Below, one piece after another: positions 1-64,000 of a DNA stretch of 64,000 nt. Source of the DNA: a virus. The position numbers and the translations under genes were made by a program. Where the stretch lies: positions 64,001-128,000 of the IMG/VR virus record IMGVR_UViG_3300023199_000051. One strand, 5' to 3'. Positions within the stretch are counted from its first letter, which is position 1, and each line of letters begins with the position of its first letter. The notes under the pieces were generated by a model. That model ran no database searches, had not been told where the DNA came from, and was given only the letters and a program-made list of their open reading frames with translations.

Positions 1-3000
1 CACTTCGTCCAGCTCCATCCCACCAAAGCCGTGCTCGGCAAGGTGCCGGCTCCACTGGCTGTTGGTGGCGAAGTCGGTGATGAGCTGTGTGACCCACTTC
101 GTCGCTCCTGGCGGTGCGAGTGCGTCTGCATGAATCCGCTGGAAGCGTGCGGACGTGAGCGATGGCTTGTACTCGCCGGCATCCTCCCCCGGAGCCACTA
201 CTGCGGCGGGCACGTGATCCAAGACAGGAAGCTGGTAGCCGGAGAGCTGCTTGCGGGCGTCCTGCACGGGGATGAACCCGGCCCAGTCCACCTCGTGCGG
301 GGAGCGTAGGTTGTCCTCGGAGACCTCATCGGGCAGGTCGAGGCGCGAGGCATCCACCACCCAGTAGGTCACCTTCTTGGAGCCGTCTGCCTTGTAGACT
401 TCGTAGGGGCCCTTGAACCCTTCCGCTTCCATGTCGAGACCCGCCTCCTCGAAGGTCTCCCGGATGGCGGCCTGCATCGCAGACTCGCTTTCCTCGACGT
501 GGCCCTTGGGGATGGAGAAGCCCTTGCGCCAGGATCCGCCCGTAGGGTGCACCACCAGGATCTCACCGGGCCGCACGATGGCCAGCCCCGCCGAGTGGAT
601 GACAGGAGCCGTGCGAGGTAGCTCCCCTCCTTCCTCGAACCGGTGCTTCGCTTCGGTGGCGAGCTTGTACAGAGGCGTGTCGGGGCTGTCGCCGTGCACG
701 TCCTCCAGGTGGTCCATCCACCGCCCAGCGGCCCTCAGTGCATCCTCCTCGTCTCCGAAGCCAGCTGCGACTTCCTGGGGGATGAAGCTCGGTCCGATGG
801 CGTAGGCCACCTCGAAGGTGTGGTCGGCGACCTCATACACCACACCCACACGAACGCGGGTGTCGTCCTCGAACACCCAGGCATGCACGACGCTGTCGTC
901 GTAGGCAGCCGGTTCGAGCTTGCCGCGCCCCTTGTACTGGAAGCTCGGAGACAGCTGGTGGGCAGCGCTCTGGTTGTCCGCTGTCGAGCGATACCCGACG
1001 CGGTCCTCCTTGATGATCTCCAGCAGGATGCGGAACCAGCGGCTGTCCGAGGCAGGGCGCCCCTCGGCTTCGAGCTGTGCAATGTCGGCTGCGATCTGCG
1101 AGTAGGGCTCACCCTCACCCGCCTTGCCACGCACCCATGTGATCACGTCGCGTGCAATGTCTCCCGAGCTGCGCACCGGCAGGGACTCGGTGAACGAGGC
1201 AGCAGCAGCACGCGCAGCTGGAAGTGGCCGAGCAGTGTGCAGGTTCTCGGTGGCCGGCAGCGCTGGAAGGTTGATGGCCCTTAGTGCCTTGATCAGCTTC
1301 TTTGTGTCACGCTTCTCATCACCCTGCTCGTACTCAACGCGGTCCGACAAGACATCGAGTGTATTGTTGATAGGACCGCTGCTGGAGTAGAGGTAGCGTA
1401 GTGCCTCAGGCGTAAGAGGGATGATCCATCTGCGGTTCCTCTCTTCCGCATCCTCCATCGCTGCGACAAAGGCCTGCTTACCTTTGCTGCTGTGCTCGTG
1501 GAGAGTGTCGACCTCCAGCATAGTCCACTCGTCATAGACGTTGTCTGGCACCTTCAGGGACAGCGGCACCTGGGCTTCGTCGCCGTGCAGCCAGGAATGA
1601 ATCTCTCTGCGGACATCCGCAGAGACCTCCTTGGCACTCCTGTCGTTGTAGGGCACCGACGATGGCTTTCGGCCACGGCCTCCACGCATGACCACCCCGC
1701 CAAACGTGACGCCGCTGCTTTCCAGCCAGATGTCCATGACCGCGCCGTTCTTGAACCGCAGGTAGAGCTGTCGACGGTGCTTGTTCCGCCCGGTGCCCTT
1801 GTAGTTCTGCCGGATGCTCTTGATGCCCAGCCGCTTCTTGTACTTCTTGATCGCCTTCGAGAGCTGTCCCGTGTACTCCGCAGAGCCCACCTTGGTACTG
1901 ACTTTCCCCTGGCTCGGCACCTGCTCAAGTGGCACAATACCGAAGGTCCCCACCCAGTAGCTGCTCGGTGACACATCATAGGCAGCGTTGTCAGGGAGGT
2001 AGGCATTAATGCCGACCCGATGCGCATGGCCCTTCAGCTCAACAGGGGACACCACGATGGCGACCGCCCTGTGTAGCTGTCCGCCATGCCGCAGACCAGG
2101 CTTCACGTTCGCGATGCGCCTGATACCAATTCGGTCAGGCGAACGTGGGACTGCTATGCGGAGCCCCTGGTGGGGCTGGTCGGTGATGGTGTAGGTCCGC
2201 TTTGTCGAGCCGGGGCCTCCTCTGTCTTTCATCTTGAAGGACACCCCTCGAACCAGCTTCTCGTTGGCCTTCTCGAAGGCTGGCGCTGCAGTCGTTGCGG
2301 TTCCGGTGCCCTTGAAGCTGTCGAAGCCATGTGGTAGTGAACCCTGCTCCTCTGAAGCACGGTCAGTGAGCCACTGGACGTAGTCGAGCATGGTCTTGGT
2401 GGTGACGTTGTCATCGTCGTAGAAGGAACCATCCGGCCCCTCCAGCACACGCTGGCCACGCCGTTCCTTCACGCGCCAGCCCTCTGCAACGAGGTCACGG
2501 GCGTGCTGCTTGCGCGTCTTGAAGACGCCGGAGAGCCCGATCTGCTTGTTCAGGATCTTGATGATGCGCCCGCGCTTCATCGGGCTGAACTGGTCTGCAA
2601 ACCCGTCGGTGTCTTCTTCAGCAGCTATCTCGGCGGCTTCCGCTGCCTTTCTTGCTTGCTCTGCTGCCTCTCTGCCCTCTGCCCGCTTGGTGATCGCGTC
2701 GGCTCCCTGCAGCTGGTCCCACAGCTCGGTCAGCGTCCAGACCACCAAGCGCTGCTGCCCCGCATCGACGCCATACACACCTTCTGGCCTGCGGAGGTGA
2801 GGCGGGAAGTCTTTGGCCTCGGCATTGGCCTGCGGGTACCACTGGCTCACACTGTACTCGACGTCCCCACGCTGCCAGCTTGTTCCGACAGGGATCGCAG
2901 GCGGCTCGGGCATGGGGAGCTGCTTCTTGGTCGCTGCAAAGTCTCCTGCAGCTGCCTTGGCGGCATCCTTCGTCGTGAAGTGCACCGAGGAGTCCCCCGT

Positions 3001-6000
3001 CGGCCACGCACCCACAGACGGCAGTGTCTTGAGGCCTCCGTCCCGAGTCAGGTAGTGCCGGTTGTCGGGCCCCTCTGGCACCGCCTCGGATGCGAACAGC
3101 ACTCGGACCATGTACACGTTCGAGTTGGCTGCCTTGGCCCAGGCCCGCGCAACCTGAAAGCCGAGTCCGCCTTCTGGCGTGAAGATGACAGCGGTGTCCC
3201 CTCCATGCCAATCAAGCGTCAAGCTTGCCGGTTCGCGCTCCTCGATGAGGTCGAGCACGTTGTACCGTCGAGCCGCTTCGCGCCAGTCCTGCTCGTGCAT
3301 CAGGTACAGAGGCTCCCGCACCTTGTCCTCGACCCAGGTGCCATCATCGCGCTGAAAATCCACTACCCACTTGCGCTTGGGGAAGTCCCCCTCACGCTGG
3401 GTGTCGGGACCGAGACCGCGGAGCCGGTGGGGGAGCTTCTTGGTGCTGTACTCGGTGGGCCCGTACTTCTTCTTCATCTTGAAGGTAGGTGTGACGAGCT
3501 GCTCGGGCGTCAGGTGGGGATCTTCAGCCTCTTCCCCTCCTCCCGGCTCGGGCGGGGGCGGTCCCGCCTCCCAACCGAACAGCGGCCCCCACCCGTGGTC
3601 GATGACCTCCTGCTTCAGTCGGTCTGGCGGGGTCTGCTTCCGCGCCCAGCGCTTGCCGTTCCACCCGTAGCGCATCTTCTTGCCGCTGACGGTGGCGTGG
3701 ATGTTGTGCCAGGTGGCGCGGCGCCCCTTCGCACCTTCGACGACGCGCACCTTGCCGTAGACGGGCGACTCCCAGCTGCTCTCCCGATCACTGGAGCCGC
3801 TTGGTTCGGTGCGAGGCTTCGGCGGTGATGGCTGTCCGTACACGATGGCCTTGACTGTGGTCACTGGGTCAAGGGCATCACGCCAGCGACGCTCCAGGTT
3901 CCCGCCAGGGATGTACAGGGTCAGCGAGGCCGGCATGCGGGTCTCGTCGTAGGTCGGCTCCTCGGTCTGGTGGAGGCCCATGCCCCCCTTACCCATGCCG
4001 ATGCGGGCCTTGGTCACCTTGAAGCGGTGCACGGTCTCGGCCTTGTACCGCCACAGCAGGGGCACTTCGTCGATCATGACCCGCACTTCCTTCTGGCCGC
4101 GCAGCTTGTCGGGGTACTTCGTGTAGTAGGCGTGTACGGCATCAGCCCACCGCGTGAAGGCGGCCTCGGTTGGCGCCTCCGACTTGAGCACGAGCTGCCC
4201 ACGCCCCAGCTTGCGCTTGCCTGGAGGCACAGCGTGGATGTAGCTGCCTCGGCTCGTGATGGTGATGATCTGCCACCCAGCCTGCACCAAGCCTTGTTCG
4301 AGCAGCACTTCATTGGACAGCTTGTAGCCGTACTCGCCCCGCGGAACCTTCTTCGACGTACTCTTGCCGTAGCTCGACAGCTGTACGGTGACGGGCACGA
4401 GCTTCGGCAGCGGTGGGCGCTCTTCGGTGGAGGGTTCTGCAGCCGGAGGCTCAGGCGGTGGAGGCGGCTCGGGATCAGCAGTCTTCGGCTCCGGAGGCGG
4501 CTCGGGCGTCTCTCCGATCAGCACTCCGCGGTTGTCCTCGAACCACTTGACGACGTGCTGAAGTACCTGCTCCAGGCCCTCCAGCCCCGTCCTGCGCGAG
4601 GTGTACTTCCGGAAGTCCGGCGCGTCCCAGGTGTCGTGGACGACAGCCTGTGCGGTCAGCTTGCCCACTGGATCCGCATCCTTCTTCCACTCCGAGCCCC
4701 GCTTGTCGGACGCCGAGATGTAGATGCGGTAGTTGGGCGCGTTCTCCTTGATCCCTCCGGGGGCCTTCTCACCCCCCCGCAGCCGGAAGAACTGGACGTT
4801 GACGCTCTGTCCACCGAGGATGGAGCGCTTGTAGACCTCCAAGTAGTAGTCCTCGAACAGCGGCTGCAGCTTCGACCGCAAGAACGTCGCTGCTCGATCG
4901 GCTGCGGTCTGCCCGGGCTCCGGGACCAGTGCAGGTCCGTCATCCGGCTCGGCGGCCGGCGACATCAGCTTGCGGAGTGCCATGGCATCGTCGGAGATGC
5001 CAAGCTGGCGCAGCAGGTACTCCTTCCACAGGCGCCCCCAGAGTACGGAGTGCTTCATCGCATGTGTCAGGGCTCCCTTGCGGGTGCTCTCCTGGACCTT
5101 CACCCAGGTCTCGGGATCTGTCCCTTCACGGGTGATACGCGCAATCCAGTAGTTGTAGCGCTTGTCCACACTGGCCTGGAAGGGAGAGGCGTGCGGCGGG
5201 AGCATGTCGTGCGTATTCTTGCGCAGCCACTTGTCCGCCTTCTTCGGCGACCACCGCTTGTCGGGGACCTCGGGGATAGGCAGGGAAGGCACACGGGGCA
5301 ACCCCTCCTTGTCCTTGGTGAGGGGGCCCGTCATGGCCCATTTGTTCGCGAGGAACAGCGCCTGCTTGGCCGTCATGCCCCGCTCGGCCAGCCACCCGGC
5401 GATGAGCATCTTGGGGAAGGTGGACAGGGCCGCATCTACGTCCTGCGCGCGGGGCAGCATGCTGCTCAGGATGGCGCGAACGCCCCTGTATGCTAGTGGG
5501 ATGGCCTGCTTCAGGGTCGCCTCGTCGGGCACGATGCCGTACTGCGACAGCAGGATGGGGGTGGCGGGCCTCGGAGGCTGTGCGGGCTCTGGAGGTGGTA
5601 CGGGCTCCCCCGGCTCCAGCGGCACATCGGGCACACCGAACATGCCCATCTGCCCGGGACCTGGCGGCGGGGGCGGCAGCGCCTCGCAGCCCACACGACC
5701 GCAGATCATGCGGTACTGGGTCCCGACGGCCTCCCAGACACGGCGGCGTGCCTCGGCGATGGCCTCCGGGTCAGGGCCCGCATCAAGCCACTGCCACTCT
5801 GCGGGGCTGCCCCCCTTACCCGAGGTGATGCTTCCCTTGTGCAGCTGATCCATGGCGTCGTCAAGGATCTCCGCGGCCTGTTCTTCGCCCCCTCTCCGTT
5901 CGGCCTCCTCGGCCCGCTCCAGCTCGTCCCACGCCCAAGAGGTCAGGTCCTTGACCAGCTCATCGAGGGTGTCCTTGCGCAGCGACGTGGCCAGATCCTC

Positions 6001-7116
6001 TGCGCGCTCGTACGACCTGTCGATGTCAGCTGCGCGGCCCGGTGCGGCGCGTTTGAGATCGTCCGCCAGCTTCTTGTACAGGTACAGCAGATCGGCATAC
6101 GTGACCGGCTCTTCACCAGTCCTCTCCGTGTACTCTGTGTACTCCTTGGCACCATCGAACAGCGCTCCGAGCTGGGCGATGTCAAGCCGATCAACCCCGT
6201 CCGGGTCGTACCCGATGTCCTCCATCAACCCTTCGAGGAACCGGGAGACCTTACCGTCGGCAGCGGGGGCGGACTGCGCTTCGTCGTACAGCGCCTTCGC
6301 GATGGCCCGGCGCCGGTCTTCATGGCCCGCCTCAAAGTAGGACTCTGCTGCGGCGTGCAGGTGCTGTGGACCCTCTGACACCACGTCTATCACGGCATTG
6401 TCAACCTCATCGTCCGCAACCACCAGGAAGCTGTCGAAGGGGTTGACCTGTGCAGCCTGTACGATCTTGCTGTCCAGGAGCAGCTTGGACAGGACGTAGC
6501 GTGCAAGAGGAGTCGTGGCTTCACCAGAGAGTGGCGCCTCTCCTGGGCTGATGTCTCCCACTGCGTACAGCGCATCGACGAAGGACGTGTCGCCCGGAAG
6601 CGTGTCCCAGAAGTCGTAGACGTAGCGGTACTCACCTGGCTGCAGCACACGCTCAACATTGTCGGACCACGGGCCGTGTTCTGTGGCCTCACGGGCTTGC
6701 TCCACGATCTCGCGAGCGCGCGCGGCATCGACCTCGACAGGCTCTGCGGCCCTTGCACCCTGCTGCCACAGCTCCAGCTCGGCGAAGCCTTTGCCTGTGA
6801 AGGGCCCCTCGGGGATGAGGGTGAAGTAATCGCTGTCCAGCGCAATGCGCGTCGAAGCGCCCGTCTTGGTCTGCTGAACAATGAGATGGTCTCCGACCTG
6901 GCGCTTGATCTCGACCTGGTTGCCTTTGTACTGACCGAGGCGTCCGACAAGATCATCGGTCCCCTCTAGGAGAACTTCGGCCAGCGCCTGCTGCCCCTGC
7001 TCGGTGTGTAGCCACGTCCAGGCCTTCTTCGCGTCAGGCAGCGTGGACTGCACGGAGGCCAGCCAGCTTACGAAGGAAGCGCGGTCTTGCTCGATCGATT
7101 CGGTTAGCTGAGCCAC
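1..7116 (-). CDS. Giant (>2372 aa, 3'-truncated by window edge) multidomain, probably virion-associated protein with a NUDIX hydrolase domain
   Basis: GTG at 7116 overlaps the TAG of the upstream gene; most of the frame was hand-translated without a stop down to base 1 (MAQLTESIEQDRASFVSWL...EHGFGGMELDEV), and the ORF track lists no stop-terminated ORF from 7116; Pro-rich linkers; Nudix box near the window edge. Confidence 0.9.
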   Translation of the reverse strand, partial: MAQLTESIEQDRASFVSWLASVQSTLPDAKKAWTWLHTEQGQQALAEVLLEGTDDLVGRLGQYKGNQVEIKRQVGDHLIVQQTKTGASTRIALDSDYFTLIPEGPFTGKGFAELELWQQGARAAEPVEVDAARAREIVEQAREATEHGPWSDNVERVLQPGEYRYVYDFWDTLPGDTSFVDALYAVGDISPGEAPLSGEATTPLARYVLSKLLLDSKIVQAAQVNPFDSFLVVADDEVDNAVIDVVSEGPQHLHAAAESYFEAGHEDRRRAIAKALYDEAQSAPAADGKVSRFLEGLMEDIGYDPDGVDRLDIAQLGALFDGAKEYTEYTERTGEEPVTYADLLYLYKKLADDLKRAAPGRAADIDRSYERAEDLATSLRKDTLDELVKDLTSWAWDELERAEEAERRGGEEQAAEILDDAMDQLHKGSITSGKGGSPAEWQWLDAGPDPEAIAEARRRVWEAVGTQYRMICGRVGCEALPPPPPGPGQMGMFGVPDVPLEPGEPVPPPEPAQPPRPATPILLSQYGIVPDEATLKQAIPLAYRGVRAILSSMLPRAQDVDAALSTFPKMLIAGWLAERGMTAKQALFLANKWAMTGPLTKDKEGLPRVPSLPIPEVPDKRWSPKKADKWLRKNTHDMLPPHASPFQASVDKRYNYWIARITREGTDPETWVKVQESTRKGALTHAMKHSVLWGRLWKEYLLRQLGISDDAMALRKLMSPAAEPDDGPALVPEPGQTAADRAATFLRSKLQPLFEDYYLEVYKRSILGGQSVNVQFFRLRGGEKAPGGIKENAPNYRIYISASDKRGSEWKKDADPVGKLTAQAVVHDTWDAPDFRKYTSRRTGLEGLEQVLQHVVKWFEDNRGVLIGETPEPPPEPKTADPEPPPPPEPPAAEPSTEERPPLPKLVPVTVQLSSYGKSTSKKVPRGEYGYKLSNEVLLEQGLVQAGWQIITITSRGSYIHAVPPGKRKLGRGQLVLKSEAPTEAAFTRWADAVHAYYTKYPDKLRGQKEVRVMIDEVPLLWRYKAETVHRFKVTKARIGMGKGGMGLHQTEEPTYDETRMPASLTLYIPGGNLERRWRDALDPVTTVKAIVYGQPSPPKPRTEPSGSSDRESSWESPVYGKVRVVEGAKGRRATWHNIHATVSGKKMRYGWNGKRWARKQTPPDRLKQEVIDHGWGPLFGWEAGPPPPEPGGGEEAEDPHLTPEQLVTPTFKMKKKYGPTEYSTKKLPHRLRGLGPDTQREGDFPKRKWVVDFQRDDGTWVEDKVREPLYLMHEQDWREAARRYNVLDLIEEREPASLTLDWHGGDTAVIFTPEGGLGFQVARAWAKAANSNVYMVRVLFASEAVPEGPDNRHYLTRDGGLKTLPSVGAWPTGDSSVHFTTKDAAKAAAGDFAATKKQLPMPEPPAIPVGTSWQRGDVEYSVSQWYPQANAEAKDFPPHLRRPEGVYGVDAGQQRLVVWTLTELWDQLQGADAITKRAEGREAAEQARKAAEAAEIAAEEDTDGFADQFSPMKRGRIIKILNKQIGLSGVFKTRKQHARDLVAEGWRVKERRGQRVLEGPDGSFYDDDNVTTKTMLDYVQWLTDRASEEQGSLPHGFDSFKGTGTATTAAPAFEKANEKLVRGVSFKMKDRGGPGSTKRTYTITDQPHQGLRIAVPRSPDRIGIRRIANVKPGLRHGGQLHRAVAIVVSPVELKGHAHRVGINAYLPDNAAYDVSPSSYWVGTFGIVPLEQVPSQGKVSTKVGSAEYTGQLSKAIKKYKKRLGIKSIRQNYKGTGRNKHRRQLYLRFKNGAVMDIWLESSGVTFGGVVMRGGRGRKPSSVPYNDRSAKEVSADVRREIHSWLHGDEAQVPLSLKVPDNVYDEWTMLEVDTLHEHSSKGKQAFVAAMEDAEERNRRWIIPLTPEALRYLYSSSGPINNTLDVLSDRVEYEQGDEKRDTKKLIKALRAINLPALPATENLHTARPLPAARAAAASFTESLPVRSSGDIARDVITWVRGKAGEGEPYSQIAADIAQLEAEGRPASDSRWFRILLEIIKEDRVGYRSTADNQSAAHQLSPSFQYKGRGKLEPAAYDDSVVHAWVFEDDTRVRVGVVYEVADHTFEVAYAIGPSFIPQEVAAGFGDEEDALRAAGRWMDHLEDVHGDSPDTPLYKLATEAKHRFEEGGELPRTAPVIHSAGLAIVRPGEILVVHPTGGSWRKGFSIPKGHVEESESAMQAAIRETFEEAGLDMEAEGFKGPYEVYKADGSKKVTYWVVDASRLDLPDEVSEDNLRSPHEVDWAGFIPVQDARKQLSGYQLPVLDHVPAAVVAPGEDAGEYKPSLTSARFQRIHADALAPPGATKWVTQLITDFATNSQWSRHLAEHGFGGMELDEV
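241..600 (-). other. NUDIX hydrolase domain within the giant ORF
   Basis: IHSAGLAIV..EILVVHPTGGSW..FSIPK-GHVEESESAMQAAIRETFEEAGL..PHEVDWAGF; fits GX5EX7REUXEEXGU at 436-504. Confidence 0.9.
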
Positions 7117-7649
7117 TACTTCCCCCCGAAGAATGCTGCGTATCCCAGCATCCCCACAACGGCACCTCCGACCAGGAGGGCCCCCATCTTCGCGGTGTCC
7201 CCCTCCCACCATGACGGCTCGTACCCTTCCTCCTCCGCCTGCGGATGCCTCCGCCCGAACAAGGGCCGCTTGTTGCCAAAGAGCTTCAGCTTGGTCTTGC
7301 TCTTCGCCACAGGTGCGAAGTCGTCATTCTCATCGAGCTGCCCGATCAGTACACGCTTGCGTGCTGCGCGGAACCGACGACGCACCTTCGACACCCGAAT
7401 GCCGCGGCGCTCGGCGTCCTCTTCCATGAGCGCATCCAGCTCCCGCGAGCACTGGCCCTCCAGGTCGGGACCTGGGTTCTTGAGCACGTTGGCCATGTCT
7501 TCGAGGTCGTACTCGCCAGGCCGGTTGAGCCCCACGTACTCGACGTACCGATTGCACGCCGAGGGCCGGTGGCTCACCGGTGTGATCTCAGGAGCAAGGG
7601 CGCCGGAGGTAGCGGCGGGATAGTAGGATGGATGGGCAAATGGTTGCAC
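7116..7649 (-). CDS. Hypothetical membrane protein (basic central segment, C-terminal TM helix)
   Basis: ORF track 177 aa; GALLVGGAVVGMLGYAAFF hydrophobic tail; stop coupled to start of giant ORF; start codon uncertain. Confidence 0.75.
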   Translation of the reverse strand: MQPFAHPSYYPAATSGALAPEITPVSHRPSACNRYVEYVGLNRPGEYDLEDMANVLKNPGPDLEGQCSRELDALMEEDAERRGIRVSKVRRRFRAARKRVLIGQLDENDDFAPVAKSKTKLKLFGNKRPLFGRRHPQAEEEGYEPSWWEGDTAKMGALLVGGAVVGMLGYAAFFGGK

Positions 7650-7662
7650 AGGAGGCTCGCTT

Positions 7663-10600
7663 ATGGCTGCACAGGATCATAGCCGGTTGAGGCGTCGAGC
7701 ACCGATCGACATGGATGATGCTCCCGGTGACCTGCCGGAGCGCGGCGTCGTCGAGCCTCTGTCGCTGGCCGATGCTGCTCGGACTTACCGGGCGCTGGGC
7801 ACCCTTGGCCGGAAGATCCTGCCCTACCTCGAACAAGCCCGAGACGTCGTGTGCACACCGGTCGGGCGCCGCACTGTGATCAAGTCGCTGGACTACGTGT
7901 GCGCCACGCAAGCCAAGTCCCGTGTCAGCCGCAAGGCCCTCAGGGTCGAGCCCAAACTCGTCGAGAGACTGGCTACCACCATCGAGCGGTCACCCTGTGG
8001 CTGCGGCGTGTCGCCTGCGCAGCAGAAGCGTGCCGTGGAGTACCTGCACGCGCTGTCGCAGACCATCGAGCCGGTCCCTATCGGTGGCGGTGAGACGATC
8101 TACTCCGGCGAGATGGGCGTCGATGCAGCCGCCATGTGGCAGATGATGACCCAGGACCTGTACGGCGACAACGACCTCGTTGCGCTAGCGGTCCGCGAGG
8201 CCCTGCAGAACAGCTCCGACGCCGTCAACACGGCACAGCGTTCGCGCGGGGAGCACGGCATCACGCCGGGTGAAGGGTACTTCGCTGTCACCTGGGAGGA
8301 AGACGAGGGTGGTGAGACAGGCACGCTGACCTTCGAGGACAACGGCGTCGGGATGAACCAGGACATTCTCATCAACAAGTTCCTGGTGCTTGGCGCCACC
8401 GGCAAGGGCGAGGACGTGGAGAGTGTGGGCGGCTTCGGGGTCGCCAAGGCCGTCATCCTCGGCGTGACCCCGACAGGGCGGTGGGAGGTTCACACCCGCG
8501 ATCTGGGCGCCAAGCCCATTCCGGGTTCGATGTCCTACGACGTCTACCGCATGCCCTACCGACAAGGCACCAAGATCGTCTGCTACGACGTCCCCACCAA
8601 GGACATGTACAGCCGCGTGTTCAGCGCCTGGTACGCGGTCGAGCAGCGCATCAAGGCCATCCTCGCCTTCAGTGACACTGGCCGCATCGACCTGCTGTAC
8701 AACGGGCTGCCCGTGACCACGAGCTTTCCACGTCGCCGCGGCTTCCACCTGAAGTACGCCGACCTCGACTGGGGTGATGGCAATGAGGTCACCGTCAAGC
8801 GCTACCGCCGCACGGCAGGGACAGGTTCTGGCAACTTCTACGTCCGGCTGGTCACAGGCAGCGGCGTGGGCGAGTCGAGCCTCATCCAGTTCACAGAGGG
8901 TCCAGGCGGTGACACGATCATGAAGTCGGACATCGTCATCGACATCCGCACGACCAACCGGCCCCGCGACACCGAGTACCCCCTCAATGCCAGCCGCGAC
9001 CGCTTCAAGAGTGCGTCGAGTGCTAGCTGGGCCTTCCGTCAGCTCAAGGAGACGTTCATCCGCGAGTCGGCCAGCGCCGATGAAGATCGGGAGTATGACA
9101 CGCTGCTTCCAGACTCATCCGACCCCAAGGAGCGGAAGGGAGCGGAGCAGTTCGGTGCGGCTATGCGGAAGGTGATGGAGGACGATGACTTCAAGGCGAT
9201 GTACGACGAGGTCATGGGCGTCGCCTCCGAGTTCTACGAAGAGCAGCAAGAGGTGAAACAGGAGCCAGACGTCTCCAAGGGAGAGCGTCAGGTACCCGTA
9301 CCTGGGGAGAAGAAGCCGGATCCCTATGCAGGCTGGCGGCAAGTGCAGCGTGCCATTCCGAAGACGGCCGAAGAGGCCGACACGACTGAAGGGCGCAGGA
9401 AGCTCGGTGAGGCCATCGAGGTGGTCCTCACTGACATCGAAGGTGGGAAGCCGGGGCAGCTCGTGTGGGGTGACACCAAGGATGCCCTCACGAGCTTGCA
9501 GGCTGGAGGCAGCATCAACGACTGGCAAGCCAAGGCGCTGCTCGATGCCTTCGACAAGGCCCCTGACATCCAGGCCAAGGACAAGGACCAGGTCGGTACG
9601 AGCAACGTAGCGACCAGCATGACGCTGTCCGAGCTGGGCAAGCGGGTCAGCGATCTTGTACAGCGCAATCCAGCTGTGCCCGCCTACGTCAAGGAGGAGG
9701 TGAAGAAGAAGGCAAGCAAGGTCAACCCGTTCGGCACGGCAGGTGCGGTCAAGATCAGCCGTCAGAACTACGACAAGCGCAAGGCCCGGCGCTTCCTGAA
9801 GAAGGCTGCGAAGTACATCCCCATGCTCGTGCTGTGGGACATCACGCTACGCATGATCGCGCAGGAGGGTGGCGTTCAGATCCCCTTCCGCCCCGGCTTT
9901 GTCCTCGACGACACCGTGCGGGGTGTGTGCGCCTCGGAAGGCGAAGCGGGCAGCTACGAGTTTCGCAACTACGTGATGGTTCATCCTGACCGCCTCAAGG
10001 AGACCGTCAAGGCCCACAAGAACCACCCGAACGCCATCGCCACCTACCTACACACGGTCGCGTGCCACGAGATCGCACACCTCCCCCGCATCGGGCAGGG
10101 CCACAACGAGAGCTTCGTCGTTGCTCGCGAAGACCTGGCCTTTGGCACGGCACACCTGCTGCCCGCCATCGAGAAGGCAGTCGTCAAGACGCTCAAGCTC
10201 GACCCCAAGCCAAGCAAGGCGCTGCGGAAGAAGCTCAATGCTGCCCGCCGTGAAGGCCGCAAGCAGGGTCGTGACCAGTATCGCGACAAGGTCAAGAAGC
10301 TGCGGAAGCAGCTCCGAGAGCTAGAGGCCGATGCTGCCAAGGACGACAGGGACGTGGACAAGCTGCTCGACGAGTACGAGGACATTCGCCAGGACCGGGA
10401 TCGCCTCAAGCGCATCGTCGAGAGTCGACAGGAGGCTACTGGCGCGCTGGTGGCACGCCTCAACGCCCTGGTCGACTACCACGACTTCCGCGCGTGGCTC
10501 AAGCAGAGCGGCACTCCGTTCCTACCAGAAGGGACCAGCGCTCTCGACTTCCTGGACTGGCTCGATCAGCACCCTCGTATGGCAGCTGATGCCTTCTTGG

Positions 10601-10734
10601 AGACGTCCGGCGTCGAACAGCTCCGCGTTCAGATGCGCACTGATCCTCGCATGCCCGAGGAGTACCAGAAGATCATCGAGGAGGGCGGGCAGAAGTCCAC
10701 GCTGACACACAAGTTCATCCCCGACCTCCAGTGA
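7663..10734 (+). CDS. GHKL-family (MutL/HSP90/MORC-like) ATPase fused to a zincin-like HExxH domain and a C-terminal coiled coil
   Basis: AGGAGG SD; N box REALQNSSDA, G1 box FEDNGVGM, G2 box GGFGVAK; CHEIAH..GHNESF. Confidence 0.85.
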   Translation: MAAQDHSRLRRRAPIDMDDAPGDLPERGVVEPLSLADAARTYRALGTLGRKILPYLEQARDVVCTPVGRRTVIKSLDYVCATQAKSRVSRKALRVEPKLVERLATTIERSPCGCGVSPAQQKRAVEYLHALSQTIEPVPIGGGETIYSGEMGVDAAAMWQMMTQDLYGDNDLVALAVREALQNSSDAVNTAQRSRGEHGITPGEGYFAVTWEEDEGGETGTLTFEDNGVGMNQDILINKFLVLGATGKGEDVESVGGFGVAKAVILGVTPTGRWEVHTRDLGAKPIPGSMSYDVYRMPYRQGTKIVCYDVPTKDMYSRVFSAWYAVEQRIKAILAFSDTGRIDLLYNGLPVTTSFPRRRGFHLKYADLDWGDGNEVTVKRYRRTAGTGSGNFYVRLVTGSGVGESSLIQFTEGPGGDTIMKSDIVIDIRTTNRPRDTEYPLNASRDRFKSASSASWAFRQLKETFIRESASADEDREYDTLLPDSSDPKERKGAEQFGAAMRKVMEDDDFKAMYDEVMGVASEFYEEQQEVKQEPDVSKGERQVPVPGEKKPDPYAGWRQVQRAIPKTAEEADTTEGRRKLGEAIEVVLTDIEGGKPGQLVWGDTKDALTSLQAGGSINDWQAKALLDAFDKAPDIQAKDKDQVGTSNVATSMTLSELGKRVSDLVQRNPAVPAYVKEEVKKKASKVNPFGTAGAVKISRQNYDKRKARRFLKKAAKYIPMLVLWDITLRMIAQEGGVQIPFRPGFVLDDTVRGVCASEGEAGSYEFRNYVMVHPDRLKETVKAHKNHPNAIATYLHTVACHEIAHLPRIGQGHNESFVVAREDLAFGTAHLLPAIEKAVVKTLKLDPKPSKALRKKLNAARREGRKQGRDQYRDKVKKLRKQLRELEADAAKDDRDVDKLLDEYEDIRQDRDRLKRIVESRQEATGALVARLNALVDYHDFRAWLKQSGTPFLPEGTSALDFLDWLDQHPRMAADAFLETSGVEQLRVQMRTDPRMPEEYQKIIEEGGQKSTLTHKFIPDLQ

Positions 10735-10752
10735 TCCCAGGAGTCTACTCCT

Positions 10753-11259
10753 ATGCTGCCCTTCTACAGGGTGATCGTCGCCCCTCGTTTCCTGGGACTG
10801 CTCTCCGAGCTGGCCCCGATCAGCATCGGCAACATCACCATCTGGCCTTTCGTCATCGTCCGCGACTCCATGGGAGAAGTTGAGGAGCGGCATGAAGCCA
10901 TCCACGTCCTCCAGCAGGGAGAGTGTGCCGTGCTGGTTGTCCTGGCTTTGCTCGCCGCAGCTGCCCTGACCACCCCCCTGCTCCTGTTCCTGCTCCCCTT
11001 CCTGCTGCCTGCCGGATGGCCGCTGTACGCGCCGCTGTACTACAGCTCCTACGCCATTGCATGGCTGTGGTACTCGAAGTCATGGAAGACGCGAGCTGCA
11101 GACCTCCAGAACCGCTGGGGCCTACGGCGCAAGCCCAACACCCGCGGCAAGGTGGCCTACCTGTCCATCCCCTTCGAGCAAGAGGCGTATGCCAACGAGG
11201 ACAGCAAGTCCTACCTCGACAAACGCCCCCTGCTTGCCTGGGTGCGATTCTCTGTCTAG
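10753..11259 (+). CDS. Small membrane protein with HExxH...E (gluzincin-like) motif
   Basis: HEAIHVLQQ, hydrophobic stretch, IPFEQEAYANE; 168 aa. Confidence 0.7.
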   Translation: MLPFYRVIVAPRFLGLLSELAPISIGNITIWPFVIVRDSMGEVEERHEAIHVLQQGECAVLVVLALLAAAALTTPLLLFLLPFLLPAGWPLYAPLYYSSYAIAWLWYSKSWKTRAADLQNRWGLRRKPNTRGKVAYLSIPFEQEAYANEDSKSYLDKRPLLAWVRFSV

Positions 11260-11263
11260 CAGC

Positions 11264-11587
11264 TCATCCTGCATCCTCAGTCTGTCGGGCCTTCCGGTGG
11301 GCACTGAGCACTCGCCGCATTTCTGGCTTGCTACGCGACACCGTGCGGATTTGATGGCTCCGATCGAGTAGCACATTGCTGCCCTGCTTCGCGCAGTGAT
11401 CGGTCTCGCCATTGTCCCACCACACCCGATCTCCGGCTGCGAGAGGGCACATGCCGTCAGACGTCCACTTCTTCCAACGCACGACGACGCCGCGGTAGTC
11501 GTGCCCGCCACCTGCATCACCCAGCTCTACAACACGCATGGTGCGGTAGTTGGTCTGGCCTGCCTTCCAGCAAAGGTCATCTGGCAC
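11264..11587 (-). CDS. Hypothetical protein (107 aa)
   Basis: AGGAGG 6 nt before GTG at 11587 (MPDDLCWKAG...), in frame with track ORF 11264..11644. Confidence 0.55.
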   Translation of the reverse strand: MPDDLCWKAGQTNYRTMRVVELGDAGGGHDYRGVVVRWKKWTSDGMCPLAAGDRVWWDNGETDHCAKQGSNVLLDRSHQIRTVSRSKPEMRRVLSAHRKARQTEDAG

Positions 11588-11650
11588 CGCACGCCTCCTG
11601 GCTCTCAGAGCACTACACCATGAGACTGTAGCGTGTCGTGCCACAAGATG

Positions 11651-12244
11651 CTAGGCAGCGCCTACGAACTGCTGCCAGTCTTCGGGGAGCCCTTGCTTCT
11701 GCAGGATGATGCGCAAGCTCTCGCGCGCATTTGGCTGTGACGGTCGCTGGGGCAGGAAGCCGGCCTCTTCAGGTGTCTTGTCTCCCTTGGCGTGGTTGCA
11801 CGGCTTGCAGGCCGTCACCACGTTGTCCCAGCCCGTGACCGGTACCTTGTGCCCACTCCACGGCAGCTTGACCAGCACGCGACGCTCAGTGCCGCGACGG
11901 ACCTCGAAGCTCCGCGAGCGCGGCACGACGTGGTCGAGGGTGAGCTTGTGGGTTGCTGGAGAGCCGTCACGCCGCAGGGGCCGGATCCCGCAGTACACGC
12001 AGGCGTACCGGTCGCGGGCGAAGACGTTGGCACGCTTGTAGCGCACCCGGCCACCATCGCTGACATACTCCTTGACGGCCACGACGCTGGGCCACGCCAT
12101 CTCGAAGTTTGCCGAGCGAATGACCTTGCCAGCTGCTTCGCAGATCACGTTGACCTTCTCGGCGAGGATCAGGCACACAGCCCGCTCCCACGACACGACG
12201 TGGAGCGGTGCGAAGTCGGCGTTGAGTACGAGTACGGAGTCCAT
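11651..12244 (-). CDS. HNH endonuclease (McrA-like)
   Basis: MDSVLVLNADFAPL..RANVFARDRYACVYCG..LTLDHVVPRS..WDNVVTACKPCNHAKG; true start at 12244, the upstream part of the track ORF is tRNA sequence. Confidence 0.9.
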   Translation of the reverse strand: MDSVLVLNADFAPLHVVSWERAVCLILAEKVNVICEAAGKVIRSANFEMAWPSVVAVKEYVSDGGRVRYKRANVFARDRYACVYCGIRPLRRDGSPATHKLTLDHVVPRSRSFEVRRGTERRVLVKLPWSGHKVPVTGWDNVVTACKPCNHAKGDKTPEEAGFLPQRPSQPNARESLRIILQKQGLPEDWQQFVGAA

Positions 12245-12298
12245 GACGATCGTCCCTGCCGGAGAATCTACATCGCGTGTGCATGGTCTGCAACAAAG

Positions 12299-12374
12299 TG
12301 GCGCCCTCGGCAGGGCTCGAACCTGCACCCGTCGGCTTAGGAGGCCGCCGCTCCTCCAGTTGAGCTTCGAGGGC
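12299..12374 (-). tRNA. trnR: tRNA-Arg(CCT)
   Basis: Cloverleaf, loop CT-CCT-AA, TTCGA T loop, encoded CCA. Confidence 0.92.
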
Positions 12375-12378
12375 ATTG

Positions 12379-12455
12379 TGGAGCGCCCAGGGGGACTCGA
12401 ACCCGCCAACGCACGGCTTAGAACACCGGTGCTCATCCAGTTGAGCTTCAGGCGC
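12379..12455 (-). tRNA. trnR: tRNA-Arg(TCT)
   Basis: Loop GT-TCT-AA, encoded CCA. Confidence 0.88.
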
Positions 12456-12460
12456 ATGTA

Positions 12461-12537
12461 TGGAGCTGCCGGCGGGAGTCGAACCCGCACCTCCAGGGAT
12501 GAAAACCCCGGCGACCTTCCAGTGGTTCCACGGCAGC
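12461..12537 (-). tRNA. trnE: tRNA-Glu(TTC)
   Basis: Loop TT-TTC-AT, encoded CCA. Confidence 0.85.
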
Positions 12538-12543
12538 GTGAAG

Positions 12544-12618
12544 TGGTGCGCAGACAGGGACTCGAACCCTGGACAGCCCCCATGTAAAGGGGGATCCTCA
12601 CCGTTCGGACTTCTGCGC
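12544..12618 (-). tRNA. trnV: tRNA-Val(TAC)
   Basis: CCCCC-TT-TAC-AT-GGGGG, encoded CCA. Confidence 0.92.
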
Positions 12619-12621
12619 AGA

Positions 12622-12697
12622 TGGTGGAGCCAGTGAGAATCGAACTCACCACAGCTTGCTTGCAAGGCAGGCTCGCCCCCTTGGAACATGTGACCCC
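12622..12697 (-). tRNA. trnA: tRNA-Ala(TGC)
   Basis: Loop CT-TGC-AA, G3:U70 pair, encoded CCA. Confidence 0.9.
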
Positions 12698-12704
12698 ATC
12701 GCAG

Positions 12705-12780
12705 TGGAGTGGGTGACGGGAGTCGAACCCGCCTGGGCCGGCTTGGAAGGCCGGTACCTCACCATCGAGGAGACACCCAC
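12705..12780 (-). tRNA. trnG: tRNA-Gly(TCC)
   Basis: CCGGC-CT-TCC-AA-GCCGG, U73, encoded CCA. Confidence 0.92.
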
Positions 12781-12841
12781 ATTGGAAGGTTCGAAGACAG
12801 CCTCTTCGACGGACACTCTGGCTACCCTTCCTCTCGCCATC

Positions 12842-12909
12842 TGGAGCCCCGCCGGACATCGAAGTCCGCATGGCGGGATACAACGCCGCACTAGGCGCCT
12901 GCACGGGGC
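12842..12909 (-). tRNA. Atypical 68-nt tRNA with reduced D arm; anticodon TGT (Thr) or GTA (Tyr) depending on register
   Basis: 7-bp acceptor GCCCCGT/GCGGGGC, T stem CGGAC/GTCCG with 6-nt loop, UCCA end. Confidence 0.6.
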
Positions 12910-12910
12910 A

Positions 12911-12988
12911 TGGTGTGAGGAGGTGGGACTTGAACCCACAGCGCACCTCTTCAGCGAGGCTGCCCCTCCCTGCTGGCACCCTCCTCAC
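12911..12988 (-). tRNA. Atypical or pseudo tRNA (8-bp acceptor stem, distorted Phe-like CTGAAGA anticodon region)
   Basis: GTGAGGAG/CTCCTCAC, T arm GTGGG-TTCAAGT-CCCAC, best anticodon stem GCCTC/GAGGT leaves a 6-nt loop GCTGAA; ACCA end. Confidence 0.55.
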
Positions 12989-12997
12989 ATTGATAGG

Positions 12998-13073
12998 TGG
13001 CTGGGGCGGCGGGAATCGAACCCGCGGTGACCGGGACCAAAATCCGGTGCCTTACCGACTTGGCTACACCCCA
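12998..13073 (-). tRNA. trnQ: tRNA-Gln(TTG)
   Basis: U1-A72, loop TT-TTG-GT, encoded CCA. Confidence 0.92.
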
Positions 13074-13077
13074 GCAA

Positions 13078-13148
13078 TGGAGGCGGCGCCCGGAGTCGAA
13101 CCGGGACGGCTGAGGTTGCAACCCAGCCTCCGGCCGCCGGTCACCGCC
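13078..13148 (-). tRNA. trnC: tRNA-Cys(GCA)
   Basis: Loop TT-GCA-AC, U73, encoded CCA. Confidence 0.88.
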
Positions 13149-13155
13149 CATCAAG

Positions 13156-13231
13156 TGGCTGCCCCTTCAGGGATCGAACCTGAGTCTCTCGGTTCAGAGC
13201 CGAGTATCCATGCCAGCTGGACCAAGGGGCA
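13156..13231 (-). tRNA. trnQ: tRNA-Gln(CTG)
   Basis: CTCGG-CT-CTG-AA-CCGAG, U1-A72, encoded CCA. Confidence 0.92.
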
Positions 13232-13234
13232 ATG

Positions 13235-13310
13235 TGGTTGAGGCCCTGGGAGTTGAACCCAGCACGCTGCACTTATCAGGCGCGGCAGAGCTACCGGCAT
13301 CTCGACCTCA
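13235..13310 (-). tRNA. trnI: tRNA-Ile(GAT)
   Basis: Loop CT-GAT-AA, weak D arm, encoded CCA. Confidence 0.8.
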
Positions 13311-13311
13311 A

Positions 13312-13389
13312 TGGCGCCTCGTCTGGGACTCGAACCCAGCACCTCTCGATTAACAGTCGAGCGCTTCGAACCAGTTGAGCTTCCGAGGC
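13312..13389 (-). tRNA. trnN: tRNA-Asn(GTT)
   Basis: CTCGA-CT-GTT-AA-TCGAG, G73, encoded CCA. Confidence 0.92.
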
Positions 13390-13393
13390 AAGA

Positions 13394-13468
13394 TGGTACT
13401 GCCGGCGGGATTCGAACCCGCACCTCCCCGGCTGAGAACCGAGTGACCTTCCTGTAGTCGACGGCAGC
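13394..13468 (-). tRNA. trnE: tRNA-Glu(CTC)
   Basis: CTCGG-TT-CTC-AG-CCGGG, encoded CCA. Confidence 0.9.
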
Positions 13469-13545
13469 GTGTGGACGAGGCAGTTTTTGCAGCCGGCTAC
13501 TGCCCCCGACGACACGTCCCGTGCCGGGTCTTCTGCAGACCAAGA

Positions 13546-13620
13546 TGGTAGCGCGGGTTGGAGTTGAACCAACGAACTGAGGGGTATGAACCCTCCGTGC
13601 GACCGTCGCACCGCCGCGCA
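13546..13620 (-). tRNA. trnfM: Initiator tRNA-fMet(CAT)
   Basis: Loop TT-CAT-AC, three consecutive G-C pairs at base of anticodon stem, 1:72 mismatch, encoded CCA. Confidence 0.85.
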
Positions 13621-13626
13621 TCAAAG

Positions 13627-13702
13627 TGGTCGGGGTAGCAGGAGTCGAACCTACCGCTTCTTGCTCCCAAAGCAAGCGTCGCACCAACGCGACTCTACCC
13701 CG
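13627..13702 (-). tRNA. trnP: tRNA-Pro(TGG)
   Basis: CTTGC-TT-TGG-GA-GCAAG, C1-G72, encoded CCA. Confidence 0.92.
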
Positions 13703-13709
13703 AGTGAGG

Positions 13710-13787
13710 TGGCGGGAATGACGGGGCTCGAACCCGCTGACTCCGACGTGACAGGCCGGTGCATCGTCCAACTTCTGCTCCATCCCC
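13710..13787 (-). tRNA. trnD: tRNA-Asp(GTC)
   Basis: Loop CT-GTC-AC, G73, encoded CCA. Confidence 0.92.
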
Positions 13788-13788
13788 A

Positions 13789-13866
13789 TGGGGTGAATGA
13801 CGGGTCTCGAACCCGCTACCTCGCGGCCCACAACCGCACGCTTCGACCACTTCAGCCTCATCCACC
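13789..13866 (-). tRNA. trnH: tRNA-His(GTG)
   Basis: Loop TT-GTG-GG, encoded G-1 opposite C73, CCA. Confidence 0.92.
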
Positions 13867-13867
13867 A

Positions 13868-13943
13868 TGGCACCCTCAGCGGGGATCGAACCCGCAACCT
13901 CTGCCTTCGGAGGGCAGCGCTCATCCTGTTGAGCTTCGAGGGT
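13868..13943 (-). tRNA. trnR: tRNA-Arg(CCG)
   Basis: CTGCC-CT-CCG-AA-GGCAG, encoded CCA. Confidence 0.92.
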
Positions 13944-14003
13944 GCAGAGAGGGCTGGTAGGCCCTCTCGCAGACCATACGTATGCACGATGTCAAAGAAG
14001 AAA

Positions 14004-14079
14004 TGGCTGGGGTGGTGGGACTCGAACCCACAGCCGCTCGATTCGTAGTCGAGTGCTCATCCAGTTGAGCTTCACCCCA
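14004..14079 (-). tRNA. trnR: tRNA-Arg(ACG)
   Basis: CTCGA-CT-ACG-AA-TCGAG, encoded CCA. Confidence 0.92.
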
Positions 14080-14104
14080 TCAGGTGGACCGTAGCCCACA
14101 AACG

Positions 14105-14142
14105 ACGAAGCCCCCGAGGCCGTGAGGCGCCGGGGGCTTCGT
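14105..14142 (-). terminator. GC-rich hairpin, intrinsic terminator or attenuator candidate
   Basis: ACGAAGCCCCCG...CGGGGGCTTCGT 12-bp stem followed on the minus strand by CGTTTGT. Confidence 0.65.
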
Positions 14143-14315
14143 TGAGGCTGTGTCTGTTCGACGGCTACCTCATGCCACCCCCGGCTGCGGGCTCGTTCGG
14201 GATCTGATGATCCGCGACTCGCCGCACCACGCATGTACCCGTACCTTCGGGCCTGGCGGCTCGCTGGGATCTGGGGGTGGTTGGGAAGGTGAGCATGGAA
14301 GGTGTACCTCTGTCT
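14143..14315 (-). ncRNA. Structured leader or small RNA (long interrupted rod)
   Basis: Nested pairings 14167-14175/14293-14303, 14175-14182/14273-14280, 14209-14217/14261-14271, 14221-14225/14256-14260; lies between a promoter and a hairpin. Confidence 0.5.
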
Positions 14316-14321
14316 GCCTCA

Positions 14322-14350
14322 GGTCTACTGGACCTGGCCGCTGCCGTCAA
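14322..14350 (-). promoter_or_regulatory. sigma70-type promoter
   Basis: TTGACG-17 nt-TAGACC. Confidence 0.6.
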
Positions 14351-14363
14351 GAAAAAGGTGAAA

Positions 14364-14452
14364 TGGAGGAGAGTAGAGGAGTCGAACCCCCACGCGCGGA
14401 GCGCACCCCCAGCTTTCGAGGCTGGTCGCCGGCCTTCCCAGCGGTACTCTCC
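14364..14452 (-). tRNA. trnS: tRNA-Ser(CGA)
   Basis: CCAGC-CT-CGA-AA-GCTGG, long variable arm, encoded CCA. Confidence 0.92.
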
Positions 14453-14455
14453 AGG

Positions 14456-14544
14456 TGGAGGAGAGAGGCGGAATCGAACCGCACGGCTTGTCACCGCGCA
14501 CCGGGTAGCAACCGGCCCCCCGCACCAGCTAGGGGTCTCTCTCC
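14456..14544 (-). tRNA. trnS: tRNA-Ser(GCT)
   Basis: Loop TT-GCT-AC, long variable arm, encoded CCA. Confidence 0.9.
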
Positions 14545-14550
14545 ATGAAG

Positions 14551-14626
14551 TGGCAGGCGCGGTGGGACTCGAACCCACAGCCGGCGGGTTTGGAATCCGC
14601 TGCTCGGCCAGTTGAGCTTCACGCCT
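14551..14626 (-). tRNA. trnW: tRNA-Trp(CCA)
   Basis: Loop TT-CCA-AA, G73, encoded CCA. Confidence 0.92.
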
Positions 14627-14631
14627 TCAAG

Positions 14632-14718
14632 TGGTGCTCGGGGCGGGGGTCGAACCCGCACGGGATTGCTCCCACCAGGGCCTAAACCTGGCGCGTCTTC
14701 CGCTTCCGCCACCCGAGC
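14632..14718 (-). tRNA. trnL: tRNA-Leu(TAG)
   Basis: CCAGG-TT-TAG-GC-CCTGG, long variable arm, A73, CCA. Confidence 0.92.
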
Positions 14719-14723
14719 AAGGG

Positions 14724-14799
14724 TGGTGGGCTGTCTGGGGATCGAACCCAGCGCCTCCAGATTAAGAGTCTGGTGCATCGCCAATGATGCTTACAGCCC
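14724..14799 (-). tRNA. trnK: tRNA-Lys(CTT)
   Basis: CCAGA-CT-CTT-AA-TCTGG, encoded CCA. Confidence 0.93.
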
Positions 14800-14804
14800 G
14801 CAAG

Positions 14805-14880
14805 TGGTGGCACCGGTAGGAATCGAACCCACGTCTCCTGGTCTTCAGCCAGGCGCTTGAACCGTCTCAGCTACGGTGCC
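14805..14880 (-). tRNA. trnF: tRNA-Phe(GAA)
   Basis: CCTGG-CT-GAA-GA-CCAGG, encoded CCA. Confidence 0.93.
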
Positions 14881-14881
14881 A

Positions 14882-14970
14882 TGGTGGTCCTGGTGGGAGT
14901 CGAACCCACACGAGGGTTGCCCCTCACCGGAGCTTGAAACCGGCGCGTACTCCTGTTTCGCCACAGGACC
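14882..14970 (-). tRNA. trnL: tRNA-Leu(CAA)
   Basis: Loop TT-CAA-GC, long variable arm, encoded CCA. Confidence 0.92.
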
Positions 14971-15013
14971 TTGAACAACAGCGATGTCAATGAGCACGGG
15001 GCACCCTGCAACA

Positions 15014-15053
15014 ACGAAGCCCCCTCCGGCCGGGTGGCGGGAGGGGGCTTCGT
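15014..15053 (-). terminator. GC-rich hairpin, intrinsic terminator or attenuator candidate (related to 14105-14142)
   Basis: ACGAAGCCCCCTCC...GGAGGGGGCTTCGT 14-bp stem followed on the minus strand by TGTTG. Confidence 0.65.
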
Positions 15054-15164
15054 AGACGACAGTGTGCGACGCTACCGAGACCCCTCCGAGCCAGGCTTCA
15101 GCCAAGACAGCGTAAAGCTGCTGGTGAGTGAGCTGGGAAGGGTGAGCAAGTGTGTCATGGTGGT

Positions 15165-15193
15165 GATGTAGCAGATGCAGGGTGTGGTGTCAA
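15165..15193 (-). promoter_or_regulatory. sigma70-type promoter for the tRNA array
   Basis: TTGACA-17 nt-TACATC with extended -10 TG. Confidence 0.65.
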
Positions 15194-15206
15194 CACTGAG
15201 GCGTGA

Positions 15207-15243
15207 CGCCCCCCGAGGACTACTCGTGAGTGCTCGGGGGGCG
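15207..15243 (-). terminator. Hairpin downstream of the membrane-gene operon
   Basis: CGCCCCCCGAG...CTCGGGGGGCG 11-bp inverted repeat. Confidence 0.55.
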
Positions 15244-15254
15244 CTGGGTATCGC

Positions 15255-15288
15255 CGAGCATCAGGTGTGTCTCCCCACCTGATGCTCG
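15255..15288. repeat. Perfect 13-bp inverted repeat
   Basis: CGAGCATCAGGTG-8 nt-CACCTGATGCTCG. Confidence 0.85.
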
Positions 15289-15364
15289 ATTCTCTCTGCG
15301 CAGCTTTCATGCGCGCCCAGGGCATAGCGTCCCTCTCAGGTGCGTGCAAGGCCCGATCCCCAGA

Positions 15365-16123
15365 CTACGGCGTCAGCTCGGTCTCCGTGCTTCCGGGAGC
15401 TTGCCGACCGCTGGCTTCGAGCACTCTCGTGTGGCCCAGGTCCAGCTTCTCGGCGTCGAACTCCAGGTAGACCCGGTTGATCTCTGCTAGGTCTTCGTCG
15501 ATGGTGCGTAGGTATTGCTGCGGCCCTCGGGGGTCGGATGAGACCCCCTGGAGCATGAAAGACCTGATGCTCCGAGACAGGTTGTCGTGCGCGATGTACA
15601 GCGCGTGGTTCTCTTCGATGTTGTCGCTGATCTTGAGGACGGCGGGGAGGCTGCCGAAGAAGCCGCTGCACACAAGGAGGCCCATGAAGGTCGACTTGGC
15701 CGGTGCCGGGAGCCCCTGCCAGCCGGACATGCCCGTGAGGACCAAGAAGGGGGCCGTCAGCGTCCCAGTCAGAAAGGCAGTTGCGATGAATCCGAAGTAC
15801 CGGATCTGGAAGTAGCGCATGAGCCAGAAGTGGTATTCAGCGCGGGATGCAGCGACTGTCAGCTGCTCGGTGAGGCGCTGGCAGATCAGCGCCGCTCGCG
15901 GAGAACATCCTGCCTGCGTGCTGCATGCATTCGGGCCGACTTCAGGACAGCTCAGCGTCGTCAGGCATGGTGTGAGGTGGTCGAGCCCGGCGAGGTCGAG
16001 AGGACTACGCTCCGACCACCACGCGACGGTGTAGTAGTCCGCGTACATCGAAGTGGCGTGGAAGAGCCCGTGGGCTGTGAGACAGACCAGCAGGAAGGGG
16101 ATGATGGTCGGTGCATGCTCCAT
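15365..16123 (-). CDS. Membrane protein, N-terminal signal/TM plus a two-TM module resembling SLATT domains
   Basis: Likely start MEHAPTIIPFLL at 16123; FGFIATAFLTGTLTAPFLVL and FMGLLVCSGFFGSLPAVL helices followed by NIEENHALY..L. Confidence 0.65.
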   Translation of the reverse strand: MEHAPTIIPFLLVCLTAHGLFHATSMYADYYTVAWWSERSPLDLAGLDHLTPCLTTLSCPEVGPNACSTQAGCSPRAALICQRLTEQLTVAASRAEYHFWLMRYFQIRYFGFIATAFLTGTLTAPFLVLTGMSGWQGLPAPAKSTFMGLLVCSGFFGSLPAVLKISDNIEENHALYIAHDNLSRSIRSFMLQGVSSDPRGPQQYLRTIDEDLAEINRVYLEFDAEKLDLGHTRVLEASGRQAPGSTETELTP

Positions 16124-16205
16124 GCACCATGTACCTAGCTGCGCGGTCTCCTGGGCAAGTCTCCTGCGCAGGCCAAGCCCGCCTCGCTCATCCCTGTGCA
16201 CACCT

Positions 16206-16628
16206 TCACTCCTCTCCCCGTGCGGCCTTTCTGGCACCACTGTCGCCGCTCACGACCAGCTCGGGCAGGTACTTCTTGAGCACGTAGTTGTAGATGCGAG
16301 GCGACATGAAACCGGCAACCGCACCGAGCCCCACACCGATGACCACCGGGAAGTCGGGGAAGATGTCAGCGTGAGCGCCAGCAAGCCCGCCCAGCACAGG
16401 CTGGGAGAACTCCATGGATGCCTTGGCCCACGCGCTGTCGAAGAAGCTGACCCCTCTCTTCGTGAGCACCTTGACAGCGTTCTTGATGCTGGTGATCACA
16501 GCGATATTCGCGAACGCGATGAGCACGAAGGTCAGGATGACCACGGGGGTGATGAAGTCCGACCAGGTCGGGTCTGACATGAGCTGCTGCACAGCTGCCT
16601 CTCCTGTGGTCGTGGTCTCGGGGTCCAT
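16206..16628 (-). CDS. Small multi-TM protein (holin-like)
   Basis: CAGGAG SD before ATG 16628; 2-3 hydrophobic helices and a charged C tail. Confidence 0.7.
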   Translation of the reverse strand: MDPETTTTGEAAVQQLMSDPTWSDFITPVVILTFVLIAFANIAVITSIKNAVKVLTKRGVSFFDSAWAKASMEFSQPVLGGLAGAHADIFPDFPVVIGVGLGAVAGFMSPRIYNYVLKKYLPELVVSGDSGARKAARGEE

Positions 16629-16660
16629 GTTGTACTCCTGGTGGTGGGTAGCCGCCCCTG

Positions 16661-17128
16661 TCACGGCGCGGTGTGGGGTTCCTGCTCGTCTGCCCCTTCT
16701 CCGTGATCAGGCGTCGTCTTCCTGTCATGCACATCTTCCCGTTGTCCACGGGGAGCGGTCAGGATCCGCTGCACGTCTCGGCATGCTTCCTTGTCCCCCG
16801 TCAGGCATCGCTGGTGCCGAACCTCTACGGTCGTTCTCGGGTAGATGTCTCCGAGATGCATGAGGAGCTGCGTCGACTTGTCATTGAGGCTGTCAGCACG
16901 CAGCGCGGTGTCGGCTCCCGCCGAGTCGGCTACGCCGGAACTCGTCACATCAGAGCGCGCCTCCGATTCGATGCGTGGCTGCATGACGAGGTCTGCCCGC
17001 ACACTGCCAGCTGACCCCACGAAGATGAGGCTACACAGCAGCACTGCGAATGAGACGGAGAGGACAGCCCAGGTGAGGAGGCTGCTGTTCTGTGGCTCTG
17101 GGCGGAGAGTCGAGGTCTCGGTCGTCAT
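16661..17128 (-). CDS. Membrane-anchored protein (possible spanin-like)
   Basis: N-terminal TM LLTWAVLSVSFAVLLCSLIFV; Cys pair near C-terminus; overlapping stop/start with neighbour. Confidence 0.65.
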   Translation of the reverse strand: MTTETSTLRPEPQNSSLLTWAVLSVSFAVLLCSLIFVGSAGSVRADLVMQPRIESEARSDVTSSGVADSAGADTALRADSLNDKSTQLLMHLGDIYPRTTVEVRHQRCLTGDKEACRDVQRILTAPRGQREDVHDRKTTPDHGEGADEQEPHTAP

Positions 17129-17433
17129 GGTCCTTGCTCCGTACGTGCACGTCTCATGATCTCGATAGCGTCATCCACCTTCGCTTCCACCCGATCGACA
17201 TCCCGTTGTACGGTCTGCAGCTCCAGCCGAAGCACTGCAATGTCCGTGCGCGTGGAGTCGTAGAAGCGCCACGCACCGAAGATAGCGGCGAGCGCTACCG
17301 CGGTCACGACGCCGCTGATGATCTGCCGCCAGTCGAAGGGACCCGGAGGGGATGACACAGGAGGCATGTACCCATGATCGGTAGGGCCTTCCAAGGCTGG
17401 TGTAGGCGGCTCTGTTGGTGGTAGCTGAGACAC
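17125..17433 (-). CDS. Single-TM coiled-coil protein
   Basis: IISGVVTAVALAAIFGAW then heptad-like LRLELQTVQRDVDRVEAKV. Confidence 0.75.
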   Translation of the reverse strand: MSQLPPTEPPTPALEGPTDHGYMPPVSSPPGPFDWRQIISGVVTAVALAAIFGAWRFYDSTRTDIAVLRLELQTVQRDVDRVEAKVDDAIEIMRRARTEQGP

Positions 17434-17435
17434 AA

Positions 17436-20400
17436 CTACACCCCCGACGCTGGCGCTTCGCGCACTTCTTGCTTGAGCTTGCTGCGCCGCTTCATCTCCG
17501 TGAAGGCCGAGCCAAGCGCAAGATCCCGCCTGCTGTATGAAAACCAGCGACGTGCGAGGCTGGTGAGCCTGTTGCTGTCTTGAGTCTGAGACAGAGGCCG
17601 CAGGGTAAGATCTCGACTATCGACGCCGAAGGTGTCGATGGCGCGTGCCCGATCACGTCGGAGGGCTTCGGTGATGCTCCCCCAGCGGTCGGCCGGCACG
17701 ACCAGCTCGAAGTCCTGTTCGAGGAGATCCTTGAGCTGCAACAAGCCCCTCTCGCCTGCGGCACGTTGCGTGTCCCTCACGATGCGTCTCAGCTGGGACC
17801 CGCTCAACAGCACGAGCAGGTCATCCGCTCTGCGCCGCAGAGGGAGGAAACCGATGTAGCTGCTGACGAGCGCACCGACGATTCGCGTGGTGACACCGAA
17901 GCCTTTGATGTTTCTGAAGGCGTTGCGCAGGATGGCCGGCCACAGATCAGGGCCGAGCCGGTCCACCACGACCTTGCTCATGGCTGGTACCTGTGGCCCG
18001 CGCATGATCTCGCCGTTGCCAAGGATGGCCTGTCTCTCCTCGGCATCGTCCCATCCGCCGCATACTTCAAGAGGTACCTTCTCGACGTGGCCCTCCATCC
18101 CCGTCTTCGTGGAGCCGATCAGAGCTGACGGGTGCTTGGCGTGCTCGACCATGGCCGAACCGTACTTTCGGTACGAGAAGAAGGTCCCCTTCGGGTCCAC
18201 CTTCAGCACCTCTACGCGCTTCGGGTTGCTGTGGAGTGCGCCATCCACAGAGCTGGTGCTGCGCAAGCACACCCGGTCGCCAGCACGGAGGATCATGCCC
18301 GTCTTGAAGTTGAAGTAGATGGCGGTCTTCTTGACCTCTTCGAGGACCGTTGCCATCCGGGGCCAGATGTCCTCACCGTACGTCTTCTCGATGGTGGCTG
18401 CGTCGCGATCTGCGGACTCCAGCCGCGCTTCGTAGAGAGCGGTGTCATCGGCCCGCTTGGCAGCGCGGGCCTCGTGGTACTTCTCAGCGAGCCGAACGAA
18501 GGCGCGGCGTGCCCGCTTACGGCGCTTGATCTTGAGGCGTTCGGCCTTCGTCTCCCTGTACTCCTCGACCTTGATGCGTGCTTCGCTCTCATCGGAGGCG
18601 AAGATCCAAATCAGCAGCTCCATGCGGTCGACCCGCATGCCCGCTGCCGGGTTGTTCATCTCGGTCACCGAGTCATCCCACAGAGACTCCATCCAGCCCT
18701 GCTTGCCCATGACCATGTTGAGCTTGAAGCCATCGAAGCTCTTGGAGGTGATGTAGTACCAGACGTTGACGAGCTGGTAGCTGTTGCCCTGGCGCACCCC
18801 GCGTCCGTTGCGCTGCTGGATGGTGGCTGCCTCCCAGGGGAGCGTCATGTGGTGAATGGCGCAGGTCCGTGCCTGCAGGTTCAGCCCCTCGGCCATCGCA
18901 CCGCTGGTGCCGATCACGACGTCGTACTTGGGCTCCAGCGCTTCTTGGATGACTGCGCCAGTCTGCTCGTCGATGATGGCTGATCGGCCGTTGAAGCCGT
19001 CTGCGATGACCAAGCGCTCCCCCTTCGACTGCTCCCCTGTGATGAAGGCGATGCGATCTCGGGGGATGCGCGTGTTGGCGACAATGGCGTCGACCATCCA
19101 CTCGTGCGTGTCCGTGTAGTCACTGAAGATGATGTGGCCGCAGGCCGGGTTGACCAGGATCTTCTCGACCAGTGCCATGTACTTTGGAGGGTACGTCCCC
19201 TTGGCGGCGTACTTGGCAGCAATGCGCCCAATGCCCACCTCGGTGAGGATGTCGAGCTTGGTCTGCAGGCTCGCCATCTTCTCACTCGACAGCCCCTTCT
19301 TGGACGGTCGCCTCTTCCGCTTCCCTTCCTGGTAGTCATCCCACTGCTGGTTGATCTTGCGGGCTTTGGCCAGGACCTCCTGCGTCTTGTAGATGTCCTC
19401 CCGCAACAGGCGCACGTCGAAGGCAGACTTCGATAGCATGTCCATCTGCCTGAGGATGATGCCGCCGACCTGAGCCGATTCACCCGCTCCCTGTGCTCGT
19501 TCCTTCTCCTCTGCGAGGAGGTCCTTGATGACTTCTTTGACTGTGTCCACGACGTGGCGCTGCTCGTCGTCCATGTCCACCACAACCTGCACGTTGCCTG
19601 TGTTGCCCACACGGGGGACCTTCTGGGCGAAGACCTCCATGCCGGGGTCGTTGGTGAGCTTGCGGTCGGTGTGAGCGAGGATGATGTCGCGAAGCTCATC
19701 GAGGTGCAGGAACTCGGTGACAGCCAGCTGATCGACAACCTCGTTGGTGGCCGGGTCACCAGATGGCTCGACCTCAAGTCCGCAGTACCGATCGATGAAC
19801 TCTTCGGCGTTGCGCACGCGGCGCTGGCTCCAGACGTTCCTGGAGACCAGTGACATCAGGTTGTAGACCTCCAGTGGGCTGTTCTTCAGCGGCGTTGCGG
19901 TCAGCAGGCACACACCGGAGTCATCGTGGTTGCCGAGCAGGTACTGGCACTTGAGGAACATGTCCCAGGCGCGGATGGTGATGCCCGAGCCAGAGCCCAT
20001 GAACTCGATCTTGTCCTCACCGACGCGCCGCTCGGCGAACCACAGGTTCTTGAAGTTGTGTGCTTCGTCGACCACCAAGAAATCGCACCGCAGCTCTTCC
20101 CAGGTGATCATCGGAGGTACAGGCACAGGCCCGTCGTAGTCCGGCGGTGGGAAGCGCTCTTCCAGGACCGCGACGATCTCCTTCTTCTTCATCTTGCGCG
20201 GCTTGCCGGTCGACGTCGTCTCGGTCGGGTGATGCTCCAGGTCGAGTCCCTTCCGCTTGGCAAAGGCGATCAGCTCGGCCTTGCGCTGGCTCTTCGACCA
20301 CTCCCGAGGCGGCTTGCGTCGTGGCCGGAAGGGCTTGGTCTCCCTGACGTTCTCCAAGTCCTGACGCACCTGCTCGATGATGTTGTCCGACGGCGCCTTC

Positions 20401-23400
20401 AGATCCTCACTCCACCCCTTGATCTGGCGTTCAAGATCCTTGATCTTCTTGTCTAGCTTCTTGATGTCTGGGTGATCCTCGTCGAGGTAGCGGATGTCCT
20501 CTTGCCTCTCCTCTCGACGCTCGGCAAGCTCCTCCTGAGCGTTGTCGATGCGCCGTTGTGTCAGCCTGCGGTCTGCCGCTTCGAGTCCGAGCTTGTACTG
20601 GAACCAGAAGACCTGGCTTAGGATGTCGTGGATGGAGCTGTCCTCCATGGCCACGTCGTCGAGGAAGTTGCTGTAGGGGACCATCAAGAGGTCGTAGTCC
20701 CCCTGTGCAAAGCGGTTCCACTTCACGCGCCGCTCATCAGCTGTGTCGTCTCGTGGCGCTCCAGACGTGGAGGGTGTGATGCCGATGACGCCGATACGGT
20801 AGTCTGGCAGCAGCTTGCGCGCTTCGCTGTACCAGGTAGGCAGCACGCTGTTCGGAGACACGATGATGGGCCGCTGCACCTTGCCGTCCTGCCGGAGCTT
20901 CGCAGCTGCGGCCAGAGCCGTAAACGTGTTGTGCAGGATGAGGCCGCCCGCACCTCCGACATAGTTCTTGTCGTCGTAGGCGCCTGCATCAACTTCGATG
21001 TCGTAGACAAAGCCTCCCACCTGCCCCTGCTCTACGGACGCAACACGCTCGAAGCAGAACCCGGAGTCGACTAGCGCTTCAAGGCGGTTTGCGGCATCAA
21101 GCAGACGATCCCCGCAGAGCACCAGCGACTCATGTGTCTGCTGGTTGCGCCAGTTGCTCGATGCTGCGTACCGCGCAATCCCAAGCTCGGAGGCTTCCGC
21201 CCGCCACTGCTGCACGAGACCCTGCGCGCGTTCCACCGAGATCGTCTCGACTCCGGCCTTGGGTACATTGCCGTGACCGTAGAGCCAGGCACGCCGGAAT
21301 CCGGCCTCCAGCAGCTCGTCCACCAGATCGCGGATGGGGATCCCCACGTTCGGGTTTCGGGTCTTTGACACCAGCTTGCCGAGGGCAGCCTGCTTGTAGT
21401 CGACGCCGAAGCCGACGTGCTTGTGGAAAGCTACGGCGTCCTCACCACTGAACGTGATCCGCCAGTAGTCGTTGTGTTCGTAGCCCTTGACCCGCTTGTA
21501 CTTCAGCGACGATCGGACGCCGAAGCGCAGCAGCATGTACTGTACCTGCTCCAGCAGCAAGCGTGATGCAGACAGCACCTCAACGACATCACCCGTGCAG
21601 GACCCCTCAGCGTCGAAGAAGGCACGAGTCAGCGTTGCGAGCAGATCGTCAGGGAGCAGAGGCAGCCAGGGAGGCAGCTCACGGCCCGCGGAGAGCACTC
21701 CCCACTTGAAGCCCAGGGCTTCCGCCTCCTGCCGGTATGCCTTGGAGCTGATCTCCAGGTAGGGCACGTACTTTCCGTCAGCGGGCGTGCGGATGTGACC
21801 CGAGGTGGAGTCGGGGTAGCACCGCCGGAAGCGAGCTTGCAGGTCTTCCAGGAGTCCGGGCAAGAGCTTCTGCGTGATGGTCGTTGTGTGGCTCGTCTGG
21901 ACGCTCGGGCTTGCTTCGCGGTCGTGCCCCTCCGCAACCTGCCAGACCATCAGGAGGGCCAGATCTTCAAGCCGCTGCGGGTCGAGGTGCGCTACCTGGG
22001 CCGGAAGAGCGGGAGGGGGTGTCAGCCGCTTGGGCACCGCCAACCAGTCTCCCGCTTCGATCTCCCCGGTCGGCACCCACGTGACACAGCCATCACGTAC
22101 GACAGGCAGCGGGTGGGCGCTGGTGGGCTCTACGCGGCATCCGCGGGTGGTCTCCAGGACACGCAGAGCCTCGTGATCCGAGATGCGCTGTCGGTATAGA
22201 CGACGCACGGGGCGCCAGGAGGCGGCACCGTCTTGCCCGTGCGCAAGCACCTTCAAATCAGCAGGAGGTAGGAGCACCAGCTCATCCTCTGGCCCTTCCA
22301 GGTGGTCTCCGAATAGGGAGCCGATGGTGACCAGGCCCGTGTTGCAGGCGAGGAGTGTGTCCTTCTCGACGCACTTGCCCAGACCGACATCGAATGCAAG
22401 GATTCCACCCCGCTTATCTGCGACCATACGAGCTCCAGAGTTCTGGTGGGGGTGCAGTATGTAGGTAGGTGCCATCCGCGCGATGTCAATTGGGCTGTCA
22501 TCGTACTCGGGGGGCACGAAACCCCGGTAGAGCCGGTTGTAGCGATCTTCGACCAACTGCCGCCACTCCAGCTGCCCCGCGAGCCAGGAGGCGAACGCCG
22601 TCTCCAGCTCCTGATCAGCCTGCATCCTTGCTTCCATGTCGGCCGTCTCGTAGCGCCTCGTCTTCTTCGGGGCTGTCTCGTCCGGGTCCGTCATCTCCAG
22701 CTGGCGGTTGTAGTAGCCCAGGAAGAAGAGCAGCCACTTGTGCTGCAGCGCCTCCCCTCTGCGGCCTCGGTCGAGGGAGTCGTTCGTCCTTGCACGCAGC
22801 ACGCCGCTCTCTTCGAACAGCTCGATGTTGGGGTGGCCACCCAACTCCTCCTGGAGCGTGTCATTGACGAAGTCTTGGAGTAGCTGGTACGGCTTAGCCG
22901 CATCGTCAAAGACGAGGTAGCCGGCCCGGATGTTCGGGTCGATATCCGACAGCGTCTTCGGATCGATCGTGGTGAGCAGCGCCTTCTTCTGCGCTTCCAG
23001 CTTCTGCCGCACATCGAAGGCCACCTCGCCGGCCAGCAGCGCGTTGACGGCATCGAGGCGCTTGTAGAGGGCGCCTGTGAGGTACTGCTCCAATCGGTAG
23101 TAGCTGTATGAGCCATCGGACTGCAGCTCGATCGCCACATCCGACCTTGCCACTAGCACCTCGAACGCCCCTACCGCCGAGTGGTGGCGCTCCAGATCCT
23201 TCTCGGTGCACACGCCGTTGTGCTTGCTGTACCAGGTAACGATCTCGGTGACGGGAGATCCCGCATGGGGAGCGTTAGACTCTCGCACGGCCAGCTTCTG
23301 CGTGAGCATGGGTACAAGCTGCCCCGCCTTGCTGACGGCTGCGAGCAGCGGAGCGACCATGTCCCGGTACCCGATCAGCTCCTCGATGTCATGCGGGTTG

Positions 23401-24989
23401 CCGTGTTGCCCGAGGAACTGTTCGATGTCGGCCCGCAGCTCTTGCCGCCCCGCTTCAGCCTTGTCGGGGTTGGAGACCGCTACAGCCCGGAAGCGCCCCA
23501 GTCGCACGGCCAGCGCAGCTGCCTGCTGCACGACACCCGCGCCAGCGCTTCCGATCTGGACAAGCGCACGCTGTGCAGCACGCTGCACGTCTTGTGGTGT
23601 GATGGACGGGTCCGGCTCGTCGGGGAGGTCGACGGGTGCGGGGACCGGGGTGAGGGTTGTGTCTTCTGCCTCTTCTTCTGGTGTACTCTCTCGCCACTCC
23701 CGGATGGCATGGAACATGCCCTCGGTCAGCGGCCTGTCCACCATGTTCGCAACACGTTGCGGATCGAACAGCCCCTTGAGGATCGGACCATAGCGCCCCT
23801 TACCCCAGTGGCCCATGATGTTCTTCTGCCCGTCTTCCATCTCCAGGTAGTCACCTGCAATGATGCGCCGATCCTCCACGGTCAGCGACCGCTTGTAGGT
23901 GTCGGGGAGTCTCACCCAGGCATGGATGACGAAGTTGACCGTGGAGACGTTCGGGAAGACCGACTGCGGCACCAGCACACCGCCGGCAAAGTGGCACTTG
24001 TCGAAGAGGTGCTTGCGCATCTTGACGTGCTCGCGGTCCTCGCCTGTGACCTGGCCCATGGGCGTGATGGTGACCATGACGCCGCCGGGGGACAGCATGT
24101 CGGCACATCGCGCAGTGAAGTAGTTGTCGGGCTTGCGCCACTGCTTCCCGCCTGGGTCCTGCTTGCGGTGCTGCGCTGGACGTTCTTTGCCGTAGGGTGG
24201 GTTGGTGAGGATGAGATCGAAGCTGCGGCCCTCCTTCGAGGCCCGCGATGCGAATGCCTCGAACTCGGAGGGAAACACCTGTGCATTGCTGTACATGGCT
24301 TGCAGGAACTGGACGAGGAGCTTGTCATTCTCAACGGCTGTCCAGGCCACCCCCTCATCAACAGGGGTCGTGCGCATGAAGCGTCCGATGCCGGCCGCAG
24401 GTTCCAGCGCTGTCTGCAGCTTCACTGGAGCGATCTTCCGTGCAAGCGCCCACATGGCCCGGCACACATTCAGGCCCGTGAAATACTGGTTGGCAAGCCC
24501 GTAGAAGAGGTTGGTGGTGGGGACCTCCCACCCCTCCTCGCCAGGGGCGAGCTGCCGAGCGCGTCGGAACTGCGCAATCCCTTCTACGTACTCGGGGGAG
24601 AAGAGCACAGGGTCCTCGGGGAGCAGGCTGACCTTGATCCCGCCCCACCCGCTGAACGCCATGATGGACGCTCGCTCTTCTGGCGTGGGGACACTGCGTT
24701 GGGCCCCTTGCATCTGACGCAGTGCTCGTAGGGCACTGAGGTTGGCCTTGCGGCGCTTCGGCTCGGACCAGGCTTCGTAGTCTTCTCCTGGTGGTGGCGG
24801 CTCCAAGGGCCCCGTGTCAACAGGCAGCAGTCCCGCCACTTCCTGGAAGAGAGCCAGGCCGGTGTCGTAGTCCTTCCGCAGGTAGGCCGCGTATTCGTTG
24901 GCAGTCAACCCAGGTGCGACGTACTGATCCAGCTGCCCCAGCCAGGCAATGAAGTCATCGAATTGCTGGCGTGCGTCGACATCGGCCAC
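17436..24989 (-). CDS. DarB-like DNA adenine methyltransferase-SNF2 helicase fusion containing an intein
   Basis: AGGAGGGTGA SD; MTase LEPAAGIG and NPPY; helicase DVGLGK/T, VVDEAHNFKN, LTATP, EGLNLQ, QQRNGRGVRQG. Confidence 0.92.
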   Translation of the reverse strand: MADVDARQQFDDFIAWLGQLDQYVAPGLTANEYAAYLRKDYDTGLALFQEVAGLLPVDTGPLEPPPPGEDYEAWSEPKRRKANLSALRALRQMQGAQRSVPTPEERASIMAFSGWGGIKVSLLPEDPVLFSPEYVEGIAQFRRARQLAPGEEGWEVPTTNLFYGLANQYFTGLNVCRAMWALARKIAPVKLQTALEPAAGIGRFMRTTPVDEGVAWTAVENDKLLVQFLQAMYSNAQVFPSEFEAFASRASKEGRSFDLILTNPPYGKERPAQHRKQDPGGKQWRKPDNYFTARCADMLSPGGVMVTITPMGQVTGEDREHVKMRKHLFDKCHFAGGVLVPQSVFPNVSTVNFVIHAWVRLPDTYKRSLTVEDRRIIAGDYLEMEDGQKNIMGHWGKGRYGPILKGLFDPQRVANMVDRPLTEGMFHAIREWRESTPEEEAEDTTLTPVPAPVDLPDEPDPSITPQDVQRAAQRALVQIGSAGAGVVQQAAALAVRLGRFRAVAVSNPDKAEAGRQELRADIEQFLGQHGNPHDIEELIGYRDMVAPLLAAVSKAGQLVPMLTQKLAVRESNAPHAGSPVTEIVTWYSKHNGVCTEKDLERHHSAVGAFEVLVARSDVAIELQSDGSYSYYRLEQYLTGALYKRLDAVNALLAGEVAFDVRQKLEAQKKALLTTIDPKTLSDIDPNIRAGYLVFDDAAKPYQLLQDFVNDTLQEELGGHPNIELFEESGVLRARTNDSLDRGRRGEALQHKWLLFFLGYYNRQLEMTDPDETAPKKTRRYETADMEARMQADQELETAFASWLAGQLEWRQLVEDRYNRLYRGFVPPEYDDSPIDIARMAPTYILHPHQNSGARMVADKRGGILAFDVGLGKCVEKDTLLACNTGLVTIGSLFGDHLEGPEDELVLLPPADLKVLAHGQDGAASWRPVRRLYRQRISDHEALRVLETTRGCRVEPTSAHPLPVVRDGCVTWVPTGEIEAGDWLAVPKRLTPPPALPAQVAHLDPQRLEDLALLMVWQVAEGHDREASPSVQTSHTTTITQKLLPGLLEDLQARFRRCYPDSTSGHIRTPADGKYVPYLEISSKAYRQEAEALGFKWGVLSAGRELPPWLPLLPDDLLATLTRAFFDAEGSCTGDVVEVLSASRLLLEQVQYMLLRFGVRSSLKYKRVKGYEHNDYWRITFSGEDAVAFHKHVGFGVDYKQAALGKLVSKTRNPNVGIPIRDLVDELLEAGFRRAWLYGHGNVPKAGVETISVERAQGLVQQWRAEASELGIARYAASSNWRNQQTHESLVLCGDRLLDAANRLEALVDSGFCFERVASVEQGQVGGFVYDIEVDAGAYDDKNYVGGAGGLILHNTFTALAAAAKLRQDGKVQRPIIVSPNSVLPTWYSEARKLLPDYRIGVIGITPSTSGAPRDDTADERRVKWNRFAQGDYDLLMVPYSNFLDDVAMEDSSIHDILSQVFWFQYKLGLEAADRRLTQRRIDNAQEELAERREERQEDIRYLDEDHPDIKKLDKKIKDLERQIKGWSEDLKAPSDNIIEQVRQDLENVRETKPFRPRRKPPREWSKSQRKAELIAFAKRKGLDLEHHPTETTSTGKPRKMKKKEIVAVLEERFPPPDYDGPVPVPPMITWEELRCDFLVVDEAHNFKNLWFAERRVGEDKIEFMGSGSGITIRAWDMFLKCQYLLGNHDDSGVCLLTATPLKNSPLEVYNLMSLVSRNVWSQRRVRNAEEFIDRYCGLEVEPSGDPATNEVVDQLAVTEFLHLDELRDIILAHTDRKLTNDPGMEVFAQKVPRVGNTGNVQVVVDMDDEQRHVVDTVKEVIKDLLAEEKERAQGAGESAQVGGIILRQMDMLSKSAFDVRLLREDIYKTQEVLAKARKINQQWDDYQEGKRKRRPSKKGLSSEKMASLQTKLDILTEVGIGRIAAKYAAKGTYPPKYMALVEKILVNPACGHIIFSDYTDTHEWMVDAIVANTRIPRDRIAFITGEQSKGERLVIADGFNGRSAIIDEQTGAVIQEALEPKYDVVIGTSGAMAEGLNLQARTCAIHHMTLPWEAATIQQRNGRGVRQGNSYQLVNVWYYITSKSFDGFKLNMVMGKQGWMESLWDDSVTEMNNPAAGMRVDRMELLIWIFASDESEARIKVEEYRETKAERLKIKRRKRARRAFVRLAEKYHEARAAKRADDTALYEARLESADRDAATIEKTYGEDIWPRMATVLEEVKKTAIYFNFKTGMILRAGDRVCLRSTSSVDGALHSNPKRVEVLKVDPKGTFFSYRKYGSAMVEHAKHPSALIGSTKTGMEGHVEKVPLEVCGGWDDAEERQAILGNGEIMRGPQVPAMSKVVVDRLGPDLWPAILRNAFRNIKGFGVTTRIVGALVSSYIGFLPLRRRADDLLVLLSGSQLRRIVRDTQRAAGERGLLQLKDLLEQDFELVVPADRWGSITEALRRDRARAIDTFGVDSRDLTLRPLSQTQDSNRLTSLARRWFSYSRRDLALGSAFTEMKRRSKLKQEVREAPASGV
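20928..22373 (-). mobile_element. Intein (482 aa) with LAGLIDADG homing endonuclease, inserted in helicase Walker A (GLGK/T)
   Basis: Begins CVEKDT, ends VYDIEV..LILHN, +1 Thr; LTRAFFDAEG block. Confidence 0.92.
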
Positions 24990-25006
24990 GTCTCACCCTC
25001 CTGGCC

Positions 25007-25330
25007 TCACACCGCCTGGCGCCACTGGGTGATGAGCTTCCGCATGAGCGCGCGCCCTTCTTCATAGGAGATGGGGACGCTGATCTCGGTGATGAACCCA
25101 TCCTTGGGTACCCAGCCGTCCTTGGTGAGCTTGCGGTAGACCTTGTCCACCATGGGAGCACCGAGCGCTTCTACGAGCTGGTTGGCCGACACCATCCCCA
25201 TGCCCTCCACGTTGATGACAGGTGTGTCTGCGTCTGCAGCACCTGCCTTCTTGGTGAGGGTGGCGACGAACTTCGGAGCGTAGCGCTGCGTCCACAGCGC
25301 CTTGGCTTCTTCTCGGTACGGATCTGCCAT
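25007..25330 (-). CDS. Hypothetical protein (107 aa)
   Basis: AGGAGGG SD; co-oriented operon position. Confidence 0.7.
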   Translation of the reverse strand: MADPYREEAKALWTQRYAPKFVATLTKKAGAADADTPVINVEGMGMVSANQLVEALGAPMVDKVYRKLTKDGWVPKDGFITEISVPISYEEGRALMRKLITQWRQAV

Positions 25331-25362
25331 CAAGCCCTCCTACAGGGAGACATCGTATCCCA

Positions 25363-26793
25363 CTACTCGATGGTGATCATGCTGGCGATGTCAGCCAGCG
25401 ACAGCGCGCCTCCAGCTGGCTGCGCAGCCCCTGCCGGTGCGGGAGGTGGCTTGGGCTTGCGCGACTTGCGCTTCGACTTCGGCCGCCGCGACCTTCGCGT
25501 CGACTTGCGCTTCGACTTCCTGCGCGTTGGCTTCGGAGGTGGTTCTTCTTCGGCCACTTCGACCGCCTTCATGGCTCGGTTGAACACGCCCCTGACCTTG
25601 CTGGTCAGCCTGGCCTTCGACATGGACCGCTTGAGAGCGCCGCGACCGCGACCGCTCTTGCTGCCCAGGTAGGCGGCAGCCTTCGTCTCGTTCTTGCCGC
25701 CATCGGTGGCATCGAGGTAGGCCTGCACGGCCGGCGTGTGCTTCTTCGTCTTGCGCGTCTTCGTCTTGCGCTTCTTCGTCTTGCGCTTCTTCGTCTTGCG
25801 CTTCTTCTTCGGCGGCTCTGGTGCGGCCTCGGCCTTCTTGAAGAGCGCCTTGAGCTTGTTGTGCTCCGTGCGCTTGAGCCGCGCTGCAGCCGATCGCTTG
25901 AGCGCTGTGATGCGAGCACCGGAGAGCTTGGCCACGTAGGCCTCTGCTGTGCCTCGGATGACGGCGTTGAGGTACTTCCCCAGCGCTGTCTTCTTCCCTG
26001 GCTCCTTGCCCTTCTTCGTGAACGGCGTGTACTTGTTGGCCTTCTTCGCCTTGGACTTCTTGGCCTGGCGCTTCGTCTTGCGCTTCTTCGCCTTCTTGCC
26101 CGCAGCCTTCTTCACACGGGCCAGCACTTGCGCTTCGGTGCGCTGCTTGCGCGCGACACCCTTGGGCTTCTCGTAGACGGGCGGAAAGCTGCCCAGCCGC
26201 TTGGCACCACGGCCGTTGCCGACAATGAGGCCTGCGACGACCTCGAAGTCCTTGGACGTAGCGACGTACTTCTTTCCGACACGGACGCCGATCTTCGTCA
26301 GCTCCAGGGCGCCGTTACGGGCCTTGAGTCCGACCCTGTTGTTCTTGATGGCGGTCAGCAGGTCCGCCCAGCTGTTGCGGGCCGTGAGAGCCCGGAGACG
26401 CTTCTTGGCGCTCTTGCCTCCAGCAGCTGCCTTGCCTCGGACGATGGTGCCGTTGGCCTTCTTGATGTAGCCGCGCGGCAGCTCACGACACCGCGGGCCC
26501 AGCAGGCCAGACTTCGGTTCGATGTCGATCGAATCCATCGATCCGTCGAGGGCGTAGACGGCTCGGTCGCCACCACCTGTCTGATCGGTGAAGGTAGCAT
26601 CGACGATGAAGCCGGCCTCGTGGGCAGTCTGGATGTCCTCCTTGAGGACCTTCTGCGCCTCGCCCTTCTTGAGGAAGGTGACCTCGTTGGTCTCCTTCCC
26701 CAGCTCCGAGGTGAGCCGCCACTTCCAGCGCTTCTTGCCCTTGTACTGCCCCCGGTAAGGGGAGAGGGTGAGGATGATCTTGCGAGCAGCCAT
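25363..26793 (-). CDS. Lys/Arg-rich histone-H1-like basic protein A
   Basis: 476 aa; KKRKTKKRKTKKRKT repeats; GGAGACACCAC-ATG start context. Confidence 0.85.
   Translation of the reverse strand: MAARKIILTLSPYRGQYKGKKRWKWRLTSELGKETNEVTFLKKGEAQKVLKEDIQTAHEAGFIVDATFTDQTGGGDRAVYALDGSMDSIDIEPKSGLLGPRCRELPRGYIKKANGTIVRGKAAAGGKSAKKRLRALTARNSWADLLTAIKNNRVGLKARNGALELTKIGVRVGKKYVATSKDFEVVAGLIVGNGRGAKRLGSFPPVYEKPKGVARKQRTEAQVLARVKKAAGKKAKKRKTKRQAKKSKAKKANKYTPFTKKGKEPGKKTALGKYLNAVIRGTAEAYVAKLSGARITALKRSAAARLKRTEHNKLKALFKKAEAAPEPPKKKRKTKKRKTKKRKTKTRKTKKHTPAVQAYLDATDGGKNETKAAAYLGSKSGRGRGALKRSMSKARLTSKVRGVFNRAMKAVEVAEEEPPPKPTRRKSKRKSTRRSRRPKSKRKSRKPKPPPAPAGAAQPAGGALSLADIASMITIE
25741..25807. repeat. 15-bp tandem repeat (about 4.5 units) encoding KKRKT
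   Basis: (C[T/G]TCTTCGTCTTGCG)n. Confidence 0.9.
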
Positions 26794-26872
26794 GTGGTGT
26801 CTCCGGTTGAGAGGTGGCCAAGGGGCGTAGAGGAGAGGGGACTCGGTACGAACGCCGAGTCCCTACGCCTCC

Positions 26873-27886
26873 CTACCGAGGCATCGGCAGCTTCTTCGCT
26901 CCGGTCTTGGTCCTGGCCTTCTTCTTCTGCGCGTCGGAGAACTTGCCCCACTTCTTCTTCGCCTTCGTCATGGCGACCTTGTGGGACACGCCCTTCTTCG
27001 CCTTGACAGCCGCCACGTAGTTGTTCCACTGCTTGAGGGCAGGTGGCAGCTTGCGCTTGCCGCTCTTCTTCTTCTTGCGGCTCTTGCTCTTGCTCTTGCC
27101 AGTCAGGCTCGGCAGCGATGTCTTGGACGAGCGGCGCTTCGTTGTCTTGCGCTTGCGGGTCGACTTGCGCTTCGAGGAGCCCTTGACCATGCTTCCGGCT
27201 GCCTTGGCAGCCTTGATGGTCGTGATCTTGCCTCCCTTCTTCGCCCGCTTCCAGGTCGCGCTGACTTGCTTCCGGGTGGCTCCCTTGGCGTACGCTGCCT
27301 TGGAGAAGGCGGCGTAGCGCTTCTGGCCTGCGCTGCGCCCGCTGCGCTTGCTGCTCGACTTGCGCTTCGAGGTCTTCTTCTTGCTGCTCGACTTGCGCTT
27401 CGAGGTCTTCTTCTTCGGCAGGAGGCTCGACGCGGCGCCCTTGCCGCTCTTGTACTTCGCGTACTTCTTGCCGGCCTGCTTCTGGGTGTAGCCGCGCTTG
27501 GCCGCCATGGACCAGAACTTCGGCCACGACATCTTGCGCCCGCTGCCGCTGGTCTTCTTCTTGGACTTGCGCTTGCTGGACTTGCGCTTGCTGGACTTGC
27601 GCTTGCTCTTCGGGATCGACAGCGCCTCCGTCGTTGGCGCGCATCCCTTGACGGGTGTGTACTTGGTCTTGCTGACCACGTTGCCCTTCGCGTCCTTGAT
27701 GACAGCGGTGACGATGTAGTTCTCCGCCAGGAAGAGCTTGATGGACTTGGTCAGCTCGCGCTGGCACGACTTCTGGGACTTGCAGATCTGGGCTTCGTAT
27801 CCCGACCGAATCTCGTAGCCGGTCCGGCTGCCCTTGCTGTTGAATCGTGGGCCAGCGTAGATGGTGGCGGACTTGCGACGGGCCAT
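26873..27886 (-). CDS. Lys/Arg/Ser-rich histone-H1-like basic protein B
   Basis: 337 aa; KRKSS repeats (15-bp x3 at 27563-27607, 33-bp x2 at 27347-27412); GGAGGCACCAC-ATG. Confidence 0.85.
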   Translation of the reverse strand: MARRKSATIYAGPRFNSKGSRTGYEIRSGYEAQICKSQKSCQRELTKSIKLFLAENYIVTAVIKDAKGNVVSKTKYTPVKGCAPTTEALSIPKSKRKSSKRKSSKRKSKKKTSGSGRKMSWPKFWSMAAKRGYTQKQAGKKYAKYKSGKGAASSLLPKKKTSKRKSSSKKKTSKRKSSSKRSGRSAGQKRYAAFSKAAYAKGATRKQVSATWKRAKKGGKITTIKAAKAAGSMVKGSSKRKSTRKRKTTKRRSSKTSLPSLTGKSKSKSRKKKKSGKRKLPPALKQWNNYVAAVKAKKGVSHKVAMTKAKKKWGKFSDAQKKKARTKTGAKKLPMPR

Positions 27887-27927
27887 GTGGTGCCTCCGGC
27901 ATCAGAAACAGAGTAGTAGGTGCCGGA

Positions 27928-27956
27928 AGCATAGCGTGGGCACTGAGCCAAAGCAA
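27928..27956 (-). promoter_or_regulatory. sigma70-type promoter for the basic-protein genes
   Basis: TTGCTT-17 nt-TATGCT. Confidence 0.6.
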
Positions 27957-27964
27957 GCGATAAG

Positions 27965-28001
27965 CCGCGTAGTATGCGCCTTTTGGGCTCATACTACGCG
28001 G
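27965..28001 (-). terminator. Hairpin after 28021..28896
   Basis: CCGCGTAGTATG...CATACTACGCGG perfect 12-bp stem. Confidence 0.6.
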
Positions 28002-28020
28002 TGCACAATGCACCTTGCCT

Positions 28021-28896
28021 CTACCTCTGGGTGAGGTCCTGGAACACCTTGTGCGCCTCGCGGATGACGTGCGCGACGGCTGCTCCAAGCTGCTCAGGCG
28101 GCGCCTCTACCTGGGAGAGGATGTCCGGCTCGGGGTCCTCTTCGTCTCCAGCCAGGATCACTGCGACGCGGTAGCCGCCGTTGGTCTCCAAGGTGATGCC
28201 GATGTCCACGCCGGGCACAGCTTCTTGCGCAGCGGCGTGCAGATCGAGCCCCAGCTCGTCGAGAGCGCTGCCGAGATCACCCCCTTGCTGCGGAGCGCCG
28301 CCCGGCTGCGGTTGGCCCATGCGCTGAGGCTGAGCGCCCAGCTGAGGCGGACGCCCGGCAGCACCTTGCGGAGCTGCAGGCGTTCCCCCCTTACGCATCA
28401 TGGCACCCAGCATCCCCATCGGGTTGCCACTGCCGCCCATGCCACCCATCATACTCATCATGTTGGCACCTGGACCGCCCCCCGGACTGCCGCCTGGAGC
28501 GGGACCGGGCATACCACCTGGGGCACGACCGGGCATGCCGCTCATCTGCGGCGACGGCGCAGCAGAGGGGGTCCCTACTGGGATCGGCCGGCCTGCACCC
28601 GCGTCGAGGGGAGGCCCCACGAAGGGGAGGCCCGAGCTACCTGCAGCTGGGGGTGCCTGCGGTGGGGCCTGATGCCCATGCTGCTGGGGCGCAGTTACTT
28701 GCGGATGGACGTGAGGTGGCAACTTCGGTGCACCTTGCTGCGGTGCACCTGTGACTGCCTCACCGAGGATCGCGCCCACCTGTGCGAAGTCCACATCCTC
28801 GCCGCGGGCCATCTTGCCCAGCTGGTCGAGCAATGCTCCGCTGTTGGCGCCGATTCTCTCGGCGTTCGATTGACTGAGTTCTGGAAGGTCGGACAT
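28021..28896 (-). CDS. Pro/Gly/Gln/Met-rich low-complexity protein
   Basis: 291 aa; folded-looking termini around a PGGAPG/MMGGMGG linker. Confidence 0.75.
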   Translation of the reverse strand: MSDLPELSQSNAERIGANSGALLDQLGKMARGEDVDFAQVGAILGEAVTGAPQQGAPKLPPHVHPQVTAPQQHGHQAPPQAPPAAGSSGLPFVGPPLDAGAGRPIPVGTPSAAPSPQMSGMPGRAPGGMPGPAPGGSPGGGPGANMMSMMGGMGGSGNPMGMLGAMMRKGGTPAAPQGAAGRPPQLGAQPQRMGQPQPGGAPQQGGDLGSALDELGLDLHAAAQEAVPGVDIGITLETNGGYRVAVILAGDEEDPEPDILSQVEAPPEQLGAAVAHVIREAHKVFQDLTQR

Positions 28897-28931
28897 CGGA
28901 TACCTCTCAATGAGGGTTCAAGACAGGCCCG

Positions 28932-29183
28932 CTACTCGGGCTCGATGATGGAGAACACGTTGACTGGCGGGGTTCCACGCTGAGGGCGCTCTTCGCTCTC
29001 CAGCAACCCCTCGTCGACCAGCGTCCGGCAGATTCGCCGGACGTAGCTTTCCTCCATTCCCAGCTCGGCAGCCATCGCGCCAGCGCTGGGAATGAGTAGC
29101 TTCTCGGATCGGAGCAGGTTTGCGATGCGTACGCCGGTGACGACGCCAGATCGCCTGGTTCGTTTCTTTCGGCCTTGGGCCAT
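28932..29183 (-). CDS. Small winged helix-turn-helix protein
   Basis: PSAGAMAAELGMEESYVRRICRTLVDEGLL; AAGAGG SD before ATG 29183. Confidence 0.7.
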   Translation of the reverse strand: MAQGRKKRTRRSGVVTGVRIANLLRSEKLLIPSAGAMAAELGMEESYVRRICRTLVDEGLLESEERPQRGTPPVNVFSIIEPE

Positions 29184-29199
29184 GAACACCCTCTTCGCT

Positions 29200-29919
29200 T
29201 CAACGGTTCGTGAAGATGTCCCCTACTTCCTGCATGATCTTGGCGGCGCGTCCCACGGCGTCTCTGGCGTCGGTGATGACGTCAGACCATGGAAGCTCTG
29301 GAGTGTTCGTGTTGGTGTCTGGCTCGGTGATGTTTTGCACCACGTCGCGAGTGTACTCTACCCGATTCCGGGTGTTTTGCACCCGTTGTCCTAGAGGTTG
29401 AAGGACCTCCAAGGCCGCATCCGCAACTTCTAGCAGGTCGTCAGCTTTGGCTGGGACGCAGTTACTAGCAGCTTCATCGCTGAGCAGAAGGACAGCAGCA
29501 GCCTCATCAAGCTCTCGCTCCGTGTCAGGATCTTCACGATCCTCATTGCGGCGATCTAGCATCAGGAGTGACAGCGAGCGGGCAAACCGGAGCGAGCTGA
29601 CACGCTGTAGGTACTGGTGCCCAGTGAACGAGGAGCGTGGGAGCAGCTCGGGGCGCCTCCCGAGACGACGCAGCAGGTACCGCCACTGCCGTACCAGGCC
29701 AGCTTGTGGCCCCCCGGCCTGCGATGCGATGGTCGTGTCCAGTGCGAGCAGAGCTGCGGTGTAGTCGTCCTTGAGATCAGGACCACCTGCCTCATCCCAC
29801 AGCTCCTGCGCGACTCGGATTCGATCCGACCAGTCAACGAACCCCGCTTCTTCAGCTTTCCGAGCGGTGAGCGTGAAGGCATACCGGATCTTCATGTTGA
29901 GGCCGGGCTCGTAGCTCAC
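29200..29919 (-). CDS. Hypothetical helical protein (239 aa)
   Basis: Long co-oriented ORF, tight spacing to neighbours. Confidence 0.7.
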   Translation of the reverse strand: MSYEPGLNMKIRYAFTLTARKAEEAGFVDWSDRIRVAQELWDEAGGPDLKDDYTAALLALDTTIASQAGGPQAGLVRQWRYLLRRLGRRPELLPRSSFTGHQYLQRVSSLRFARSLSLLMLDRRNEDREDPDTERELDEAAAVLLLSDEAASNCVPAKADDLLEVADAALEVLQPLGQRVQNTRNRVEYTRDVVQNITEPDTNTNTPELPWSDVITDARDAVGRAAKIMQEVGDIFTNR

Positions 29920-29931
29920 TGGTGCTCCTAT

Positions 29932-31347
29932 CTACAGGTGCACCTGGTAGCCATCACTGTCGATGAACACTGCTCCTGCTTCGTCGGTAGGATCATCGTA
30001 GTCCATCGCGTACTCGGCATCCTCCTCGATGACCATGTTGTCGTTGCCGTCGAAGCCCTGGACGATGATCGACTCGCCCGGCTTGATGGCAGTCTTGAAG
30101 GGGCCTTCCTTGAGGCGCTTGCGGAGCTTGATCATCTTGGCGACACCAGAGCCAGCCTTGACGGCTAGTGGAATGAGGGCGCCTGATGCATCCTCCTCGA
30201 CCGGGTCGAGCTTCCAGGCAGGCTCCTCAGCGGTCCCCACGTTGGTCACCTTGACCGGGTACCCTCGCTTGACACGCAGCTCGACAGCTGGCGCAAGCTC
30301 CTGCGTGACCCAGGGCTTGCGGAACAGCTTGACGAGCCCTTCCCCGACGCCCCCCGAGTCCTTGATCTTCTCCCCGAGCTTCTGGAACATCTTGCCCTTG
30401 AACAGGCCCTTGCGCTCACTCGTGTTCTTGCTCTGCCGCTTGGACTTCTTCCGAAAGAGGCGCTTGAGGAAGCCGACTGCCTCTTCGTCTTCAGCATCTG
30501 CTGCGATGTAGCCCTCATCGTCAACGTCCAGTCCTCCGATGACGCCGTCCACATAGGTCTCCGGCAGCGTGCCATCCTCTAGGCCCTCGGTGACCAGGTA
30601 CTCCAGCTCTTCGGGTGTGATGGCACCTGCGCGGAACAGAGGCTTGCGATGTTCCTTCTTCCAACCGCGCCACTGCCGACGCAGGCCCTTCCTCTTCTGC
30701 CTGCTCTTGCGCCTCTTCCGTGCCTTGCGGCGCTTCTTACGGAGCCTCTTCCCGCGCCGCTGGAGACGCTTGATCTTCTTGGGCTTGCCGGGCTTGCGTG
30801 CTGGTCTCTGCATGGCACCGCCGCCGCGCGTGGGCCTCTGCATGGCAGCGTCACCACCGCGTGTAGGCCGCTGCATGGCACCATCCATGGAGCGCCGCTG
30901 CTTGAGCTTCTTCGGTTGGTTGGCGCTACGGGACGGCCTCTGCATGGCACCGTCCAGGGATCGCCTCTGGTCGAGCTTCCTCGGGCCCCTCCTACCACGC
31001 GGGGAGTGCGGGCCATCGAGGTGCCTCCCACCGAGGCGCTTGCCGCCAAACCGCCGTCGCTGAGGCCGCTGCATCGCACCACCGTCACGAGGGTCCCTCG
31101 GCACCTCGTAGGTCTCCCAGGCATACTGCTGCTCGCCTGGGATCACCTCTTCGATGATCTCCTCCTCGACGTACTGCGGCTGCCGTGGCTGCGAAGGGTA
31201 GAAGAAGGAAGATCTAGCAGCTGGCTTCGGCTTCGGAGCACATCCATGGAGCTTGCCCGTCTTCAGGAGGCAGTCTCGCTCGGCTTGCGTCTTGGCACGA
31301 GCCAGCATGGCAGGGTTGACTTGGCCGATGGTGATGCGGTCGCTCAT
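29932..31347 (-). CDS. Acidic/basic segmented protein with (G/A)AMQRPxR repeats
   Basis: Start MSDRITIG at 31347; five AMQRP units; K/R block; EDEEAVG-FLKRLFRKK. Confidence 0.8.
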   Translation of the reverse strand: MSDRITIGQVNPAMLARAKTQAERDCLLKTGKLHGCAPKPKPAARSSFFYPSQPRQPQYVEEEIIEEVIPGEQQYAWETYEVPRDPRDGGAMQRPQRRRFGGKRLGGRHLDGPHSPRGRRGPRKLDQRRSLDGAMQRPSRSANQPKKLKQRRSMDGAMQRPTRGGDAAMQRPTRGGGAMQRPARKPGKPKKIKRLQRRGKRLRKKRRKARKRRKSRQKRKGLRRQWRGWKKEHRKPLFRAGAITPEELEYLVTEGLEDGTLPETYVDGVIGGLDVDDEGYIAADAEDEEAVGFLKRLFRKKSKRQSKNTSERKGLFKGKMFQKLGEKIKDSGGVGEGLVKLFRKPWVTQELAPAVELRVKRGYPVKVTNVGTAEEPAWKLDPVEEDASGALIPLAVKAGSGVAKMIKLRKRLKEGPFKTAIKPGESIIVQGFDGNDNMVIEEDAEYAMDYDDPTDEAGAVFIDSDGYQVHL

Positions 31348-31402
31348 GGTGTGGTGCTCTCGGATCGTGGTGTGCGGGCAGGGGTGAGCTGCCATCTACA
31401 AC

Positions 31403-31780
31403 CTAGCATCCACAACCGTTCGTGCCGAATCCATCAGCGAAGCCGCCCCGGTTGGCGTAGCGCCAGCCGTGGCGCCAGGTCCGGTAGAGCGGACCACCTG
31501 GTAGGTAAGGTCGGCGGGTGTGGTGAGGTTGCTCATATGCGACGTAGTGGTTGGAGGGGACATTGACAGGCAGCTTCATCCCCAGGATCTGCGCTGGGTT
31601 CGATCGCTTCACGTACACAGGCACGCTGAGGTGCCTGGTGAGCATGATCCCCTCACCCGGCTCGGGGTCGGTGAGGTACACCACCAACCGCTGCCTTCCG
31701 ATGCCCACAGCTGTGAGGCGCGGGTCATCGGCATAGGCCTCGATGAGCAGGTCACGGGCGTCGGCAAGTGTGCGGCTCAT
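31403..31780 (-). CDS. Hypothetical protein (125 aa)
   Basis: DPRLTAVGIG..LVVYL; coupled to neighbours. Confidence 0.7.
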   Translation of the reverse strand: MSRTLADARDLLIEAYADDPRLTAVGIGRQRLVVYLTDPEPGEGIMLTRHLSVPVYVKRSNPAQILGMKLPVNVPSNHYVAYEQPHHTRRPYLPGGPLYRTWRHGWRYANRGGFADGFGTNGCGC

Positions 31781-32334
31781 CCCGAGAAGTCTCCGAAGGC
31801 ACCACGAAAAGCGAAAGTGTTGCGGGGTGCCCCGAAGGGTGTTCGTGGGGGCAGGTAGTCCGGCGGGAAGTCAGTGTAGGCGTGACGCTGGCCGCTGCGC
31901 CATGGGACAGCTCGTGTCTGAGGCTCATGGAGCTTCTTGTTGAGGAAGCCGCTGATACGAGGCTTTCTGTTGATGCCGAAGTAGGGCATTAGCGCAGGCC
32001 GGTAGGGGCCGCCCTCAGGCTCTGGCTCGTTGTATGGCTTGCTGGCCCAGGGAGGCACCATGAAGGCGGGGACGGGCACCTGCGGAGCGAACTTGGTAGG
32101 CGCCAAGCCTTCCCCACGCGTCCCATGCGTCCATGCCAGCCGCACCCTGCGGCCCAGCACCGGATCAGTGGCGCTGATGGGGGCCTTGCGGAGCCACACG
32201 GGGACGTAGCTTCGGATCTTGTCCTGGTAGGTCCGCACCCCACCAGGGTCACGGGACTCACCAGCCCGTAGCGCCTTGGCAAACAAGCGGTACTGGTGGA
32301 TGGGGATGGAGTTGACCCACCCGACAACACTCAC
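31777..32334 (-). CDS. Hypothetical Pro-rich protein (185 aa)
   Basis: GTGA overlap with 32331 stop gives start MSVVGWVNS. Confidence 0.7.
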   Translation of the reverse strand: MSVVGWVNSIPIHQYRLFAKALRAGESRDPGGVRTYQDKIRSYVPVWLRKAPISATDPVLGRRVRLAWTHGTRGEGLAPTKFAPQVPVPAFMVPPWASKPYNEPEPEGGPYRPALMPYFGINRKPRISGFLNKKLHEPQTRAVPWRSGQRHAYTDFPPDYLPPRTPFGAPRNTFAFRGAFGDFSG

Positions 32335-32618
32335 CGTAGCCCCCACTTCCAAGGACGCACCTGCTGCACGGCCTGCTTGCGCACGACCATGAAGCCTCTG
32401 AAGGTCAAGGGGAGTGAGGCATGGCTGACTCCCTTGACATAGACGATGAGGCACGGTCCGGTGAACATGGCATTGCGCCGGCCGTGGTTGCTGCGCTCTG
32501 CGATCACCTTGACGACGCCAGGGTACTTCGACCGCAAGCGCCCGTGGAGCACTTGAGCTGCCTGCCGTGCCTTCCTCAGCTCGATGTCAGGCATCGAGAA
32601 GGTCATGCCTGGAAACAT
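32331..32618 (-). CDS. Hypothetical protein (95 aa)
   Basis: GAGGT SD; KYPGV..CLIVYV..LP..F.G. Confidence 0.7.
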   Translation of the reverse strand: MFPGMTFSMPDIELRKARQAAQVLHGRLRSKYPGVVKVIAERSNHGRRNAMFTGPCLIVYVKGVSHASLPLTFRGFMVVRKQAVQQVRPWKWGLR

Positions 32619-32660
32619 CGGTACCTCCTATGAACACCTAGTGGAGAGAGGAGGAAGCAA

Positions 32661-33101
32661 TCACGCCCAATAGGGCGATGGCTCGATGCTGGTGAAGCCC
32701 TGCTGGGAGAGCACGTCCTCGGCCACCTGTGGGTTGCCTGTGAACATGACGCCGAGCCTGTCGGGGCCGCTGGCAAGCGCCACCTGGACACCAGCCCCCC
32801 GTGCTGCCATCTCGGCCTTGCTAGCCTTGCCCCACACATCGTTGTGGGTGTCGGGGGGGAACACGACCAGTGCGTGCTCTCCCTCCAGGATCTCGGTCTG
32901 GACAGACGGGACGCCTGCTCGCTTCATGTCGCCTGCGTAGCGGGCAGCTGCGGCACGGGCCGAGCCGAGCGCGCCGACGCCGTCGACCTTGGGGGACGCG
33001 GGGACACCCCCCCGGAACGAGTCGAGCCAGGACAGGCCCGCAATAGCGGCGACTCCGGTGAGGGCAAGGACGACGCCTTGCTCGGTGTTGGTCTTGAACA
33101 T
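32661..33101 (-). CDS. N-terminally membrane-anchored protein (146 aa)
   Basis: CTGGAG SD before ATG 33101; GVVLALTGVAAIAGLSWL. Confidence 0.75.
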   Translation of the reverse strand: MFKTNTEQGVVLALTGVAAIAGLSWLDSFRGGVPASPKVDGVGALGSARAAAARYAGDMKRAGVPSVQTEILEGEHALVVFPPDTHNDVWGKASKAEMAARGAGVQVALASGPDRLGVMFTGNPQVAEDVLSQQGFTSIEPSPYWA

Positions 33102-33120
33102 GGTGAACTCCAGTTGTTGT

Positions 33121-34071
33121 CTACAGGGCGCGGCCCTGAGCACGTCTCTTCTTTGCGTAGTTGAGGTACCAGTCTGGGACGGGCATCCCCAAGCGTACCG
33201 ATGGATCATCGTACACGGGGGCATCGAACTTCGGCCCTCCGAGGTACCCGTCGACACGAACGAGGGCATGGAACAGTCGTCCGCCCTTCTTGCCACCTGC
33301 GAACTGTTCGGGCTTCTCGATGGGGCGCGTGTCCACATGCGCATCGAATCCCTGCAGCATCAGCTCCCCAGCGCGGTAGGCTGCCAAGCCTTCGCAGTCA
33401 TCCTGACCCTGCGACAGGATCTCCTCAGCGTCCCACCACTTCTCGGGGGTGCCTTCTGTGCTGTACTTGACGTTGGTCTTGTACAGCGGAGGGAGCCCCT
33501 GGGTCTCGATACGCCTGGCGTTGTGGCGTGCGATGGCGTCTCCGATCTCCCGAACCGGGAGCGCCTTGTCATCGTCGAGGGACAGGTACATGTACTCGGT
33601 CACGCGGCCCTTGGTCGGCTGCGTGGTTGCACCGACTACGCCAGGACGGTAGTCGGCAGGCCGCCCGAACTGCACAGACGGATCGTCGAGCACGACCGAT
33701 GGGCTGCGCGCTGAGCCACCTACGATGGTGGCCACCTGAGGGACACCACTGACCAGTGCAACGACTGCCTTGGCGCCCTTGGCTCGCTCCTCGGCCGCCC
33801 TCCACGCAGCCAAGGTGCCCGCTGAGGCCTTCCCCGTGCGAAGAGCGGTGAGTGAATCACGCCACACAGGCGCTTCATCATAGGCGAGCGAGACGTCGTC
33901 CAGGTTCGGGACCTTTCCTTCTTGGATGGAACGAACGTTGCGGGTGATGAGCCCGTTCATCACGTCTGCGAGTGCTTTCTCCCCCCCGTGCAGGGTGAGG
34001 AGCACACGCATGCGCCCTGCCTTCTGCGGAAGGGGAGGGAGTGTTCCGATGATGTCTGCTGGATTGGCCAC
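33121..34071 (-). CDS. Transglutaminase-fold cysteine protease (active C-terminal domain plus degenerate N-terminal copy)
   Basis: GQDDCEGLAAYRA (Cys), LFHALV (His), YDDPS (Asp). Confidence 0.75.
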   Translation of the reverse strand: MANPADIIGTLPPLPQKAGRMRVLLTLHGGEKALADVMNGLITRNVRSIQEGKVPNLDDVSLAYDEAPVWRDSLTALRTGKASAGTLAAWRAAEERAKGAKAVVALVSGVPQVATIVGGSARSPSVVLDDPSVQFGRPADYRPGVVGATTQPTKGRVTEYMYLSLDDDKALPVREIGDAIARHNARRIETQGLPPLYKTNVKYSTEGTPEKWWDAEEILSQGQDDCEGLAAYRAGELMLQGFDAHVDTRPIEKPEQFAGGKKGGRLFHALVRVDGYLGGPKFDAPVYDDPSVRLGMPVPDWYLNYAKKRRAQGRAL

Positions 34072-34077
34072 CGCGAT

Positions 34078-34761
34078 CTACCCCTTCACGGCGCCGCCAC
34101 CAAGGGCGCCAATGATGTGACCGCCGGGGTTGTCGTAGGCGAAGCCACGACGACTCTGGCCGGGGAGGCCGCTGCGGAGCAAGCCGCTGTCATAGGGTGC
34201 TGCACCCCACTCGGCCTGTCCAGGGCCAGCAGGGGCCTCCCAGGCCATCGGGCGCTCCTCGTCGAGGTCGGCCGGGTCAAGGCCCAGGTGTGCCAGTTCG
34301 GCATCCAGCTCGCTCTCCAGGTAGTCGAGGTCGTCGTCGCTGAAGTTGTTCTCGGGATCGCTGAAGCGGTGACCGCCGAAGCCCGGAACGCCGAAGGAAC
34401 CGACACCTGCCATGTGGGCGTAGCCGGCCTCGGCATCATCCAGCTCGGCCTCGAAGTCGTCCAGCTCTTCATCGCTCATGTCGCTGAACATGCCGGAGTC
34501 AATGCCGCCTCCACCACCGAGCAGCTCGGCGATGCCTCCACCAAAAGATGGACCGAACAGCGGCAGCCTCACCTTGCCTTCTTCGGGGGCCTCGATGCGC
34601 TTGGCTGCCTTCTCGGCCGTGCTCGTGATGCGGCTGCCGAAGGCCTTGCCAAGGCGTCCGAAGGCGCGGCCGAATGCGCGCTTCTTCTTGCGCTTCTTCT
34701 TGCTCTTCTCCTCTGGCTCCTTGGCGGCGCCGATGAGGCCCATGTGGATAGGGATGTGCAT
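34078..34761 (-). CDS. Basic-N/acidic-C protein, putative virion core or scaffold
   Basis: CAGGAG SD; KSKKKRKKKRAFGRAFGR followed by two SD(D/E)(E/D)LD..E.ELD acidic repeats. Confidence 0.75.
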   Translation of the reverse strand: MHIPIHMGLIGAAKEPEEKSKKKRKKKRAFGRAFGRLGKAFGSRITSTAEKAAKRIEAPEEGKVRLPLFGPSFGGGIAELLGGGGGIDSGMFSDMSDEELDDFEAELDDAEAGYAHMAGVGSFGVPGFGGHRFSDPENNFSDDDLDYLESELDAELAHLGLDPADLDEERPMAWEAPAGPGQAEWGAAPYDSGLLRSGLPGQSRRGFAYDNPGGHIIGALGGGAVKG

Positions 34762-34788
34762 GTCGATCTCCTGGGGGTGAGTAGTGGC

Positions 34789-35535
34789 CTACCCGGTGCA
34801 CTCGTAGAGGACGATGTGGGTCTGGGGGGCGGCCCCAGTGGGACTGAGTGTGTAGTCCAGGTTCGGGATCCGCTTGATCTCCCCCGAACGTGGGACAGTG
34901 AGGACTTCATCGTATGCGACGACGCCGCCTGGCCCATAGCCTCGGATGCGAGGTGGCGGCGAGCCAGCTCCTGGGCTGAACACCTCGAAGGTGTCGCAGA
35001 AGGGAGGCACCGACAGATCGGTCTCCCCGGTAAGTGCATCGACGCCGCCAAAGAACTGCTGGTCCTTCCAGTCCGAGAGGCCTGCTGTGAACTCATCGAT
35101 CTGGTAGTGGGCTTCCAGCTCGAAGTTGTTGGGATTGAGCGCCAGTACGCGGATGCTGCGACCTGGTGCGTAGATGACGGCTGACTGGTTCGTGGTCGTG
35201 AAGCATCGGCGTACGATGCGCTCGTTCTCCATCTTCGCGAGCACAGTGAAGCGCAGTCCCGCACCCGATCGAGTGGGGTCATTGCCTTCCGGGTCCTGAC
35301 AGCTGAGTGTGACCTTCCAGCGGCGGATGATGTTGATCTCGCCGTTGTCGACCAGGACGACAGGGTCCACGAGCCCTGATCCGGGAGGAGAAGCAGCAAA
35401 CCCAGCACGTGCAGGGACAGCCTTGAAGTCTCCGATGCGGTAGCCACGGCCCATGGCCGGATCCCATCGGGAGTAGGGCTGCAGACCACCGTGCTCGATC
35501 TCGTTGACCAGTCGTCGGTCTTCACGGCTGTGCAC
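34789..35535 (-). CDS. Beta-rich protein, candidate minor capsid/penton
   Basis: Alternating beta-strand pattern, VPPFCDTFEV; start uncertain (35535 GTG or 35454 ATG). Confidence 0.6.
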   Translation of the reverse strand: MHSREDRRLVNEIEHGGLQPYSRWDPAMGRGYRIGDFKAVPARAGFAASPPGSGLVDPVVLVDNGEINIIRRWKVTLSCQDPEGNDPTRSGAGLRFTVLAKMENERIVRRCFTTTNQSAVIYAPGRSIRVLALNPNNFELEAHYQIDEFTAGLSDWKDQQFFGGVDALTGETDLSVPPFCDTFEVFSPGAGSPPPRIRGYGPGGVVAYDEVLTVPRSGEIKRIPNLDYTLSPTGAAPQTHIVLYECTG

Positions 35536-35759
35536 GGAGGCGCTTCTACCTGCACGACTACGGTGACTCAAAACGCACCTCGGCCCCTGGGACCCCGTGG
35601 TGAAGTGGGAACCAAGTCCCCACGTCACGGGGCCGCAGGGGCCAGGCGTGCGCACCGATCGGTGCGCACAGTGTGACAGCGGAAGCTATCACGGTAGCGC
35701 CGTAGCTACGGGGCAGCGGTTGCTACCCCACAGGCGTAACCCTCGGTAGAGGGCCGCGC

Positions 35760-36476
35760 CTAGTAGCCGTAGCCGGGAGCCGAGAAGCCCTGCGTCGCGG
35801 CGGTCAGGAGCATGTGCTCCATCCAGCGCTGCATCGCGTAGGGGTTCAGCTCGTCGGCGATGATGCCGCCGCTGACCGTCCGCGGGGCACCCGTGGCGAT
35901 GTTCGCCAGGTTGACCCGGAAGGTCTGGCCGGTCAGCGCGAGACGCCGCCCGAACGAGATCCCGAAGCGGGTGCTGTCGCTGGCGAACATCGACAAGGGG
36001 GTTCCCTTCGAACCCACGTTGACCGGCAAGCCGGCGACCGTGATGCCCGTCACGAGAACTTCGGCGGGGACGTCGGCGTCGAGCACCAGGCTCTTCCCCC
36101 ACAGGTTCCGGTTGATGGTGTCGTCGATGTAGCCAGTCGACGAGGCTGGGATCTCGACACTGCCGAGGCCGTTGTACTGGTTCTCCTGGATCATCCCGGC
36201 CGCGGCTGCGGCCTGGTAGACGTCTGCGGGTGCTGCTCCTTGATTGGGCATCGGTTCCTCCTGGGGGGGTGGTGCGAGGCGGGCCTGACGGCGCTCCAGA
36301 CGGTCGATCTTGCGAGAGGTGCGGCGGAGCCGCGCCTTCTTGCCGAACGGCCACAGGAGACCAGACTCGTCTTCTTCGTCGTCGTAGTCCATCTCTTCCA
36401 CGTCGGCGGGGTCCACGTAGACCTCGCCGGTCGCTTCGTCGAGCTTCACGGGGACTGCGCCAATGACAGTGGACAT
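35760..36476 (-). CDS. Candidate single-jelly-roll capsid protein with acidic/basic N-terminal extension
   Basis: About 110-aa all-beta-looking core GLGSVEIPASSTGYI..LVL..VLVTGITVAG..PLSMF..GQTFRVNLANI..RTVSGGIIAD; long leader with GGAG SD and a cUUCGg hairpin at 36559-36574. Confidence 0.6.
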   Translation of the reverse strand: MSTVIGAVPVKLDEATGEVYVDPADVEEMDYDDEEDESGLLWPFGKKARLRRTSRKIDRLERRQARLAPPPQEEPMPNQGAAPADVYQAAAAAGMIQENQYNGLGSVEIPASSTGYIDDTINRNLWGKSLVLDADVPAEVLVTGITVAGLPVNVGSKGTPLSMFASDSTRFGISFGRRLALTGQTFRVNLANIATGAPRTVSGGIIADELNPYAMQRWMEHMLLTAATQGFSAPGYGY

Positions 36477-36653
36477 GGAAAACTCCGGTTTTCTTGAGTG
36501 GTGCTGGGTGGTGGTGTGCGCTGATTCGCCAGAGCGGCGTCTCAGGGCGCCCTGCTTCGAGCCCCGAAGGGCTCTCGGCGGGGTGTCAGCGGCTCAAAGG
36601 CTGCTGAACGTGTGGTGAACTGGTGAAAGATCTTGCCCTTGCGGGCAGCTGCT

Positions 36654-37328
36654 CTACAGAGCGAGCTGACGGCGGTAGCGGGGTCGGACGGCGTACAGGG
36701 GGACCTGGACCATCTGGGGCTCCTGCTGGGCGTCGTCGTACCCGAGCTTGTGCTGGAGGCGTCCGCGACGGCTGCGCAGGCGGGACAGCTTGCGCCCGAT
36801 GCGCTGGATGCGCTGGCGACGGCCGAACAGGCCTGACTCGTCCTCCTCCTCCTCATCGTCGTAGTCCTCGTCGAGGGCGCCGAGCACGACACCCTGGGAG
36901 GTGGCTGCGCTGGCAGCCGGGGCGCTCTCGCCCTTCTCGCCCCACTTGGCGCCCATCTCGTAGCTGTACTCGTGGACCCAGGAGCCCAGGGTACCGAGGG
37001 AGACGTTCACCGCGTGGCTCGACCACTTGGACTTCGGCCACCAGAGACCGGCGACCAGGCCGGCGACACCGGTGACGATCCGCGCGTCGGTCTTGATGAC
37101 GGGGATCTTGAGGTCCTTGCCCTGCGCTGCTCGCCATGCGGACGCACCGGACCAGACGGCGCCGGAGCCGAGCAGCTCGCCTGCGACGACTGCGCTCTCC
37201 TTGGCGGCCTTGGTGCGCGCCTTGGCGACGGTGGACCGCGACCGCGATCGGCCGCTGGACTTGCGCTTGCGCTTGCTCTTGCGCTTGCGAGGGCGAGCCT
37301 TGGATGCAGATGGTGGGGTGATGGCCAT
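36654..37328 (-). CDS. Basic membrane protein (Arg/Lys/Ser N-terminus, hydrophobic hairpin, acidic-then-basic C-terminus)
   Basis: GGAGG SD; RKRKSKRKRKSSGRSRSRS; IVTGVAGLVAGLWW; DEEEEDESG-LFGRRQRIQR. Confidence 0.8.
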   Translation of the reverse strand: MAITPPSASKARPRKRKSKRKRKSSGRSRSRSTVAKARTKAAKESAVVAGELLGSGAVWSGASAWRAAQGKDLKIPVIKTDARIVTGVAGLVAGLWWPKSKWSSHAVNVSLGTLGSWVHEYSYEMGAKWGEKGESAPAASAATSQGVVLGALDEDYDDEEEEDESGLFGRRQRIQRIGRKLSRLRSRRGRLQHKLGYDDAQQEPQMVQVPLYAVRPRYRRQLAL

Positions 37329-37357
37329 GGAAGCGACCTCCGTGTTTCGATGCCTAA

Positions 37358-37386
37358 AGCGTATCGAAGGGTGACAGGTTGTGCAA
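37358..37386 (-). promoter_or_regulatory. sigma70-type promoter heading the putative capsid operon
   Basis: TTGCAC-17 nt-TACGCT. Confidence 0.6.
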
Positions 37387-37650
37387 GCAGGAAAAAGAAG
37401 TTTCCAGGCCCACTATGGGCCTTATGTGCCCCTACTCACAAGTAGGTCCGGCGAAAGTGCCGGGAGACCCTATATGGGCCAGTTGATGTCGAACCCCTTG
37501 CCGAACCGTGGGAGGCCCGTTCGGGATCCTGAACGCCATGGTTCGTCTGGACGCCGAAGCATCGACGAGAGGGCGTATGAAGCTCTGGACTGCTGCAGGA
37601 TTGGCCGCGGGTATGCGAGTCCTTCCTGGAGCATGCGGTCGAGGGGTCGC

Positions 37651-39585
37651 TCAAAGCGCCCTCCGCGACACCGCGCCGAGGTTGTCCTGGAACGCCCCCG
37701 TGTCGGCGTGAGAAGCAGGATCAGCATCTGAGTAGCCTCCGGTCTGGACGCCCATCAGGCGAGGGCCATAGCTGGAAGGGGCGCCGAAGCTCTGCGAGCT
37801 TCCGTAGCTCTGCGGGCTTCCGTAGCCGCTCTGCCCGTACCGGGCCTCGGCCTCGCGGGCCTTGTGCTGAGCGGTGATGGCCTGCAAGAAGGCCACCGTC
37901 TTTGCCTGCTGTCCCAGGTTGGGATCATAGGAGGGTTGCCGTTCCCGGATGATGGTTCGGCGGATGACCTGAGGCCGGCCTCGACCGATGGGAATGCGGC
38001 GACGCCTGCGCACCATGCGACGACGCCTGCGCGCCATGCGGGTAGGCGGCCTCGACGAGCGCACTGCTGGGGGAGGAGCTACACGCCGCGGACGCCTGGG
38101 CTTGCCCTGGGCCTTTGCGAGCAGGCCTCGGATCTGGCGGGCGAGGGTCTGCAGGCGTGCCTTCTTCTTGATGCGGCGCACTCTCTGCAGCTTGCGCTCG
38201 ATGCGGTCGAGTGCCTTCTCCAGCTTGCCCACGAGCTTGGGCTTGATGCGTCCCTTGCGGCGGAGCTGGCGCTCGGCACGCTTGATCATCTTGCCGGGAC
38301 CGAACAGGGTGATGGCCCGTCCGCCCCGCGGTGCCGATGCCTCTTCACCTGCACGGTCGAGCAGCGACTTGATCTGTGCTGCCAGACGCTGCATCTTCTG
38401 ACGCTTCTTCGGCCGGCGGGCGTTCTTGGCCTTGAAGGACACCCGGCCGTAGATGCGCTGGATGCGCGCAAGCAGCTTGGGCTTGATGCGTCCCTTGCGA
38501 CGGAGCTGGCGCTCGGCACGCCGGAGGGCCTTCTTCTTGTTGGGAGCCAGGAGGGCGAGGACCCCACCGCCGAGGAGGAAAGGAAGGATGCCGATCTCGT
38601 CGAGGTCGTCGTCGCCCTCGTAGGTGTAGCCCATCTCTTCGAGCCTGGCCTTGAGACGGCGGATGCGCTTGAGCATGCGGCCGATACGGCGCCTGATGCT
38701 GCGTGCACGCTTGGCCGGTGTCCGCTTGAACAGCCTGCCCAGCTTCTTGAACAGCCCGACCGTGTCGTCGTAGCCAGCCGTGGAGACATCGGGGTCGTCG
38801 TCGGGGATCGTGACTGCGACACCAGCCGGGTCGTCGGTGAAGTAGAAGAGGTACCAGCCACCCTTCGAGGGCTCGACCCGGTAGAAGGTGTTGCGGTTGC
38901 GCGCGATCTTGCGAGCCTTCAGCGCGGCCTCGATGCGGTCGTTCTCGCTGGGGAGGTGAAGCATCCATCCATCACCGGTTGCTTCGCCGGCCGCGGCCCA
39001 GTGCTTGCCGACCGGGATGCGGCTGTCTGCAGCCCACTTCGCGAGGGTGCCCGACGACTTGACGACGGCCTTGCCTTGCTTGCTCCCCCTGATGACGGCC
39101 TTCCTGCCGATGGCGAGCTTCGGCTTCTTGATCCTGATCTTGGGGAGCTTGAGCTTGAACTTGCCGACTTCGTGCTCCACCATCGCGCCGACCAGGATGG
39201 GGTTGCCATCAGCGGAGAAGCCAGCATCGCGGGCAGCCGCAGTCTGGTAGCTGTGCGGCTCCCAAGCTGAACCACCCCAGTTGGGGCCTTCCCACGGATC
39301 CTGAGCGGGCGCATCGTCACCGAACCCTGCCATGACCGGATTTCCATCTCGGGAAGACGCACGGCTCTCTGCAGCGTTGGACAGGACGTTCGGTTCCCAG
39401 GCCGAGCCGGCCCAGATGGGATCCGACCAAGGGTCAGAGAAGACGGCACCGCTCATGTCGTAGTCGGCGTCGTCGAAGGCGCCCACCATGAGCCCTCCGC
39501 TCTCTACGTCCGGCTCCGTCTTGCGGAGTACGTGCTTCTTGTGAGCAGGGGCAGGGCACTTCGGGGTCTTTTCGTGGGTCGCCAA
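37651..39585 (-). CDS. Modular acidic/Arg-rich protein, candidate core polyprotein
   Basis: GGAGG before TTG; duplicated DPW..W(A/G)GSAWEP..DGNP unit and duplicated RAERQLRRKGRIKPKL unit. Confidence 0.85.
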   Translation of the reverse strand: MATHEKTPKCPAPAHKKHVLRKTEPDVESGGLMVGAFDDADYDMSGAVFSDPWSDPIWAGSAWEPNVLSNAAESRASSRDGNPVMAGFGDDAPAQDPWEGPNWGGSAWEPHSYQTAAARDAGFSADGNPILVGAMVEHEVGKFKLKLPKIRIKKPKLAIGRKAVIRGSKQGKAVVKSSGTLAKWAADSRIPVGKHWAAAGEATGDGWMLHLPSENDRIEAALKARKIARNRNTFYRVEPSKGGWYLFYFTDDPAGVAVTIPDDDPDVSTAGYDDTVGLFKKLGRLFKRTPAKRARSIRRRIGRMLKRIRRLKARLEEMGYTYEGDDDLDEIGILPFLLGGGVLALLAPNKKKALRRAERQLRRKGRIKPKLLARIQRIYGRVSFKAKNARRPKKRQKMQRLAAQIKSLLDRAGEEASAPRGGRAITLFGPGKMIKRAERQLRRKGRIKPKLVGKLEKALDRIERKLQRVRRIKKKARLQTLARQIRGLLAKAQGKPRRPRRVAPPPAVRSSRPPTRMARRRRRMVRRRRRIPIGRGRPQVIRRTIIRERQPSYDPNLGQQAKTVAFLQAITAQHKAREAEARYGQSGYGSPQSYGSSQSFGAPSSYGPRLMGVQTGGYSDADPASHADTGAFQDNLGAVSRRAL

Positions 39586-39722
39586 GGAGGCCTCCAGAGG
39601 GCAGCGCGCTTGCTGGGAGGCTATCGGGGGCCGTTAGGGCGCGTCCAGTCCCAAAAGGCTCATACAAACCCGTGTATGGCTTAGGATGCCCTGAACATCG
39701 ACACCCTTGTCTGGACTCTATG

Positions 39723-40166
39723 TCACCCTGCTCCATCCGCAGGCCACGACAGCGACACGCACTCGGGCTTCTTGGTCTTCTCGCTCGGACTGATGATCCT
39801 TGATGCCTTCTGCGTGTCGTCCCTGGTCACTTCTACTTGGTCCGGTGGAGCCCCCAGCCGACGGGCTGTCGCTTCCATTACCTGACGGAACAGGGACAGC
39901 ACTCTCGCGGGCGCGTTGGGGGCAAGGATTCCAGTGATGGTCTTGTGCGAGGGCTTGGGCTTCGTGATCGCCGCACCATCTCTCAGTCTCGCATGCGGGC
40001 GCACGATCATGTACCCCGTGTAGGTGAACATCCCGTAGGGCGTCGGGACCATGTTCACCCCTTCAGGCTTGCTGTAGTTGTCCACCCACTGAAACGATCT
40101 CTTGAGCTTGCTGGCCAGCTCTCTGGAGAGGCGCTGTACGATCTCACGGTCTGTGCGCTCACTCAC
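39723..40166 (-). CDS. Hypothetical protein (147 aa)
   Basis: GTGA overlap with upstream stop. Confidence 0.7.
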   Translation of the reverse strand: MSERTDREIVQRLSRELASKLKRSFQWVDNYSKPEGVNMVPTPYGMFTYTGYMIVRPHARLRDGAAITKPKPSHKTITGILAPNAPARVLSLFRQVMEATARRLGAPPDQVEVTRDDTQKASRIISPSEKTKKPECVSLSWPADGAG

Positions 40167-41884
40167 GATTCGCCCTCGCTCTTCTCGTTGTCCTCGTCCG
40201 AGGAGGTGTCCGAGCTGCTTGGGGGCTCATCATCCTCTCCATCAAGGGCGCCCTCTTCCAGGCGTGCTTCGGCCTCTTGGTAGATTGCTCGCTGCTTCGC
40301 CAGCTCTTCTCGCGTGATCGTACCCGTCTCGACGTCATGTTCTTCGACTGCATCCGCAAGCTCCTCGGTGAGGCGGATGGCGAAGTTGCGGTCTGACTTC
40401 ACAGTAGCATTGAGGACTGCACGACGTTGCTCTGGTGCCATGAAGCGCAGGAGCACTGCAGCTTGGCTGGGATCGATGTTGGCGGGGTTGAAACCACCAC
40501 CGGGGTGCTGTGGTGGAGCCTGTTGCGGTGGAGCCTGCTGCGGTGGAGCCTGTTGCGGTGGAGCCTGTTGCGGTGAAGCCTGCTGCTGCGCTGTGCGGTG
40601 AGCCCCACCCCCAGATGGCGGGGCGCCCGGCACCCCATTCCACCCCGGCCGGCCTCCTCCATTAGCAGGCTTGTGCTGCTGTGGAGGCGGCTGCTGCTGT
40701 TGTCCGCCTCCCCCCTCCTCGGACAGTCCCTTCAGGACCTTGTCAATCACCATGTCCGCAGCAGCACCAACGCGGTCCTGCACCCCCTCGGGCAGCGCAC
40801 CGTCATCGCCCGTGCTCAACGCGCGGCGGCGACGTGCTGTTCGGCGTGCTGCATCTGCAGCTTCTCGGAGCCGCTTCGCTTCTGCCTCGTTCGCCTGGCG
40901 TTCTTGCTCGCGGGCCTGGCGCTCAGCTTGCAGCTGCTCGGCGAGTGCTTGGTTGTCCTGCTGCGTGCGGTTGGCCTCGGACTCCAGGCGGTCCAGCCGT
41001 GCTCGCAGCTCGCGGTGCTGAGCATCGGCCTTTGCATTGGCGTGGTTGACCTGCAGCTTCGCAATCCGATCTGAGGACTTGTCCAGGGATTCGCGGTAGT
41101 TCTCACCCTCTGCTTTGCTCGCGCGCACGGACTCGCGATGGACATTGATCACTTCGCTCATCAGGCCGTCGAGACGGTTCACCAGAAAGCGGTTCTCGCC
41201 GAGGATGGTGTTGATGGTGTGGAGGTACACCTGATCACGTGCGCTGATCCCCTTGTCGATGGCTTCCGGGTCGATGTGAAGCCCAGATCCTGGGATGGAC
41301 CCCTCCCGTGCGGGACTTGTGAAGGAGGGGGACGCCAAAGTTCGTGGCCCTGGGCCCCGAGCACCAGTAGCCGCTCCAGGCACCGGGGGAGGGTTGTTCC
41401 CGTACTGCTGCAGCGGGCTTGGTGAGGGCGCGCGTGTCATGTTGCGCGTGAAGTTCTGCACGCACGTGCCCGCGCGCTTCCATGTCACCTCCTCGACAAG
41501 GTCGTCCTCGTCAAAGTCATCCTCGAAGTCGGGAATGGACAGGTCGTCGTCATCCCCGTCGTCCTCGTCCTCCTCATCGATCGAGGGCGCCTTGAGGATT
41601 GTCGCATCAAGCTTCACCGTGATCGAAGTGCGGTCAGCATCCACGCTGTTGAGCAGCTCCGCGAGAGTCCGGTTGACCATCCGAATCGCGTCTTCTTCCT
41701 CATAGTTGAAGACCTCCACGCGGTACTTGGTCAGTGGCAGGTTCTGCATCGACCCCGCGTAGAAGCGAATCGCGTGCGGGAAGTCTGCTTCTTCGACCTC
41801 CTCTTCGGTGGTCAGTCCTCGGGGGTACAGGGTGCGAACCCAGCGGTTCACATCCTGCCAGTTGCCGTTCCAGTCATCGAGCAT
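40163..41884 (-). CDS. Coiled-coil protein with QQAPP repeats and acidic tracts
   Basis: GGAGTGG SD before ATG 41884 (MLDDWNG); 15-bp repeat x5 at 40512-40586. Confidence 0.8.
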   Translation of the reverse strand: MLDDWNGNWQDVNRWVRTLYPRGLTTEEEVEEADFPHAIRFYAGSMQNLPLTKYRVEVFNYEEEDAIRMVNRTLAELLNSVDADRTSITVKLDATILKAPSIDEEDEDDGDDDDLSIPDFEDDFDEDDLVEEVTWKRAGTCVQNFTRNMTRAPSPSPLQQYGNNPPPVPGAATGARGPGPRTLASPSFTSPAREGSIPGSGLHIDPEAIDKGISARDQVYLHTINTILGENRFLVNRLDGLMSEVINVHRESVRASKAEGENYRESLDKSSDRIAKLQVNHANAKADAQHRELRARLDRLESEANRTQQDNQALAEQLQAERQAREQERQANEAEAKRLREAADAARRTARRRRALSTGDDGALPEGVQDRVGAAADMVIDKVLKGLSEEGGGGQQQQPPPQQHKPANGGGRPGWNGVPGAPPSGGGAHRTAQQQASPQQAPPQQAPPQQAPPQQAPPQHPGGGFNPANIDPSQAAVLLRFMAPEQRRAVLNATVKSDRNFAIRLTEELADAVEEHDVETGTITREELAKQRAIYQEAEARLEEGALDGEDDEPPSSSDTSSDEDNEKSEGES

Positions 41885-41960
41885 GTGTAGGCCACTCCAG
41901 GTGTCAGGGAGCATAAGCCTCCAGCTACGTGTGTTCAAGGCCCATAGCACGTTCCGCCAC

Positions 41961-42600
41961 TGGAACAATCAGCAGCAAATGCCGCTGATTGTCCCAGGCC
42001 CAAAGGGGGGGTGTCGCTTGTACAAGCGGTAGGCACAAATCCCGTTTTCTACATGGAACAATCAGCACCTGGATGCGCCTATTGTTCCTGCTATAGGTTT
42101 AATCGGACCCTTTGGCCGAAGGGTGCTCTCCGGTGCCGACCCTTTGGCCCTAAGACCCCCCCTGCGGCAAAAAAACCACGTGACCCTTGGGCCAAAGGGT
42201 ATGCGGAAAAAGTGCCACAGGGGTTTCTCGCCTACTGAGTACAACGTCCCAGAACAAAGGGGGTTTGTATCGGGACGTTTATGATCGGGACCCTCAACCA
42301 CCCCCTCAACCCTGTGCTAAATGACACACAGACCCCCCCTTTGGCCCTAAGACCCCCCTGCGGCAAAAAAACCACGTGACCCTTTGCCCAAAAGGTCCAC
42401 CTCGCTTGTACAAGCGACCCCCACCCTTTGGCCGAAGGGTCCACCTCCAAGATCACACTCAGGCCCAAAGGTCGATGGTCCAGGATCTGGCGCCCCCCAC
42501 CCTTTGGCCGAAGGGCAGTCTCCGTGATCCGATCCTCTTGATCCTGCTACAGGTGGTGAGGGTGAGATGTGAACCGATCCGCTACTTGCCTTTTGGACCT
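41961..42600. repeat. Repeat-rich intergenic switch region, candidate replication origin
   Basis: About 58-bp direct repeats at 42141-42199 and 42338-42395; palindrome CGCTTGTACAAGCG at 42015 and 42403; about 10 CCCTTTGGCC(G/C)-type motifs; TGGAACAATCAGCA x2. Confidence 0.75.
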
Positions 42601-42673
42601 CTACCTAGTACCAAAGTCGTACGTGTTGAGGGGGTAGACCCCTCCATAAGCACTTGCTAGCTATGGGAAGCCC

Positions 42674-43852
42674 TTGAACTACGCAGAAGCAATCGTTGAG
42701 CTGCGAAGCGAGATTCCCCTGCACACCCTCTGCGAAGAGGTGCAGTGGCGCGACGTAGTGTTGCCCGACGACCCCCAGGACTCAGTTCTCCTACGTGTAC
42801 GCGCGCGCGATAGAATAAGGCACCTGTCCACGCCCCAGCAGAAAGCGGCTGTGTACGTGCTTCGTCTGTGGGCAGGGTCGGCCGCGACGCATGAGACACC
42901 CTTCCTGGTGGCTCTTCCGGGACGACGAGATCCCGTGTCTCGAACCTGGGCAAGGGGTTTGTGTACCCTCTGCGATGGCCGCGTCGTGCTCACCAACGAC
43001 ACCATCCAGATCGCACGTCTCTACGCGGATGCGTTGATTCAGACTCACCCAGGGTGGGACCAGCGCCGCCGAGAGCGAGAAGCACTTCGCTTGCTTCCCA
43101 TGCTCGGGGAGCTTGAGCCTGACCGGCAAGATCCCAGCTGGCGTAGGTACCGGGAGGTCTACCGCCTCCGCCCTCTCCAGGCTGAGGTGAGAGTGCCTGA
43201 TCCCACTTCGCACACGAGGAGCGAGGAGGAAGATGAGGCTGGTGAGTACGACTGGGAAGAGGACAGACCGTCGGATGAACCCCAGGCCGATGTGGGCTTG
43301 CTGCCTCCTCCTCCGGTAGAGGTCCAGCCCCTCCCTGCCGCTGAAGAGATGCCAGCCGGAGTCGTGGTGCCCTTGCTGCCCTACCTCACCGGGCTTCGTC
43401 CGGCGCCAGGTGAAGGCACCCCTTACTTCCTCGACCTCAGTGAGGAAGTAGCGCAGGCCATGATCTCCCTGTGGGGGTACTCAAAGACGAGCTGGCGAGA
43501 TGCGTTCTACCTGCGGCGTGGAGACATACACGTCGACGGCCCTCACTGGGCGCTACCCTCACACCGGGGCGTGCTGAAGCATGAAGACCCCAGCGAGTGG
43601 GAGCCCCCTGGCACAAGCTGGTCCGAGAAGACCTGGACCCGCATTCGATGTCTCAGGCCGGAAGAGGAGCCGCTGATTCGGGCTGTCCTCCACCACTTTG
43701 CGGGGGATCAGCCTACCGACTTCGTGATCAGCATTCCCGGTAAGAACCGAGGACGCGTCGCCGAGAAGGTAGCAGCTCGTATTGCTGAGGACTTCGGGCT
43801 CTCTGTGAGTCGCGGGAAGGGCGGTCGCCGGAAGAAGAAGTCACGGACATGA
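42674..43852 (+). CDS. Hypothetical protein (392 aa), first gene of the plus-strand block
   Basis: Long ORF, CTLC motif, acidic/Pro linker, basic C tail, ATGA overlap with next gene. Confidence 0.7.
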   Translation: MNYAEAIVELRSEIPLHTLCEEVQWRDVVLPDDPQDSVLLRVRARDRIRHLSTPQQKAAVYVLRLWAGSAATHETPFLVALPGRRDPVSRTWARGLCTLCDGRVVLTNDTIQIARLYADALIQTHPGWDQRRREREALRLLPMLGELEPDRQDPSWRRYREVYRLRPLQAEVRVPDPTSHTRSEEEDEAGEYDWEEDRPSDEPQADVGLLPPPPVEVQPLPAAEEMPAGVVVPLLPYLTGLRPAPGEGTPYFLDLSEEVAQAMISLWGYSKTSWRDAFYLRRGDIHVDGPHWALPSHRGVLKHEDPSEWEPPGTSWSEKTWTRIRCLRPEEEPLIRAVLHHFAGDQPTDFVISIPGKNRGRVAEKVAARIAEDFGLSVSRGKGGRRKKKSRT

Positions 43853-44637
43853 GCCGACGACCAAAGAGAGCACCCATCCGTGAACGGCTGCGCCGCATGA
43901 GGCGAGCAGCCCCCATCTCTACCGAGTTCGACGAGCTGGGGGAGGACTTCCTCACGTACCTCCGCACTCGATGGTCAGCCAGCTCTATCAAGGCCTTCAA
44001 CCGACTGCTGCGGGACATGCTCACCTACGTGCGGCCCTTCGACGACCAGCAGGCCTTTGCGGACTACCACGGCTCGCTACAGCCTGGCTCGACTCGGACC
44101 ACCTTCCGCGTAGCGTGGCGCATCTTCTGTGACTACGGAGAAGAGAAAGGCTTGTTCCCAGCTCCCTTGGACATCCCCAACCCCAGAGGCGGGCGGCGTC
44201 GGAAGGGATCCCGCATCGCCTCCTGGTGGGAGGGCTATCTGACAGTCGTGCCCGAAGCGGTTGAAGAGGACATCGGCGCGCTGGCTGCCTTTGCCATCCT
44301 GCACCGGAAGGAGAACAAGACACGGCGCAAGGCACGCGCTTACCCCAGCCCCAAGGCGCTTGGCGCTGTGCGCTGGGAGCATGTCAACATCCGGGGTGAC
44401 TCGGTGCGGCTGAACACTGTGCTCGACCGCAACCCGCTGTCCTACTACCGCAAGTACCCGACGGCGCAGGCTGCCATCGTGAAGCGCCTGCGGAAGTGGG
44501 CCACGCCAGAAGGAGAGCAGCACCCGCCTCCAAGGACACCTCTGGTGCCCATGCGGAAGGGAGGGAGCACCCCTATGACAGCTGGCCACATGCGGCATCT
44601 AGCGAAGAAGTACATCAAGGAGAATGGAGGAGGGTAG
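43849..44637 (+). CDS. Tyrosine-recombinase-like protein lacking the catalytic C-terminus
   Basis: EDFLTYLRTRWSASSIKAF; PKALGAVRWEHV; PLVP..G....T...MRHLAKKY then stop. Confidence 0.55.
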   Translation: MSRRPKRAPIRERLRRMRRAAPISTEFDELGEDFLTYLRTRWSASSIKAFNRLLRDMLTYVRPFDDQQAFADYHGSLQPGSTRTTFRVAWRIFCDYGEEKGLFPAPLDIPNPRGGRRRKGSRIASWWEGYLTVVPEAVEEDIGALAAFAILHRKENKTRRKARAYPSPKALGAVRWEHVNIRGDSVRLNTVLDRNPLSYYRKYPTAQAAIVKRLRKWATPEGEQHPPPRTPLVPMRKGGSTPMTAGHMRHLAKKYIKENGGG

Positions 44638-44715
44638 TAGGCTACGGGCCTTTTGGGCGCAGACGCGCGAGGCATTCTCTGTTAGGATGTATCCTCGACG
44701 TCGGGAGTCACCACC

Positions 44716-46299
44716 ATGGCCAAGCAAGACGGTCTTCGCAGCGACATCGTACGGGTACACTCTCACGGGGTAGACGACTTGCCAGTGGGCTGTGGTCCCG
44801 ACAAGGTCCTGGGGTGGGAGTGTGTTCAGGACGGCGGACTGTTCCTGGCCCCCAATGAGTTCTACATCGACACGACTGCGCCAGACGCTGCCGGCTCTCG
44901 CCACGTCTCCACCGTAGCCATCGCCCTGTCCCGCGCCGACTCCCTGGTCGGGGCAGCCACCGACCTGGTGTTCCGCTTCCGAGAGGGCCAGACTCACACC
45001 TGGGCCGCGGCAGCCACCATCCCCATCGACCGCAACATCTACTGCCTCGCGGCTGGTCAGCGTCAGGGCGAGAACGATGTACCAGCAGTGGGAGTCCTCA
45101 CCTTCGATGCAGCTGGGGTCACCTTCCCAGCCGCTGCTGCTGACCGCGCTTTCGGTGTCCGCGGCCTGCGCGTCTCTGGAGATGTCACCTTCGAGGAGGA
45201 CTGGAACGCGAAGTTCGAGCGGTGCACCTTTGCACTCCTCACTGCTACCCTCACCGACAATGGCAATGCGGACCCGCCTACCTTGACCATCGCGGAGTGC
45301 ACCGACACGGGCACGAGCAGTGCAACACAGCACCCCCTGGAGGTCCGCGCTACGGTGACCGGCGGTGGTATCGGCACAGTCAGCCTCAACCGGTCCGAGC
45401 TGTCTGCGCAGATCACAGCAGCAGGCCACGATGCCCCATGGTTCCAGCTAGCAGGCTGCAGGTTGGTCATCGACAACTGTTTCCTGAGCACGAACCACGA
45501 CTCTGGCTCGGACATCGGGGCTATCGACTCGGCAAGCGCAGCGTCCGATGTCTCCTTCGTCACCCGCGGTACCACGTGGGCGGCGACTGCCGACTCTGGC
45601 GGGCAGGGTCTCTTCAGCTCCTCTGGGGTCGGCGCCATCGGCATTACGCTGGTTGGCCTGGAGATCGCCAGCGCACACACTATTCCCATTGCTGGCGGCA
45701 AGGAACCTGTCGACTTTGAGGCCGGCGCTGTGACACTCACACCGCTGGTCAGTGCAGACGTCAAGTACACCATCTCTGAGGGGGCTACGCCACGGGCGTT
45801 CCCAACCGACATTCCTCTAGGCACTGAACTCCTCTACGTTCCCTCTGGGGCTGTCAACCTGCAAGGACCAGGGCCTCAGTCAGCAGGGCTGCTCACAGGC
45901 GACATCGTCACAGCTAGCCTCTTCCAGCACGACTTCGGTCAGTGGTGGGATGCTTCGACTACGGATGCCACACCGACGCTGATGACCAGCGAGACGATAG
46001 GGCCTCCGGGCCACAACAGCATCAACACCTGCGGGTACGTGGCCAAGTTCACTGGACATGATGGTGCCGGAAGTCAGTTCACAGCTGAGGTACGCGGCAC
46101 GGTGGAGGTCGGTGGAGCCGGCGCGCTCACCAAGGTGGGTGTCGAGAGTATCGACACCATCCATGACACCATCGGAGGGGGCGGCCTTGTCGGTGTCACC
46201 GTAGCTGTGTCAGGAGGTACGACCCTGGTGCCTCAAGTGACAGGTGTTGCAGCCACCACCATCGCATGGCGCTGCTACATGACCCTTCTGGAGACCTGA
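44716..46299 (+). CDS. Beta-rich spike/fibre-like structural protein
   Basis: GGGAG SD; Thr/Ala/Gly-rich beta pattern; C-terminal TTDAT...VTG.A.T.I.W domain. Confidence 0.65.
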   Translation: MAKQDGLRSDIVRVHSHGVDDLPVGCGPDKVLGWECVQDGGLFLAPNEFYIDTTAPDAAGSRHVSTVAIALSRADSLVGAATDLVFRFREGQTHTWAAAATIPIDRNIYCLAAGQRQGENDVPAVGVLTFDAAGVTFPAAAADRAFGVRGLRVSGDVTFEEDWNAKFERCTFALLTATLTDNGNADPPTLTIAECTDTGTSSATQHPLEVRATVTGGGIGTVSLNRSELSAQITAAGHDAPWFQLAGCRLVIDNCFLSTNHDSGSDIGAIDSASAASDVSFVTRGTTWAATADSGGQGLFSSSGVGAIGITLVGLEIASAHTIPIAGGKEPVDFEAGAVTLTPLVSADVKYTISEGATPRAFPTDIPLGTELLYVPSGAVNLQGPGPQSAGLLTGDIVTASLFQHDFGQWWDASTTDATPTLMTSETIGPPGHNSINTCGYVAKFTGHDGAGSQFTAEVRGTVEVGGAGALTKVGVESIDTIHDTIGGGGLVGVTVAVSGGTTLVPQVTGVAATTIAWRCYMTLLET

Positions 46300-46742
46300 T
46301 GTTGCTCACGATTACCGTCCGACCTCCACCCTTGGCGCGTGGCCTTGACGCCACGTCGGACACCTACAAGGTCGAAGTACCCCTCGCGGCTGCTTCTCAC
46401 GCAGCCAAGAAGGCAGACAGCAGCGACGCTGCGAAGGCCGGTGGCCGTGTCAGCTTCTGCTTGGGGTTCAACCTCGGGGCGCCTAAGCTGACTCAGGCAG
46501 TCGCAGCGCTGGCAGCCATGGACCACAGCGGCTTCCGGGTAAAGGTGGTGCCAGATGGCTCGGCCTCGTTCGTATTCCATGGGGACCGCGTTGTGAAGAT
46601 CAACAGCGGCGACAGGGGCTACACAGCGCAGATCTTCGCCACGGCCTCTTCGAGTGCCGCTGCCTACGTGGAAGACGACTTGGATGAGCTGCAAGCCTTC
46701 GCGTCCGCCTTCGAGCAGAGATGGTGGAACCACCTTCAGTAG
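46299..46742 (+). CDS. Hypothetical protein (147 aa)
   Basis: TGATG overlap, GGAG SD. Confidence 0.7.
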   Translation: MLLTITVRPPPLARGLDATSDTYKVEVPLAAASHAAKKADSSDAAKAGGRVSFCLGFNLGAPKLTQAVAALAAMDHSGFRVKVVPDGSASFVFHGDRVVKINSGDRGYTAQIFATASSSAAAYVEDDLDELQAFASAFEQRWWNHLQ

Positions 46743-46772
46743 CCTACACACCACCTCAGCTGAGAGGCAGCC

Positions 46773-47213
46773 ATGAAGTCCATCCAGAACAGCAGCGGCC
46801 AGCGCGTCGGTGCCACTGCCACCTACACCCAGGAGACCACTGACGCAACGGCGAACGTCGTTATGGACCTGGAGAGTGGGTCCATGCCAGCGCTGGCTAC
46901 TGAAGTAGGTGTAGGCAGCACGGAAGCAGCCGTGCTCGTCGCCGACCTCATCGGCATCAACGAGGGGGTAAACAAAGTGTCAGCATTTCGCTTGACGGCC
47001 ATTGTGAAAGGGGACGGTGCTGGTGCCTGGGCCCCGGTCGGTGCTGCCAGCGCCACCGTGGCGGACGAGATCGGCGGTGGCGGAGCTGTGAGTGGCAACA
47101 TTCATGTGGATGCTAGCGGACGTCCGATTGTCCGTGTGACCGGAGACGCTGACACCAACATCAAGTGGCGTGCTTCAATGCGTGCCACAGCCATCAGCCA
47201 GGCCGCTGTGTAG
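46773..47213 (+). CDS. Small beta-sandwich protein paralogous to the C-terminus of 44716..46299
   Basis: TTDATAN...GGGGAV...VRVTGDADTNIKW. Confidence 0.75.
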   Translation: MKSIQNSSGQRVGATATYTQETTDATANVVMDLESGSMPALATEVGVGSTEAAVLVADLIGINEGVNKVSAFRLTAIVKGDGAGAWAPVGAASATVADEIGGGGAVSGNIHVDASGRPIVRVTGDADTNIKWRASMRATAISQAAV

Positions 47214-47218
47214 TCTGG

Positions 47219-47740
47219 CTACTTCTTCGACTTCGACTGCAGCTTCTCGATGATCTTCATCAGGAGCATGCCGCCAGCTACCCCGGCCACGAGCACGACG
47301 AGGATCATGAGGCCGGAGCCCTTGAGGGTCGACACGACACGCTTGAGCTTGGTCTCGGCGGCCGGCGACAAGTCGACTTCATGCTTGAGGATCGCACCGC
47401 TGCGAGGTTCCTGGTAGCCGCCGATCTGAGTCTGCGAACCGGCACCCTGGCTGATAGGAACCAGCGCGTACCCAGGTGGAATGGCAGGAGGTTCGCTCTG
47501 AGGGGAGAAGAATACCTGCTCGGCACGGTCTTGCGACTGCGGCGGGAAGCGCCACGTCTGCCCCGAGTAGGCGAGGTGGCTTCCAGAGGAGGCGCCAGGG
47601 ACGTTGTCGAGTACACGACCGCCGTAGGTGTGACCTTGCCCGGTGATGGGGCCCCTGCGCAGCCTCCTCCGTCCCGAGGGCCGACGCCGTAGTCGGCGGA
47701 TACGGCCCAAGACGACCCGATCGCTGCGTCGTTGCGTCAC
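47219..47740 (-). CDS. Membrane protein with Arg-rich N-terminus and C-terminal TM
   Basis: AGGAG SD; VVLG-RIRRLRRR; GLMILVVLVAGVAGGMLLM. Confidence 0.8.
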   Translation of the reverse strand: MTQRRSDRVVLGRIRRLRRRPSGRRRLRRGPITGQGHTYGGRVLDNVPGASSGSHLAYSGQTWRFPPQSQDRAEQVFFSPQSEPPAIPPGYALVPISQGAGSQTQIGGYQEPRSGAILKHEVDLSPAAETKLKRVVSTLKGSGLMILVVLVAGVAGGMLLMKIIEKLQSKSKK

Positions 47741-47768
47741 AGAAGACTCCTGCTGGTAGCTACGCGCC

Positions 47769-48119
47769 CTAGTCTAACGTGTCCGACGGCACCGCGTCCC
47801 CTAGAAGAAGGCGCCCGGTCTCAGCCGCTCGCTTGGTGGCCCACGACACAGCTGTGCAGGACAGCATCTTTCGGGCTGAAGGCTGGAGATCATCAAGTGT
47901 CAGGGGTGCCCACTCGCTGTAGTCCAGGGAGTCCGTGCTGACGGCGTACACCCAGCCATGCTGGGTGTGATAGTGCACCGACACCGTGGTTCCGTAGTCG
48001 ATGACATCACCAAGCAGGCGTGGGAGCTGTCTTGGATGGAGATCGCACAGCGCGTCTTGTAGGGCTGCAGTGAGGACGCGCTTGAGGCGCATCGGCCCAG
48101 GTCGGGTAGCTACGGACAT
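47769..48119 (-). CDS. Hypothetical protein (116 aa)
   Basis: Co-oriented, 4 nt from upstream stop. Confidence 0.6.
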   Translation of the reverse strand: MSVATRPGPMRLKRVLTAALQDALCDLHPRQLPRLLGDVIDYGTTVSVHYHTQHGWVYAVSTDSLDYSEWAPLTLDDLQPSARKMLSCTAVSWATKRAAETGRLLLGDAVPSDTLD

Positions 48120-48123
48120 ACCG

Positions 48124-49509
48124 CTAGACCTTCTCGGCGTCCTTGTTGTTGGCCGGGTTCGGCTTCTGGGGGCCCGCGATCTGGTACATGGTCGTCGTGC
48201 CTGCGGCGACCTGCTTGATCATCCCCTGCTCCAGCAGCGTCTCGATGACGGGACGCACCCGCTTCACGAGCACCTTGGCATCCTTCGAGATCGTGCCGAC
48301 CGAGCAAGGCTGCTGCTTGCTGACGATGTTGAGCACACGGCGGCGGAGCAGCATCTCGGGCGACTGCGCCAGGTTCTCCTGGATGTTGAGGACGCTGGTC
48401 ATGTGCAGGTGCACGATGCGCTCCGCGTTGATCACGTCTTCGAGTGTGATCTGAATTGTAGGGCGTTCGAGTGGATCCGGTGGGGGTGCATCCTCCGACA
48501 GGTTGTTGACGTACGTGCACACGCCGAGCAACAAACTCACCTTGGCCATCATCGTCGGGGCACGAGCGATGACACCCCGCGATTCATCATCGGCATCCAT
48601 CTCGTGGAGTGCGACGTGGTCGATCTGCCGAGCGCGGTTCTCGAAGTGCTGCTGTGCCTTGTCAGTGAAGTAGCTCTCCCCGCCTGGGCTGTACTCGTAC
48701 AGGCGAAAGAGGTGGTCGATCATGCGCTGCTTGCCATCAGGATCCGGTGTGAGGTTGAGCTTGAAGGTGTCCCGCTTGCCGCAGAAGAGCATCCACCGAG
48801 CGAAGAAACCCGCGGTGAGGTCTTGCGGCTCCAGGTACCGCTCCAGGTACCCCGGTGCGCATGCTGCGAGGATGGACAGGTTGTGGTCCTCGATCTCCGT
48901 CTCGCGGTAGGCCGTGATGCGCGACAAGGGCTCTCCGTCGTAGGCGTCGGTGTAGGACTGCTTGACGGCGTTGAGGTAGTTGCGCCCGTGCGCCTGAGAC
49001 AGGAAGCGTGAGAACTCGGGCTCGGGGATGATCTGCTGGCTCTGCCTCTCCAGGGAACGGAGCAGCCCCTCGTGGGAACCAGGGCTGAGGCCTACGCGGT
49101 CGGGGCACACCTTCCGCAGCAGCTTGAGCCCCATCTTCATCGTGGTCGACTTGCGGTTGATGACCGAGTCCCCGACGAGCATGGTGTAGAGGTTGGGACT
49201 CAGCTCGCCGCCGGGCCAGATGACACCGAGGCCCGGTGAGCAGCAGACGCTCACTAGGGACAGCGCGACGCCAAGGTGGTACACGGTGGGCGCGTCGGTT
49301 CTGGTGGAAGCCCACTCCACATACTCATGGATGAACCCGCTGCTGGGCAGGATGGCGCGTACGGTGGCGTTGGGGACGATGAAGGAGGAGGCAGGATCAG
49401 AGGCGGCCACAGGGGCTCCTGTGTATGGGGGGTGTTCCGGTGGTGGTGCTGAAGGGGCGAGAGACATCTCCCCAGGACAGCCTGACGACTTTACCCCTGC
49501 GACTGACAC
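48124..49509 (-). CDS. DUF3987/YfjI-like P-loop protein (primase/helicase-associated) with C-terminal wHTH
   Basis: FIHEYVEWASTRTDAP..PNLYTMLVGDSVINRKST..FFARW; start uncertain. Confidence 0.75.
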   Translation of the reverse strand: MSVAGVKSSGCPGEMSLAPSAPPPEHPPYTGAPVAASDPASSFIVPNATVRAILPSSGFIHEYVEWASTRTDAPTVYHLGVALSLVSVCCSPGLGVIWPGGELSPNLYTMLVGDSVINRKSTTMKMGLKLLRKVCPDRVGLSPGSHEGLLRSLERQSQQIIPEPEFSRFLSQAHGRNYLNAVKQSYTDAYDGEPLSRITAYRETEIEDHNLSILAACAPGYLERYLEPQDLTAGFFARWMLFCGKRDTFKLNLTPDPDGKQRMIDHLFRLYEYSPGGESYFTDKAQQHFENRARQIDHVALHEMDADDESRGVIARAPTMMAKVSLLLGVCTYVNNLSEDAPPPDPLERPTIQITLEDVINAERIVHLHMTSVLNIQENLAQSPEMLLRRRVLNIVSKQQPCSVGTISKDAKVLVKRVRPVIETLLEQGMIKQVAAGTTTMYQIAGPQKPNPANNKDAEKV

Positions 49510-49607
49510 ATGACAAGAAAGTCGATGGAAGGCAGTTGGTGACGGGGATCGTGGTGATCCTCACCCCAGACTTATCCGGCTGGAGGCGGCTGCACAGGAT
49601 CTCCACA

Positions 49608-49636
49608 TTGACACATGACACCGTGTCTTCTATACC
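49608..49636 (+). promoter_or_regulatory. sigma70-type promoter for the helicase operon
   Basis: TTGACA-17 nt-TATACC; overlapped by TGACACATGACA. Confidence 0.65.
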
Positions 49637-49659
49637 CGTAGTGGACCTGGACGACGACT

Positions 49660-52600
49660 GTGCGTGGACTGCAATACCGATTCGACCTGCGTGCGCCTCT
49701 GGTGGACTGGGCCGCCGAGGCCGTGGGAGCCATCCCCGGCTGCAAGGCGACCAAGGCATCGAGCAGCGACACTCCTTACCTGACGGCCTCTGTGTCAGCC
49801 GGGTGGCTGGTACAGCAGCAGCTCGAAGAGTGGGGTGTGCCGCACAGCTGTGAGCTGAAGGTCAAGAAGGCGCCAACGGTTCCCTTCGACCAGCTCGCTG
49901 TCGCACCAGAAGACTTGGAGGAGCTGAAGCCAGCATGGGCCGCCAAGGTCAAGGACTTCCAGCGTCGCGGCCTGGAGTTCCTGCAGCGCCGCCTCGGTGG
50001 ACTGGCGAAGTGGCCCTGCCTGACAGGTGACGCTGAACTGGTTGTCAACCGCGCGGGACGAGGCTTCCGAATGCGGCTGGACGACCTGGTCCACAAGGCC
50101 AACGGAGGGAAGACCAGGGGGAGGGCTTGGGACCTTGGCATACCTACACAGGTGCGCTGCATGGATGATCAAGGCACCATCATCTCAGGCGGGCTGTTGC
50201 GGGCCTTCAAGTCGGGGTCCAAGGAGGTCTTCGAGATCACTGTAGAAGATTCTGATGGGCGGCAACGCAGCTTGAAAACTACTATGGGCCACCGTTTCCT
50301 TACACCGGATGGGGAGAAGCGCCTGCGGGAGCTGGAAGCTGGCCACGAGGTCTACATCGTCGGAGCGAGGAAGAGGAAGCCGCGCGGTAAGCAGGCCGAA
50401 GGCACGCGCAAGAAGTACCTGGTGGTGTCAGCCGTTCACCACCACCCCCACGCTACTTCATGGATGCGACACCGGAAGAACCGCCCGAACCCCTACAAGG
50501 AGTCGCGCGTTCCTCTCCATCGCATCGTGTACGAAGCCCATCTCAGCGGAATCACTACGGAGCAGTTCATTGCGCGAGTGAAGGCGAACGAGCTGGAAGG
50601 ACTCACCTTCGTGGACCCTAGTGTCCATGATGTGCACTACATTGACGGTGATGCAGAAAACAACAGCATCAACAACTTGGAGCTGCTACCCGTTGGTGAT
50701 CACCAGCAGCATCATGCCCAAGAAGGTGCCTGGCGCCGTGTGCTGCCCAAAGCCGTACCGGCCCGTGTGCTTTCCATCGAGCCGAAGGGCATCCAGCCCA
50801 CCTACGACTTGATGATGGCAGGACCGCACCACAACTACGCTGCTAACGACTTCATCGTGCACAACTGCGGAGCAGGAAAGACGTTCCTGGGCATCCTGTT
50901 CAGCTTGTCCTACCCAGGCCGGACCATCATCGTCACAAGGGCATCAACGACGCACCAGTGGGCGGGGCAGTTTCGCAAGTTCTGCCAGGACGGCGCGGTC
51001 AAGGTAGCCGTGCTCGACGGCACGAGAGGGTTCAGGGCCAAGCGAGCACCGAAGCAGACATACACATCGTGGGTCCGCATGCACTTCGAGGCGGAGTCTC
51101 CGGGCCGCATTGCGAGTCTCCGAGAGCAGCGGTCGGAGAGCGGACGGCGCAAGGCCATCACCAAGGCGTTTCGGCGCGTGCTTCGGGCCTTGTTCGAGGC
51201 CGGTCCAGAAGGATGCGCTGTGCGGGATCTACCGGGGTCAAGCGGTGCCGTGAGGAATGCCCTGTCCCGGTTTGAAGATGCGGGCCTGGTCGAGAGGCAC
51301 GACAAGCCAGACAATTCCGCCTGGAAGCCGTGGGTGGTGCGCAGCACCTTCACGGACCGGATCATTTCCTGGCACGATGGCTACGAGGGCCCCATGCTCA
51401 AGTCTGGCGAGGTGACATCGCTGTCCCTCATCGAGCAGGCGGAAGATGCGAAGCCCGCTAAGCGTGCCCACGCGCGAGCGCTGCTCCTCGCGCACAGCAA
51501 CCTCGACCGCAAGCTCATCGCAGATCGGTGCGGCATGAGCCTTGACGGGGTGCTTGATGTTCTAGGCGAGCGAGCAGCAGAAGCGAACGCTGAGATGCGT
51601 GAAGGAGTGCTGGACATCGAGGATGATACTGACGCCGTCGTAGTCGGGTGGCCCGTGCTCACAGCCAGGCGACGCGCGCTCATCAACTGGGGGAAGCAGG
51701 ATGAAGCGCCCCTCACAGTCATCCTCGACGAGAGCCACAACGCCAAGCAGTGGAGCCGCTGGCGTGCAGTCGACGAACCTGACGGGTCGGTGAGCTGGGA
51801 GCCGAAGAGCAACACATCGGCATCTGCCCTCCTGATCTGCGGAGAAGCTGAACGGGTGCTGTGCCTCACGGCAACACCGCAACCCGATCGGACCCGAGAC
51901 CTCTGGGCACAGCTCGATCTCATCGATCCGTGGTCCTTCGGCAAGTTCCGGGTCTACGCGATGCGCTATTGCGGTGCGATGTACAACGAGTACGGCATCG
52001 ACAGCCGCGGCAGTAGCAACCAGGAGGAGCTGCACAAGCGGCTCGGCTTCTACTTCCACATCGTCACCGAGGAGGAGGCCAAGCGCGAGCTGCCGCCCCT
52101 CACGCGCGACATGGTGTGGCTGCCACCGGCCGAGCTGGCTTCGGTCCGCGTCTCCAAGCAGCGATGGATGGCTGCCAAGCGGAGAGGTGCCACCGCACTG
52201 CTGGAGCTGAAGCTGTGCGTCACAGCCGCTATGAAGCACCCGTGGCTGGTGAAGCGTGTCAAGGACTGCATCCTCGATGAAGAGAAAGTCGTGCTGTTCA
52301 GCGGCCGGCGCAACGACGCTGAGAACCTGCTGGTAGCTGTGCAGGGCATGGTAGCGGCTGAGCGCAAGAAGAAGAGGCACGACAGCACTTACGACGACTT
52401 TGAGGTCTGGATGGCGCATGGTGGACAGTCGAACAAGGAGCGTGCCGAGATCCTGAAAGCCTACATCGCACACGACGGGCCGGGGCTCATCATTGGGACC
52501 ATCGACGCTTGGGGGGAAGCCATCGACGGCCTGCAGAGCACGAACCGGGCACTGATCTCCATGCTGCCTTGGAACCACGGCAAGCTCATCCAGCTCGAAG

Positions 52601-52860
52601 GCCGCTTCGACCGCTTGGGGGGCAAGGTGGCCACTACGCTGGAGTACGTGATCGCCGAGATGACGGTCGACGAAGACGTGCTCGACCACGTGGTAGTGAA
52701 GGCGGAAGATGCGGGGGAAGTGCTCGGTGATGGAGAGCTGATCGAGATGAGCGCAGTCCTCGACGGCGTCCAAGACGAAGAAGAGATACTCAAAGGCTTC
52801 GCCGCCAAGCTGCTCGCCGCTGAGAAGAAGCGCAAAGAGAAGAGGGAGCAAGCAGCATGA
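49660..52860 (+). CDS. SNF2-like SF2 helicase containing an intein
   Basis: CGAGKT, ILDESH, LTATP, KVVLFS, GEAIDGLQ, QLEGRFDR. Confidence 0.9.
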   Translation: MRGLQYRFDLRAPLVDWAAEAVGAIPGCKATKASSSDTPYLTASVSAGWLVQQQLEEWGVPHSCELKVKKAPTVPFDQLAVAPEDLEELKPAWAAKVKDFQRRGLEFLQRRLGGLAKWPCLTGDAELVVNRAGRGFRMRLDDLVHKANGGKTRGRAWDLGIPTQVRCMDDQGTIISGGLLRAFKSGSKEVFEITVEDSDGRQRSLKTTMGHRFLTPDGEKRLRELEAGHEVYIVGARKRKPRGKQAEGTRKKYLVVSAVHHHPHATSWMRHRKNRPNPYKESRVPLHRIVYEAHLSGITTEQFIARVKANELEGLTFVDPSVHDVHYIDGDAENNSINNLELLPVGDHQQHHAQEGAWRRVLPKAVPARVLSIEPKGIQPTYDLMMAGPHHNYAANDFIVHNCGAGKTFLGILFSLSYPGRTIIVTRASTTHQWAGQFRKFCQDGAVKVAVLDGTRGFRAKRAPKQTYTSWVRMHFEAESPGRIASLREQRSESGRRKAITKAFRRVLRALFEAGPEGCAVRDLPGSSGAVRNALSRFEDAGLVERHDKPDNSAWKPWVVRSTFTDRIISWHDGYEGPMLKSGEVTSLSLIEQAEDAKPAKRAHARALLLAHSNLDRKLIADRCGMSLDGVLDVLGERAAEANAEMREGVLDIEDDTDAVVVGWPVLTARRRALINWGKQDEAPLTVILDESHNAKQWSRWRAVDEPDGSVSWEPKSNTSASALLICGEAERVLCLTATPQPDRTRDLWAQLDLIDPWSFGKFRVYAMRYCGAMYNEYGIDSRGSSNQEELHKRLGFYFHIVTEEEAKRELPPLTRDMVWLPPAELASVRVSKQRWMAAKRRGATALLELKLCVTAAMKHPWLVKRVKDCILDEEKVVLFSGRRNDAENLLVAVQGMVAAERKKKRHDSTYDDFEVWMAHGGQSNKERAEILKAYIAHDGPGLIIGTIDAWGEAIDGLQSTNRALISMLPWNHGKLIQLEGRFDRLGGKVATTLEYVIAEMTVDEDVLDHVVVKAEDAGEVLGDGELIEMSAVLDGVQDEEEILKGFAAKLLAAEKKRKEKREQAA
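50017..50865 (+). mobile_element. Intein (283 aa) with HNH-type endonuclease insert
   Basis: Begins CLTGD, ends YDLMM..NYAANDFIVHN, +1 Cys; LHRIVY..VHYIDGDAENNSINNLE. Confidence 0.92.
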
Positions 52861-52956
52861 GACATCTCCTCCACAAGCACGTCTGCCTGTACCGCATCGA
52901 CATCGGCTTAGGGCTCGTCGCCTTCACCCTCTTCTACACTGCGGCTGAGGTGTACT

Positions 52957-53604
52957 GTGCCACGCCCTGACATCGACCTTGACGATCCGCACTATCCCGA
53001 GCCCCAGGTCATTCCGATGGGTGCTGGGCGCTGCCACGTCGACAATGGAGCTGTAACCATCTGGGTAGCTGGTGCGGACGAGGGCATCGAGGTGGTCGAG
53101 GGAGACCTCATCGAGGCCTGCATCACCGAGCTGGTGGACAGTGAAGAGGACGTGCGTCGTCGCTACCGCGCCATGAAGCACGGCCCTCGCCCAGAAAAGC
53201 CGCGAGCTGAGTGGCTGGGCGGTTGGATGTCCTGTGCCTTCGACCCCCCGCTCGACAAGCCCCACTTCATGGCGGCTCGCGCACGGTACTACCAGGTGCT
53301 CCAGACAGGCATGTGGTTGCGGCGTGTAGGATCTGGGTGTGCGCTGCGCCAGCTTGACATCCCCGAGCTGGAGAAGGGCACATGCTGGGGCCCCGTCCGA
53401 GCAACCGACTTCCGAGGGACGCCCTGCTCTTGGATGCTGGGATACGTCTGGCAGATCCGCAAAGGCGTCTACCTACTGGCCGAGCCATACGAGCAGCTGC
53501 CAAGCGGCTTTCGCCACCACAACCTCTCAACAGGACCCTGGCGCTTCACCTTCGAGGGTGAGCCGGCCGTGACCACCTTCGAGACCATTCGGGAGCAGAC
53601 ATGA
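52957..53604 (+). CDS. Hypothetical protein (215 aa)
   Basis: GAGGT SD; ATGA overlap with next gene. Confidence 0.7.
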   Translation: MPRPDIDLDDPHYPEPQVIPMGAGRCHVDNGAVTIWVAGADEGIEVVEGDLIEACITELVDSEEDVRRRYRAMKHGPRPEKPRAEWLGGWMSCAFDPPLDKPHFMAARARYYQVLQTGMWLRRVGSGCALRQLDIPELEKGTCWGPVRATDFRGTPCSWMLGYVWQIRKGVYLLAEPYEQLPSGFRHHNLSTGPWRFTFEGEPAVTTFETIREQT

Positions 53605-53990
53605 GACGACGCCGACCCCCTGGCGCCACACCTATGCTCGGTGGGGGCCCCCCTCAGCGCTCCCTGCCACCTCCACTCTGCCCAGAGTGCGGGGCTGCCG
53701 CAAAGATAGCACCTGGCTCAGCCCGTGTAGGTACGCCGACCATCGCAGCGTGCTCCCAGTGTGGGATCACCTTCCAGGCCACGTTGACCTGGCAGCTGCC
53801 CGAGCGGGCAACAGCTGAGGCTGCACTCAAGCCTCAAGATAACGACTGCGACGACGGCACTCGGAAGGCGGTAGCAGCTATGATCAACGTGCTCGAAGGC
53901 CACGCACACTTCCACCCCCAGGATCGGATCAAGGGCTGCGTCGTGTGCCAAGCCATCATGAAGGGCGAAGCGGTTCTTCAGCAGCTGTAG
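53601..53990 (+). CDS. Zinc-finger protein
   Basis: CPECG..CSQCG and H.H..CVVC. Confidence 0.7.
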   Translation: MRRRRPPGATPMLGGGPPQRSLPPPLCPECGAAAKIAPGSARVGTPTIAACSQCGITFQATLTWQLPERATAEAALKPQDNDCDDGTRKAVAAMINVLEGHAHFHPQDRIKGCVVCQAIMKGEAVLQQL

Positions 53991-54007
53991 CGATCAAGGA
54001 GAACACC

Positions 54008-54451
54008 ATGAAGATTGAAGAGGCACGTGCAGTGATGCAAGGAGCACTGCCAGGGTGGACCGTCGTCTGGGAAGGAGGACGCCTGTTGTACCGAGCTGCA
54101 GCTCCCAACTATGCAGAAACCGGGCTGGTGGTGGAGGGCTGCAACGTAGAGGACGTCGTCGCGCGCGTTCGGGCTGTAGAGGAGCGCCTCAGCGGAGAAG
54201 CAAGTGCTCCCATCGAGAAGGGCATTCCAACCAATGGGGGCGGCAAGCCGATCATGGGAACGCTGCCCGCCGACCCGGACGACACGGCCGAGCAGGTCCG
54301 GCGCACGGTCAGCCGCTCCCTGACGAGGAGCGATGCTGTGTCACAAGGCTTCACCGGAGAGACGTGCGTGAGGTGCGGCTCTATGGAGATGCAGAAGACC
54401 GGCACATGCTCTACATGCGTGGCCTGCGGTACTACATCAGGGTGCAGCTAG
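54008..54451 (+). CDS. Small protein ending in a class II RNR (NrdJ)-type C-terminal Zn ribbon
   Basis: AGGAG SD; GFTGETCVRCGSMEMQKTGTCSTCVACGTTSGCS. Confidence 0.75.
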   Translation: MKIEEARAVMQGALPGWTVVWEGGRLLYRAAAPNYAETGLVVEGCNVEDVVARVRAVEERLSGEASAPIEKGIPTNGGGKPIMGTLPADPDDTAEQVRRTVSRSLTRSDAVSQGFTGETCVRCGSMEMQKTGTCSTCVACGTTSGCS

Positions 54452-54555
54452 CAGCGAAGCCATGCACGATTGTATCCATTCAACCTTGTCTATCAGTGGG
54501 TGTGCGCAGTACGCACGGCGACAGTTTAAGTTGACGGTGTAGCCTGGAGGCATCT

Positions 54556-55623
54556 TTGCGACTCATCTTCTTCTCTGTGGTTCTGCTCGTCGGCAGTGCA
54601 TGCCGCGTCGACGACGGCGACTTCGACACCGGCACCCTCGACACGGCGTCCTTCGGGATTCCCGACGACACCGGCACCGACACCGGCACCGACGACACTG
54701 GCACCGACGTCCCGCTCGACACCATCGACGCCGACGGGGACGGCTACAGCCCAGCCGAAGGCGACTGCGATGACAGCAAGTCCGCGCTGAACCCGGCCGC
54801 GACGGACCAGGTGGGGGACGGCATCGACCAGAACTGCGACGGCGCGGACGGCTTCGACGGTGACGGTGACGGCTCTGCTTCTCCCGCTTCGGGTGGTGAC
54901 GACTGCGACGACGCCGAGCCCGCAAGCTACCCCAGCAACACCGAGGCGTGCTTCGACGGCATCGACAACGACTGCGACTTGAGCACCAAGGACGACGACT
55001 GCGACCAGGACGGAGCCGGCGCGGACGTCGACTGCGACGACAACGACCCGACCGTGCCAACCACCGAGATCCCGTACAACGGCATCGACGAGAACTGCTC
55101 GGGTTCGGACCTCACCGATGTGGACGGTGACGGCTTCGACGGTGACACCGGACCCGACTGCGACGACGACAACGAGGACGTCTACCCCGGAGCCTGGGAC
55201 GGCTGCAACGGCGTCGACGACGACTGCGACGGCGTGGTCGACGGCGGCACGAACCCCGACCCCGTGAGTCAGGCACCGGGCGTCAGCAGCATGACGGCCG
55301 TCGACGACCCCGTGAACGACGTGTGGGTGGTCACAATCGAGAGCTACGACGTGAACTTCGACCAGTCGTCCGTCGAGCTGTGGTGGTACACGGGGTGGCA
55401 GAGTGCTGGTGGTACCGACGTCCCTATCACTGCCAATGCCACCTACGCGCTGCCCGCCGACACCGTGAGCATGGACGTGTGCGCCATCGTCATCGAGATC
55501 CCGTACGACTGCGCGGAGGATGTGGCTGGCACAGTGATCACGCTGCATGATCTGCGAGATGCGGATGGGAACGTGTATAGCGGGCCGAAGTGGGCAAACG
55601 TCACGCGGCCGGAGGGGTGCTGA
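54556..55623 (+). CDS. Lipoprotein with MopE-like Cys/Asp-rich metal-binding repeats
   Basis: GGAGG plus TTG; signal ending VGSA-C; repeated DCDD..(N/Y)P...E...DGID(N/Q)(D/N)CD. Confidence 0.85.
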   Translation: MRLIFFSVVLLVGSACRVDDGDFDTGTLDTASFGIPDDTGTDTGTDDTGTDVPLDTIDADGDGYSPAEGDCDDSKSALNPAATDQVGDGIDQNCDGADGFDGDGDGSASPASGGDDCDDAEPASYPSNTEACFDGIDNDCDLSTKDDDCDQDGAGADVDCDDNDPTVPTTEIPYNGIDENCSGSDLTDVDGDGFDGDTGPDCDDDNEDVYPGAWDGCNGVDDDCDGVVDGGTNPDPVSQAPGVSSMTAVDDPVNDVWVVTIESYDVNFDQSSVELWWYTGWQSAGGTDVPITANATYALPADTVSMDVCAIVIEIPYDCAEDVAGTVITLHDLRDADGNVYSGPKWANVTRPEGC

Positions 55624-55624
55624 C

Positions 55625-55969
55625 GTGCCCACGACGCGTGTCTGCCTCAAGACCCAGACCTTCGAGGTGTACATCGGGCGGAAGGAGTGGTGCCCTAGCG
55701 ACTGGGACGGCCCTGGTGCTGACGGCACCTTCGGCAATCCGGTGGGCACGGTAGACCGCTTCGAGGACTACTTCCACGGCCGGCTCCAGCGGGATCCGGC
55801 CTTCCGGGCTGAAGTCGAGGGGCTGCGAGGGAAGCACCTGGGGTGCTTCTGTCGGGCAGGCAAGCGCTGCCACGGTGACGTGATCATCGAGCACCTGGAT
55901 GGAGCTGAAAGCGCGAGCGACGAGGACGTGATTGCTGCCATGGCACGTCGCCTACGAGAGCAGGCGTGA
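55625..55969 (+). CDS. DUF4326 domain protein
   Basis: VYIGR..FGNP..LRGKHLGCFC..RCHGDVI. Confidence 0.85.
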   Translation: MPTTRVCLKTQTFEVYIGRKEWCPSDWDGPGADGTFGNPVGTVDRFEDYFHGRLQRDPAFRAEVEGLRGKHLGCFCRAGKRCHGDVIIEHLDGAESASDEDVIAAMARRLREQA

Positions 55970-56059
55970 AGGTCTGTTGCACGGTGTGCACACCTGCGCT
56001 ACGCTGAACAGGTACAGGCCTTCTACACCCGAAGAAGAACTACTGCAGGAGCTACCCAC

Positions 56060-57562
56060 ATGACTGCTACTGGTAAGTCCACGCCCCTCTCACCGGGCCC
56101 CGATCTCGGCAACCCGTGGTGGGCCCCCCAAGCCAGCTTGCCGCGGCCGTACACGGCTGTGCTGCTTCGCTGCAAGATACCAATCGGAGTGGAAGGGGCT
56201 CCTCAGGCAGAGTCTCGCCCTCAGGATGAAACAAGGCCCGTCACCGTGTGTTCGGTGGCCTACTTCGATGGCTCATGGAAGTCGCTGGCCTCATTCAAGG
56301 CTGTCACAGGCACCCCTGTTGCGTGGAAGCGGCTTCCATCTCCCGGCATGATCGTCTCCGGCTCGTACGGAGTGGGGTGGGAACCCCTCCAGTGGAAGCC
56401 GACTATGGGTGAGTGGGGCACATTCAGGAACCAGAGGTTCAGGGCCCAGAACCCCGACATCCAAGGCGTGCCGGGAGGCTGCCCCTTGGACTGGATGCCC
56501 TACTCCGGGACACCTCGGTCAGAGGACGCGGATCCTCAATGGTACACGGACTTCAGCGCTATCCCTACCTCTCAGTCTGAGGACCACTACGTTGAAGTGC
56601 TCTACAAGGACAAGGTCAACAGGGGCTTCGGGCGCTTCACCTGTTCTGAGGTCTGGGGCCGGAGCAAGAAGGCCCAAAAGACTGGAAGAGGCATCTGGCA
56701 CACCACTACTGTCGAGAGCGGCAGCTTCGTTCTTCTCGCCTGGAGGTTCGCCACGGCACGCAGTGCAGCCAAGGAAGTCGAGACCGTACCGACTTCAGAG
56801 CGCCGCAAGCCAGCTGGGATGCAGCCGAGCCCTCAAGAGGCGGAGGAGCCACGCGTGCTTACTGCGCCTCGACCGCCGGCCACCAGCTCTACCGCGAACG
56901 GCGCAGATCCGGGCATCCGGGAGCTGTACACGGCAACCTACCGCGCTTCGGTGCTGGAGCTGATCAACAACATGACGACGCAGAACGCAGCGCGGACATC
57001 GGCGCAGATCGCACGGTTGTCGATGGCGAACCGCAAGCTGCTGGCGCTGTTCGGGGAGCACACGTTCCCCGAAGAAGAGCTGATGTCCCCTAGAGAGCGG
57101 CGGCGACGGAAGCGCATGCAGACGTTCGGGAAGAAGTCGCGCGAGACCATGGGCGTCAAGGCGCTGCAGGAGATCATCGGCGCCGTTGCGCAGACCAGAA
57201 AGCCGGCAGAGCTTCAGACGCTGGTGCGCACGCTCAAGGACATGGATGACGCTGATGACGCCAGTGGCACCATGGCCGAAGCACGGAAGAAGATCGAAGG
57301 CCAGGTCAGCAAGCTCTCCGATGAGATCACGCGGGGCTCCTCCGAGACAGACGTGCGCAAGGTGGCCGACAGCGCCGCACGGGCGATGAGCAGAGGGCTC
57401 AGTCCAGACGAGCAGGAGCTGGGGGTCGGTATGTACATGTCTGGTAGTCAGGAAGGCGCCCTCGGAGCGGATACCTTCGGCAACGACCCCGAAGCGGATA
57501 CCTTCGGCAACGACCTCATCACCGCCGACCCCCTCGATGACGATCCTCTCTTGTCTTTCTAG
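56060..57562 (+). CDS. Hypothetical protein (500 aa)
   Basis: CAGGAG SD; Trp/Pro-rich N half, helical C half; 21-bp repeat at 57467 and 57494. Confidence 0.8.
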   Translation: MTATGKSTPLSPGPDLGNPWWAPQASLPRPYTAVLLRCKIPIGVEGAPQAESRPQDETRPVTVCSVAYFDGSWKSLASFKAVTGTPVAWKRLPSPGMIVSGSYGVGWEPLQWKPTMGEWGTFRNQRFRAQNPDIQGVPGGCPLDWMPYSGTPRSEDADPQWYTDFSAIPTSQSEDHYVEVLYKDKVNRGFGRFTCSEVWGRSKKAQKTGRGIWHTTTVESGSFVLLAWRFATARSAAKEVETVPTSERRKPAGMQPSPQEAEEPRVLTAPRPPATSSTANGADPGIRELYTATYRASVLELINNMTTQNAARTSAQIARLSMANRKLLALFGEHTFPEEELMSPRERRRRKRMQTFGKKSRETMGVKALQEIIGAVAQTRKPAELQTLVRTLKDMDDADDASGTMAEARKKIEGQVSKLSDEITRGSSETDVRKVADSAARAMSRGLSPDEQELGVGMYMSGSQEGALGADTFGNDPEADTFGNDLITADPLDDDPLLSF

Positions 57563-57571
57563 GAGACCCCT

Positions 57572-58606
57572 ATGGCAATCGACAACTGGCACATCCCTTC
57601 ATGGACAGGCGACTTCGAGCTGCAGCGCGTCGAGGGGGAGGACAGCAAGTGCAAGCTCGTGGTGGAGGATCCGACACCCGCCGAACAGGCCAAGCTCGGG
57701 AAGTTCCTACGCCGCTGCAGGCAATACAAGTGGATCGACGACCTGGCCGGCATCGCCAACGAGGGACGAACCGAGCTGAAGATCGGCAGCGGCATCGCCA
57801 AGTGCGGCAAGTACCTGGTCGATGAGACGATGCCGGATCGGGGACGCCTCACGGCCATCCGCAGCAAGAGCGGCACGCTGGTGCTCGTGACGACCAGCGA
57901 TGACCCCAACGAGGCCGAGAAGGTCGAGGAGGCAGCCAGTAAGCCAGAAGCCGAGACGGCCGTGACGGCGAAGCGTCCGACGAAGTGCTGCCCGCATCCC
58001 ATCGAAGGCCCTCTGGTGCGGTCATCGAAGGTGCTACGCAAGTTCTGCACACCGCGGCAGTGGTCAGACTGGTGCGAGAAGGGATGGCTCATCGCCTACG
58101 GGCACCTCTCGGGCCACGCCTACCGCATCGTGCACCGCCACCACCCAGCCGCTGCTGTCCAAGGGAAGATCTGCTGGGACCTCGACGACAGCCAAGTGCT
58201 GCACGCTCACGACAACAGCGTGCCTCCGGCTGAGGAGGTGCTGACCTTCAAGCTCATCCTGGAGAACATCGAGCCGTGGCTTCGGTGCCGTGCGACCGGG
58301 TTCGGGCCGAAGCGCTGGAAGCCCGCAAGCATCGGCTTCGTTGATCCTTCGGACACTGGGTTCCTCGAAGGTACCTGGGATGCAGGCATGATTGCAGGCC
58401 TCAGCGATGCTCTACAAGGCTTCCAGGCCGGCACACAGGTGAGGGAGGTACTGCAGGGACGACGTAGCTTCGGGGATATCGACCCCGACGCCCTGGAGAC
58501 GGCCGCACGTGACCTCGGCGGTCTGGTCGATCTGGTGCTTGGTGACCGAAGGCCAAGATGGAAGAGGGGCCCTGTGTACGCTCAAGGCGTGTACGAGTCG
58601 GAGTGA
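57572..58606 (+). CDS. Hypothetical protein (344 aa)
   Basis: AGGAG SD; typical codon bias. Confidence 0.8.
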   Translation: MAIDNWHIPSWTGDFELQRVEGEDSKCKLVVEDPTPAEQAKLGKFLRRCRQYKWIDDLAGIANEGRTELKIGSGIAKCGKYLVDETMPDRGRLTAIRSKSGTLVLVTTSDDPNEAEKVEEAASKPEAETAVTAKRPTKCCPHPIEGPLVRSSKVLRKFCTPRQWSDWCEKGWLIAYGHLSGHAYRIVHRHHPAAAVQGKICWDLDDSQVLHAHDNSVPPAEEVLTFKLILENIEPWLRCRATGFGPKRWKPASIGFVDPSDTGFLEGTWDAGMIAGLSDALQGFQAGTQVREVLQGRRSFGDIDPDALETAARDLGGLVDLVLGDRRPRWKRGPVYAQGVYESE

Positions 58607-58962
58607 TATTCTACGTTTTCTATGCGCTCATCGCCTCGTTCCTGGCAGCCGCTATGGGCACAGTGGTCTCCTTCCAGGTAACCAAGCACCGCCAGAACCT
58701 ACTCCAGCAGCAGCCAGCTGCTGGGGATCTGTGGAGGCTACGTGGCTGGGGTGTCGTGCAGATCATCGACGTGTACGACCATCCAACCGAGGGGGCCGAG
58801 GTGCAGCATGTCGCCTTCCAGGTTGAAGGGTCGCCCCGGTGGCACTGGATAGGACATGCTGCCTTTCAGGTGCATGCCGATCCTACCCCTTACATCGAGA
58901 CCCGTCACACACACCCATTCCGCCGTCGCATAGAGCGGCAGCGGAGGAGGCATGGACGATGA
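58603..58962 (+). CDS. Membrane-anchored hypothetical protein
   Basis: GTGA overlap; N-terminal TM IFYVFYALIASFLAAAMG. Confidence 0.7.
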   Translation: MIFYVFYALIASFLAAAMGTVVSFQVTKHRQNLLQQQPAAGDLWRLRGWGVVQIIDVYDHPTEGAEVQHVAFQVEGSPRWHWIGHAAFQVHADPTPYIETRHTHPFRRRIERQRRRHGR

Positions 58963-59264
58963 GCAGTCCAGAGAGATTTGCCACGCATCGGCCACCTCGA
59001 CAGCTGTACAGCGAGGTGAGTGCGCCTCATGATGAGTACGGACTTGGAGAGGGGTCAAGCGGCGTGATCCGCTGCTCGACTGTCATGGGGCACACCGTCG
59101 CCGTGATCTCGTTCCCGCAAGGCAGCGGGAACACCTTGACACCCTTCTGCGTCGTCGTCCCTGGAGAGCGGGCCCTGCATCCGTTCTTCGTGACCACCTA
59201 CCACGGCCAGGTGACTGGCATCGACGGCGACTTGAGCAAACTCATGAACCTGCTGGAGAGCTAA
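58959..59264 (+). CDS. Hypothetical protein (101 aa)
   Basis: GGAGGAGG upstream, ATGA overlap. Confidence 0.7.
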   Translation: MSSPERFATHRPPRQLYSEVSAPHDEYGLGEGSSGVIRCSTVMGHTVAVISFPQGSGNTLTPFCVVVPGERALHPFFVTTYHGQVTGIDGDLSKLMNLLES

Positions 59265-60052
59265 TGGGGCGGAAGAGCGCAGCGAAGAAGAGGGCAAAGA
59301 AGCTACGGCGCAAGAAAAGGCGCAAGAAGCAGGCAAGGAGGAACGAGCCCTTCATCACGATTCGAGATCACGATGAGCTGGAAGGCTACGTCTACGTCCA
59401 CATCGGCATCCCCACCGAAGGCATGCCAGAGGCGGAGTACGAAGAACAGGGAGCACTTGACCGGCTGCGGCGGTTCATCATCATGTACCAGCGGGGCGTT
59501 GCCGGGGTTGGACCGACAGCGGACAAAGGGTGGCTGTTTGCGCCCGCTCATGGCGATTCAGAAGGGGCGTACTGGAAGCAGTGGCAGGCATCGACCCTGG
59601 CACACTTCACCATCCACCTTCCTCGCGCAGAAGGGGTCGAGAATGGCAAGCACACAGGGGATGCTTCAGCTAGTGCGCTGCACGACTTACTCAGGACCTA
59701 CTGGTACGTCGTCGACACCACAACTCCTGACCGCGTAGTCGAGGAGCTGAGCGAGGACGCTGGGAAGATGGTCAACCACTTCGCCTACGCCAATGGCTGG
59801 CGCTTTCAGTACAGTGCCGACGATCTACTCGAAGGGGGAGGGCAGCTTTGTCAGTTCTCTGCGCAACTCGTACCCGTCGGCCGCGGATCTGACGAGGAAG
59901 ACTGGCAGTTCCTCGGAGCTGTGATGGCGACACTTGGAGTGCCGGGGCCAGACGGCCCAGCACCAGGCGTCGAAGAGGTGAAGGCGCCCGATCTCGCCAA
60001 CGATCCTCCTGGGGACCGGCATCGCTGGATCTGGCGTGTAGTGGCAAGCTGA
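59264..60052 (+). CDS. Hypothetical protein with basic N-terminal tail
   Basis: TAATG overlap; MGRKSAAKKRAKKLRRKKRRKK. Confidence 0.75.
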   Translation: MGRKSAAKKRAKKLRRKKRRKKQARRNEPFITIRDHDELEGYVYVHIGIPTEGMPEAEYEEQGALDRLRRFIIMYQRGVAGVGPTADKGWLFAPAHGDSEGAYWKQWQASTLAHFTIHLPRAEGVENGKHTGDASASALHDLLRTYWYVVDTTTPDRVVEELSEDAGKMVNHFAYANGWRFQYSADDLLEGGGQLCQFSAQLVPVGRGSDEEDWQFLGAVMATLGVPGPDGPAPGVEEVKAPDLANDPPGDRHRWIWRVVAS

Positions 60053-60065
60053 TGGAAAGTAGGAC

Positions 60066-60617
60066 ATGAGCAGCGCGGGCAACGACACCATCTTCATGGT
60101 CACCGGGCACCGACCTGCGGGCATCGGGGGCACCTACCAACGGCACCAATGGGTACGCACCCAGCTACGGGACATCCTCGCCAAGATGAAGGAGATGCAC
60201 GGCGGCAACCTGGTTGCGCTGATGGGGATGGCGCGGGGTGCTGACACCTGGTTCGGGCTCGAAGCGGTGAAGCTGGGAATCCGCTTGCACATTGACATCC
60301 CCTTCGAGGGACACGGGGACAAGCTCGGGGGCAGCGATCGTGAGGCCTACGACAAGCTCGTCGACTATGCAGAGCATGTAGAGGTGCTTGCTGGAGTTCC
60401 GGCTAGCTATGGCGAGATGGTCCTGCGCTTCCGAGCGAGGAACCAGCGTATGGTCGATCGGGCCCACTATGCAGTGGCTGTGTGGTCAGGCACACCGCGC
60501 GGGGGCACCGCCCACGCAGTCCGGCTCCTCAGAGAGAAAGGCACGATCACGCTGCACGTCCATCCTGGGATGCGCACTGTAACGATGCTCTCTGGAGTTT
60601 CGACACCAGCGACTTGA
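60066..60617 (+). CDS. SLOG-family (YspA/DUF1273-like) protein
   Basis: VTGHRP..GMARGAD..IPFEG..RNQRMVD..AVW.G..GGTA. Confidence 0.85.
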   Translation: MSSAGNDTIFMVTGHRPAGIGGTYQRHQWVRTQLRDILAKMKEMHGGNLVALMGMARGADTWFGLEAVKLGIRLHIDIPFEGHGDKLGGSDREAYDKLVDYAEHVEVLAGVPASYGEMVLRFRARNQRMVDRAHYAVAVWSGTPRGGTAHAVRLLREKGTITLHVHPGMRTVTMLSGVSTPAT

Positions 60618-60665
60618 ACCTGTGCACGACATGCAATACAACGAAGGGGCACCGAAGACTGACAC

Positions 60666-62681
60666 ATGACAGGGGGCCTCAAATACATGGGGGCGTACGG
60701 TTCAGAAGAAGGCGCCTCCAGCGGGCAGCCACCAAGAAGCGCAGACAATGGCCGCCTGGGGAGGAGGCCAGAGCAGAAGCCTGGGGAGGTTTCGCTAGAA
60801 GCACTCTTGGGGGCGCCCGCGAACCCCGTGTCGGAGCAGGGGCAGTCTGAAGAGACGACCCAGCAGCTGATCGAGCCGCTGCCGGAGATCAGAGGCAAGC
60901 AAGTGAGTGCCGGTGTCGACAGCTTCAGTGCCATGGTCGCGGACATGAAAGGGGCCGGCATGCAGGGGGCTGCACATCCTGTGAGCGCTCCGCAGAAGGC
61001 GCACGGAGCCGCCGAGAAGACGCGTGTTGTCGATGGAGCTGACCAGAAGACAACCGCCGAGCGAATGGCTGCGAGAAGACACCACAACCTCGACACGGTG
61101 GACATCAACAAGGTTGTCGAGCCCCTTGGGATGACGCTGTCACCTGACCAGGTACAGGCAGCACGCCTCCTCCTCAAGCAACTTCGACACGGCCGGGACC
61201 CGATCAGTGTGCTCACGGGCGCGGCCGGCACCGGAAAGACCACACTCATGCGTGCCATCATCTACCTTGTTCGGAAGGTACTCGGCCGCCCCGTGGGCTG
61301 CATGGCTCCGACAGGCAAAGCGGCGGCCCGGCTCCGTGCCCTTACAGGTGAGGACACGACCACCATCCATGGACGCTTGTATGGTGCACCGACCGAGCAC
61401 GGGATCTGCCCTGACAAGGAGTGCCGGAAGGCTTCGGAGGAGCTGGGGCTGTCTGCGGGCCAGCTCAAGAAGTTCGATCCCCCGCTTGACCGCTGGAAGT
61501 GCCCGCACTGCCAGTCGGAGTTCAAGCTCGGGAAGGACGACAAGCCCTACCCCTACGATGATCAGGGCGTCCTCATGGACAAGCCCACCGCGTTCGAGAT
61601 CGAGCTGAAGTTCCCGGAGACGAAGCCAGCCCTGTGCTCCCCATTCGAGGTGCTGATCTGCGATGAGGCCTCCATGGTCTCGACGAAGGTCCATGACGAC
61701 TTGGTGAAGAAGCTGCCCTCGACGGCTCGACTCATGTATGTCGGGGACAGCGAGCAGCTCCCCCCGATCACCAGGGACGACGATGCAGACATTTACGACC
61801 TGTGGGGGCCTGATTTCCGCACGCCGACAGCGCAGCTCAGCCAGGTACACCGCCAGGCGGCCGGAAGTCCCATCATCCAAGTGGCCACCAAGATCCGTGA
61901 GGGGTGTTCGCCTCACGGCATCTTCGAGACGCCCGGTGATCTCGAAGGGCGCTGGCGGTGTGACCGAAGGGGCACGCTAGATCGGGCAGCACGGTGGCTC
62001 GCCGAGCGGCGCAAGGCAGGCATTACAGCCACTCTGCTGACCTACACGAACAAGACACGCAAGAAGACGAACGCGCTGGTTCGCCGCAAGACGGGGGCCG
62101 ACACACGGAGCCTCCAGGCTGGTATGCCCATCGTGGCTGGCGACTACACGGTGTGCTGCCACAACCAACATGCCGCTAAGTTCTACAACGGAGAAGTCTA
62201 CGGCGTGAGGAGCGTCAGGTGGATGCCGCCCTCGAAGAAGGGGGAGGTCGAGGCCAAGGCGCGCATCTTCAAGGAGACGTTGTTGCTGGTCGAGTTCGAG
62301 GGCCGCAAGGGCACGTGGTACGTCCCTGCCAAGGCCATCGGTGGAACCTACCGTGGTTACAGGCGAGAAATCTCCAGGTTCGTCCGCAACTGGAAGCAGA
62401 TGCGGAAGGAGTGGAACCGTCGGCCACTGTCGGCCAACATGACCTTCGAGGAGTACGCCGTGAACGTGGTCGGCTACCTCAACCCACAGCGCTTCTTGTT
62501 CCTCGACTACGGAGAGTGCTTGACGGTTCACCGGAGCCAGGGCAGTCAGTGGGAAGATGTCGGGTTCATCTGGGACCGATCTACCTGGGGCGCACACCGC
62601 CACAACTACCCTTTCTGGAAGCGGTTGATGTACACGGCTTGCACCCGTGCAGAGAAGCGCTTGGCGATCTGGGTTCTGTGA
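60666..62681 (+). CDS. RecD2/Dda-like SF1B helicase
   Basis: GAAGTGKT, CDEASMV, VGDSEQLPP, HRQAAGSPI, LTVHRSQGSQW, YTACTRA. Confidence 0.92.
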   Translation: MTGGLKYMGAYGSEEGASSGQPPRSADNGRLGRRPEQKPGEVSLEALLGAPANPVSEQGQSEETTQQLIEPLPEIRGKQVSAGVDSFSAMVADMKGAGMQGAAHPVSAPQKAHGAAEKTRVVDGADQKTTAERMAARRHHNLDTVDINKVVEPLGMTLSPDQVQAARLLLKQLRHGRDPISVLTGAAGTGKTTLMRAIIYLVRKVLGRPVGCMAPTGKAAARLRALTGEDTTTIHGRLYGAPTEHGICPDKECRKASEELGLSAGQLKKFDPPLDRWKCPHCQSEFKLGKDDKPYPYDDQGVLMDKPTAFEIELKFPETKPALCSPFEVLICDEASMVSTKVHDDLVKKLPSTARLMYVGDSEQLPPITRDDDADIYDLWGPDFRTPTAQLSQVHRQAAGSPIIQVATKIREGCSPHGIFETPGDLEGRWRCDRRGTLDRAARWLAERRKAGITATLLTYTNKTRKKTNALVRRKTGADTRSLQAGMPIVAGDYTVCCHNQHAAKFYNGEVYGVRSVRWMPPSKKGEVEAKARIFKETLLLVEFEGRKGTWYVPAKAIGGTYRGYRREISRFVRNWKQMRKEWNRRPLSANMTFEEYAVNVVGYLNPQRFLFLDYGECLTVHRSQGSQWEDVGFIWDRSTWGAHRHNYPFWKRLMYTACTRAEKRLAIWVL

Positions 62682-62694
62682 CTACGGAGGGACT

Positions 62695-63177
62695 ATGAAA
62701 GCAATCATCGACTTCACCTTTGGATCTGCGCAGCGGCTGTGGCGGGAGCGTGTTGGACCCGAGCTGGTTGACGGGCTCAAGAGCGCCGCACGCGCACTCG
62801 AATGTGACCACGGAGCCAACCAGGCGTACATCAAGGTCATTGAGCGAGCGCACAGCAACGCACCCCTCCTCAAAGTCCCGGACCCCACCCAGGATCCCGA
62901 CGGCTACGCCTCGGTCCTCGGAACGCGCTCACACGAGGTGCAGCTCGCAGCCATTCAGGAAGCAGCCGAGTGCGCACGGCACGACTACACGCGGCTCATC
63001 CTCCAGGGAGCAATCGAGCTGCTGCGCAACCACCCTGGAGTCTTCGTGACTGCTGTGGAGTGCGTACTGGAAACCCGGAAGAAGGCGCATGCCAATCCGC
63101 CCATCTGCATGAACTCAGTCACTGAGGCGCCCCCTGATGTTCGAGGCTGGGTACCCCCTGCCGTGGCAGAAGCGTAG
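62695..63177 (+). CDS. Hypothetical protein (160 aa)
   Basis: GGAGG SD before ATG 62695. Confidence 0.75.
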   Translation: MKAIIDFTFGSAQRLWRERVGPELVDGLKSAARALECDHGANQAYIKVIERAHSNAPLLKVPDPTQDPDGYASVLGTRSHEVQLAAIQEAAECARHDYTRLILQGAIELLRNHPGVFVTAVECVLETRKKAHANPPICMNSVTEAPPDVRGWVPPAVAEA

Positions 63178-63247
63178 GCGCAGCAGAGATCACCGAGGTA
63201 AGTACACACTCGCGGTATCATGTTCACGCATCACCTGGAGACACCAC

Positions 63248-63886
63248 ATGCCCATCAAGTACACAATCGACATCAGCGATACCCCAGCTGGTACCTACAC
63301 CTTCGTCAAGGAAGCCATCGAAGACGCTGTCGAAGGCGACGACCCCTGGGACTACGACAAGCCCACCTTCACGGTGAAGGGCGCCACGGCCGAGCAGGCG
63401 GAAGCCATCGCAGACGTCATCGCGAGCTTCGATCTGAAGGGCGAGGCCGTGCATCTGACCGTCGAAGCGGAGGGTGATGAGGATGGAGACGGAGAGATCG
63501 TCCTGGTCGACGGCGACGGTGACGAAGTCGAGCCGCTGGCCATCGAGGAAGCAAGCGGTGATGACTCCGACTCCGAGCCCGACTCCGACTCCGAGCCCGA
63601 CTCCGACTCCGAGCCCGACTCCGACTCCGACTCCGACACCAGCGACTCCGGGTCCGACACCATCGCCGTGCCCAGCGACGTCTACCACCGCATCCTGTCC
63701 GCGCAGCGTCGTCGGCCTGCCCCGCAGCGGTTCGTGGTGGGCGACACCGCGCTGCAGATCAACGAGGCCTCCGGTCGTGGCCAGTTCGCTGCCATCCAGC
63801 TGCGTCCCGAGTACGTCTACTTCGGCGCCGGCACCTACACCGAGGCGGTGGATCTCCTGATCGAGGCTGTCCACGAAGCCAGATGA
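63248..63886 (+). CDS. Acidic protein with DSDSEP repeats
   Basis: GGAGACACCAC-ATG; 18-bp tandem repeat at 63563-63616 plus GACTCC units to 63637. Confidence 0.8.
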   Translation: MPIKYTIDISDTPAGTYTFVKEAIEDAVEGDDPWDYDKPTFTVKGATAEQAEAIADVIASFDLKGEAVHLTVEAEGDEDGDGEIVLVDGDGDEVEPLAIEEASGDDSDSEPDSDSEPDSDSEPDSDSDSDTSDSGSDTIAVPSDVYHRILSAQRRRPAPQRFVVGDTALQINEASGRGQFAAIQLRPEYVYFGAGTYTEAVDLLIEAVHEAR

Positions 63887-64000
63887 CCCTTCTGGGCGCG
63901 GTGTGTGAGTAGCGTTGATCCCCATTCCGTGAAAGCGCACCGCGTCCACTCCACCTGAACACCCACTGTGATCGGACACCTGCGACATGAGCGACTACAT

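Follow-up and report, generated by a model that had tools for sequence, protein, structure and literature searches.

Each of the two tRNA blocks of a large phage genome seems, on balance, to lie under its own ribosome-mediated (leader-peptide) transcription attenuator, in which transcription would be raised by stalled decoding of a particular list of codons. The window analysed is a stretch of 64,000 nucleotides (positions 64,001 to 128,000 of IMG/VR record IMGVR_UViG_3300023199_000051). On its minus strand, a predicted promoter is followed by a short ORF (sORF) beginning at the first start codon past the predicted transcription start site (TSS), a terminator-like hairpin and tRNAs, and this arrangement is found twice (leaders L1 and L2, Table 1). 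The sequences, their alternative pairings, the codon rosters of the sORFs and a replicate in a second phage are shown by computation; promoter use, sORF translation, termination and switching are inferred, and the host is unknown.

A sequence-only reading had inferred a dedicated antitermination or attenuation switch on phage tRNA supply. Support for the attenuation half comes from the codon rosters, from the competing RNA pairings and from the second phage, and the antitermination half is retained only as a low-standing rival. The four-segment attenuator layout, the rosters and the replicate are new relative to that reading. Its promoters, TTGAC(A/G)-17-TA(C/G)A(T/C)C ahead of both blocks, were confirmed in place on the minus strand, as were the shared motif TGCTCACC(C)TTCCCA in both leaders (15134-15148 and 14282-14295) and the related GAAGCCCC..GGGGCTTC hairpins before the first tRNA of each block, which are paralogous (-36 and -31 kcal/mol). 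Both of its sORFs (MTHLLTLPS.., 15072-15158, starting at the predicted +1, and MLTFPT..) are present, the +1 remaining a prediction. The claim that the motif is in frame in both sORFs held only in part, as the frame is common for the first 8 nt only because a 1-nt indel comes next.

Table 1. Features of the two tRNA leaders and their surroundings, in window coordinates.
Feature	Position	Strand	Details
Upstream hairpin pair	15207-15243 and 15255-15288	-	14 and 13 pairs; between 15365 (end of upstream minus-strand gene) and P1
P1 promoter	TTGACA 15193-15188, TACATC 15170-15165	-	TTGACA-17 nt-TACATC; predicted
sORF1	15158 (ATG) to 15072 (TAG)	-	28 codons, MTHLLTLPS...
L1 segment 1	15131..15150	-	contains motif 15134-15148; 5' strand of anti-antiterminator helix; pairs with 15092-15067, -22.2 kcal/mol
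L1 internal small hairpin	15098..15127	-	within sORF1; in every L1 fold
L1 segment 2	15067..15092	-	GGCUCGGAGGGGUCUCGGUAGCGUCG; holds sORF1 stop UAG 15074-15072; partner is segment 1 or terminator 5' arm
H1 terminator hairpin (segments 3 + 4)	15014..15053	-	putative; -36.0 kcal/mol, 14+3 pairs, then UGUUG
tRNA block 1	14364..14970	-	7 tRNAs: Leu-CAA, Phe-GAA, Lys-CUU, Leu-UAG, Trp-CCA, Ser-GCU, Ser-CGA; ARAGORN and Rfam
P2 promoter	TTGACG 14350-14345, TAGACC 14327-14322	-	TTGACG-17 nt-TAGACC; predicted; preceded by T-rich tract, directly after last tRNA of block 1
sORF2	14296 (ATG) to 14165 (TAG)	-	43 codons, MLTFPT...; AGAGG 10 nt upstream
L2 segment 1	14273..14294	-	GCUCACCUU..CCACCCCC; carries motif 14282-14295; pairs with 14185-14164, -26.7 kcal/mol
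L2 segment 2	14164..14185	-	GCCGGGGGUGGCAUGAGGUAGC; sORF2 stop UAG 14167-14165 inside
H2 terminator hairpin (segments 3 + 4)	14105..14142	-	putative; -31.3 kcal/mol, then CGUUUGUGG
tRNA block 2	12299..14079	-	Arg-ACG, Arg-CCG, His, Asp, Pro-UGG, Met, Glu-CUC, Asn, Ile, Gln-CUG, Cys, Gln-UUG, odd tRNA-like RNA(s), Gly-UCC, Ala-UGC, Val-UAC, Glu-UUC, Arg-UCU, Arg-CCU

Proposed mechanism

In the proposed mechanism, a host-type promoter (P1 or P2) would start an RNA whose first reading frame is the short ORF. Segment 1, with the conserved C-rich motif, would lie in the 5' part of this ORF, the G-rich segment 2 would take in the final codons of the ORF and its stop, and segments 3 and 4 would make up a strong terminator 18-22 nt further downstream. 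A ribosome reaching the stop codon would cover segment 2, so that the terminator forms and little transcription enters the tRNAs. When a charged tRNA is scarce, an early stall would leave segment 2 exposed, the terminator's 5' arm would become its pairing partner, and RNA polymerase would enter the block. With no ribosome on the leader, pairing of segments 1 and 2 is expected to result in termination. The net effect would be feedback on tRNA supply.

As a predicted promoter, a codon-roster ORF and a putative switchable stop precede each block, each tRNA set is probably made mainly when ribosomes read the corresponding codons slowly. Since each ORF lists the codons of its own block and avoids those of the other, the blocks would be induced separately, by shortage of their own tRNA species. 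Host tRNAs read the roster codons too, and thus it is the total tRNA pool that would be sensed.

Promoters and upstream insulation

The operon upstream is closed by two strong hairpins, and the tRNA unit therefore needs its own promoter. As inferred from sequence alone, these hairpins are likely to insulate the unit from transcription arriving upstream. Nine hairpins of at least 11 pairs are found in the 178 kb of the genome, three of them at 15014-15288; this criterion missed H2.

The pattern TTGACn-17-TAnnnC (also given as TTGACn-17-TAnAnC) occurs at four genome sites, P1 and P2 included, which on a rough estimate is about the chance level. All four are intergenic and aimed at genes or tRNAs downstream, and two sit 24-25 nt ahead of large ORFs. 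The -10 hexamers of P1 and P2 end in C, not in the near-invariant T, and a consensus promoter scan made no call at either leader. Membership of L1 in the main promoter family of the phage (TGTGCCACnnCAGGCTACATT) was rejected, with only GCTACAT in common. The ATG of sORF1 lies about 7 nt past the -10, so this ORF is probably leaderless, and that of sORF2 lies 25 nt past the -10, the same spacing as for protein genes behind this promoter type.

Codon rosters of the short ORFs

The codons of sORF1 cover 7/7 tRNAs of block 1 (TTG, TTT, AAG, CTG, TGG, AGC and TCG), with p = 0.0023 against stop-free genome windows, 0.0014 against phage codon usage and 0.0028 against dinucleotide shuffles. For block 2, tRNAs were called with ARAGORN under default and relaxed settings and with Rfam, and the 18 canonical ones were scored. 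All 18 are covered by sORF2 codons (p = 0.0005 for windows, 0.0019 for codon usage, 0.021 for dinucleotide shuffles). The significance is robust to the removal of weak tRNA calls. Full coverage is seen in the sORF frame only in each leader, although a wrong-frame 43-codon stretch of L2 covers 16/18 tRNAs nonetheless.

The two ORFs also avoid each other's codons. Block-1 and block-2 codons number 10 and 5 in sORF1, and 1 and 24 in sORF2 (Fisher p = 3.3e-5); the single block-1 codon in sORF2 compares with 7.6 expected (p = 0.002), and the five block-2 codons in sORF1 with 13.9 expected (p = 0.0005). About 40-46% of sORF codons are read by no phage tRNA. The sole Ser-CGA codon of sORF1 and the sole Gly-UCC codon of sORF2 fall inside segment 2, and the attenuator model predicts that a stall at either should give no read-through. 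The roster idea arose after the peptides had been inspected, and the test in the second phage alone was planned beforehand.

Alternative pairing in the leader RNAs

Leader folds and duplex energies were computed with RNAfold and duplexfold. The antiterminator duplex of L1, between segments 2 and 3, reaches -24.5 kcal/mol against -16.3 +/- 2.9 with dinucleotide-shuffled upstream sequence (p = 0.010), and that of L2, formed with GCCCCCGGC of the terminator arm, lies between -25.9 and -27.6 kcal/mol, with p = 0.022 under such shuffling. The antiterminator is the minimum-energy fold of L1, L2 and the leader of the second phage once segment 4 is omitted. Segments 1, 2 and 3 differ in sequence between L1 and L2, with their complementarity kept. 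In the computed pairing both stop codons of the window leaders lie inside segment 2, and segment 1 lies inside the leader ORF. The L1 antiterminator is much weaker than its own terminator (-36), and leaders minus terminators show structure only modestly above shuffles (z = -1.3 and -2.3). The internal hairpin of L1 could conceivably act as a pause hairpin, by inference; its counterpart in the second phage is at 8220-8196.

H1 and H2 lie 43 and 25 nt ahead of the first tRNA. Their U-tracts are imperfect (UGUUG and CGUUUGUGG), a simple terminator scan called neither hairpin, and termination is predicted only. The ACGAAGCCCC..GGGGCTTCGT stem is a terminator form of a generic kind, present in at least 118 other IMG/VR stretches. 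The likeness of H1 and H2 goes beyond this generic stem, as both have 13-14 bp in the lower stem, a C.C mismatch, GCC/GGC as the upper stem and a loop of 4 nt. The window has two copies of the GAAGCCCC..GGGGCTTC hairpin pattern where 0.00 would be expected, and the 178-kb genome has no others.

It is very unlikely that the hairpins do not terminate and are instead elements of tRNA-precursor processing or stability (sites for RNase III or RNase E, or stems protecting the 5' end), with ORFs and motif incidental. This reading is favoured by the imperfect U-tracts and by other spacer hairpins in the array (GAGAGGGC..GCCCTCTC before tRNA-Arg(CCG), at about 13947-13968, and more in 13469-13545). However, the leader hairpins (-31 and -36 kcal/mol) are far stronger than the spacer hairpins and have T-rich sequence behind them solely on the tRNA-sense strand, and the rosters and alternative pairings are left unexplained. 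One pair of H2 is a G.U pair, possible only in minus-strand RNA, which indicates selection on the sense RNA and is compatible with a termination or a processing reading.

A further possibility, considered unlikely, is that H1 and H2 act constitutively, as leaky terminators or insulators. Each promoter would then form, with the short ORF or small RNA behind it and the hairpin, an independent small transcription unit for a small protein or a small RNA (such as the 6S-like rod proposed for 14143-14315), and the tRNAs would be made through unregulated read-through and processing. In its favour, the ACGAAGCCCC..GGGGCTTCGT stem is common after ordinary genes in other phage contigs and stands directly after tRNAs in L035, L071 and L080, the L2 leader folds as a long interrupted rod, and the promoter-to-ATG spacing of L2 matches that of real genes. 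However, an independent unit does not explain the own-block rosters, the avoidance of the other block's codons or the roster of the second phage, nor the double complementarity of segment 2, to segment 1 and to the terminator arm, in 3/3 leaders. The 25 nt from H2 to the first tRNA are too short for a promoter, no Rfam family (6S or other) matches, and the sORF2 peptide has no homologue apart from one compositional match.

The shared motif and antitermination

The motif was also read as a factor-dependent processive antitermination signal, a nut-, boxA- or put-like site at which a host or phage factor would let RNA polymerase ignore H1 and H2. The layout of lambda nut and HK022 put is comparable, with terminators preceded by a conserved RNA element near the promoter. 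In support of this reading, CTCACC(0-4 nt)TCCC occurs six times in the genome, and its four intergenic sites, in the two tRNA leaders and in two mRNA leaders (genome 21240 and 31149), all lie 18-28 nt past a promoter -10. Nevertheless, antitermination is regarded as very improbable: there is no boxB- or boxC-like partner and no Rfam match, in both mRNA leaders the motif merely supplies the 3' arm of a hairpin at the 5' end, its conservation in the tRNA leaders is explained by pairing with segment 2, it is not kept in the second phage, and the codon rosters remain unexplained.

The likeness to rrn boxA proposed in the sequence-only reading is not supported. The E. coli boxA consensus is TGCTCTTTAACAA, and the motif has only TGCTC in common with it (5 of about 12 positions), with no related Rfam family matching the leaders at E up to 1. 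The resemblance to an anti-Shine-Dalgarno sequence proposed alongside it is accounted for by the pairing of the motif with the GGAGG-like segment 2.

A replicate in a second phage

A third leader was located, via the hairpin alone, in IMGVR_UViG_3300025150_000004 (G001), a 143-kb phage that is largely unrelated, with 3 weak protein matches among 477 ORFs. Here TTGACA-17-CATAGT is followed by a 33-codon ORF, a matching segment layout and a putative terminator, behind which lie about 20 tRNAs. The ORF covers 15/16 anticodons (p = 0.0007 both by windows of its own genome and by dinucleotide shuffles), and the coverage of each of the three rosters is significant under three or four nulls. The antiterminator duplex (-30.4 against -19.8 +/- 2.7 for shuffles) was reached by 0/400 shuffles (p below 0.0025), the helix between segments 1 and 2 has 12 bp, and the stop codon lies 4 nt past segment 2. 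Roster codons occupy 21/25 positions ahead of segment 2 and 2/7 inside it (p = 0.01). Of the motif, only the pairing core CACCUUC is kept.

G001 has a Tyr tRNA and TAC codons without a Lys tRNA or AAG, the reverse of block 1 and sORF1 in the window. This contrast may be a first hint that gains and losses of tRNAs and of leader codons go together.

The three leaders together bear on chance as an explanation, under which the leaders are diverged duplicates whose leftover similarity, GC-rich complementarity and codon content merely look designed. In its favour, the motif by itself is not significant (2 matches against 0.58 expected, with 13/100 shuffles reaching 2), the promoter-pattern count is near chance, the wrong L2 frame reaches 16/18 and alternative pairings are always on offer in GC-rich RNA. 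Against it stand the combined p-value of the three rosters (6.7e-6 for sORF1, sORF2 and the G001 ORF under the strictest null, composition-preserving shuffles), the roster result in G001 and the combined p-value of the antiterminators over leaders (6.6e-5); chance is regarded as highly doubtful.

Comparison with known systems

No published account of such a switch for tRNA genes was found in the literature searched, the closest analogue being the whiB7 uORF attenuator. This actinobacterial attenuator is switched on when tRNAs, aminoacyl-tRNA synthetases or genes of amino-acid synthesis are knocked down, and one Trp codon in its uORF suffices to sense Trp shortage (Poulton et al. 2023, PMC10274678). 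As in whiB7/wblC, the phage leaders are predicted to have a promoter-proximal short ORF before a terminator with a competing antiterminator, with stalling in the ORF leading to read-through and codon content setting the shortages sensed. whiB7/wblC works in high-GC bacteria, which may include the phage host, itself only inferred. The output of whiB7 is a transcription factor of a stress and drug-resistance regulon, whereas that of the phage leaders is tRNA genes themselves, so that the feedback loop would be closed, unlike in whiB7. The phage also has two proposed switches, and the roster of each fits its own tRNA block and is poor in codons of the other block. Finally, loss of the uORF start codon raises whiB7 expression, whereas the helix between segments 1 and 2 predicts termination without translation in the phage, a prediction as yet untested.

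Enterobacterial attenuators include ilvGMEDA, ilvBN and thr, which are multivalent, as well as trp, his, leu and pheA. They resemble the phage leaders in having four segments with 1:2, 2:3 and 3:4 pairings, a leader peptide overlapping segment 1, a stop codon that lets the finishing ribosome mask segment 2, and several regulatory codons. They differ in controlling amino-acid genes through runs of a few regulatory codons, whereas in the phage leaders the regulated genes are tRNAs and mostly single codons address 7 or 18 tRNA species at the isoacceptor level (four Arg anticodons, two Glu, two Ser and two Leu). This form of regulatory codon is new because the products are tRNAs.

Mycobacterial leaderless Cys-rich short ORFs act as attenuators of the genes behind them (bioRxiv 10.1101/834739). 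Like these, sORF1 is predicted to start at the 5' end of its transcript and to be leaderless; the polycysteine attenuators, however, respond to one amino acid via Cys runs in cysteine-related operons, and sORF2 and the G001 ORF are not leaderless. T-boxes likewise couple tRNA status to terminator read-through via an antiterminator, but they bind one uncharged tRNA directly, independently of translation, and control synthetase and amino-acid genes. As in rrn boxA and lambda nut antitermination, a conserved RNA motif close to the promoter precedes the terminators, which are putative in the phage, of a stable-RNA operon; however, the leaders lack boxB or boxC, and pairing inside the leader accounts for the motif.

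Implications for phage tRNA genes

Many large phages carry tRNA genes, yet nothing on the control of phage tRNA genes was found in the literature searched. If the attenuator reading is correct, phage tRNAs are supplied on demand rather than constitutively, leader-peptide attenuation reaches stable-RNA genes, beyond amino-acid and stress genes, and a simple readable rule links a regulatory ORF to its tRNA cargo. As an annotation rule, the codon content of an ORF preceding an array would predict the tRNAs of one transcription unit. With its two blocks the phage carries an internal control for specificity, through which the idea can be tested directly.

It is debated whether phage tRNAs are there to match codon usage or to withstand defences that target tRNAs, and these leaders bear on that question. 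A bolder reading, which is no more than a possibility, is that the leaders are two independent alarms, each raised when particular tRNA species are lost, for example to host anticodon nucleases or other tRNA-depleting defences. The 7-tRNA and 19-tRNA sets would be held in reserve, each transcribed only upon a stall at its own codons, and the split would allow attacks on Leu, Ser, Phe, Lys and Trp tRNAs to be answered separately from those on the rest. This would be a general, undescribed design recurring in largely unrelated phages.

Searches for relatives and rejected identities

Megablast and blastn against isolated phages returned tRNA matches only. Searches of IMG/VR with three neighbouring proteins gave nothing or one distant match, and those of a 5.8-billion-protein set with the upstream 291-aa protein, a spurious ORF overlapping leader 2 and the antisense 66-aa ORF gave self or nothing. 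A detailed hairpin pattern had 0 matches in IMG/VR, and the GGTAGC..ACGAAGCCCCC module had 12 in metagenomes, about the chance number, with 0 near a tRNA. Searches with a second pattern and with a G001 neighbour protein yielded no more arrays. As no close relatives were found, no deep covariation is available. Small ORFs annotated ahead of the small tRNA groups of Mycobacterium phage Estes gave no signal (p = 0.23-0.89), with low power owing to group sizes of 1-9 tRNAs; Streptomyces phage Kenrey, with small ORFs scattered among its tRNAs, was unsuited to the roster test.

Several other identities were rejected. No T-box match was found with Rfam in 11500-16000 at E up to 1. No 6S family matches 14143-14315 at E up to 1, and the rod fold there is the L2 conformer in which segments 1 and 2 pair. 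The single match to sORF2 is weak and of compositional type, and sORF2 was rejected as a conserved small protein.

Copies of TTGACA without a usable -10 are additionally present, unexplained, at 14990 (in the gap between terminator and first tRNA), at 13990 (after tRNA-Arg(ACG)) and at 8020 in G001 (again between terminator and first tRNA). A plus-strand ORF at 14971-15171 (66 codons), antisense to sORF1, has gene-like GC1/GC2/GC3, whereas sORF1 is atypical, with GC1 below GC2. The plus-strand ORF is judged spurious, as its third codon positions are shared with sORF1 and it has no usable start context, promoter or homologue. The G001 leader also has an Arg/Pro/Gly-rich ORF on its antisense strand, like that at 14971-15171.

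Leaders of the two tRNA blocks

The source IMG/VR virus record (178,164 bp, 63% G+C), of which the window spans bases 64001-128000, has direct terminal repeats. All tRNA genes of the window are on the minus strand (12299-14970); ARAGORN counts 22, and Rfam plus relaxed ARAGORN add Asp-GUC, Arg-UCU, a weaker Ala-UGC and an odd tRNA-like RNA. They form two blocks separated by 284 nt. The upstream minus-strand operon ends at 15365, followed by strong hairpins at 15288-15255 and 15243-15207. The array's last tRNA is followed immediately, without an intervening hairpin, by a same-strand HNH endonuclease gene that is likely co-transcribed with block 2.

Each block is headed by a leader (L1, L2) with a predicted promoter (P1, P2), a shared motif, a short ORF (sORF1, sORF2) and a hairpin (H1, H2). 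These elements had been listed in the sequence-only reading, and all are present before both blocks on the minus strand, where that reading placed them. The motif fails as evidence by itself, its occurrence alone not being significant against chance. The leader hairpin pattern has no further site in the 178-kb genome, with none expected by chance. Its stem (ACGAAGCCCC..GGGGCTTCGT) is of a generic terminator type, present after ordinary genes in no fewer than 118 further IMG/VR stretches. Beyond this stem, H1 and H2 have in common a 13-14-bp lower stem, a C.C mismatch, a GCC/GGC upper stem and a 4-nt loop; H2 has one G.U pair, which exists only in the tRNA-sense RNA. A scan for hairpins with at least 11 pairs found nine in the genome, three of them within 15014-15288, and did not list H2.

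A consensus promoter scan made no call at P1 or P2. TTGACn-17-TAnnnC has four genome matches, roughly the number estimated by chance. Since each of the four lies between genes in the correct orientation and reads TAnAnC, and two lie 24-25 nt upstream of large genes, P1 and P2 are taken as plausible promoters. They may belong to a small class with an unorthodox final C in the -10 hexamer; their use is inferred.

Coordinates of features (window positions unless marked genome or G001)
Feature	Position	Strand	Source
L1 predicted promoter TTGACA-17 nt-TACATC	15193-15188, 15170-15165	-	
sORF1, 28 codons	ATG 15158 to TAG 15074-15072	-	
L1 motif	15148-15134	-	
L1 segment 1 (holds motif)	15150-15131	-	
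L1 segment 2 (G-rich sORF end with stop codon)	15092-15067	-	
H1	15053-15014	-	
tRNA block 1, 7 tRNAs	14970-14364	-	
tRNA-Leu(CAA), first of block 1	start 14970	-	
L2 predicted promoter TTGACG-17 nt-TAGACC	14350-14345, 14327-14322	-	
sORF2, 43 codons	ATG 14296 to TAG 14167-14165	-	
L2 motif	14295-14282	-	
L2 segment 1 (holds motif)	14294-14273	-	
L2 segment 2 (G-rich sORF end with stop codon)	14185-14164	-	
H2	14142-14105	-	
tRNA block 2, ~19 tRNAs	14079-12299	-	
tRNA-Arg(ACG), first of block 2	start 14079	-	
Asp-GUC tRNA	13710-13786	-	Rfam / relaxed ARAGORN
Odd tRNA-like RNA	12911-12988	-	Rfam / relaxed ARAGORN
Ala-UGC tRNA, weaker call	12622-12697	-	Rfam / relaxed ARAGORN
Arg-UCU tRNA	12379-12455	-	Rfam / relaxed ARAGORN
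HNH endonuclease gene	11652-12244	-	Pfam HNH, E = 7e-7
TGTGCCACnnCAGGCTACATT-family copy (TGTGGCACGACACGCTACAGT), just past HNH gene	~11624-11645	-	
TGTGCCACnnCAGGCTACATT-family promoters	genome 14942, 17082, 21210, 31119, 32688, 151791, 163485, 170177, 175886	+	
Intein-like insertion host	17436-24989	-	
Intein-like insertion host	49660-52860	+	
G001 predicted promoter TTGACA-17 nt-CATAGT	G001 TTGACA 8330-8325	-	
G001 leader ORF, 33 codons, first start codon past predicted start site	G001 GTG 8256 to TAA 8155	-	
G001 segment 1	G001 8240-8227	-	
G001 inner hairpin	G001 8220-8196	-	
G001 segment 2	G001 8179-8161	-	
G001 terminator, -32.1 kcal/mol, tail CGUUUAAG	G001 8129-8091	-	
G001 tRNA array, ~20 genes, HNH and GIY-YIG endonuclease genes interposed	G001 7965 to 3191	-	

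Codon rosters of the short ORFs

With codons assigned by standard wobble pairing (G34 with C or U; C34 with G; U34 with A or G; A34, taken as inosine, with U, C or A), sORF1 contains at least one codon for each of the seven block 1 tRNAs (TTG, TTT, AAG, CTG, TGG, AGC, TCG). Likewise, sORF2 covers all 18 canonical block 2 tRNAs, including four Arg species (CGA, CGG, AGA, AGG) and both Glu species; the odd tRNA-like gene and a possible tRNA-like stretch in 12781-12910 were excluded. Coverage this complete is rare in stop-free windows of the six genome frames (p = 0.0023 for sORF1, 0.0005 for sORF2), random ORFs with phage codon usage (0.0014, 0.0019), mononucleotide ORF shuffles (0.0007, 0.0045) and dinucleotide ORF shuffles (0.0028, 0.021). 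The signal persists without the weaker tRNA calls. No frame other than that of the sORF reaches full coverage in either leader, although a wrong L2 frame still covers 16 of 18.

The rosters are also block-specific: sORF2 has one block 1 codon against 7.6 expected (p = 0.002) and sORF1 five block 2 codons against 13.9 (p = 0.0005; own/other block codon table [[10,5],[1,24]], p = 3.3e-5). The hypothesis arose after these two peptides had been inspected.

Four-segment folding

L1 and L2 fold to the same layout, with pairings arranged as the four segments of a classical attenuator (1:2 anti-antiterminator, 2:3 antiterminator, 3:4 terminator); switching between them is inferred. Segment 2 carries a second sequence common to both leaders, GGUAGC(C)GUCG. 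Pairing 1:2 has an energy of -22.2 kcal/mol in L1 and -26.7 in L2, and segment 2 can instead pair with the terminator 5' arm at -24.5 and -25.9 to -27.6 kcal/mol, respectively. When the terminator 3' arm is omitted, the antiterminator is the minimum-energy fold. The partners are GGAGGGG with CCCCUCC and ACCCUUCC in L1, and GCCGGGGG(U) with CCCCCGGC and CCACCCCC in L2; these sequences are unlike between leaders, yet complementarity is kept in both. The 2:3 duplexes exceed dinucleotide shuffles of the upstream sequence (p = 0.010 and 0.022). Once the terminators are removed, the excess of leader structure over shuffles is only modest (z = -1.3 and -2.3). The anti-Shine-Dalgarno resemblance noted in the sequence-only reading is explained by 1:2 pairing within the leader: the motif is conserved and anti-Shine-Dalgarno-like because its partner, segment 2, is GGAGG-like.

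L2 was also considered as a 6S-like RNA, which is unsupported, with no 6S match in Rfam.

Replicate in a second phage

Screening 117 other generic-hairpin loci for tRNA genes yielded one hairpin-headed array (L049), in phage G001 (IMGVR_UViG_3300025150_000004; 142,891 bp, 64% G+C). The two phages are not closely related: of the 477 G001 ORFs, just 3 match the window's genome, all weakly, and blastn aligns the hairpin only. In this prospective test, the leader ORF covers 15 of 16 distinct anticodons, including three Thr species, Tyr, Trp and Glu-CUC, the exception being an atypical 83-nt 'Ile-UAU' (p = 0.0007 against both own-genome windows and dinucleotide shuffles; 14/15, p = 0.001-0.003, without the weak Trp call). 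Tyr is represented in G001 by a tRNA and two TAC codons, whereas Lys tRNA and AAG are both absent; block 1 and sORF1 show the opposite. Roster codons occupy 21 of 25 positions ahead of segment 2 versus 2 of 7 inside it (p = 0.01). The antiterminator duplex (-30.4, shuffle mean -19.8 +/- 2.7) is stronger than 400/400 shuffles. Combined, the three rosters give p = 6.7e-6 under the strictest null, and the three antiterminators p = 6.6e-5.

No rival explanation accounts for the rosters and the G001 replicate together. Leaky terminators acting constitutively, or separate units for a small RNA or a small protein, are unlikely, and it is more doubtful still that the hairpins are merely processing or stability elements or that the arrangement arose by chance. 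Processive antitermination of the nut/boxA kind gains something from a related motif, CTCACC..TCCC, just downstream of two other promoters. However, the motif does not match boxA, leaving the rrn boxA likeness earlier suggested unsupported, and G001 retains only the pairing core, not the whole motif; this rival is also very unlikely.

Proposed attenuation and its precedents

The reading we favour, with moderate confidence and on purely computational grounds, is ribosome-mediated attenuation that raises tRNA transcription when decoding stalls. A ribosome finishing the leader ORF would cover segment 2, the terminator would form and few transcripts would reach the tRNA block. A ribosome stalled where charged tRNA is scarce would leave segment 2 free for 2:3 pairing, and transcription would continue; in the absence of ribosomes, 1:2 pairing is expected to tip the leader towards termination. 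Because no terminator separates block 1 from P2, which lies immediately after it, H2 should also gate P1-derived transcripts. Computation establishes the sequences, pairings and statistics; translation and termination, like promoter use and switching, are inferred. The model has weak points: the -10 hexamers of P1 and P2 are non-canonical, the U-tracts after the leader hairpins are imperfect, in L1 the terminator is more stable than the antiterminator, many sORF codons have no cognate phage tRNA and two roster codons lie inside segment 2. It is further limited by the unidentified host.

No description of leader-peptide control of tRNA genes was found in the literature searched. By analogy, the closest experimental system is the mycobacterial whiB7 uORF attenuator, which is switched on when tRNAs, synthetases or amino-acid synthesis are knocked down; its uORF codon content sets what is sensed, and one Trp codon is sufficient (PMC10274678). 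By this precedent, the concern that single roster codons might be too few for sensing is met. Leaderless Cys short-ORF attenuators of mycobacteria (bioRxiv 10.1101/834739) are a precedent for sORF1, which is predicted to be leaderless. The ilv and thr leaders use four-segment logic with several regulatory amino acids, as the tRNA leaders appear to. New relative to known attenuators would be the output (the tRNA genes themselves), a roster resolved to isoacceptors and two complementary switches within one array.

Additional observations

A separate, well-defined family of promoters in this phage, about 21 nt long (TGTGCCACnnCAGGCTACATT), differs from the TTGACA type of the tRNA leaders. An earlier proposal that this genome has a promoter family with C-rich leaders held up when checked. 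Behind two members, outside the window, mRNA leaders (genome 21240 and 31149, plus strand) carry CTCACC(CC)ATCCCCC, which forms the 3' arm of a hairpin near the 5' end, immediately upstream of the ribosome-binding site. The tRNA-leader motif is similar; shared descent and shared function are both possible.

Sense-strand TTGAC(A/G) occurs at four sites in 1.25 kb against about 0.5 expected. The 60-nt spacer between tRNA-Arg(ACG) and tRNA-Arg(CCG) (13944-14003, minus strand) carries TTTCTTCTTTGACATCG and an 8-bp hairpin (GAGAGGGC..GCCCTCTC) adjoining the next tRNA. A second copy of TTGACATCG lies at 14990, 15 nt upstream of the first tRNA of block 1; neither copy (13990, 14990) is followed by a usable -10. 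In G001, TTGACA lies 50 nt upstream of the first tRNA.

Antisense to L1, a 66-codon ORF (14971-15171, plus strand) has gene-like GC1/GC2/GC3 of 0.63/0.43/0.78 and shares third codon positions with sORF1. It lacks both a homologue and an evident promoter, and is probably spurious, although a real gene is not excluded.

The odd tRNA-like gene has good acceptor and T arms, a two-letter ARAGORN 'anticodon', a six-letter anticodon loop (GCTGAA) as read from the sequence, and a weak tRNA-Sec-like Rfam match (25.8 bits). Just downstream, the 130-nt gap 12781-12910 may hold a second, smaller tRNA-like stretch. In array gaps of G001 (7618-7790 and 6403-6745, minus strand), tRNA-like sequences keep their acceptor and T arms intact and are each broken by a ~70-nt insertion with a common repeat (CGCTCACGRACTC..CCCTC..GGGGAG). 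Such sequences may be tRNA genes, missed by tRNA finders, that have introns or giant variable arms.

Finally, a giant methylase/SNF2 helicase protein and a second SNF2-type helicase both carry intein-like insertions, LAGLIDADG in the former, with an Intein_splicing match under Pfam's cut-off, and HNH-type in the latter, with both matches just under cut-off.

Follow-up and report, generated by a model that had tools for sequence, protein, structure and literature searches.

A block of minus-strand genes at 25.3-42 kb of a 64,000-nucleotide window (bases 64001-128000 of an IMG/VR virus genome that is complete at 178,164 bp and has terminal repeats) encodes proteins in which a glycine motif recurs between hydrophobic, acidic and basic segments. 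The motif is conserved at several positions across homologues, and three proteins of the block share one homologous module that carries it. The genes of two of these three proteins stay linked, also in distant elements, to the gene of an enzyme with an invariant Cys-His-Asp triad. An initial annotation had proposed a maturation system resembling those of adenoviruses and poxviruses in this region. An adenovirus-style maturation, in which the enzyme cuts particle proteins at their glycine motifs, is put forward here as a tentative reading, rated at somewhat less than an even chance. The cutting itself, the bond that would be cut and a masking of basic parts by acidic ones are inferred.

The candidate particle genes and their conserved four-gene module

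Among the approximately 170 proteins of the virus that were screened, none matched a PHROG or Pfam family of HK97-fold capsids, portals or large terminases (the A2 list gives the best 25 of 46 families), and a profile search of the genome returned no match to PF03237, PF03354, PF05065 or PF04860. These results speak against a member of the Caudoviricetes with a prohead protease, which would encode an HK97-fold capsid, a portal and a large terminase. A Walker-A scan of the genome found no packaging ATPase of the FtsK/HerA type; its only matches were an AAA+ protein, helicases and a Sak4-like protein, none of them inside the block. Because the block is conserved and the virus is without the hallmark genes of tailed phages, no other region qualifies as the site of the particle genes, and the products of the block are most likely the particle proteins of a bacterial virus lineage not described before. 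The capsid-like gene is carried by only one other IMG/VR contig, by no GenBank phage and by no GTDB species genome. All features given below with coordinates of the window lie on its minus strand unless stated otherwise.

Within the block, a conserved module of four genes encodes a basic membrane protein, protein A, the beta-rich protein B and the Cys-His-Asp enzyme. These genes are syntenic in five loci (L009, L011, L013, L014 and L015) as well as in L022 and L023, two distant elements. Profile searches of these two gave 1.8e-11 and 6.7e-15 for protein A, 3e-8 and 3.9e-13 for protein B, and 7.7e-42 and 1.5e-38 for the enzyme. Even without any cutting, this module is a usable marker of the lineage. 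Protein A (35760..36476; 238 aa; 43 homologues, alignment and AF2 model) is a candidate capsid protein. It consists of an N-terminal arm (VIGAVP, a beta-hairpin, an acidic stretch, ESG/LL and a basic helix; the slash marks the presumed cut) followed by a core modelled by AF2 as a jelly roll (aa 93-210). The model matches the capsid jelly rolls of PBCV-1, Faustovirus, STIV, HHIV-2 and HCIV-1 with VIA Z scores of 7.3-8.1, but GOLD and CBM domains score equally, and the scores are below the level that excludes a common arrangement. Protein B (34789..35655), a candidate second capsid protein, has orthologues in five loci (39-53% identity) and distant homologues in L022 and L023. A variable N-terminus is followed by a conserved GRGYRIG-x4-VP, and its Atlas model, of low confidence, resembles beta-sandwiches. 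At 25363..27886 the block encodes two Lys/Arg-rich, histone-H1-like proteins of 476 and 337 aa, presumptive DNA-condensing core proteins in which no clear Gly module was found; a protein with a KTRKTRK tail in L024 resembles this pair.

Two adjacent, conserved genes for small beta-rich proteins beside genes for membrane proteins recall the Helvetiavirae (P23-77, SH1, HHIV-2 and HCIV-1), which have two single-jelly-roll capsid proteins and an inner membrane. The fold matches of protein A, which are not specific, include chains of HHIV-2 and HCIV-1 (Z 7.3-7.6). Unlike the Helvetiavirae, whose genomes measure 16-31 kb, the virus has a genome of 178 kb, and the Walker-A scan of this genome was negative for an FtsK/HerA-type packaging ATPase. 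We know of no maturation protease described for the Helvetiavirae.

Glycine junctions in the block proteins

The initial annotation had named 12 peptides in which an acidic stretch is followed by x-Gly, a hydrophobic residue and a basic or membrane segment, and all 12 strings are present in the genes that it gave. A profile search found one homologous module (acidic stretch, x-Gly, Leu/Phe and basic helix) in the genes at 35760, 36654 and 37651. The HMM of the protein A arm detects the 224-aa protein with an E-value of 7.6e-7 and the TVG/LFKK module of the 644-aa protein with an E-value of 0.008. In protein A, the junction DEEDESG/LLWPFGKKARLRR (aa 33-52; 36321..36380) contains Gly39. Conservation of this glycine reaches at least 90% among 27 homologues, and it persists in the distant relatives L022 and L023, while the surrounding acidic region is variable. 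In the AF2 model, this segment has a pLDDT below 50 and lies directly before a basic helix (residues 43-67).

The 224-aa membrane/basic protein (36654..37328) has a basic N-terminus, a hydrophobic middle, VVLG/AL-acidic-DESG/LFGRR and a basic helix. Across the eight rows of an alignment of its family, no column is invariant except G150 and G169, which flank an acidic insert of varying length. Orthologues without the insert have VVG/R followed directly by the basic part, as excision of the spacer would leave. The 644-aa modular protein (37651..39585) contains LMVG/AF, ILVG/AM-EHEVG/KF, YDDTVG/LFKK with a basic helix, and DLDEIG/ILPF with a hydrophobic segment; TVG/LFKK has positional counterparts in four of the five orthologous proteins read. 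In the 487-aa protein (29932..31395), five tandem x-G-A-M-Q-R-P units separate short basic peptides and are followed by VIG/GL-acidic-EAVG/FLKRLFRKK and EEDASG/ALI; its C-terminal part has homologues in L015 and L013. The 227-aa Gly- and acid-rich protein (34078..34761) starts with MHIPIHMGLIG/AAKEPEE and continues with a Lys run, and no sequence homologue was found in the loci compared. Outside the block, a tail-anchored protein of 173 aa (47219..47740) starts with MTQRRSDRVVLG/RIRRLRRR, an N-terminal pattern shared by small membrane proteins of L011, L014 and L024.

The junctions described earlier are conserved and partly homologous, as comparison with homologues shows for Gly39, G150/G169 and TVG/LFKK, but conservation could not be shown for four of the sites (DDAEAG-YAH, YDSG-LLR, ATSG-ALA and DYDMSG-AVF), the last of which sits in an insertion relative to L014.

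Conservation is stronger evidence than the counts of the motif, which in its initial definition shows weak enrichment. In a loose form (at least two D/E in the six residues before [VILSAT]G, then a hydrophobic residue or K), it occurs 22 times in the 5206 aa of the block proteins, or 4.2 times per 1000 aa, against 2.9 in the rest of the genome and 3.4 in the genes at 42.7-64 kb, a difference of 1.2-1.45 fold that is not significant. A strict form (at least three acidic residues before and at least two basic residues after) occurs five times in the block, at 0.96 per 1000 aa compared with 0.22 across the genome (p=0.013). It too falls short of significance (p=0.25) in the comparison with the genes at 42.7-64 kb that had been suggested as a check on the idea, so that check did not bear out an enrichment. 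The generic [VILSAT]G[LIVFM] is not enriched (9.8 against 8.8 per 1000 aa). A sharper motif, [VILM]-x-G-[AG]-[VILMF] (hydrophobic-x-Gly-[Ala/Gly]-hydrophobic), which was defined after the data had been seen, occurs 13 times in the block against 4.5 in shuffled sequences and 38 times in the blocks of relatives against 22.7; none of 200 shuffles reached 13 or 38, respectively. Other proteins of the genome, 46 kaa in total and used as a control, showed no excess (38 against 41), and the p-values are 0.0014 for the block and 1e-4 for the relatives against this control. Since shuffling loses local composition, the excess in relatives may partly stem from membrane segments.

The putative transglutaminase-fold enzyme

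The candidate processing protease (33121..34071) appears to be a tandem transglutaminase-fold protein; it has 316 aa and 312 homologues. Its C-terminal domain holds Cys226, His268 and Asp289, and its N-terminal domain is without catalytic residues. In an alignment of 31 sequences, D225, C226, H268 and D289 are invariant, which gives the triad the order Cys-His-Asp. The AF2 model (mean pLDDT 90.8) contains two similar domains, and nearly all of its fold matches are transglutaminase-fold peptidases (TgpA, PeiW/PeiP, LapG, BDI_1141, 3isr and putative Cys proteases), although the matches are weak (Foldseek E 2.3e-3, VIA Z 4.3-4.5) and, like those of protein A, below the level that would exclude a common arrangement. 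The enzyme has no Pfam match. Small homologues score 18-21 bits against Pfam Transglut_core, under the cut-off of 23 bits, and one orthologue each gave a marginal match to Peptidase_C93 (E 0.0096) and to Transglut_core (E 0.07).

The earlier suggestion of a Cys protease in a jelly-roll virus holds insofar as a Cys-His-Asp enzyme is conserved beside protein A, itself modelled as a jelly roll; the enzyme is not adenain-like. Membership in clan CE, which comprises adenain (C5), vaccinia I7 (C57), ASFV pS273R (C63) and Ulp1 (C48), was rejected on the order of the triad and the transglutaminase-fold matches, and PF00770 and PF02902 (C5 and C48) had no match at E-values up to 0.1 in the 178-kb genome. 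Any likeness to adenain, I7 or pS273R is therefore convergent.

A glycine motif is also present in the enzyme itself. GVVGA (aa 144-148; 33628..33642) lies in the interdomain linker, modelled as coil between residues 135 and 155, and about two thirds of the orthologues have hydrophobic-hydrophobic-G-x at this site. Several orthologues carry the motif at their N-terminus as well.

Proposed maturation and its alternatives

Several block proteins have in common a bipartite tag: hydrophobic-x-Gly-[Ala/Gly]-hydrophobic, an acidic spacer of variable length, and a second x-Gly followed by Leu/Phe and a cationic amphipathic helix. During particle maturation, the enzyme would cut at the glycine motifs, thereby removing acidic spacers or short N-terminal leaders, and would free basic segments that bind membrane or DNA. 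A broader proposal, doubtful as a whole, is that of a widespread lineage of uncultured bacterial viruses, ranging from small integrating elements to genomes of 178 kb, with two jelly-roll capsid proteins and histone-like core proteins and without a recognizable terminase or packaging ATPase. Its transglutaminase-fold protease would cut hydrophobic-x-Gly-[Ala/Gly], excise acidic spacers and release cationic peptides that bind membrane or DNA, as an independently arisen counterpart of core maturation in adenoviruses, poxviruses and ASFV. Two groups are so far known to mature their particles by motif-directed proteolysis, one made up of adenoviruses, poxviruses and ASFV and the other of tailed phages. 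Provided that the cuts occur, such processing of core and membrane proteins would extend to bacterial jelly-roll viruses and would involve a third, unrelated protease fold, and a simple sequence rule would predict the mature particle proteins of a large virus group that current tools barely recognize.

Adenain (MEROPS C5) cuts pVI, pVII, pVIII, pX and pTP at (M/I/L)-X-G-G/X and (M/I/L)-X-G-X/G, vaccinia I7 cuts AG/X and ASFV pS273R cuts GG/X. As in these systems, the particle genes of a putative jelly-roll virus are accompanied by one for a cysteine enzyme; in common with adenain there are a hydrophobic P4, small Gly/Ala residues near the presumed cut, candidate substrates that are basic core or membrane-active proteins, and recurrence of the motif in many particle proteins. 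Unlike adenain, with its clan CE order of His-Asp-Cys, the enzyme has a predicted transglutaminase/papain-type fold and the order Cys-His-Asp, and its cutting is putative; the bacterial host and the lack of a C5/C48 match in the genome set the virus apart from all three systems. A likeness in motif alone exists with the double-glycine leaders of class II bacteriocins, in which an acidic leader with a hydrophobic residue at -4 ends in G-[GAS] before a cationic amphipathic peptide that is inactive until a Cys-His peptidase cuts. Cutting of these leaders occurs during secretion, by papain-like C39 peptidase domains fused to ABC exporters; here, the module belongs to a virus particle, the leader is often internal and no exporter is linked. 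The predicted core of the enzyme, a minimal Cys-His-Asp core of the transglutaminase fold, is shared with LapG (Peptidase_C93), PeiW and PeiP. LapG, whose cuts fall at a motif of the small residues Ala-Ala, is periplasmic and calcium-dependent, and its sequence similarity is marginal; PeiW and PeiP are phage pseudomurein endoisopeptidases that cut cell wall and not virus proteins.

The remark in the initial annotation that such a system was not described for phages was too broad. Among prohead proteases, T4 gp21 cuts head and ejection proteins after L/I-x-E, and gp175 and gp245 of the giant phages phiKZ/SPN3US do so after A-x-E; propeptides and capsid-targeting sequences occur in these systems, and the N-terminal propeptides that the proteases remove act in targeting and assembly (PMC10052503). 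One protease there processes many head and internal proteins through a short motif, as the candidate enzyme would here. The T4 and phiKZ/SPN3US enzymes, however, are serine proteases of HK97-fold tailed phages and cut after Glu, and no gene for an HK97 capsid, portal or terminase was found here.

As the main rival to cleavage, we consider a module for assembly or anchoring that stays uncut, which is quite possible though short of probable. The basic helices of protein A, the membrane/basic protein and the 644-aa protein would bundle or lie on an internal membrane or on DNA, with the acidic part as a flexible linker and the glycines as helix caps or hinges, and the enzyme would cross-link Gln and Lys of particle proteins or cut cell-wall peptide at entry. 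Conservation of a stretch that is homologous in three proteins could serve binding instead of cutting, and the IGxVP arm of protein A, predicted with good confidence as a beta-hairpin and a long helix, is found at the C-terminus in P0041, which argues for a docking element. Hinges, however, rarely need glycines that alone are invariant while their neighbours and the spacer length vary, as in the membrane/basic alignment, and many small, unrelated membrane proteins also have the motif within a few residues of their N-terminus. For the enzyme, transglutaminase folds also include cross-linkers and cell-wall peptidases, with the phage isopeptidases PeiW and PeiP among its best matches; Lys and Gln abound in the block proteins, the GAMQRP repeats included, as cross-linking would require, and the L011 orthologue of the 644-aa protein bears a peptidoglycan-binding domain. 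Conversely, Pfam recognized no signal peptide or wall-binding domain in the enzyme, and separate cell-wall hydrolases (SLT, M23 and M15) occur near the module in relatives, so that the enzyme need not be a lysin.

A host protease, or another viral one, might cut the glycine motifs, with the transglutaminase-fold protein unrelated to cutting; this is improbable. Host Prp trims the N-termini of the capsid and scaffold proteins of staphylococcal phage 80alpha, and the short leaders (M-x(0-6)-[RVIL]-[IVL]-G) look like leader peptides on which cellular enzymes act. At 10753-11259, PHROG gives a 'protease' match for a second small protein, but this protein is encoded on the other strand, beside a GHKL ATPase and outside the four-gene module, and the gene whose linkage to the tagged proteins persists in distant elements is the transglutaminase-fold one. 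That the motifs reflect composition and chance is unlikely: Gly makes up about 10% of residues, alternating acidic and basic low-complexity runs yield many xG junctions, and the loose and generic motifs show the slight differences given above. Against chance stand the positional conservation across homologues down to approximately 25% identity, the lack of an excess in control proteins of the same genome and the homology between modules found by profile search. Candidate targets of cleavage by the linked enzyme would be three peptides with a glycine motif: DEEDESGLLWPF, STVIGAVPV and QGVVLGALDED.

Candidate structural genes of the virus

The virus record is 178,164 bp long, has direct terminal repeats and is rated complete, with a GC content of 62–66% across the whole genome. 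Almost every gene between about bases 54,000 and 106,000 of the genome lies on the minus strand, and the finding described here is restricted to 25.3–39.6 kb (window positions) of this run. About 20 minus-strand genes at 25.3–42 kb of the window gave no family matches in Pfam or PHROGs. Outside this block, the genome carries phage-type replication and modification genes, among them those for a DNA polymerase, primase, helicases, methyltransferases, a thymidylate synthase, an integrase, and HNH and LAGLIDADG endonucleases; inteins are also present in this set. The Pfam and PHROG matches listed for the genome include no terminase, portal or HK97-type capsid protein; direct profile searches with Terminase_6N, TerL_ATPase, Phage_capsid and Phage_portal gave no match at E up to 0.1, and scanning for Walker-A motifs turned up no small packaging ATPase within the block or close to it. 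PHROG matches to “tail fiber” and “minor tail” cover only ~100-aa C-terminal domains; neither these nor a “baseplate hub” match without an assigned gene was counted as a sign of a tail. Known hallmark genes thus give no indication of the particle type. The block is the only candidate for a structural module.

Protein A (238 aa; 35760–36476, minus strand) was modeled using 27 homologues (mean pLDDT 77.8), and its fold in this model is a jelly roll of eight strands (residues 93–210), preceded by a hairpin of short length, an acidic loop predicted as disordered (residues 30–42) and a long helix (43–67). In an exhaustive structural comparison, the best rows include the capsid jelly rolls of PBCV-1, Faustovirus, STIV, HHIV-2, HCIV-1 and PM2 (Z 6.3–8.1), with GOLD, CBM and furin P domains equaling them in score; Foldseek against PDB gave jelly-roll rows that are weak. 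From the modeled fold we infer, reasonably but no more firmly than that, that protein A may be a capsid protein. Its beta-rich neighbor, protein B (34789–35655, minus strand), has a low-confidence Atlas model that is beta-sandwich-like. In P0041 (L016:2861–3715), a distant homologue of protein A, the N-terminal arm (IGTVPLRVDKTGQVYVD) follows the jelly roll instead of preceding it, as if the module had been circularly permuted.

Glycine junctions in the block

The initial annotation had proposed an adenovirus- or poxvirus-like maturation system in which a cysteine protease cuts motifs composed of an acidic stretch, x-Gly, a hydrophobic residue and a basic segment. All twelve peptide strings listed in its support are present. 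The enrichment expected over the genes at 42.7–64 kb fails or is at best marginal: the loose motif occurs 4.2 times per 1000 aa in the block vs 2.9 genome-wide and 3.4 in those genes, and a strict form (at least 3 acidic residues before and at least 2 basic residues after), with 5 matches, is 4.4 fold enriched over the genome (p=0.013) and not significantly enriched over the 42.7–64 kb genes (p=0.25). Overall, the observation is borne out in part: the strings are present and the glycines of several of them are conserved, with the loose pattern barely enriched.

Conservation, the second check proposed, is more informative than enrichment. The glycine of ESG|LL is kept in at least 90% of the protein A family, and the acidic residues around it differ in number and kind; the distant proteins of contigs L022 and L023 retain the pattern of acidic residues, [IV]G, Ala and basic residues. 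When the family of the membrane/basic protein (224 aa; 36654–37328, minus strand) is aligned, the sole invariant columns are the glycines of VVLG and LFG, which flank an acidic insert, and two orthologues without the insert read VVG-R-basic directly. A profile of protein A residues 1–70 matches the membrane/basic proteins encoded here (7.6e-7) and in the related loci L015 (1e-8), L014 and L011, as well as the TVG|LFKK region of the 644-aa protein (37651–39585, minus strand; 0.008). This makes the three best motif examples copies of a single homologous module.

The recurring layout consists of a hydrophobic-Gly motif, an acidic spacer, x-Gly, Leu or Phe and a cationic helix. It is found in protein A and in the 224-aa, 644-aa and 487-aa (29932–31395, minus strand) proteins, as well as in L014, L015 and P0057. 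Such a layout is reminiscent of a precursor from which an acidic spacer can be excised. Its closest known counterparts are the precursor proteins that adenain cuts in adenoviruses and the double-glycine leaders of bacteriocins, which are cut by C39 peptidases.

Comparison with the orthologues brought out another signature, hydrophobic-x-Gly-[Ala/Gly]-hydrophobic, that lies upstream of the acidic stretches, as in VIGAV, MVGAF, LVGAM, VLGAL, VIGGL and L/M-DGAM. This sharper motif was defined after the data were seen and the shuffles do not keep local composition; with these two cautions, it occurs 13 times vs 4.5 in shuffles in the block, 38 vs 22.7 in relatives’ blocks and 38 vs 41 in control proteins of the genome, and a tighter form occurs 8 vs 1.1, 17 vs 5.9 and 12 vs 12.1 times, respectively. 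Its position near the N-terminus of the 644-aa family is conserved. Peptides that span glycine motifs include DEEDESGLLWPF, STVIGAVPVK, QGVVLGALDED and SLDGAMQRPS. A related form, M-x(0-6)-[RVIL]-[IVL]-G, is found at the start of many small membrane proteins (L011, L014 and L024), as it is in the tail-anchored protein encoded at 47219–47740. The clearest N-terminal glycine tag in a relative is at L011:13526–16676, where four consecutive paralogous membrane proteins each start M-x-x-x-[IV]-[IV]-[VIL]-G-R-[VI]. A count of hydrophobic-hydrophobic-Gly in the first 20 residues (17% and 14% vs 8%) was dropped as too weak because start codons are uncertain.

The Cys-His-Asp enzyme and the case for cleavage

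The enzyme of the block (316 aa; 33121–34071, minus strand) is modeled with a pLDDT of 90.8 as two similar domains with a coil between them. The interdomain linker itself carries the sharper motif (GVVGA, residues 144–148), and several orthologues have it at the N-terminus. Fold matches of the C-terminal domain are uniformly weak and are all to transglutaminase-fold proteins, namely TgpA, PeiW/PeiP, LapG, TglA and putative cysteine proteases; D225, C226, H268 and D289 are invariant in 31 enzyme sequences. A BFVD search with the enzyme model gave nothing clear, and the C5 and C48 profiles have no match anywhere in the genome. Because of its catalytic order and fold, the enzyme lies outside the clan of adenain, I7 and pS273R. 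The proposed maturation system is thus supported in part, by a conserved candidate enzyme and conserved glycine modules, and not in its assignment to that clan.

This enzyme, of putative transglutaminase fold, is the only conserved candidate protease. A 168-aa protein (10753–11259, plus strand) with a PHROG “protease” match was rejected as the maturation protease, as it lies outside the module and beside a GHKL ATPase. The 168-aa protein (PHROG 15610) is encoded together with a 1023-aa protein, whose match to GHKL ATPases is weak, as a plus-strand pair within the minus-strand run (7663–11259); the two could serve in defence or counter-defence.

In the proposed mechanism, the enzyme would cut the glycine motifs and the acidic spacer would be excised. 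That the enzyme cleaves at these motifs is a tentative reading, with a probability somewhat short of even. In the main alternative, which we rate only slightly less probable, the module serves for docking or bundling and stays uncut, and the enzyme would cross-link proteins or cleave the cell wall. The homology of the modules to one another favors docking or bundling, as do the arm of protein A, which is structured in the model and C-terminal in P0041, and the cell-wall isopeptidases among the fold matches of the enzyme. A complex prediction for the enzyme and protein A residues 1–95, run without controls, scored 0.00 and speaks neither for nor against binding. Within the 487-aa protein, five tandem x-G-A-M-Q-R-P units (30802–31086, minus strand) are separated by short Arg/Lys-rich peptides; this array may represent small core peptides strung in a chain or else offer glutamine donor sites to a cross-linker.

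In tailed phages, maturation directed by a sequence motif is well established. T4 gp21 provides an example, and SPN3US gp245 and phiKZ gp175 cut after A-x-E, removing propeptides of 20–254 residues (PMC10052503). As a general idea, this is thus not new to phages, where the initial annotation was not aware of a description. If cleavage occurs, the new elements would be a transglutaminase-fold cysteine enzyme, a glycine-based motif and a bacterial virus with jelly-roll, not HK97, particle proteins; in the literature searched, no description was found of a transglutaminase-like maturation protease in phages or of proteolytic processing in tailless membrane phages.

Spread of the module and neighboring genes

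Metagenomes yielded 43 homologues of protein A, several of them encoded on contigs that measure 37 to 163 kb; close relatives reach high coverage in JGI samples 3300037493, 3300045347 and 3300036770. Five related loci keep the gene order of a large modular protein, the basic membrane protein, A and B, with the enzyme further downstream. The enzyme has 312 homologues, many of them single-domain proteins of 110–260 residues. Two small ones are located on the unrelated high-GC (~70%) contigs L022 and L023, immediately downstream of a basic membrane protein, an A homologue (profile E 1.8e-11 and 6.7e-15, respectively) and a B homologue (3e-8 and 3.9e-13). This four-gene module, with a single-domain Cys-His-Asp enzyme (L022:5371–8747; L023:823–4249), is thus much older and more widespread than the 178-kb virus. 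L022 additionally encodes an M23 peptidase, an HTH_36 replication protein and an integrase; the particle module of the virus is thus also present in small integrating elements.

Searches with the protein A family alignment (A3) found protein A in just one further IMG/VR contig and in no GTDB species genome, and IMG/VR pattern scans using single proteins gave no relatives. GenBank phages had no tblastn match for protein A or the enzyme, and profile searches of PDB sequences with alignments A3 and A4 returned nothing. P0043, on a 1.2-kb JGI contig, was left unused as a protein A homologue: its first 110 residues match protein A, and the remainder, which no longer aligns, matches Pfam PF09950. 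A chimeric assembly is the probable cause.

Several other genes in the window deserve mention. Two histone-H1-like proteins, each ending in a long tail of K/R/T repeats, are encoded at 25363–27886 (minus strand), and a related IMG/VR contig codes for a protein whose KTRKTRK tail is similar (L024:18811–20211). The minus-strand gene at 17436–24989 encodes a 2517-aa Eco57I-type methyltransferase and SNF2 helicase with an intein that contains a LAGLIDADG domain, and its product may, like P1 DarB, be packaged and counter restriction; similar giant genes adjoin the module in relatives (2239 aa in L012 and 1728 aa on the P0197 contig). A second intein-bearing gene (49660–52860, plus strand) encodes an SNF2-type helicase split by an HNH-domain intein. 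Lastly, the protein encoded at 54556–55623 (plus strand) has four MopE-type metal-binding motifs and, since this family is known mostly from Myxococcota, may hint at the host.

Follow-up and report, generated by a model that had tools for sequence, protein, structure and literature searches.

Jelly-roll-like proteins and a candidate maturation protease encoded in a 178-kb viral genome lacking recognizable packaging genes

Gene organization of the region

The stretch of 64,000 nucleotides analyzed here (the window) forms the middle of an IMG/VR virus record of 178,164 bp, the ends of which overlap by 126 bp; the 178-kb genome is probably complete. The stretch was recovered in four DNA sequencing runs of one study, with no RNA run listed. 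Three co-oriented ORFs were found on the minus strand at positions 36654–37328 (g094, 224 aa), 35760–36476 (g092, 238 aa) and 34789–35655, and their codon-position GC was typical of real genes (GC3 of 0.88, 0.87, and 0.73 in gene order; GC2 about 0.5). The third ORF is present, but it does not start at 35655; the public gene call (P0044) starts at 35454 (MGRGYRIG) and yields a protein of 221 aa (g091; 34789–35454). An FDPA motif just upstream of the called start was also conserved among homologues, and translation may therefore begin a few codons before 35454.

A non-coding gap of 322 nt (37329–37650, minus strand), the longest in the block, precedes g094 and is the likeliest site of a putative operon promoter. 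The promoter reported earlier ahead of the operon was not recovered, as a consensus scan of 33000–40500 gave no sigma-70-like site against 0.8 expected. A GGAGG sequence is located 8 nt ahead of the ATG of g094 at 37328. The N-terminus of the g094 product is rich in Lys and Arg, two Gly/Ala-rich stretches show weak hydrophobicity, and the C-terminal module combines an acidic run with ESG-LF and an Arg-rich helix, a motif shared with g092. It had been described as a two-TM protein, but the Kyte-Doolittle means of the two stretches peaked at 1.1–1.3 over 19 residues compared to the usual 1.6. Relatives carry ORFs of 278 and 268 aa, matched to g094 by position alone, upstream of their g092 homologues.

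A stabilized leader had also been proposed in front of the g092 gene; its folding was no better than that of shuffled sequences (z −1.6). The spacer between g092 and g091 (35455–35759, minus strand) contains several perfect hairpins (inverted repeats I1, I6, and I8), among them a 22-nt palindrome at 35648–35669. The minimum free energy of 35450–35765 was −168.9 kcal/mol compared to a shuffle mean of −135.8 (z −5.3; equalled by 0 of 100 shuffles), and an Rfam search over 33000–40500, spacer included, gave no match. We infer that the spacer acts as a partial terminator or as a stabilizer of the mRNA 3′ end, which would give a dose of g092 above that of g091.

Downstream of g091, on the same strand, g090 (34078–34761; 227 aa) encodes a protein with a basic N-terminus and a Gly-rich acidic body that is probably disordered. 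The protein is a possible scaffold or core component, and a 227-aa ORF was found in its place in relatives. Upstream of the gap, g095 (37651–39585, minus strand; 644 aa, 136 K+R) encodes repeated Arg/Lys-rich helices with a hydrophobic segment at residues 328–346, and relatives have ORFs of 779 and 635 aa at this position; judged by its sequence, g095 is proposed to be a core or DNA-binding protein. An acidic, coiled-coil, Gln/Pro-rich ORF of 601 aa (40163–41968, minus strand) might, by composition, be a scaffolding protein. Two further minus-strand genes at 25363–27886 encode proteins of protamine- or histone-H1-like composition, g081 (476 aa; 130 K+R, GC3 0.84) and g082 (337 aa; 110 K+R vs. 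7 D+E, GC3 0.92), which are proposed to condense the genome. No match in Pfam and PHROGs was obtained for the block proteins, including g094, g090, and the 601-aa product; g081 had no match of its own, and g082 was scanned as part of the pooled A3 set.

The same co-oriented run of genes includes g079 (17436–24989, minus strand; 2517 aa), a DarB-like methyltransferase-helicase polyvalent protein that matched phrog_11801 (4e-152), phrog_1685 (5e-114), and the DarB-like phrog_10089 (5e-61), in agreement with the DarB-like cargo noted earlier; it is probably virion cargo. Several small TM proteins are encoded downstream of this giant gene, and Gly-zipper membrane proteins are encoded elsewhere, for example at 48477–50408 of the genome. 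A haloarchaeal host was considered and rejected, as g079, the one large protein checked, is charge balanced (358 D+E vs. 332 K+R in 2517 aa) and not strongly acidic; the many very basic block proteins and the GGAGG ribosome-binding sites further disfavored such a host.

The claim of tRNA genes was borne out by a count of 22 in the window. Besides, the genome encodes a family A polymerase, Sak4, a primase, ThyX, MazG, and a Q-like antiterminator, together with an integrase, RadC, DUF932, a weak RP-C match, ParB-containing polyvalent proteins and a CRISPR-Cas system. Inteins or homing endonucleases were found within other genes of the genome. Conjugation ATPases, a relaxase and a partition ATPase were not found in it.

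Structure models of g092 and g091

The N-terminus of g092 contains a conserved peptide and an acidic run that ends at an almost invariant Gly39 (at least 90% conserved), followed by an Arg-rich helix at residues 46–67. The AlphaFold model (pLDDT 79.5) shows a beta core spanning about 115 aa (residues 96–210), which confirms the all-beta core of about 110 aa predicted previously. This core was modeled as a single eight-strand jelly roll between helices 83–92 and 212–229. The model matched capsid proteins from PBCV-1 (8.7), faustovirus (8.1), HHIV-2 (8.0), EhV (8.0), and HCIV-1 (7.1), and its best structural matches also covered the flanking helices of the vertical capsid barrel (PRD1 P3, 126–129 residues). 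Jelly-roll sandwiches are also common outside capsids, and the non-viral jelly rolls of GOLD, PHM, the furin P domain, fucosidase, and PirA scored above the capsid matches or at most about one Z unit below them, differences of about one Z unit being treated as ties by the structure tool. This tie counts against the capsid reading.

Profiles of the g092 and g089 families showed no match to PDB sequences, and the g092 and g091 families were found to be unrelated by hhalign (probability 0.1). A distant g092 "homologue" carrying PF09950 (P0043) was rejected as uninformative, since it looks like a chimera in which the PF09950 part takes the place of the g092-type sequence after residue ~150 of the alignment. 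Proteins with two or three tandem g092-type barrels were also found, and one of them bears an RRDLL twin-arginine-like signal, so g092-type domains can serve in exported surface proteins as well.

The g091 product was all-beta in its model (pLDDT 86.4, pTM 0.52), consistent with the second beta-rich protein anticipated at this locus, and comprised tandem jelly-roll-like sandwiches at residues ~5–122 and 127–221. The pTM of 0.52 leaves the packing of the two domains loosely defined. The best Foldseek matches were PRD1 P3 (E 4.6e-5) and then the STIV coat/MCP (1.3e-4). Over the whole chain, superposition on double jelly-roll coats gave an rmsd of about 20 Å and TM scores of 0.2–0.3 (12–20 Å for two-domain alignments), so that g091 as a whole superposes on none of them, a point against the capsid reading. 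A rigid structural search returned no double jelly-roll coat, and no sphaerolipovirus structure was among the best 50 matches. Thus, when the models were compared with single and double jelly-roll capsid proteins, as had been suggested, both proteins were jelly-roll-like, but g091 was not rigidly a double jelly roll.

Conservation, GC3, and the attenuating hairpins downstream of g092 suggest that g092 is more abundant than g091. On its model, g092 would be the abundant subunit and major protein of a shell, since its GC3 is high and the structured spacer downstream is expected to lower read-through. The modeled g091 would then be a less abundant partner, either a vertex/turret protein or a second capsomer component.

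Protease candidate, relatives, and searches for packaging genes

The C-terminal half of g089 (33121–34071, minus strand; 316 aa) is predicted to be a transglutaminase-fold Cys-His-Asp enzyme. Residues C226, H268, and D288 were invariant in an alignment of 26 sequences, and the triad order fits that on the papain-like core of the Transglut_core/Peptidase_C93 clan, enzyme activity being predicted. The sequence itself reached no significant Pfam match. Its neighbors in the ESM Atlas, by features (0.91–0.94) and by structure, carry Transglut_core or Peptidase_C93, and structural neighbors with Transglut_core in 96–100% of members aligned to residues ~150–308. Homologues of g089 fell into 73 clusters. 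Eight distinct acidic-x-G-hydrophobic sites were found in the block, three of them in g095. Counted as overlapping pattern matches there were 19, about 10-fold the density in other proteins counted alike and reached in 0 of 500 shuffles, for a motif that was defined only after being seen. From its sequence, g089 is proposed as the candidate maturation protease of the module.

Comparison with a 92%-complete relative of 108 kb showed that g089, g092, and g091 were the best-conserved proteins common to both genomes, with 48% (E 5e-76), 47%, and 41% identity, respectively, compared to 25–33% for replication proteins. Gene order was kept in relatives. Dozens of metagenomic relatives were found, with contigs of up to 187 kb. 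A g092 relative was not found among 185,579 species genomes, which therefore gave neither a host nor a prophage setting. A phage collection searched at the nucleotide and protein level, using the region and g092 as queries, gave no match, and a literature search on large tailless or jelly-roll phages returned nothing relevant. The genes around distant g092 relatives were all ORFans or encoded giant SNF2 or NUDIX proteins, and no neighbor was annotated as structural.

The first-pass annotation had recognized no terminase, portal, HK97 or tail genes, and no terminase, portal, HK97 capsid or whole tail gene was detected when the search was widened to all 178 kb of the genome and to the relative of 108 kb. 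Six-frame searches of both genomes for the large terminase (PF03237, PF03354, and phrog_2) matched helicase P-loops only, while phrog_2 detected the terminase in 13 of 14 control genomes. Six-frame searches for the HK97 capsid (PF05065) and portal (PF04860) gave no match, although such proteins can diverge beyond the reach of HMMs. The matches listed in the proteome-wide Pfam and PHROG scans comprised only replication, nucleotide, defense, and hydrolase families, with no terminase, capsid or portal family, and for the ~170 ORFs no sheath, tube or baseplate-wedge family was among the matches listed. Whole tail proteins (tube, sheath or tape measure, baseplate) gave no match. The beta-helix protein g018 matched phrog_1980 "tail fiber protein" over residues 116–363 at no better than 2e-5, a domain of 110 aa in g059 matched both "tail fiber" and "head decoration" families, and matches to "baseplate hub" and "minor tail" spanned enzyme-like domains of 80 aa.

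The FtsK/A32-type packaging ATPase expected of a jelly-roll virus was likewise absent from six-frame searches of both genomes with PF01580 and PF04665 at E-values up to 10, two models that were detected in 14 of 14 controls. To our knowledge, all characterized double jelly-roll and sphaerolipovirus-type viruses possess this ATPase, so its absence counts against the jelly-roll-virus reading. All Walker-A proteins were assigned (ComM-like, SNF2, RecD/Dda, Sak4, an AAA_23-type P-loop ATPase, UvrD, and a Cas helicase). A packaging ATPase candidate at 17768–19027 of the genome was rejected as a ComM/Mg-chelatase-type AAA+ protein. Single-sequence PDB searches with six large ORFans returned nothing structural and only a short TAL-repeat-like stretch. 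The structure models cover g092 and g091, and many ORFans of 400–860 aa were covered by sequence searches alone, so an HK97 capsid, portal or terminase set may still be hidden among them.

Comparison with known viruses and possible interpretations

Among the closest known systems are PRD1 and PR772 (Tectiviridae; P3 and P31) and Bamfordvirae in general, such as PM2 (P2) and STIV (B345/A223). The proposed shell genes adjoin each other and a cysteine protease candidate is encoded close by, which recalls adenovirus- or polinton-type modules. Compared to Bamfordvirae, in which the coat protein packs two vertical jelly rolls side by side and forms a pseudo-hexameric trimer, however, no sequence similarity was found, g091 is only 221 aa long and could not be rigidly superposed on a double jelly roll, the FtsK/A32 ATPase is missing, and the genome is 6–18 times the size of those of bacterial members. 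The polymerase belongs to family A, whereas theirs is a protein-primed family B enzyme, and g089 has a predicted transglutaminase fold instead of the adenain/Ulp1 fold. In Bamfordvirae, the penton consists of one jelly roll, and its gene lies close to that of the coat protein; g092 was modeled as a single jelly roll and adjoins g091, but is suggested to be the commoner of the two proteins. As for the lipid membrane that lines the shell in Bamfordvirae, the indirect signs here are some small TM proteins of the block, the hydrophobic stretches of g094 being weak.

The order of a one-barrel and a two-domain gene, and their sizes, resemble those in Sphaerolipoviridae and relatives (Helvetiavirae; HHIV-2, SH1, HCIV-1, and P23-77), which have two single jelly-roll coats with upright barrels and in which a small one-barrel gene is followed by that of a larger two-domain (barrel-plus-tower) coat protein. 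The structural scores against these viruses were, however, no better than for non-viral jelly rolls, g091 was unmatched among the best 50, the packaging ATPase is absent here, and their genomes are 16–31 kb. The large genome, the tRNA array, the giant DarB-like protein, and a short putative cleavage motif shared by many block proteins with a protease candidate adjoining are reminiscent of jumbo tailed phages that process internal proteins and carry DarB-type cargo (inner body of phiKZ, internal proteins of T4, Dar system of P1), but no terminase, portal, HK97 capsid, sheath or tube was detected here. The prohead protease of T4, HK97, and phiKZ is a serine protease, whereas g089 is a Cys-His-Asp transglutaminase-fold candidate. 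Very Arg/Lys-rich proteins encoded beside shell genes, and precursor-type acidic and basic modules adjoining a cysteine protease candidate, recall adenovirus pVII and baculovirus P6.9; these are viruses of eukaryotes, the likeness is one of composition, and adenovirus keeps the IVa2 packaging ATPase.

The leading reading is that of a large, apparently tailless virus with jelly-roll virion proteins, as both models were jelly-roll-like and no tailed-phage hallmark was detected; neither of the two outcomes named beforehand as refuting the proposal was thus obtained. This part of the original proposal stands, whereas a PRD1/PM2-like membrane-containing phage does not follow from the evidence. In its fuller form, to which we give somewhat less than an even chance, the stretch would encode the morphogenesis core of a large bacterial virus that does without the HK97/terminase/portal machinery; very basic proteins encoded nearby would condense its DNA, and g089 would cut the precursors. 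Protamine-like proteins and the Arg-rich helices of g092, g094, and g095 would condense the DNA, and acidic propeptides would mask these basic helices until g089 cleaves the acidic-x-Gly-hydrophobic sites on the C-terminal side of their conserved Gly. The shell, with g092 as main subunit and g091 as the rarer vertex, turret or second capsomer partner, would assemble round DNA already condensed rather than be filled by a motor. No bacterial virus known to us encloses 178 kb of DNA without a motor, which counts against such an assembly.

A broader claim, which we regard as rather doubtful, is that of a widespread lineage of bacterial viruses of 110–190 kb with particles of single and tandem jelly rolls, no motor, protamine-like condensation, and propeptides cut by a transglutaminase-fold protease. 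On the models, the jelly rolls of this lineage would be structurally nearest to PRD1-type coat barrels, with no sequence relatives among known viruses.

The strongest competitor, in our view unlikely, is a tailed jumbo phage in which the HK97 capsid, portal, and terminase are too diverged, or too interrupted by inteins or introns, for recognition by Pfam and PHROG. In such a phage, g092 and g091 would be accessory beta-sandwich virion proteins (decoration/cement, baseplate or fiber) or internal-body proteins, processed by the head protease as in phiKZ or T4. The gene content (22 tRNAs, DarB-like cargo, family A polymerase, Sak4, primase, ThyX, and MazG) is typical of such a phage, and inteins or homing endonucleases do interrupt other genes. 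The matches of g018 and g059 to tail-fiber and decoration families would also fit a tailed virion, and ESM Atlas look-alikes of g092 and g089 mostly belong to clusters labeled Uroviricota, though automatically; both observations count against the non-tailed reading. However, the large terminase is the most recognizable tailed-phage protein and none was found by three broad models in both genomes, every P-loop ATPase is already assigned, and no sheath, tube, baseplate-wedge, portal or capsid was among the matches listed. In addition, an accessory protein would not be expected to outdo the replication core in conservation.

It is quite improbable that the virus is non-icosahedral or pleomorphic, for instance with a nucleoprotein core wrapped by a coat or membrane, an architecture known from several families of archaeal viruses, and with g092 and g091 as coat or spike proteins instead of capsomers that form a lattice. 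The lack of any packaging ATPase, the unusual load of protamine-like proteins in the block, the small TM and Gly-zipper membrane proteins, and the tandem g092-type fusions, one with the RRDLL signal, would agree with such a particle. Against this, the best g092 matches include the flanking helices of the vertical capsid barrel, nothing in the sequence marks an envelope, and we know of no pleomorphic bacterial virus beyond the 12-kb Plasmaviridae. A large plasmid-like element misfiled as viral, with the block encoding a secreted or surface complex or serving some other role outside virions, is very improbable: the integrase, RadC, DUF932, RP-C, ParB-type, and CRISPR-Cas genes are common on plasmids or conjugative elements, the 126-bp overlap is compatible with a circular assembly and no virion hallmark was recognized by sequence, but conjugation ATPases, a relaxase and a partition ATPase were not found, the tRNA array, ThyX, MazG, Sak4, phage-type polymerase and primase, and Q-like antiterminator indicate a lytic-type virus, no relative was found among the species genomes, and jelly-roll proteins plus a protease as most conserved genes form the pattern of a virion module.

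All characterized bacterial viruses above ~30 kb known to us are tailed, with an HK97 capsid, portal, and terminase, and jelly-roll viruses of bacteria are small. If jelly-roll virion proteins do build a large non-tailed particle, the size range of non-tailed bacterial viruses would be widened several-fold, the large jelly-roll viruses known from eukaryotes would have an equivalent in bacteria, and the enclosure of a 178-kb genome in the absence of a motor would call for an explanation; marker-based classifiers could then file such genomes without any recognized structural gene. A lineage without a motor would represent a new virus group of high rank, and no large jelly-roll virus of bacteria lacking a motor would have been known before it. 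Should an HK97 set be hidden in the genome instead, the genome would belong to a very divergent new clade of jumbo phages with a conserved jelly-roll virion pair and an unusual protease. The relatives in public metagenomes are distinct from one another, so the lineage is not a one-off and the question can be tested with existing samples.

Genome content and hallmark genes

The IMG/VR record was a single sequence of 178,164 bp (63% G+C) with an exact 126-bp overlap between its ends, which IMG/VR classes as direct terminal repeats (CheckV completeness 100); the window corresponds to bases 64001–128000. Real genes were recognised by a GC3 of about 0.8 against a GC2 of about 0.5, and a crude whole-genome list of 159 ORFs and 13 hand-added ones was based on this contrast. 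The genome was compared with a 108-kb IMG/VR relative (92% complete by CheckV), the sequence of which was reassembled from six loci.

A Pfam and PHROGs scan covering essentially the whole proteome showed that the right arm encodes replication functions (family A polymerase, UvrD, primase, Sak4, exonuclease and methylases) and type I-C Cas genes. An integrase, ThyX, MazG, RadC and DndC/PAPS-reductase-like proteins are encoded on the left arm, together with a ComM-type AAA+ protein and domains of cell-wall hydrolases. Matches labelled 'tail' or 'baseplate' were mostly to domains of about 80–110 aa, the exception being a 500-aa right-handed beta-helix protein (genome 13297–14799, locus L001; Beta_helix, 1e-21) that also matched phrog_1980, 'tail fiber protein', over residues 116–363 (2e-5). 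Its gene is adjoined by that of a tyrosine integrase (genome 11905–12897, L001), which is kept in the 108-kb relative at 32% identity. The ComM/Mg-chelatase-type protein (genome 17768–19027, L001; Mg_chelatase 3e-41, ChlI 5e-27), close to the DndC/PAPS-reductase-like genes, is the sole AAA+ ATPase of the genome. A 530-aa ORF (genome 59068–60660, L004:5068–6660, minus strand) matched TAL-effector repeat proteins (Hax3, E about 3e-6) over one 28-residue stretch only; either chance or a solitary TAL-like repeat may explain this match. Four small ORFs that are conserved lie at genome 57131–58953.

Six-frame searches of the genome with models for terminase (PF03237, PF03354, phrog_2), HK97 capsid (PF05065), portal (PF04860) and FtsK/A32-type ATPase (PF01580, PF04665) returned helicase P-loops only; control genomes gave positive signals in the same searches. 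After a Walker-A scan across every coding-like frame, no ATPase was left unassigned, and the hallmark-gene searches were likewise negative in the 108-kb relative. The first-pass annotation, which proposed a tailless, membrane-containing jelly-roll phage, had recognised no terminase, portal, HK97 capsid or tail gene; the six-frame searches likewise detected no terminase, portal or HK97 capsid gene in the whole genome or the relative, nor did the proteome scan of the genome. The FtsK/A32-type packaging ATPase that it expected was not detected in either genome by PF01580, PF04665 or Walker-A scans.

The g094, g092 and g091 genes

None of ten block proteins matched Pfam or PHROGs at E ≤0.01, and nothing similar to the block was found in searches of the phage collection. 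Despite this, the block genes are real and conserved: their order is preserved in relatives, and the synteny is the same in the 108-kb relative. The three co-oriented minus-strand genes of the first-pass annotation (g094, g092 and g091) were present. The g094 gene (window 36654–37328, minus strand) encodes 224 aa with a Lys/Arg-rich N-terminus, two Gly/Ala-rich stretches and a C-terminal module composed of an acidic run, ESG-LF and an Arg-rich helix. It had been described as a basic protein with two transmembrane segments; the basic part holds for the N-terminus, but the Gly/Ala-rich stretches are weakly hydrophobic (Kyte-Doolittle means of 1.1–1.3 in 19-residue windows) and do not support the transmembrane part.

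The 322-nt gap above g094 is the likeliest promoter site, and both g094 and g092 have GGAGG or GGAG 8–9 nt ahead of the ATG. The promoter reported ahead of the operon was not recovered, as a consensus scan of window 33000–40500 gave no sigma-70 match. Nor was the stabilised leader reported before g092, since this RNA folded no better than shuffles (z -1.6). The spacer of about 300 nt between g092 and g091 (window 35450–35765, minus strand) showed exceptional structure (-168.9 kcal/mol, z -5.3), ranking among the most structured stretches of this analysis, with a perfect 22-nt palindrome at 35648–35669 and a hairpin with 18-nt arms at 35582–35643. It had no match in an Rfam search; attenuation, mRNA stabilisation or protein binding are possible functions.

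The g092 gene (window 35760–36476, minus strand) encodes 238 aa, and its N-terminal module (acidic run, ESG-LL, basic helix) is of the same type as the C-terminal module of g094. Homologues formed 43 clusters with 42–73% identity on contigs of up to 163 kb, and 78 clusters at the 50% clustering level in an exhaustive profile search. In the predicted model (pLDDT 79.5), short N-terminal strands are followed by a helix at 46–67 formed by the Arg-rich segment, and an eight-strand sandwich at 96–210, in agreement with the all-beta core of about 110 aa noticed earlier, is flanked by helices at 83–92 and 212–229. Foldseek matches in the PDB were weak (best E 2.5e-3), every one being a jelly-roll domain. 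Because structural-alignment differences below 1 Z were counted as ties, g092 is, as modelled, called a jelly roll that tilts only slightly toward the capsid type. One protein, P0145 (579 aa, L026:2018–3757), contains three tandem g092-type barrels, and another, P0172 (371 aa), contains two behind an RRDLL twin-arginine-like signal; thus, two- and three-copy tandem versions of the domain exist as natural fusions. A metagenomic protein, P0043 (175 aa), resembles the g092 family until 'TIAGLPLN' and PF09950-type sequence thereafter, and is probably from a chimeric contig.

In the public gene call, g091 encodes 221 aa from 35454 to 34789 on the minus strand. A start at 35655 was rejected in favour of this call; FDPA directly ahead of the Met is kept among homologues (17 clusters), and the true start may lie slightly upstream of 35454. 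The first-pass annotation had called this second protein beta-rich, and the model (pLDDT 86.4, pTM 0.52) was all-beta, with two sandwiches at about 5–122 and 127–221. The best Foldseek match was PRD1 P3 (4.6e-5), followed by the STIV coat protein (1.3e-4), XepA, the SID1 ectodomain and Vip3, all with two sandwiches and with rmsd values close to 20 Å. Rigid alignment gave good matches at single-domain level (PirA 10.6, SIDT 9.3, GOLD 9.2), and on these two results g091 is read from its model as a tandem jelly-roll protein. Profile-profile comparison of the g092 and g091 families gave no sequence kinship.

g089 and a putative cleavage motif

Homologues of g089 formed 73 clusters on contigs of up to 187 kb. 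In an alignment of 26 sequences D224-D225-C226-E227-G228, H268 and D288-D289-P290-S291 were invariant, and the ESM Atlas neighbours, both by language-model features (0.91–0.94) and by structure (residues ~150–308), were Transglut_core or Peptidase_C93 proteins. The g089 product is a predicted Cys-His-Asp enzyme of transglutaminase fold; its gene position and an acidic-Gly motif suggest a role as a protease.

The motif consists of an acidic run, a small residue, Gly and two hydrophobic residues, often with an Arg/Lys-rich helix after it, and the Gly of ESG is at least 90% conserved across the g092 family. It was found in the proteins encoded at window 29932–31395, 35760–36476, 36654–37328 and 37651–39585 and at genome 48477–50408, and may be a protease site or a targeting signal. 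The pattern acidic-x-[SAVIT]-G-hydrophobic occurred at 8 distinct sites in the 3.5 kaa of block proteins, with 19 overlapping matches compared with 24 in the remaining 46.6 kaa, a density about ten times higher; none of 500 shuffles reached the count of the block. We regard these statistics as weak support for cleavage, since the motif was defined after being noticed. In the protein at window 29932–31395 (g085, 487 aa), at least five DGAMQRP(x)R repeats also precede an extremely basic run, KKIKRLQRRGKRLRKKRRKARKRRKSRQKRK.

Proposed role and other encoded proteins

The conserved operon combines jelly-roll proteins with a Cys-His-Asp enzyme, amid genes for a DarB-like giant protein and the very basic proteins g081 (130 K+R in 476 aa), g082 (110 K+R in 337 aa), g085 and g095. 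We read it as a candidate particle-building module of a large, non-HK97 bacterial virus. The major shell subunit would be g092, because of its GC3 (0.87), the highest conservation and the structured spacer behind the gene; this spacer would lower read-through into g091, the putative less abundant vertex or second capsomer protein. DNA condensation would fall to the basic proteins, together with Arg-rich helices in g092, g094 and g095; acidic propeptides would neutralise these helices until cleavage by g089.

Several points count against this reading. The look-alikes in the Atlas carry mostly tailed-phage labels, which are automatic. The foremost alternative, though unlikely, is a highly diverged tailed jumbo phage whose HK97 set is hidden; the six-frame searches gave no sign of such a set. 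To our knowledge, the prokaryotic jelly-roll viruses known so far have an A32-type ATPase, and we know of no bacterial precedent for enclosing 178 kb without a motor; a virus with another architecture is less probable still. Jelly rolls are also frequent in non-viral proteins, and the capsid matches were not clearly separated from non-viral ones. Between the two genomes, identity was 48% for g089, 47% for g092 and 41% for g091 versus 25–33% for replication proteins. All three thus exceed every replication protein in conservation, a pattern typical of virion modules. A plasmid-like element misfiled as a virus is the least probable explanation.

The nearest known systems are the PRD1-type coat barrel and STIV vertex protein by fold, the sphaerolipoviruses with their two coat proteins by gene arrangement, and, by genome content, jumbo phages that carry DarB cargo and whose internal proteins are processed. 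Jelly-roll virus groups are recognised by a packaging ATPase and tailed phages by a terminase; because neither was found here, the virus was assigned to neither. That the stretch marks a truly new virus lineage without a motor is less likely than not.

A fibre-like, Thr/Gly/Ala-rich protein of 527 aa (window 44716–46299) and a 146-aa ORF (window 46773–47213), both without Pfam or PHROG match, share a similar C-terminal domain of about 70 aa (...IAWRCYM.. and ..IKWRASM..), and from this likeness could be paralogues that form receptor-binding or spike tips. In a very acidic, secreted-looking protein of 355 aa (window 54556–55623), a pooled scan recognised metal-binding Cys/Asp repeats of the MopE type (PF11617, 4e-24), which together with the Atlas neighbours give only hints of a Myxococcota-like host.
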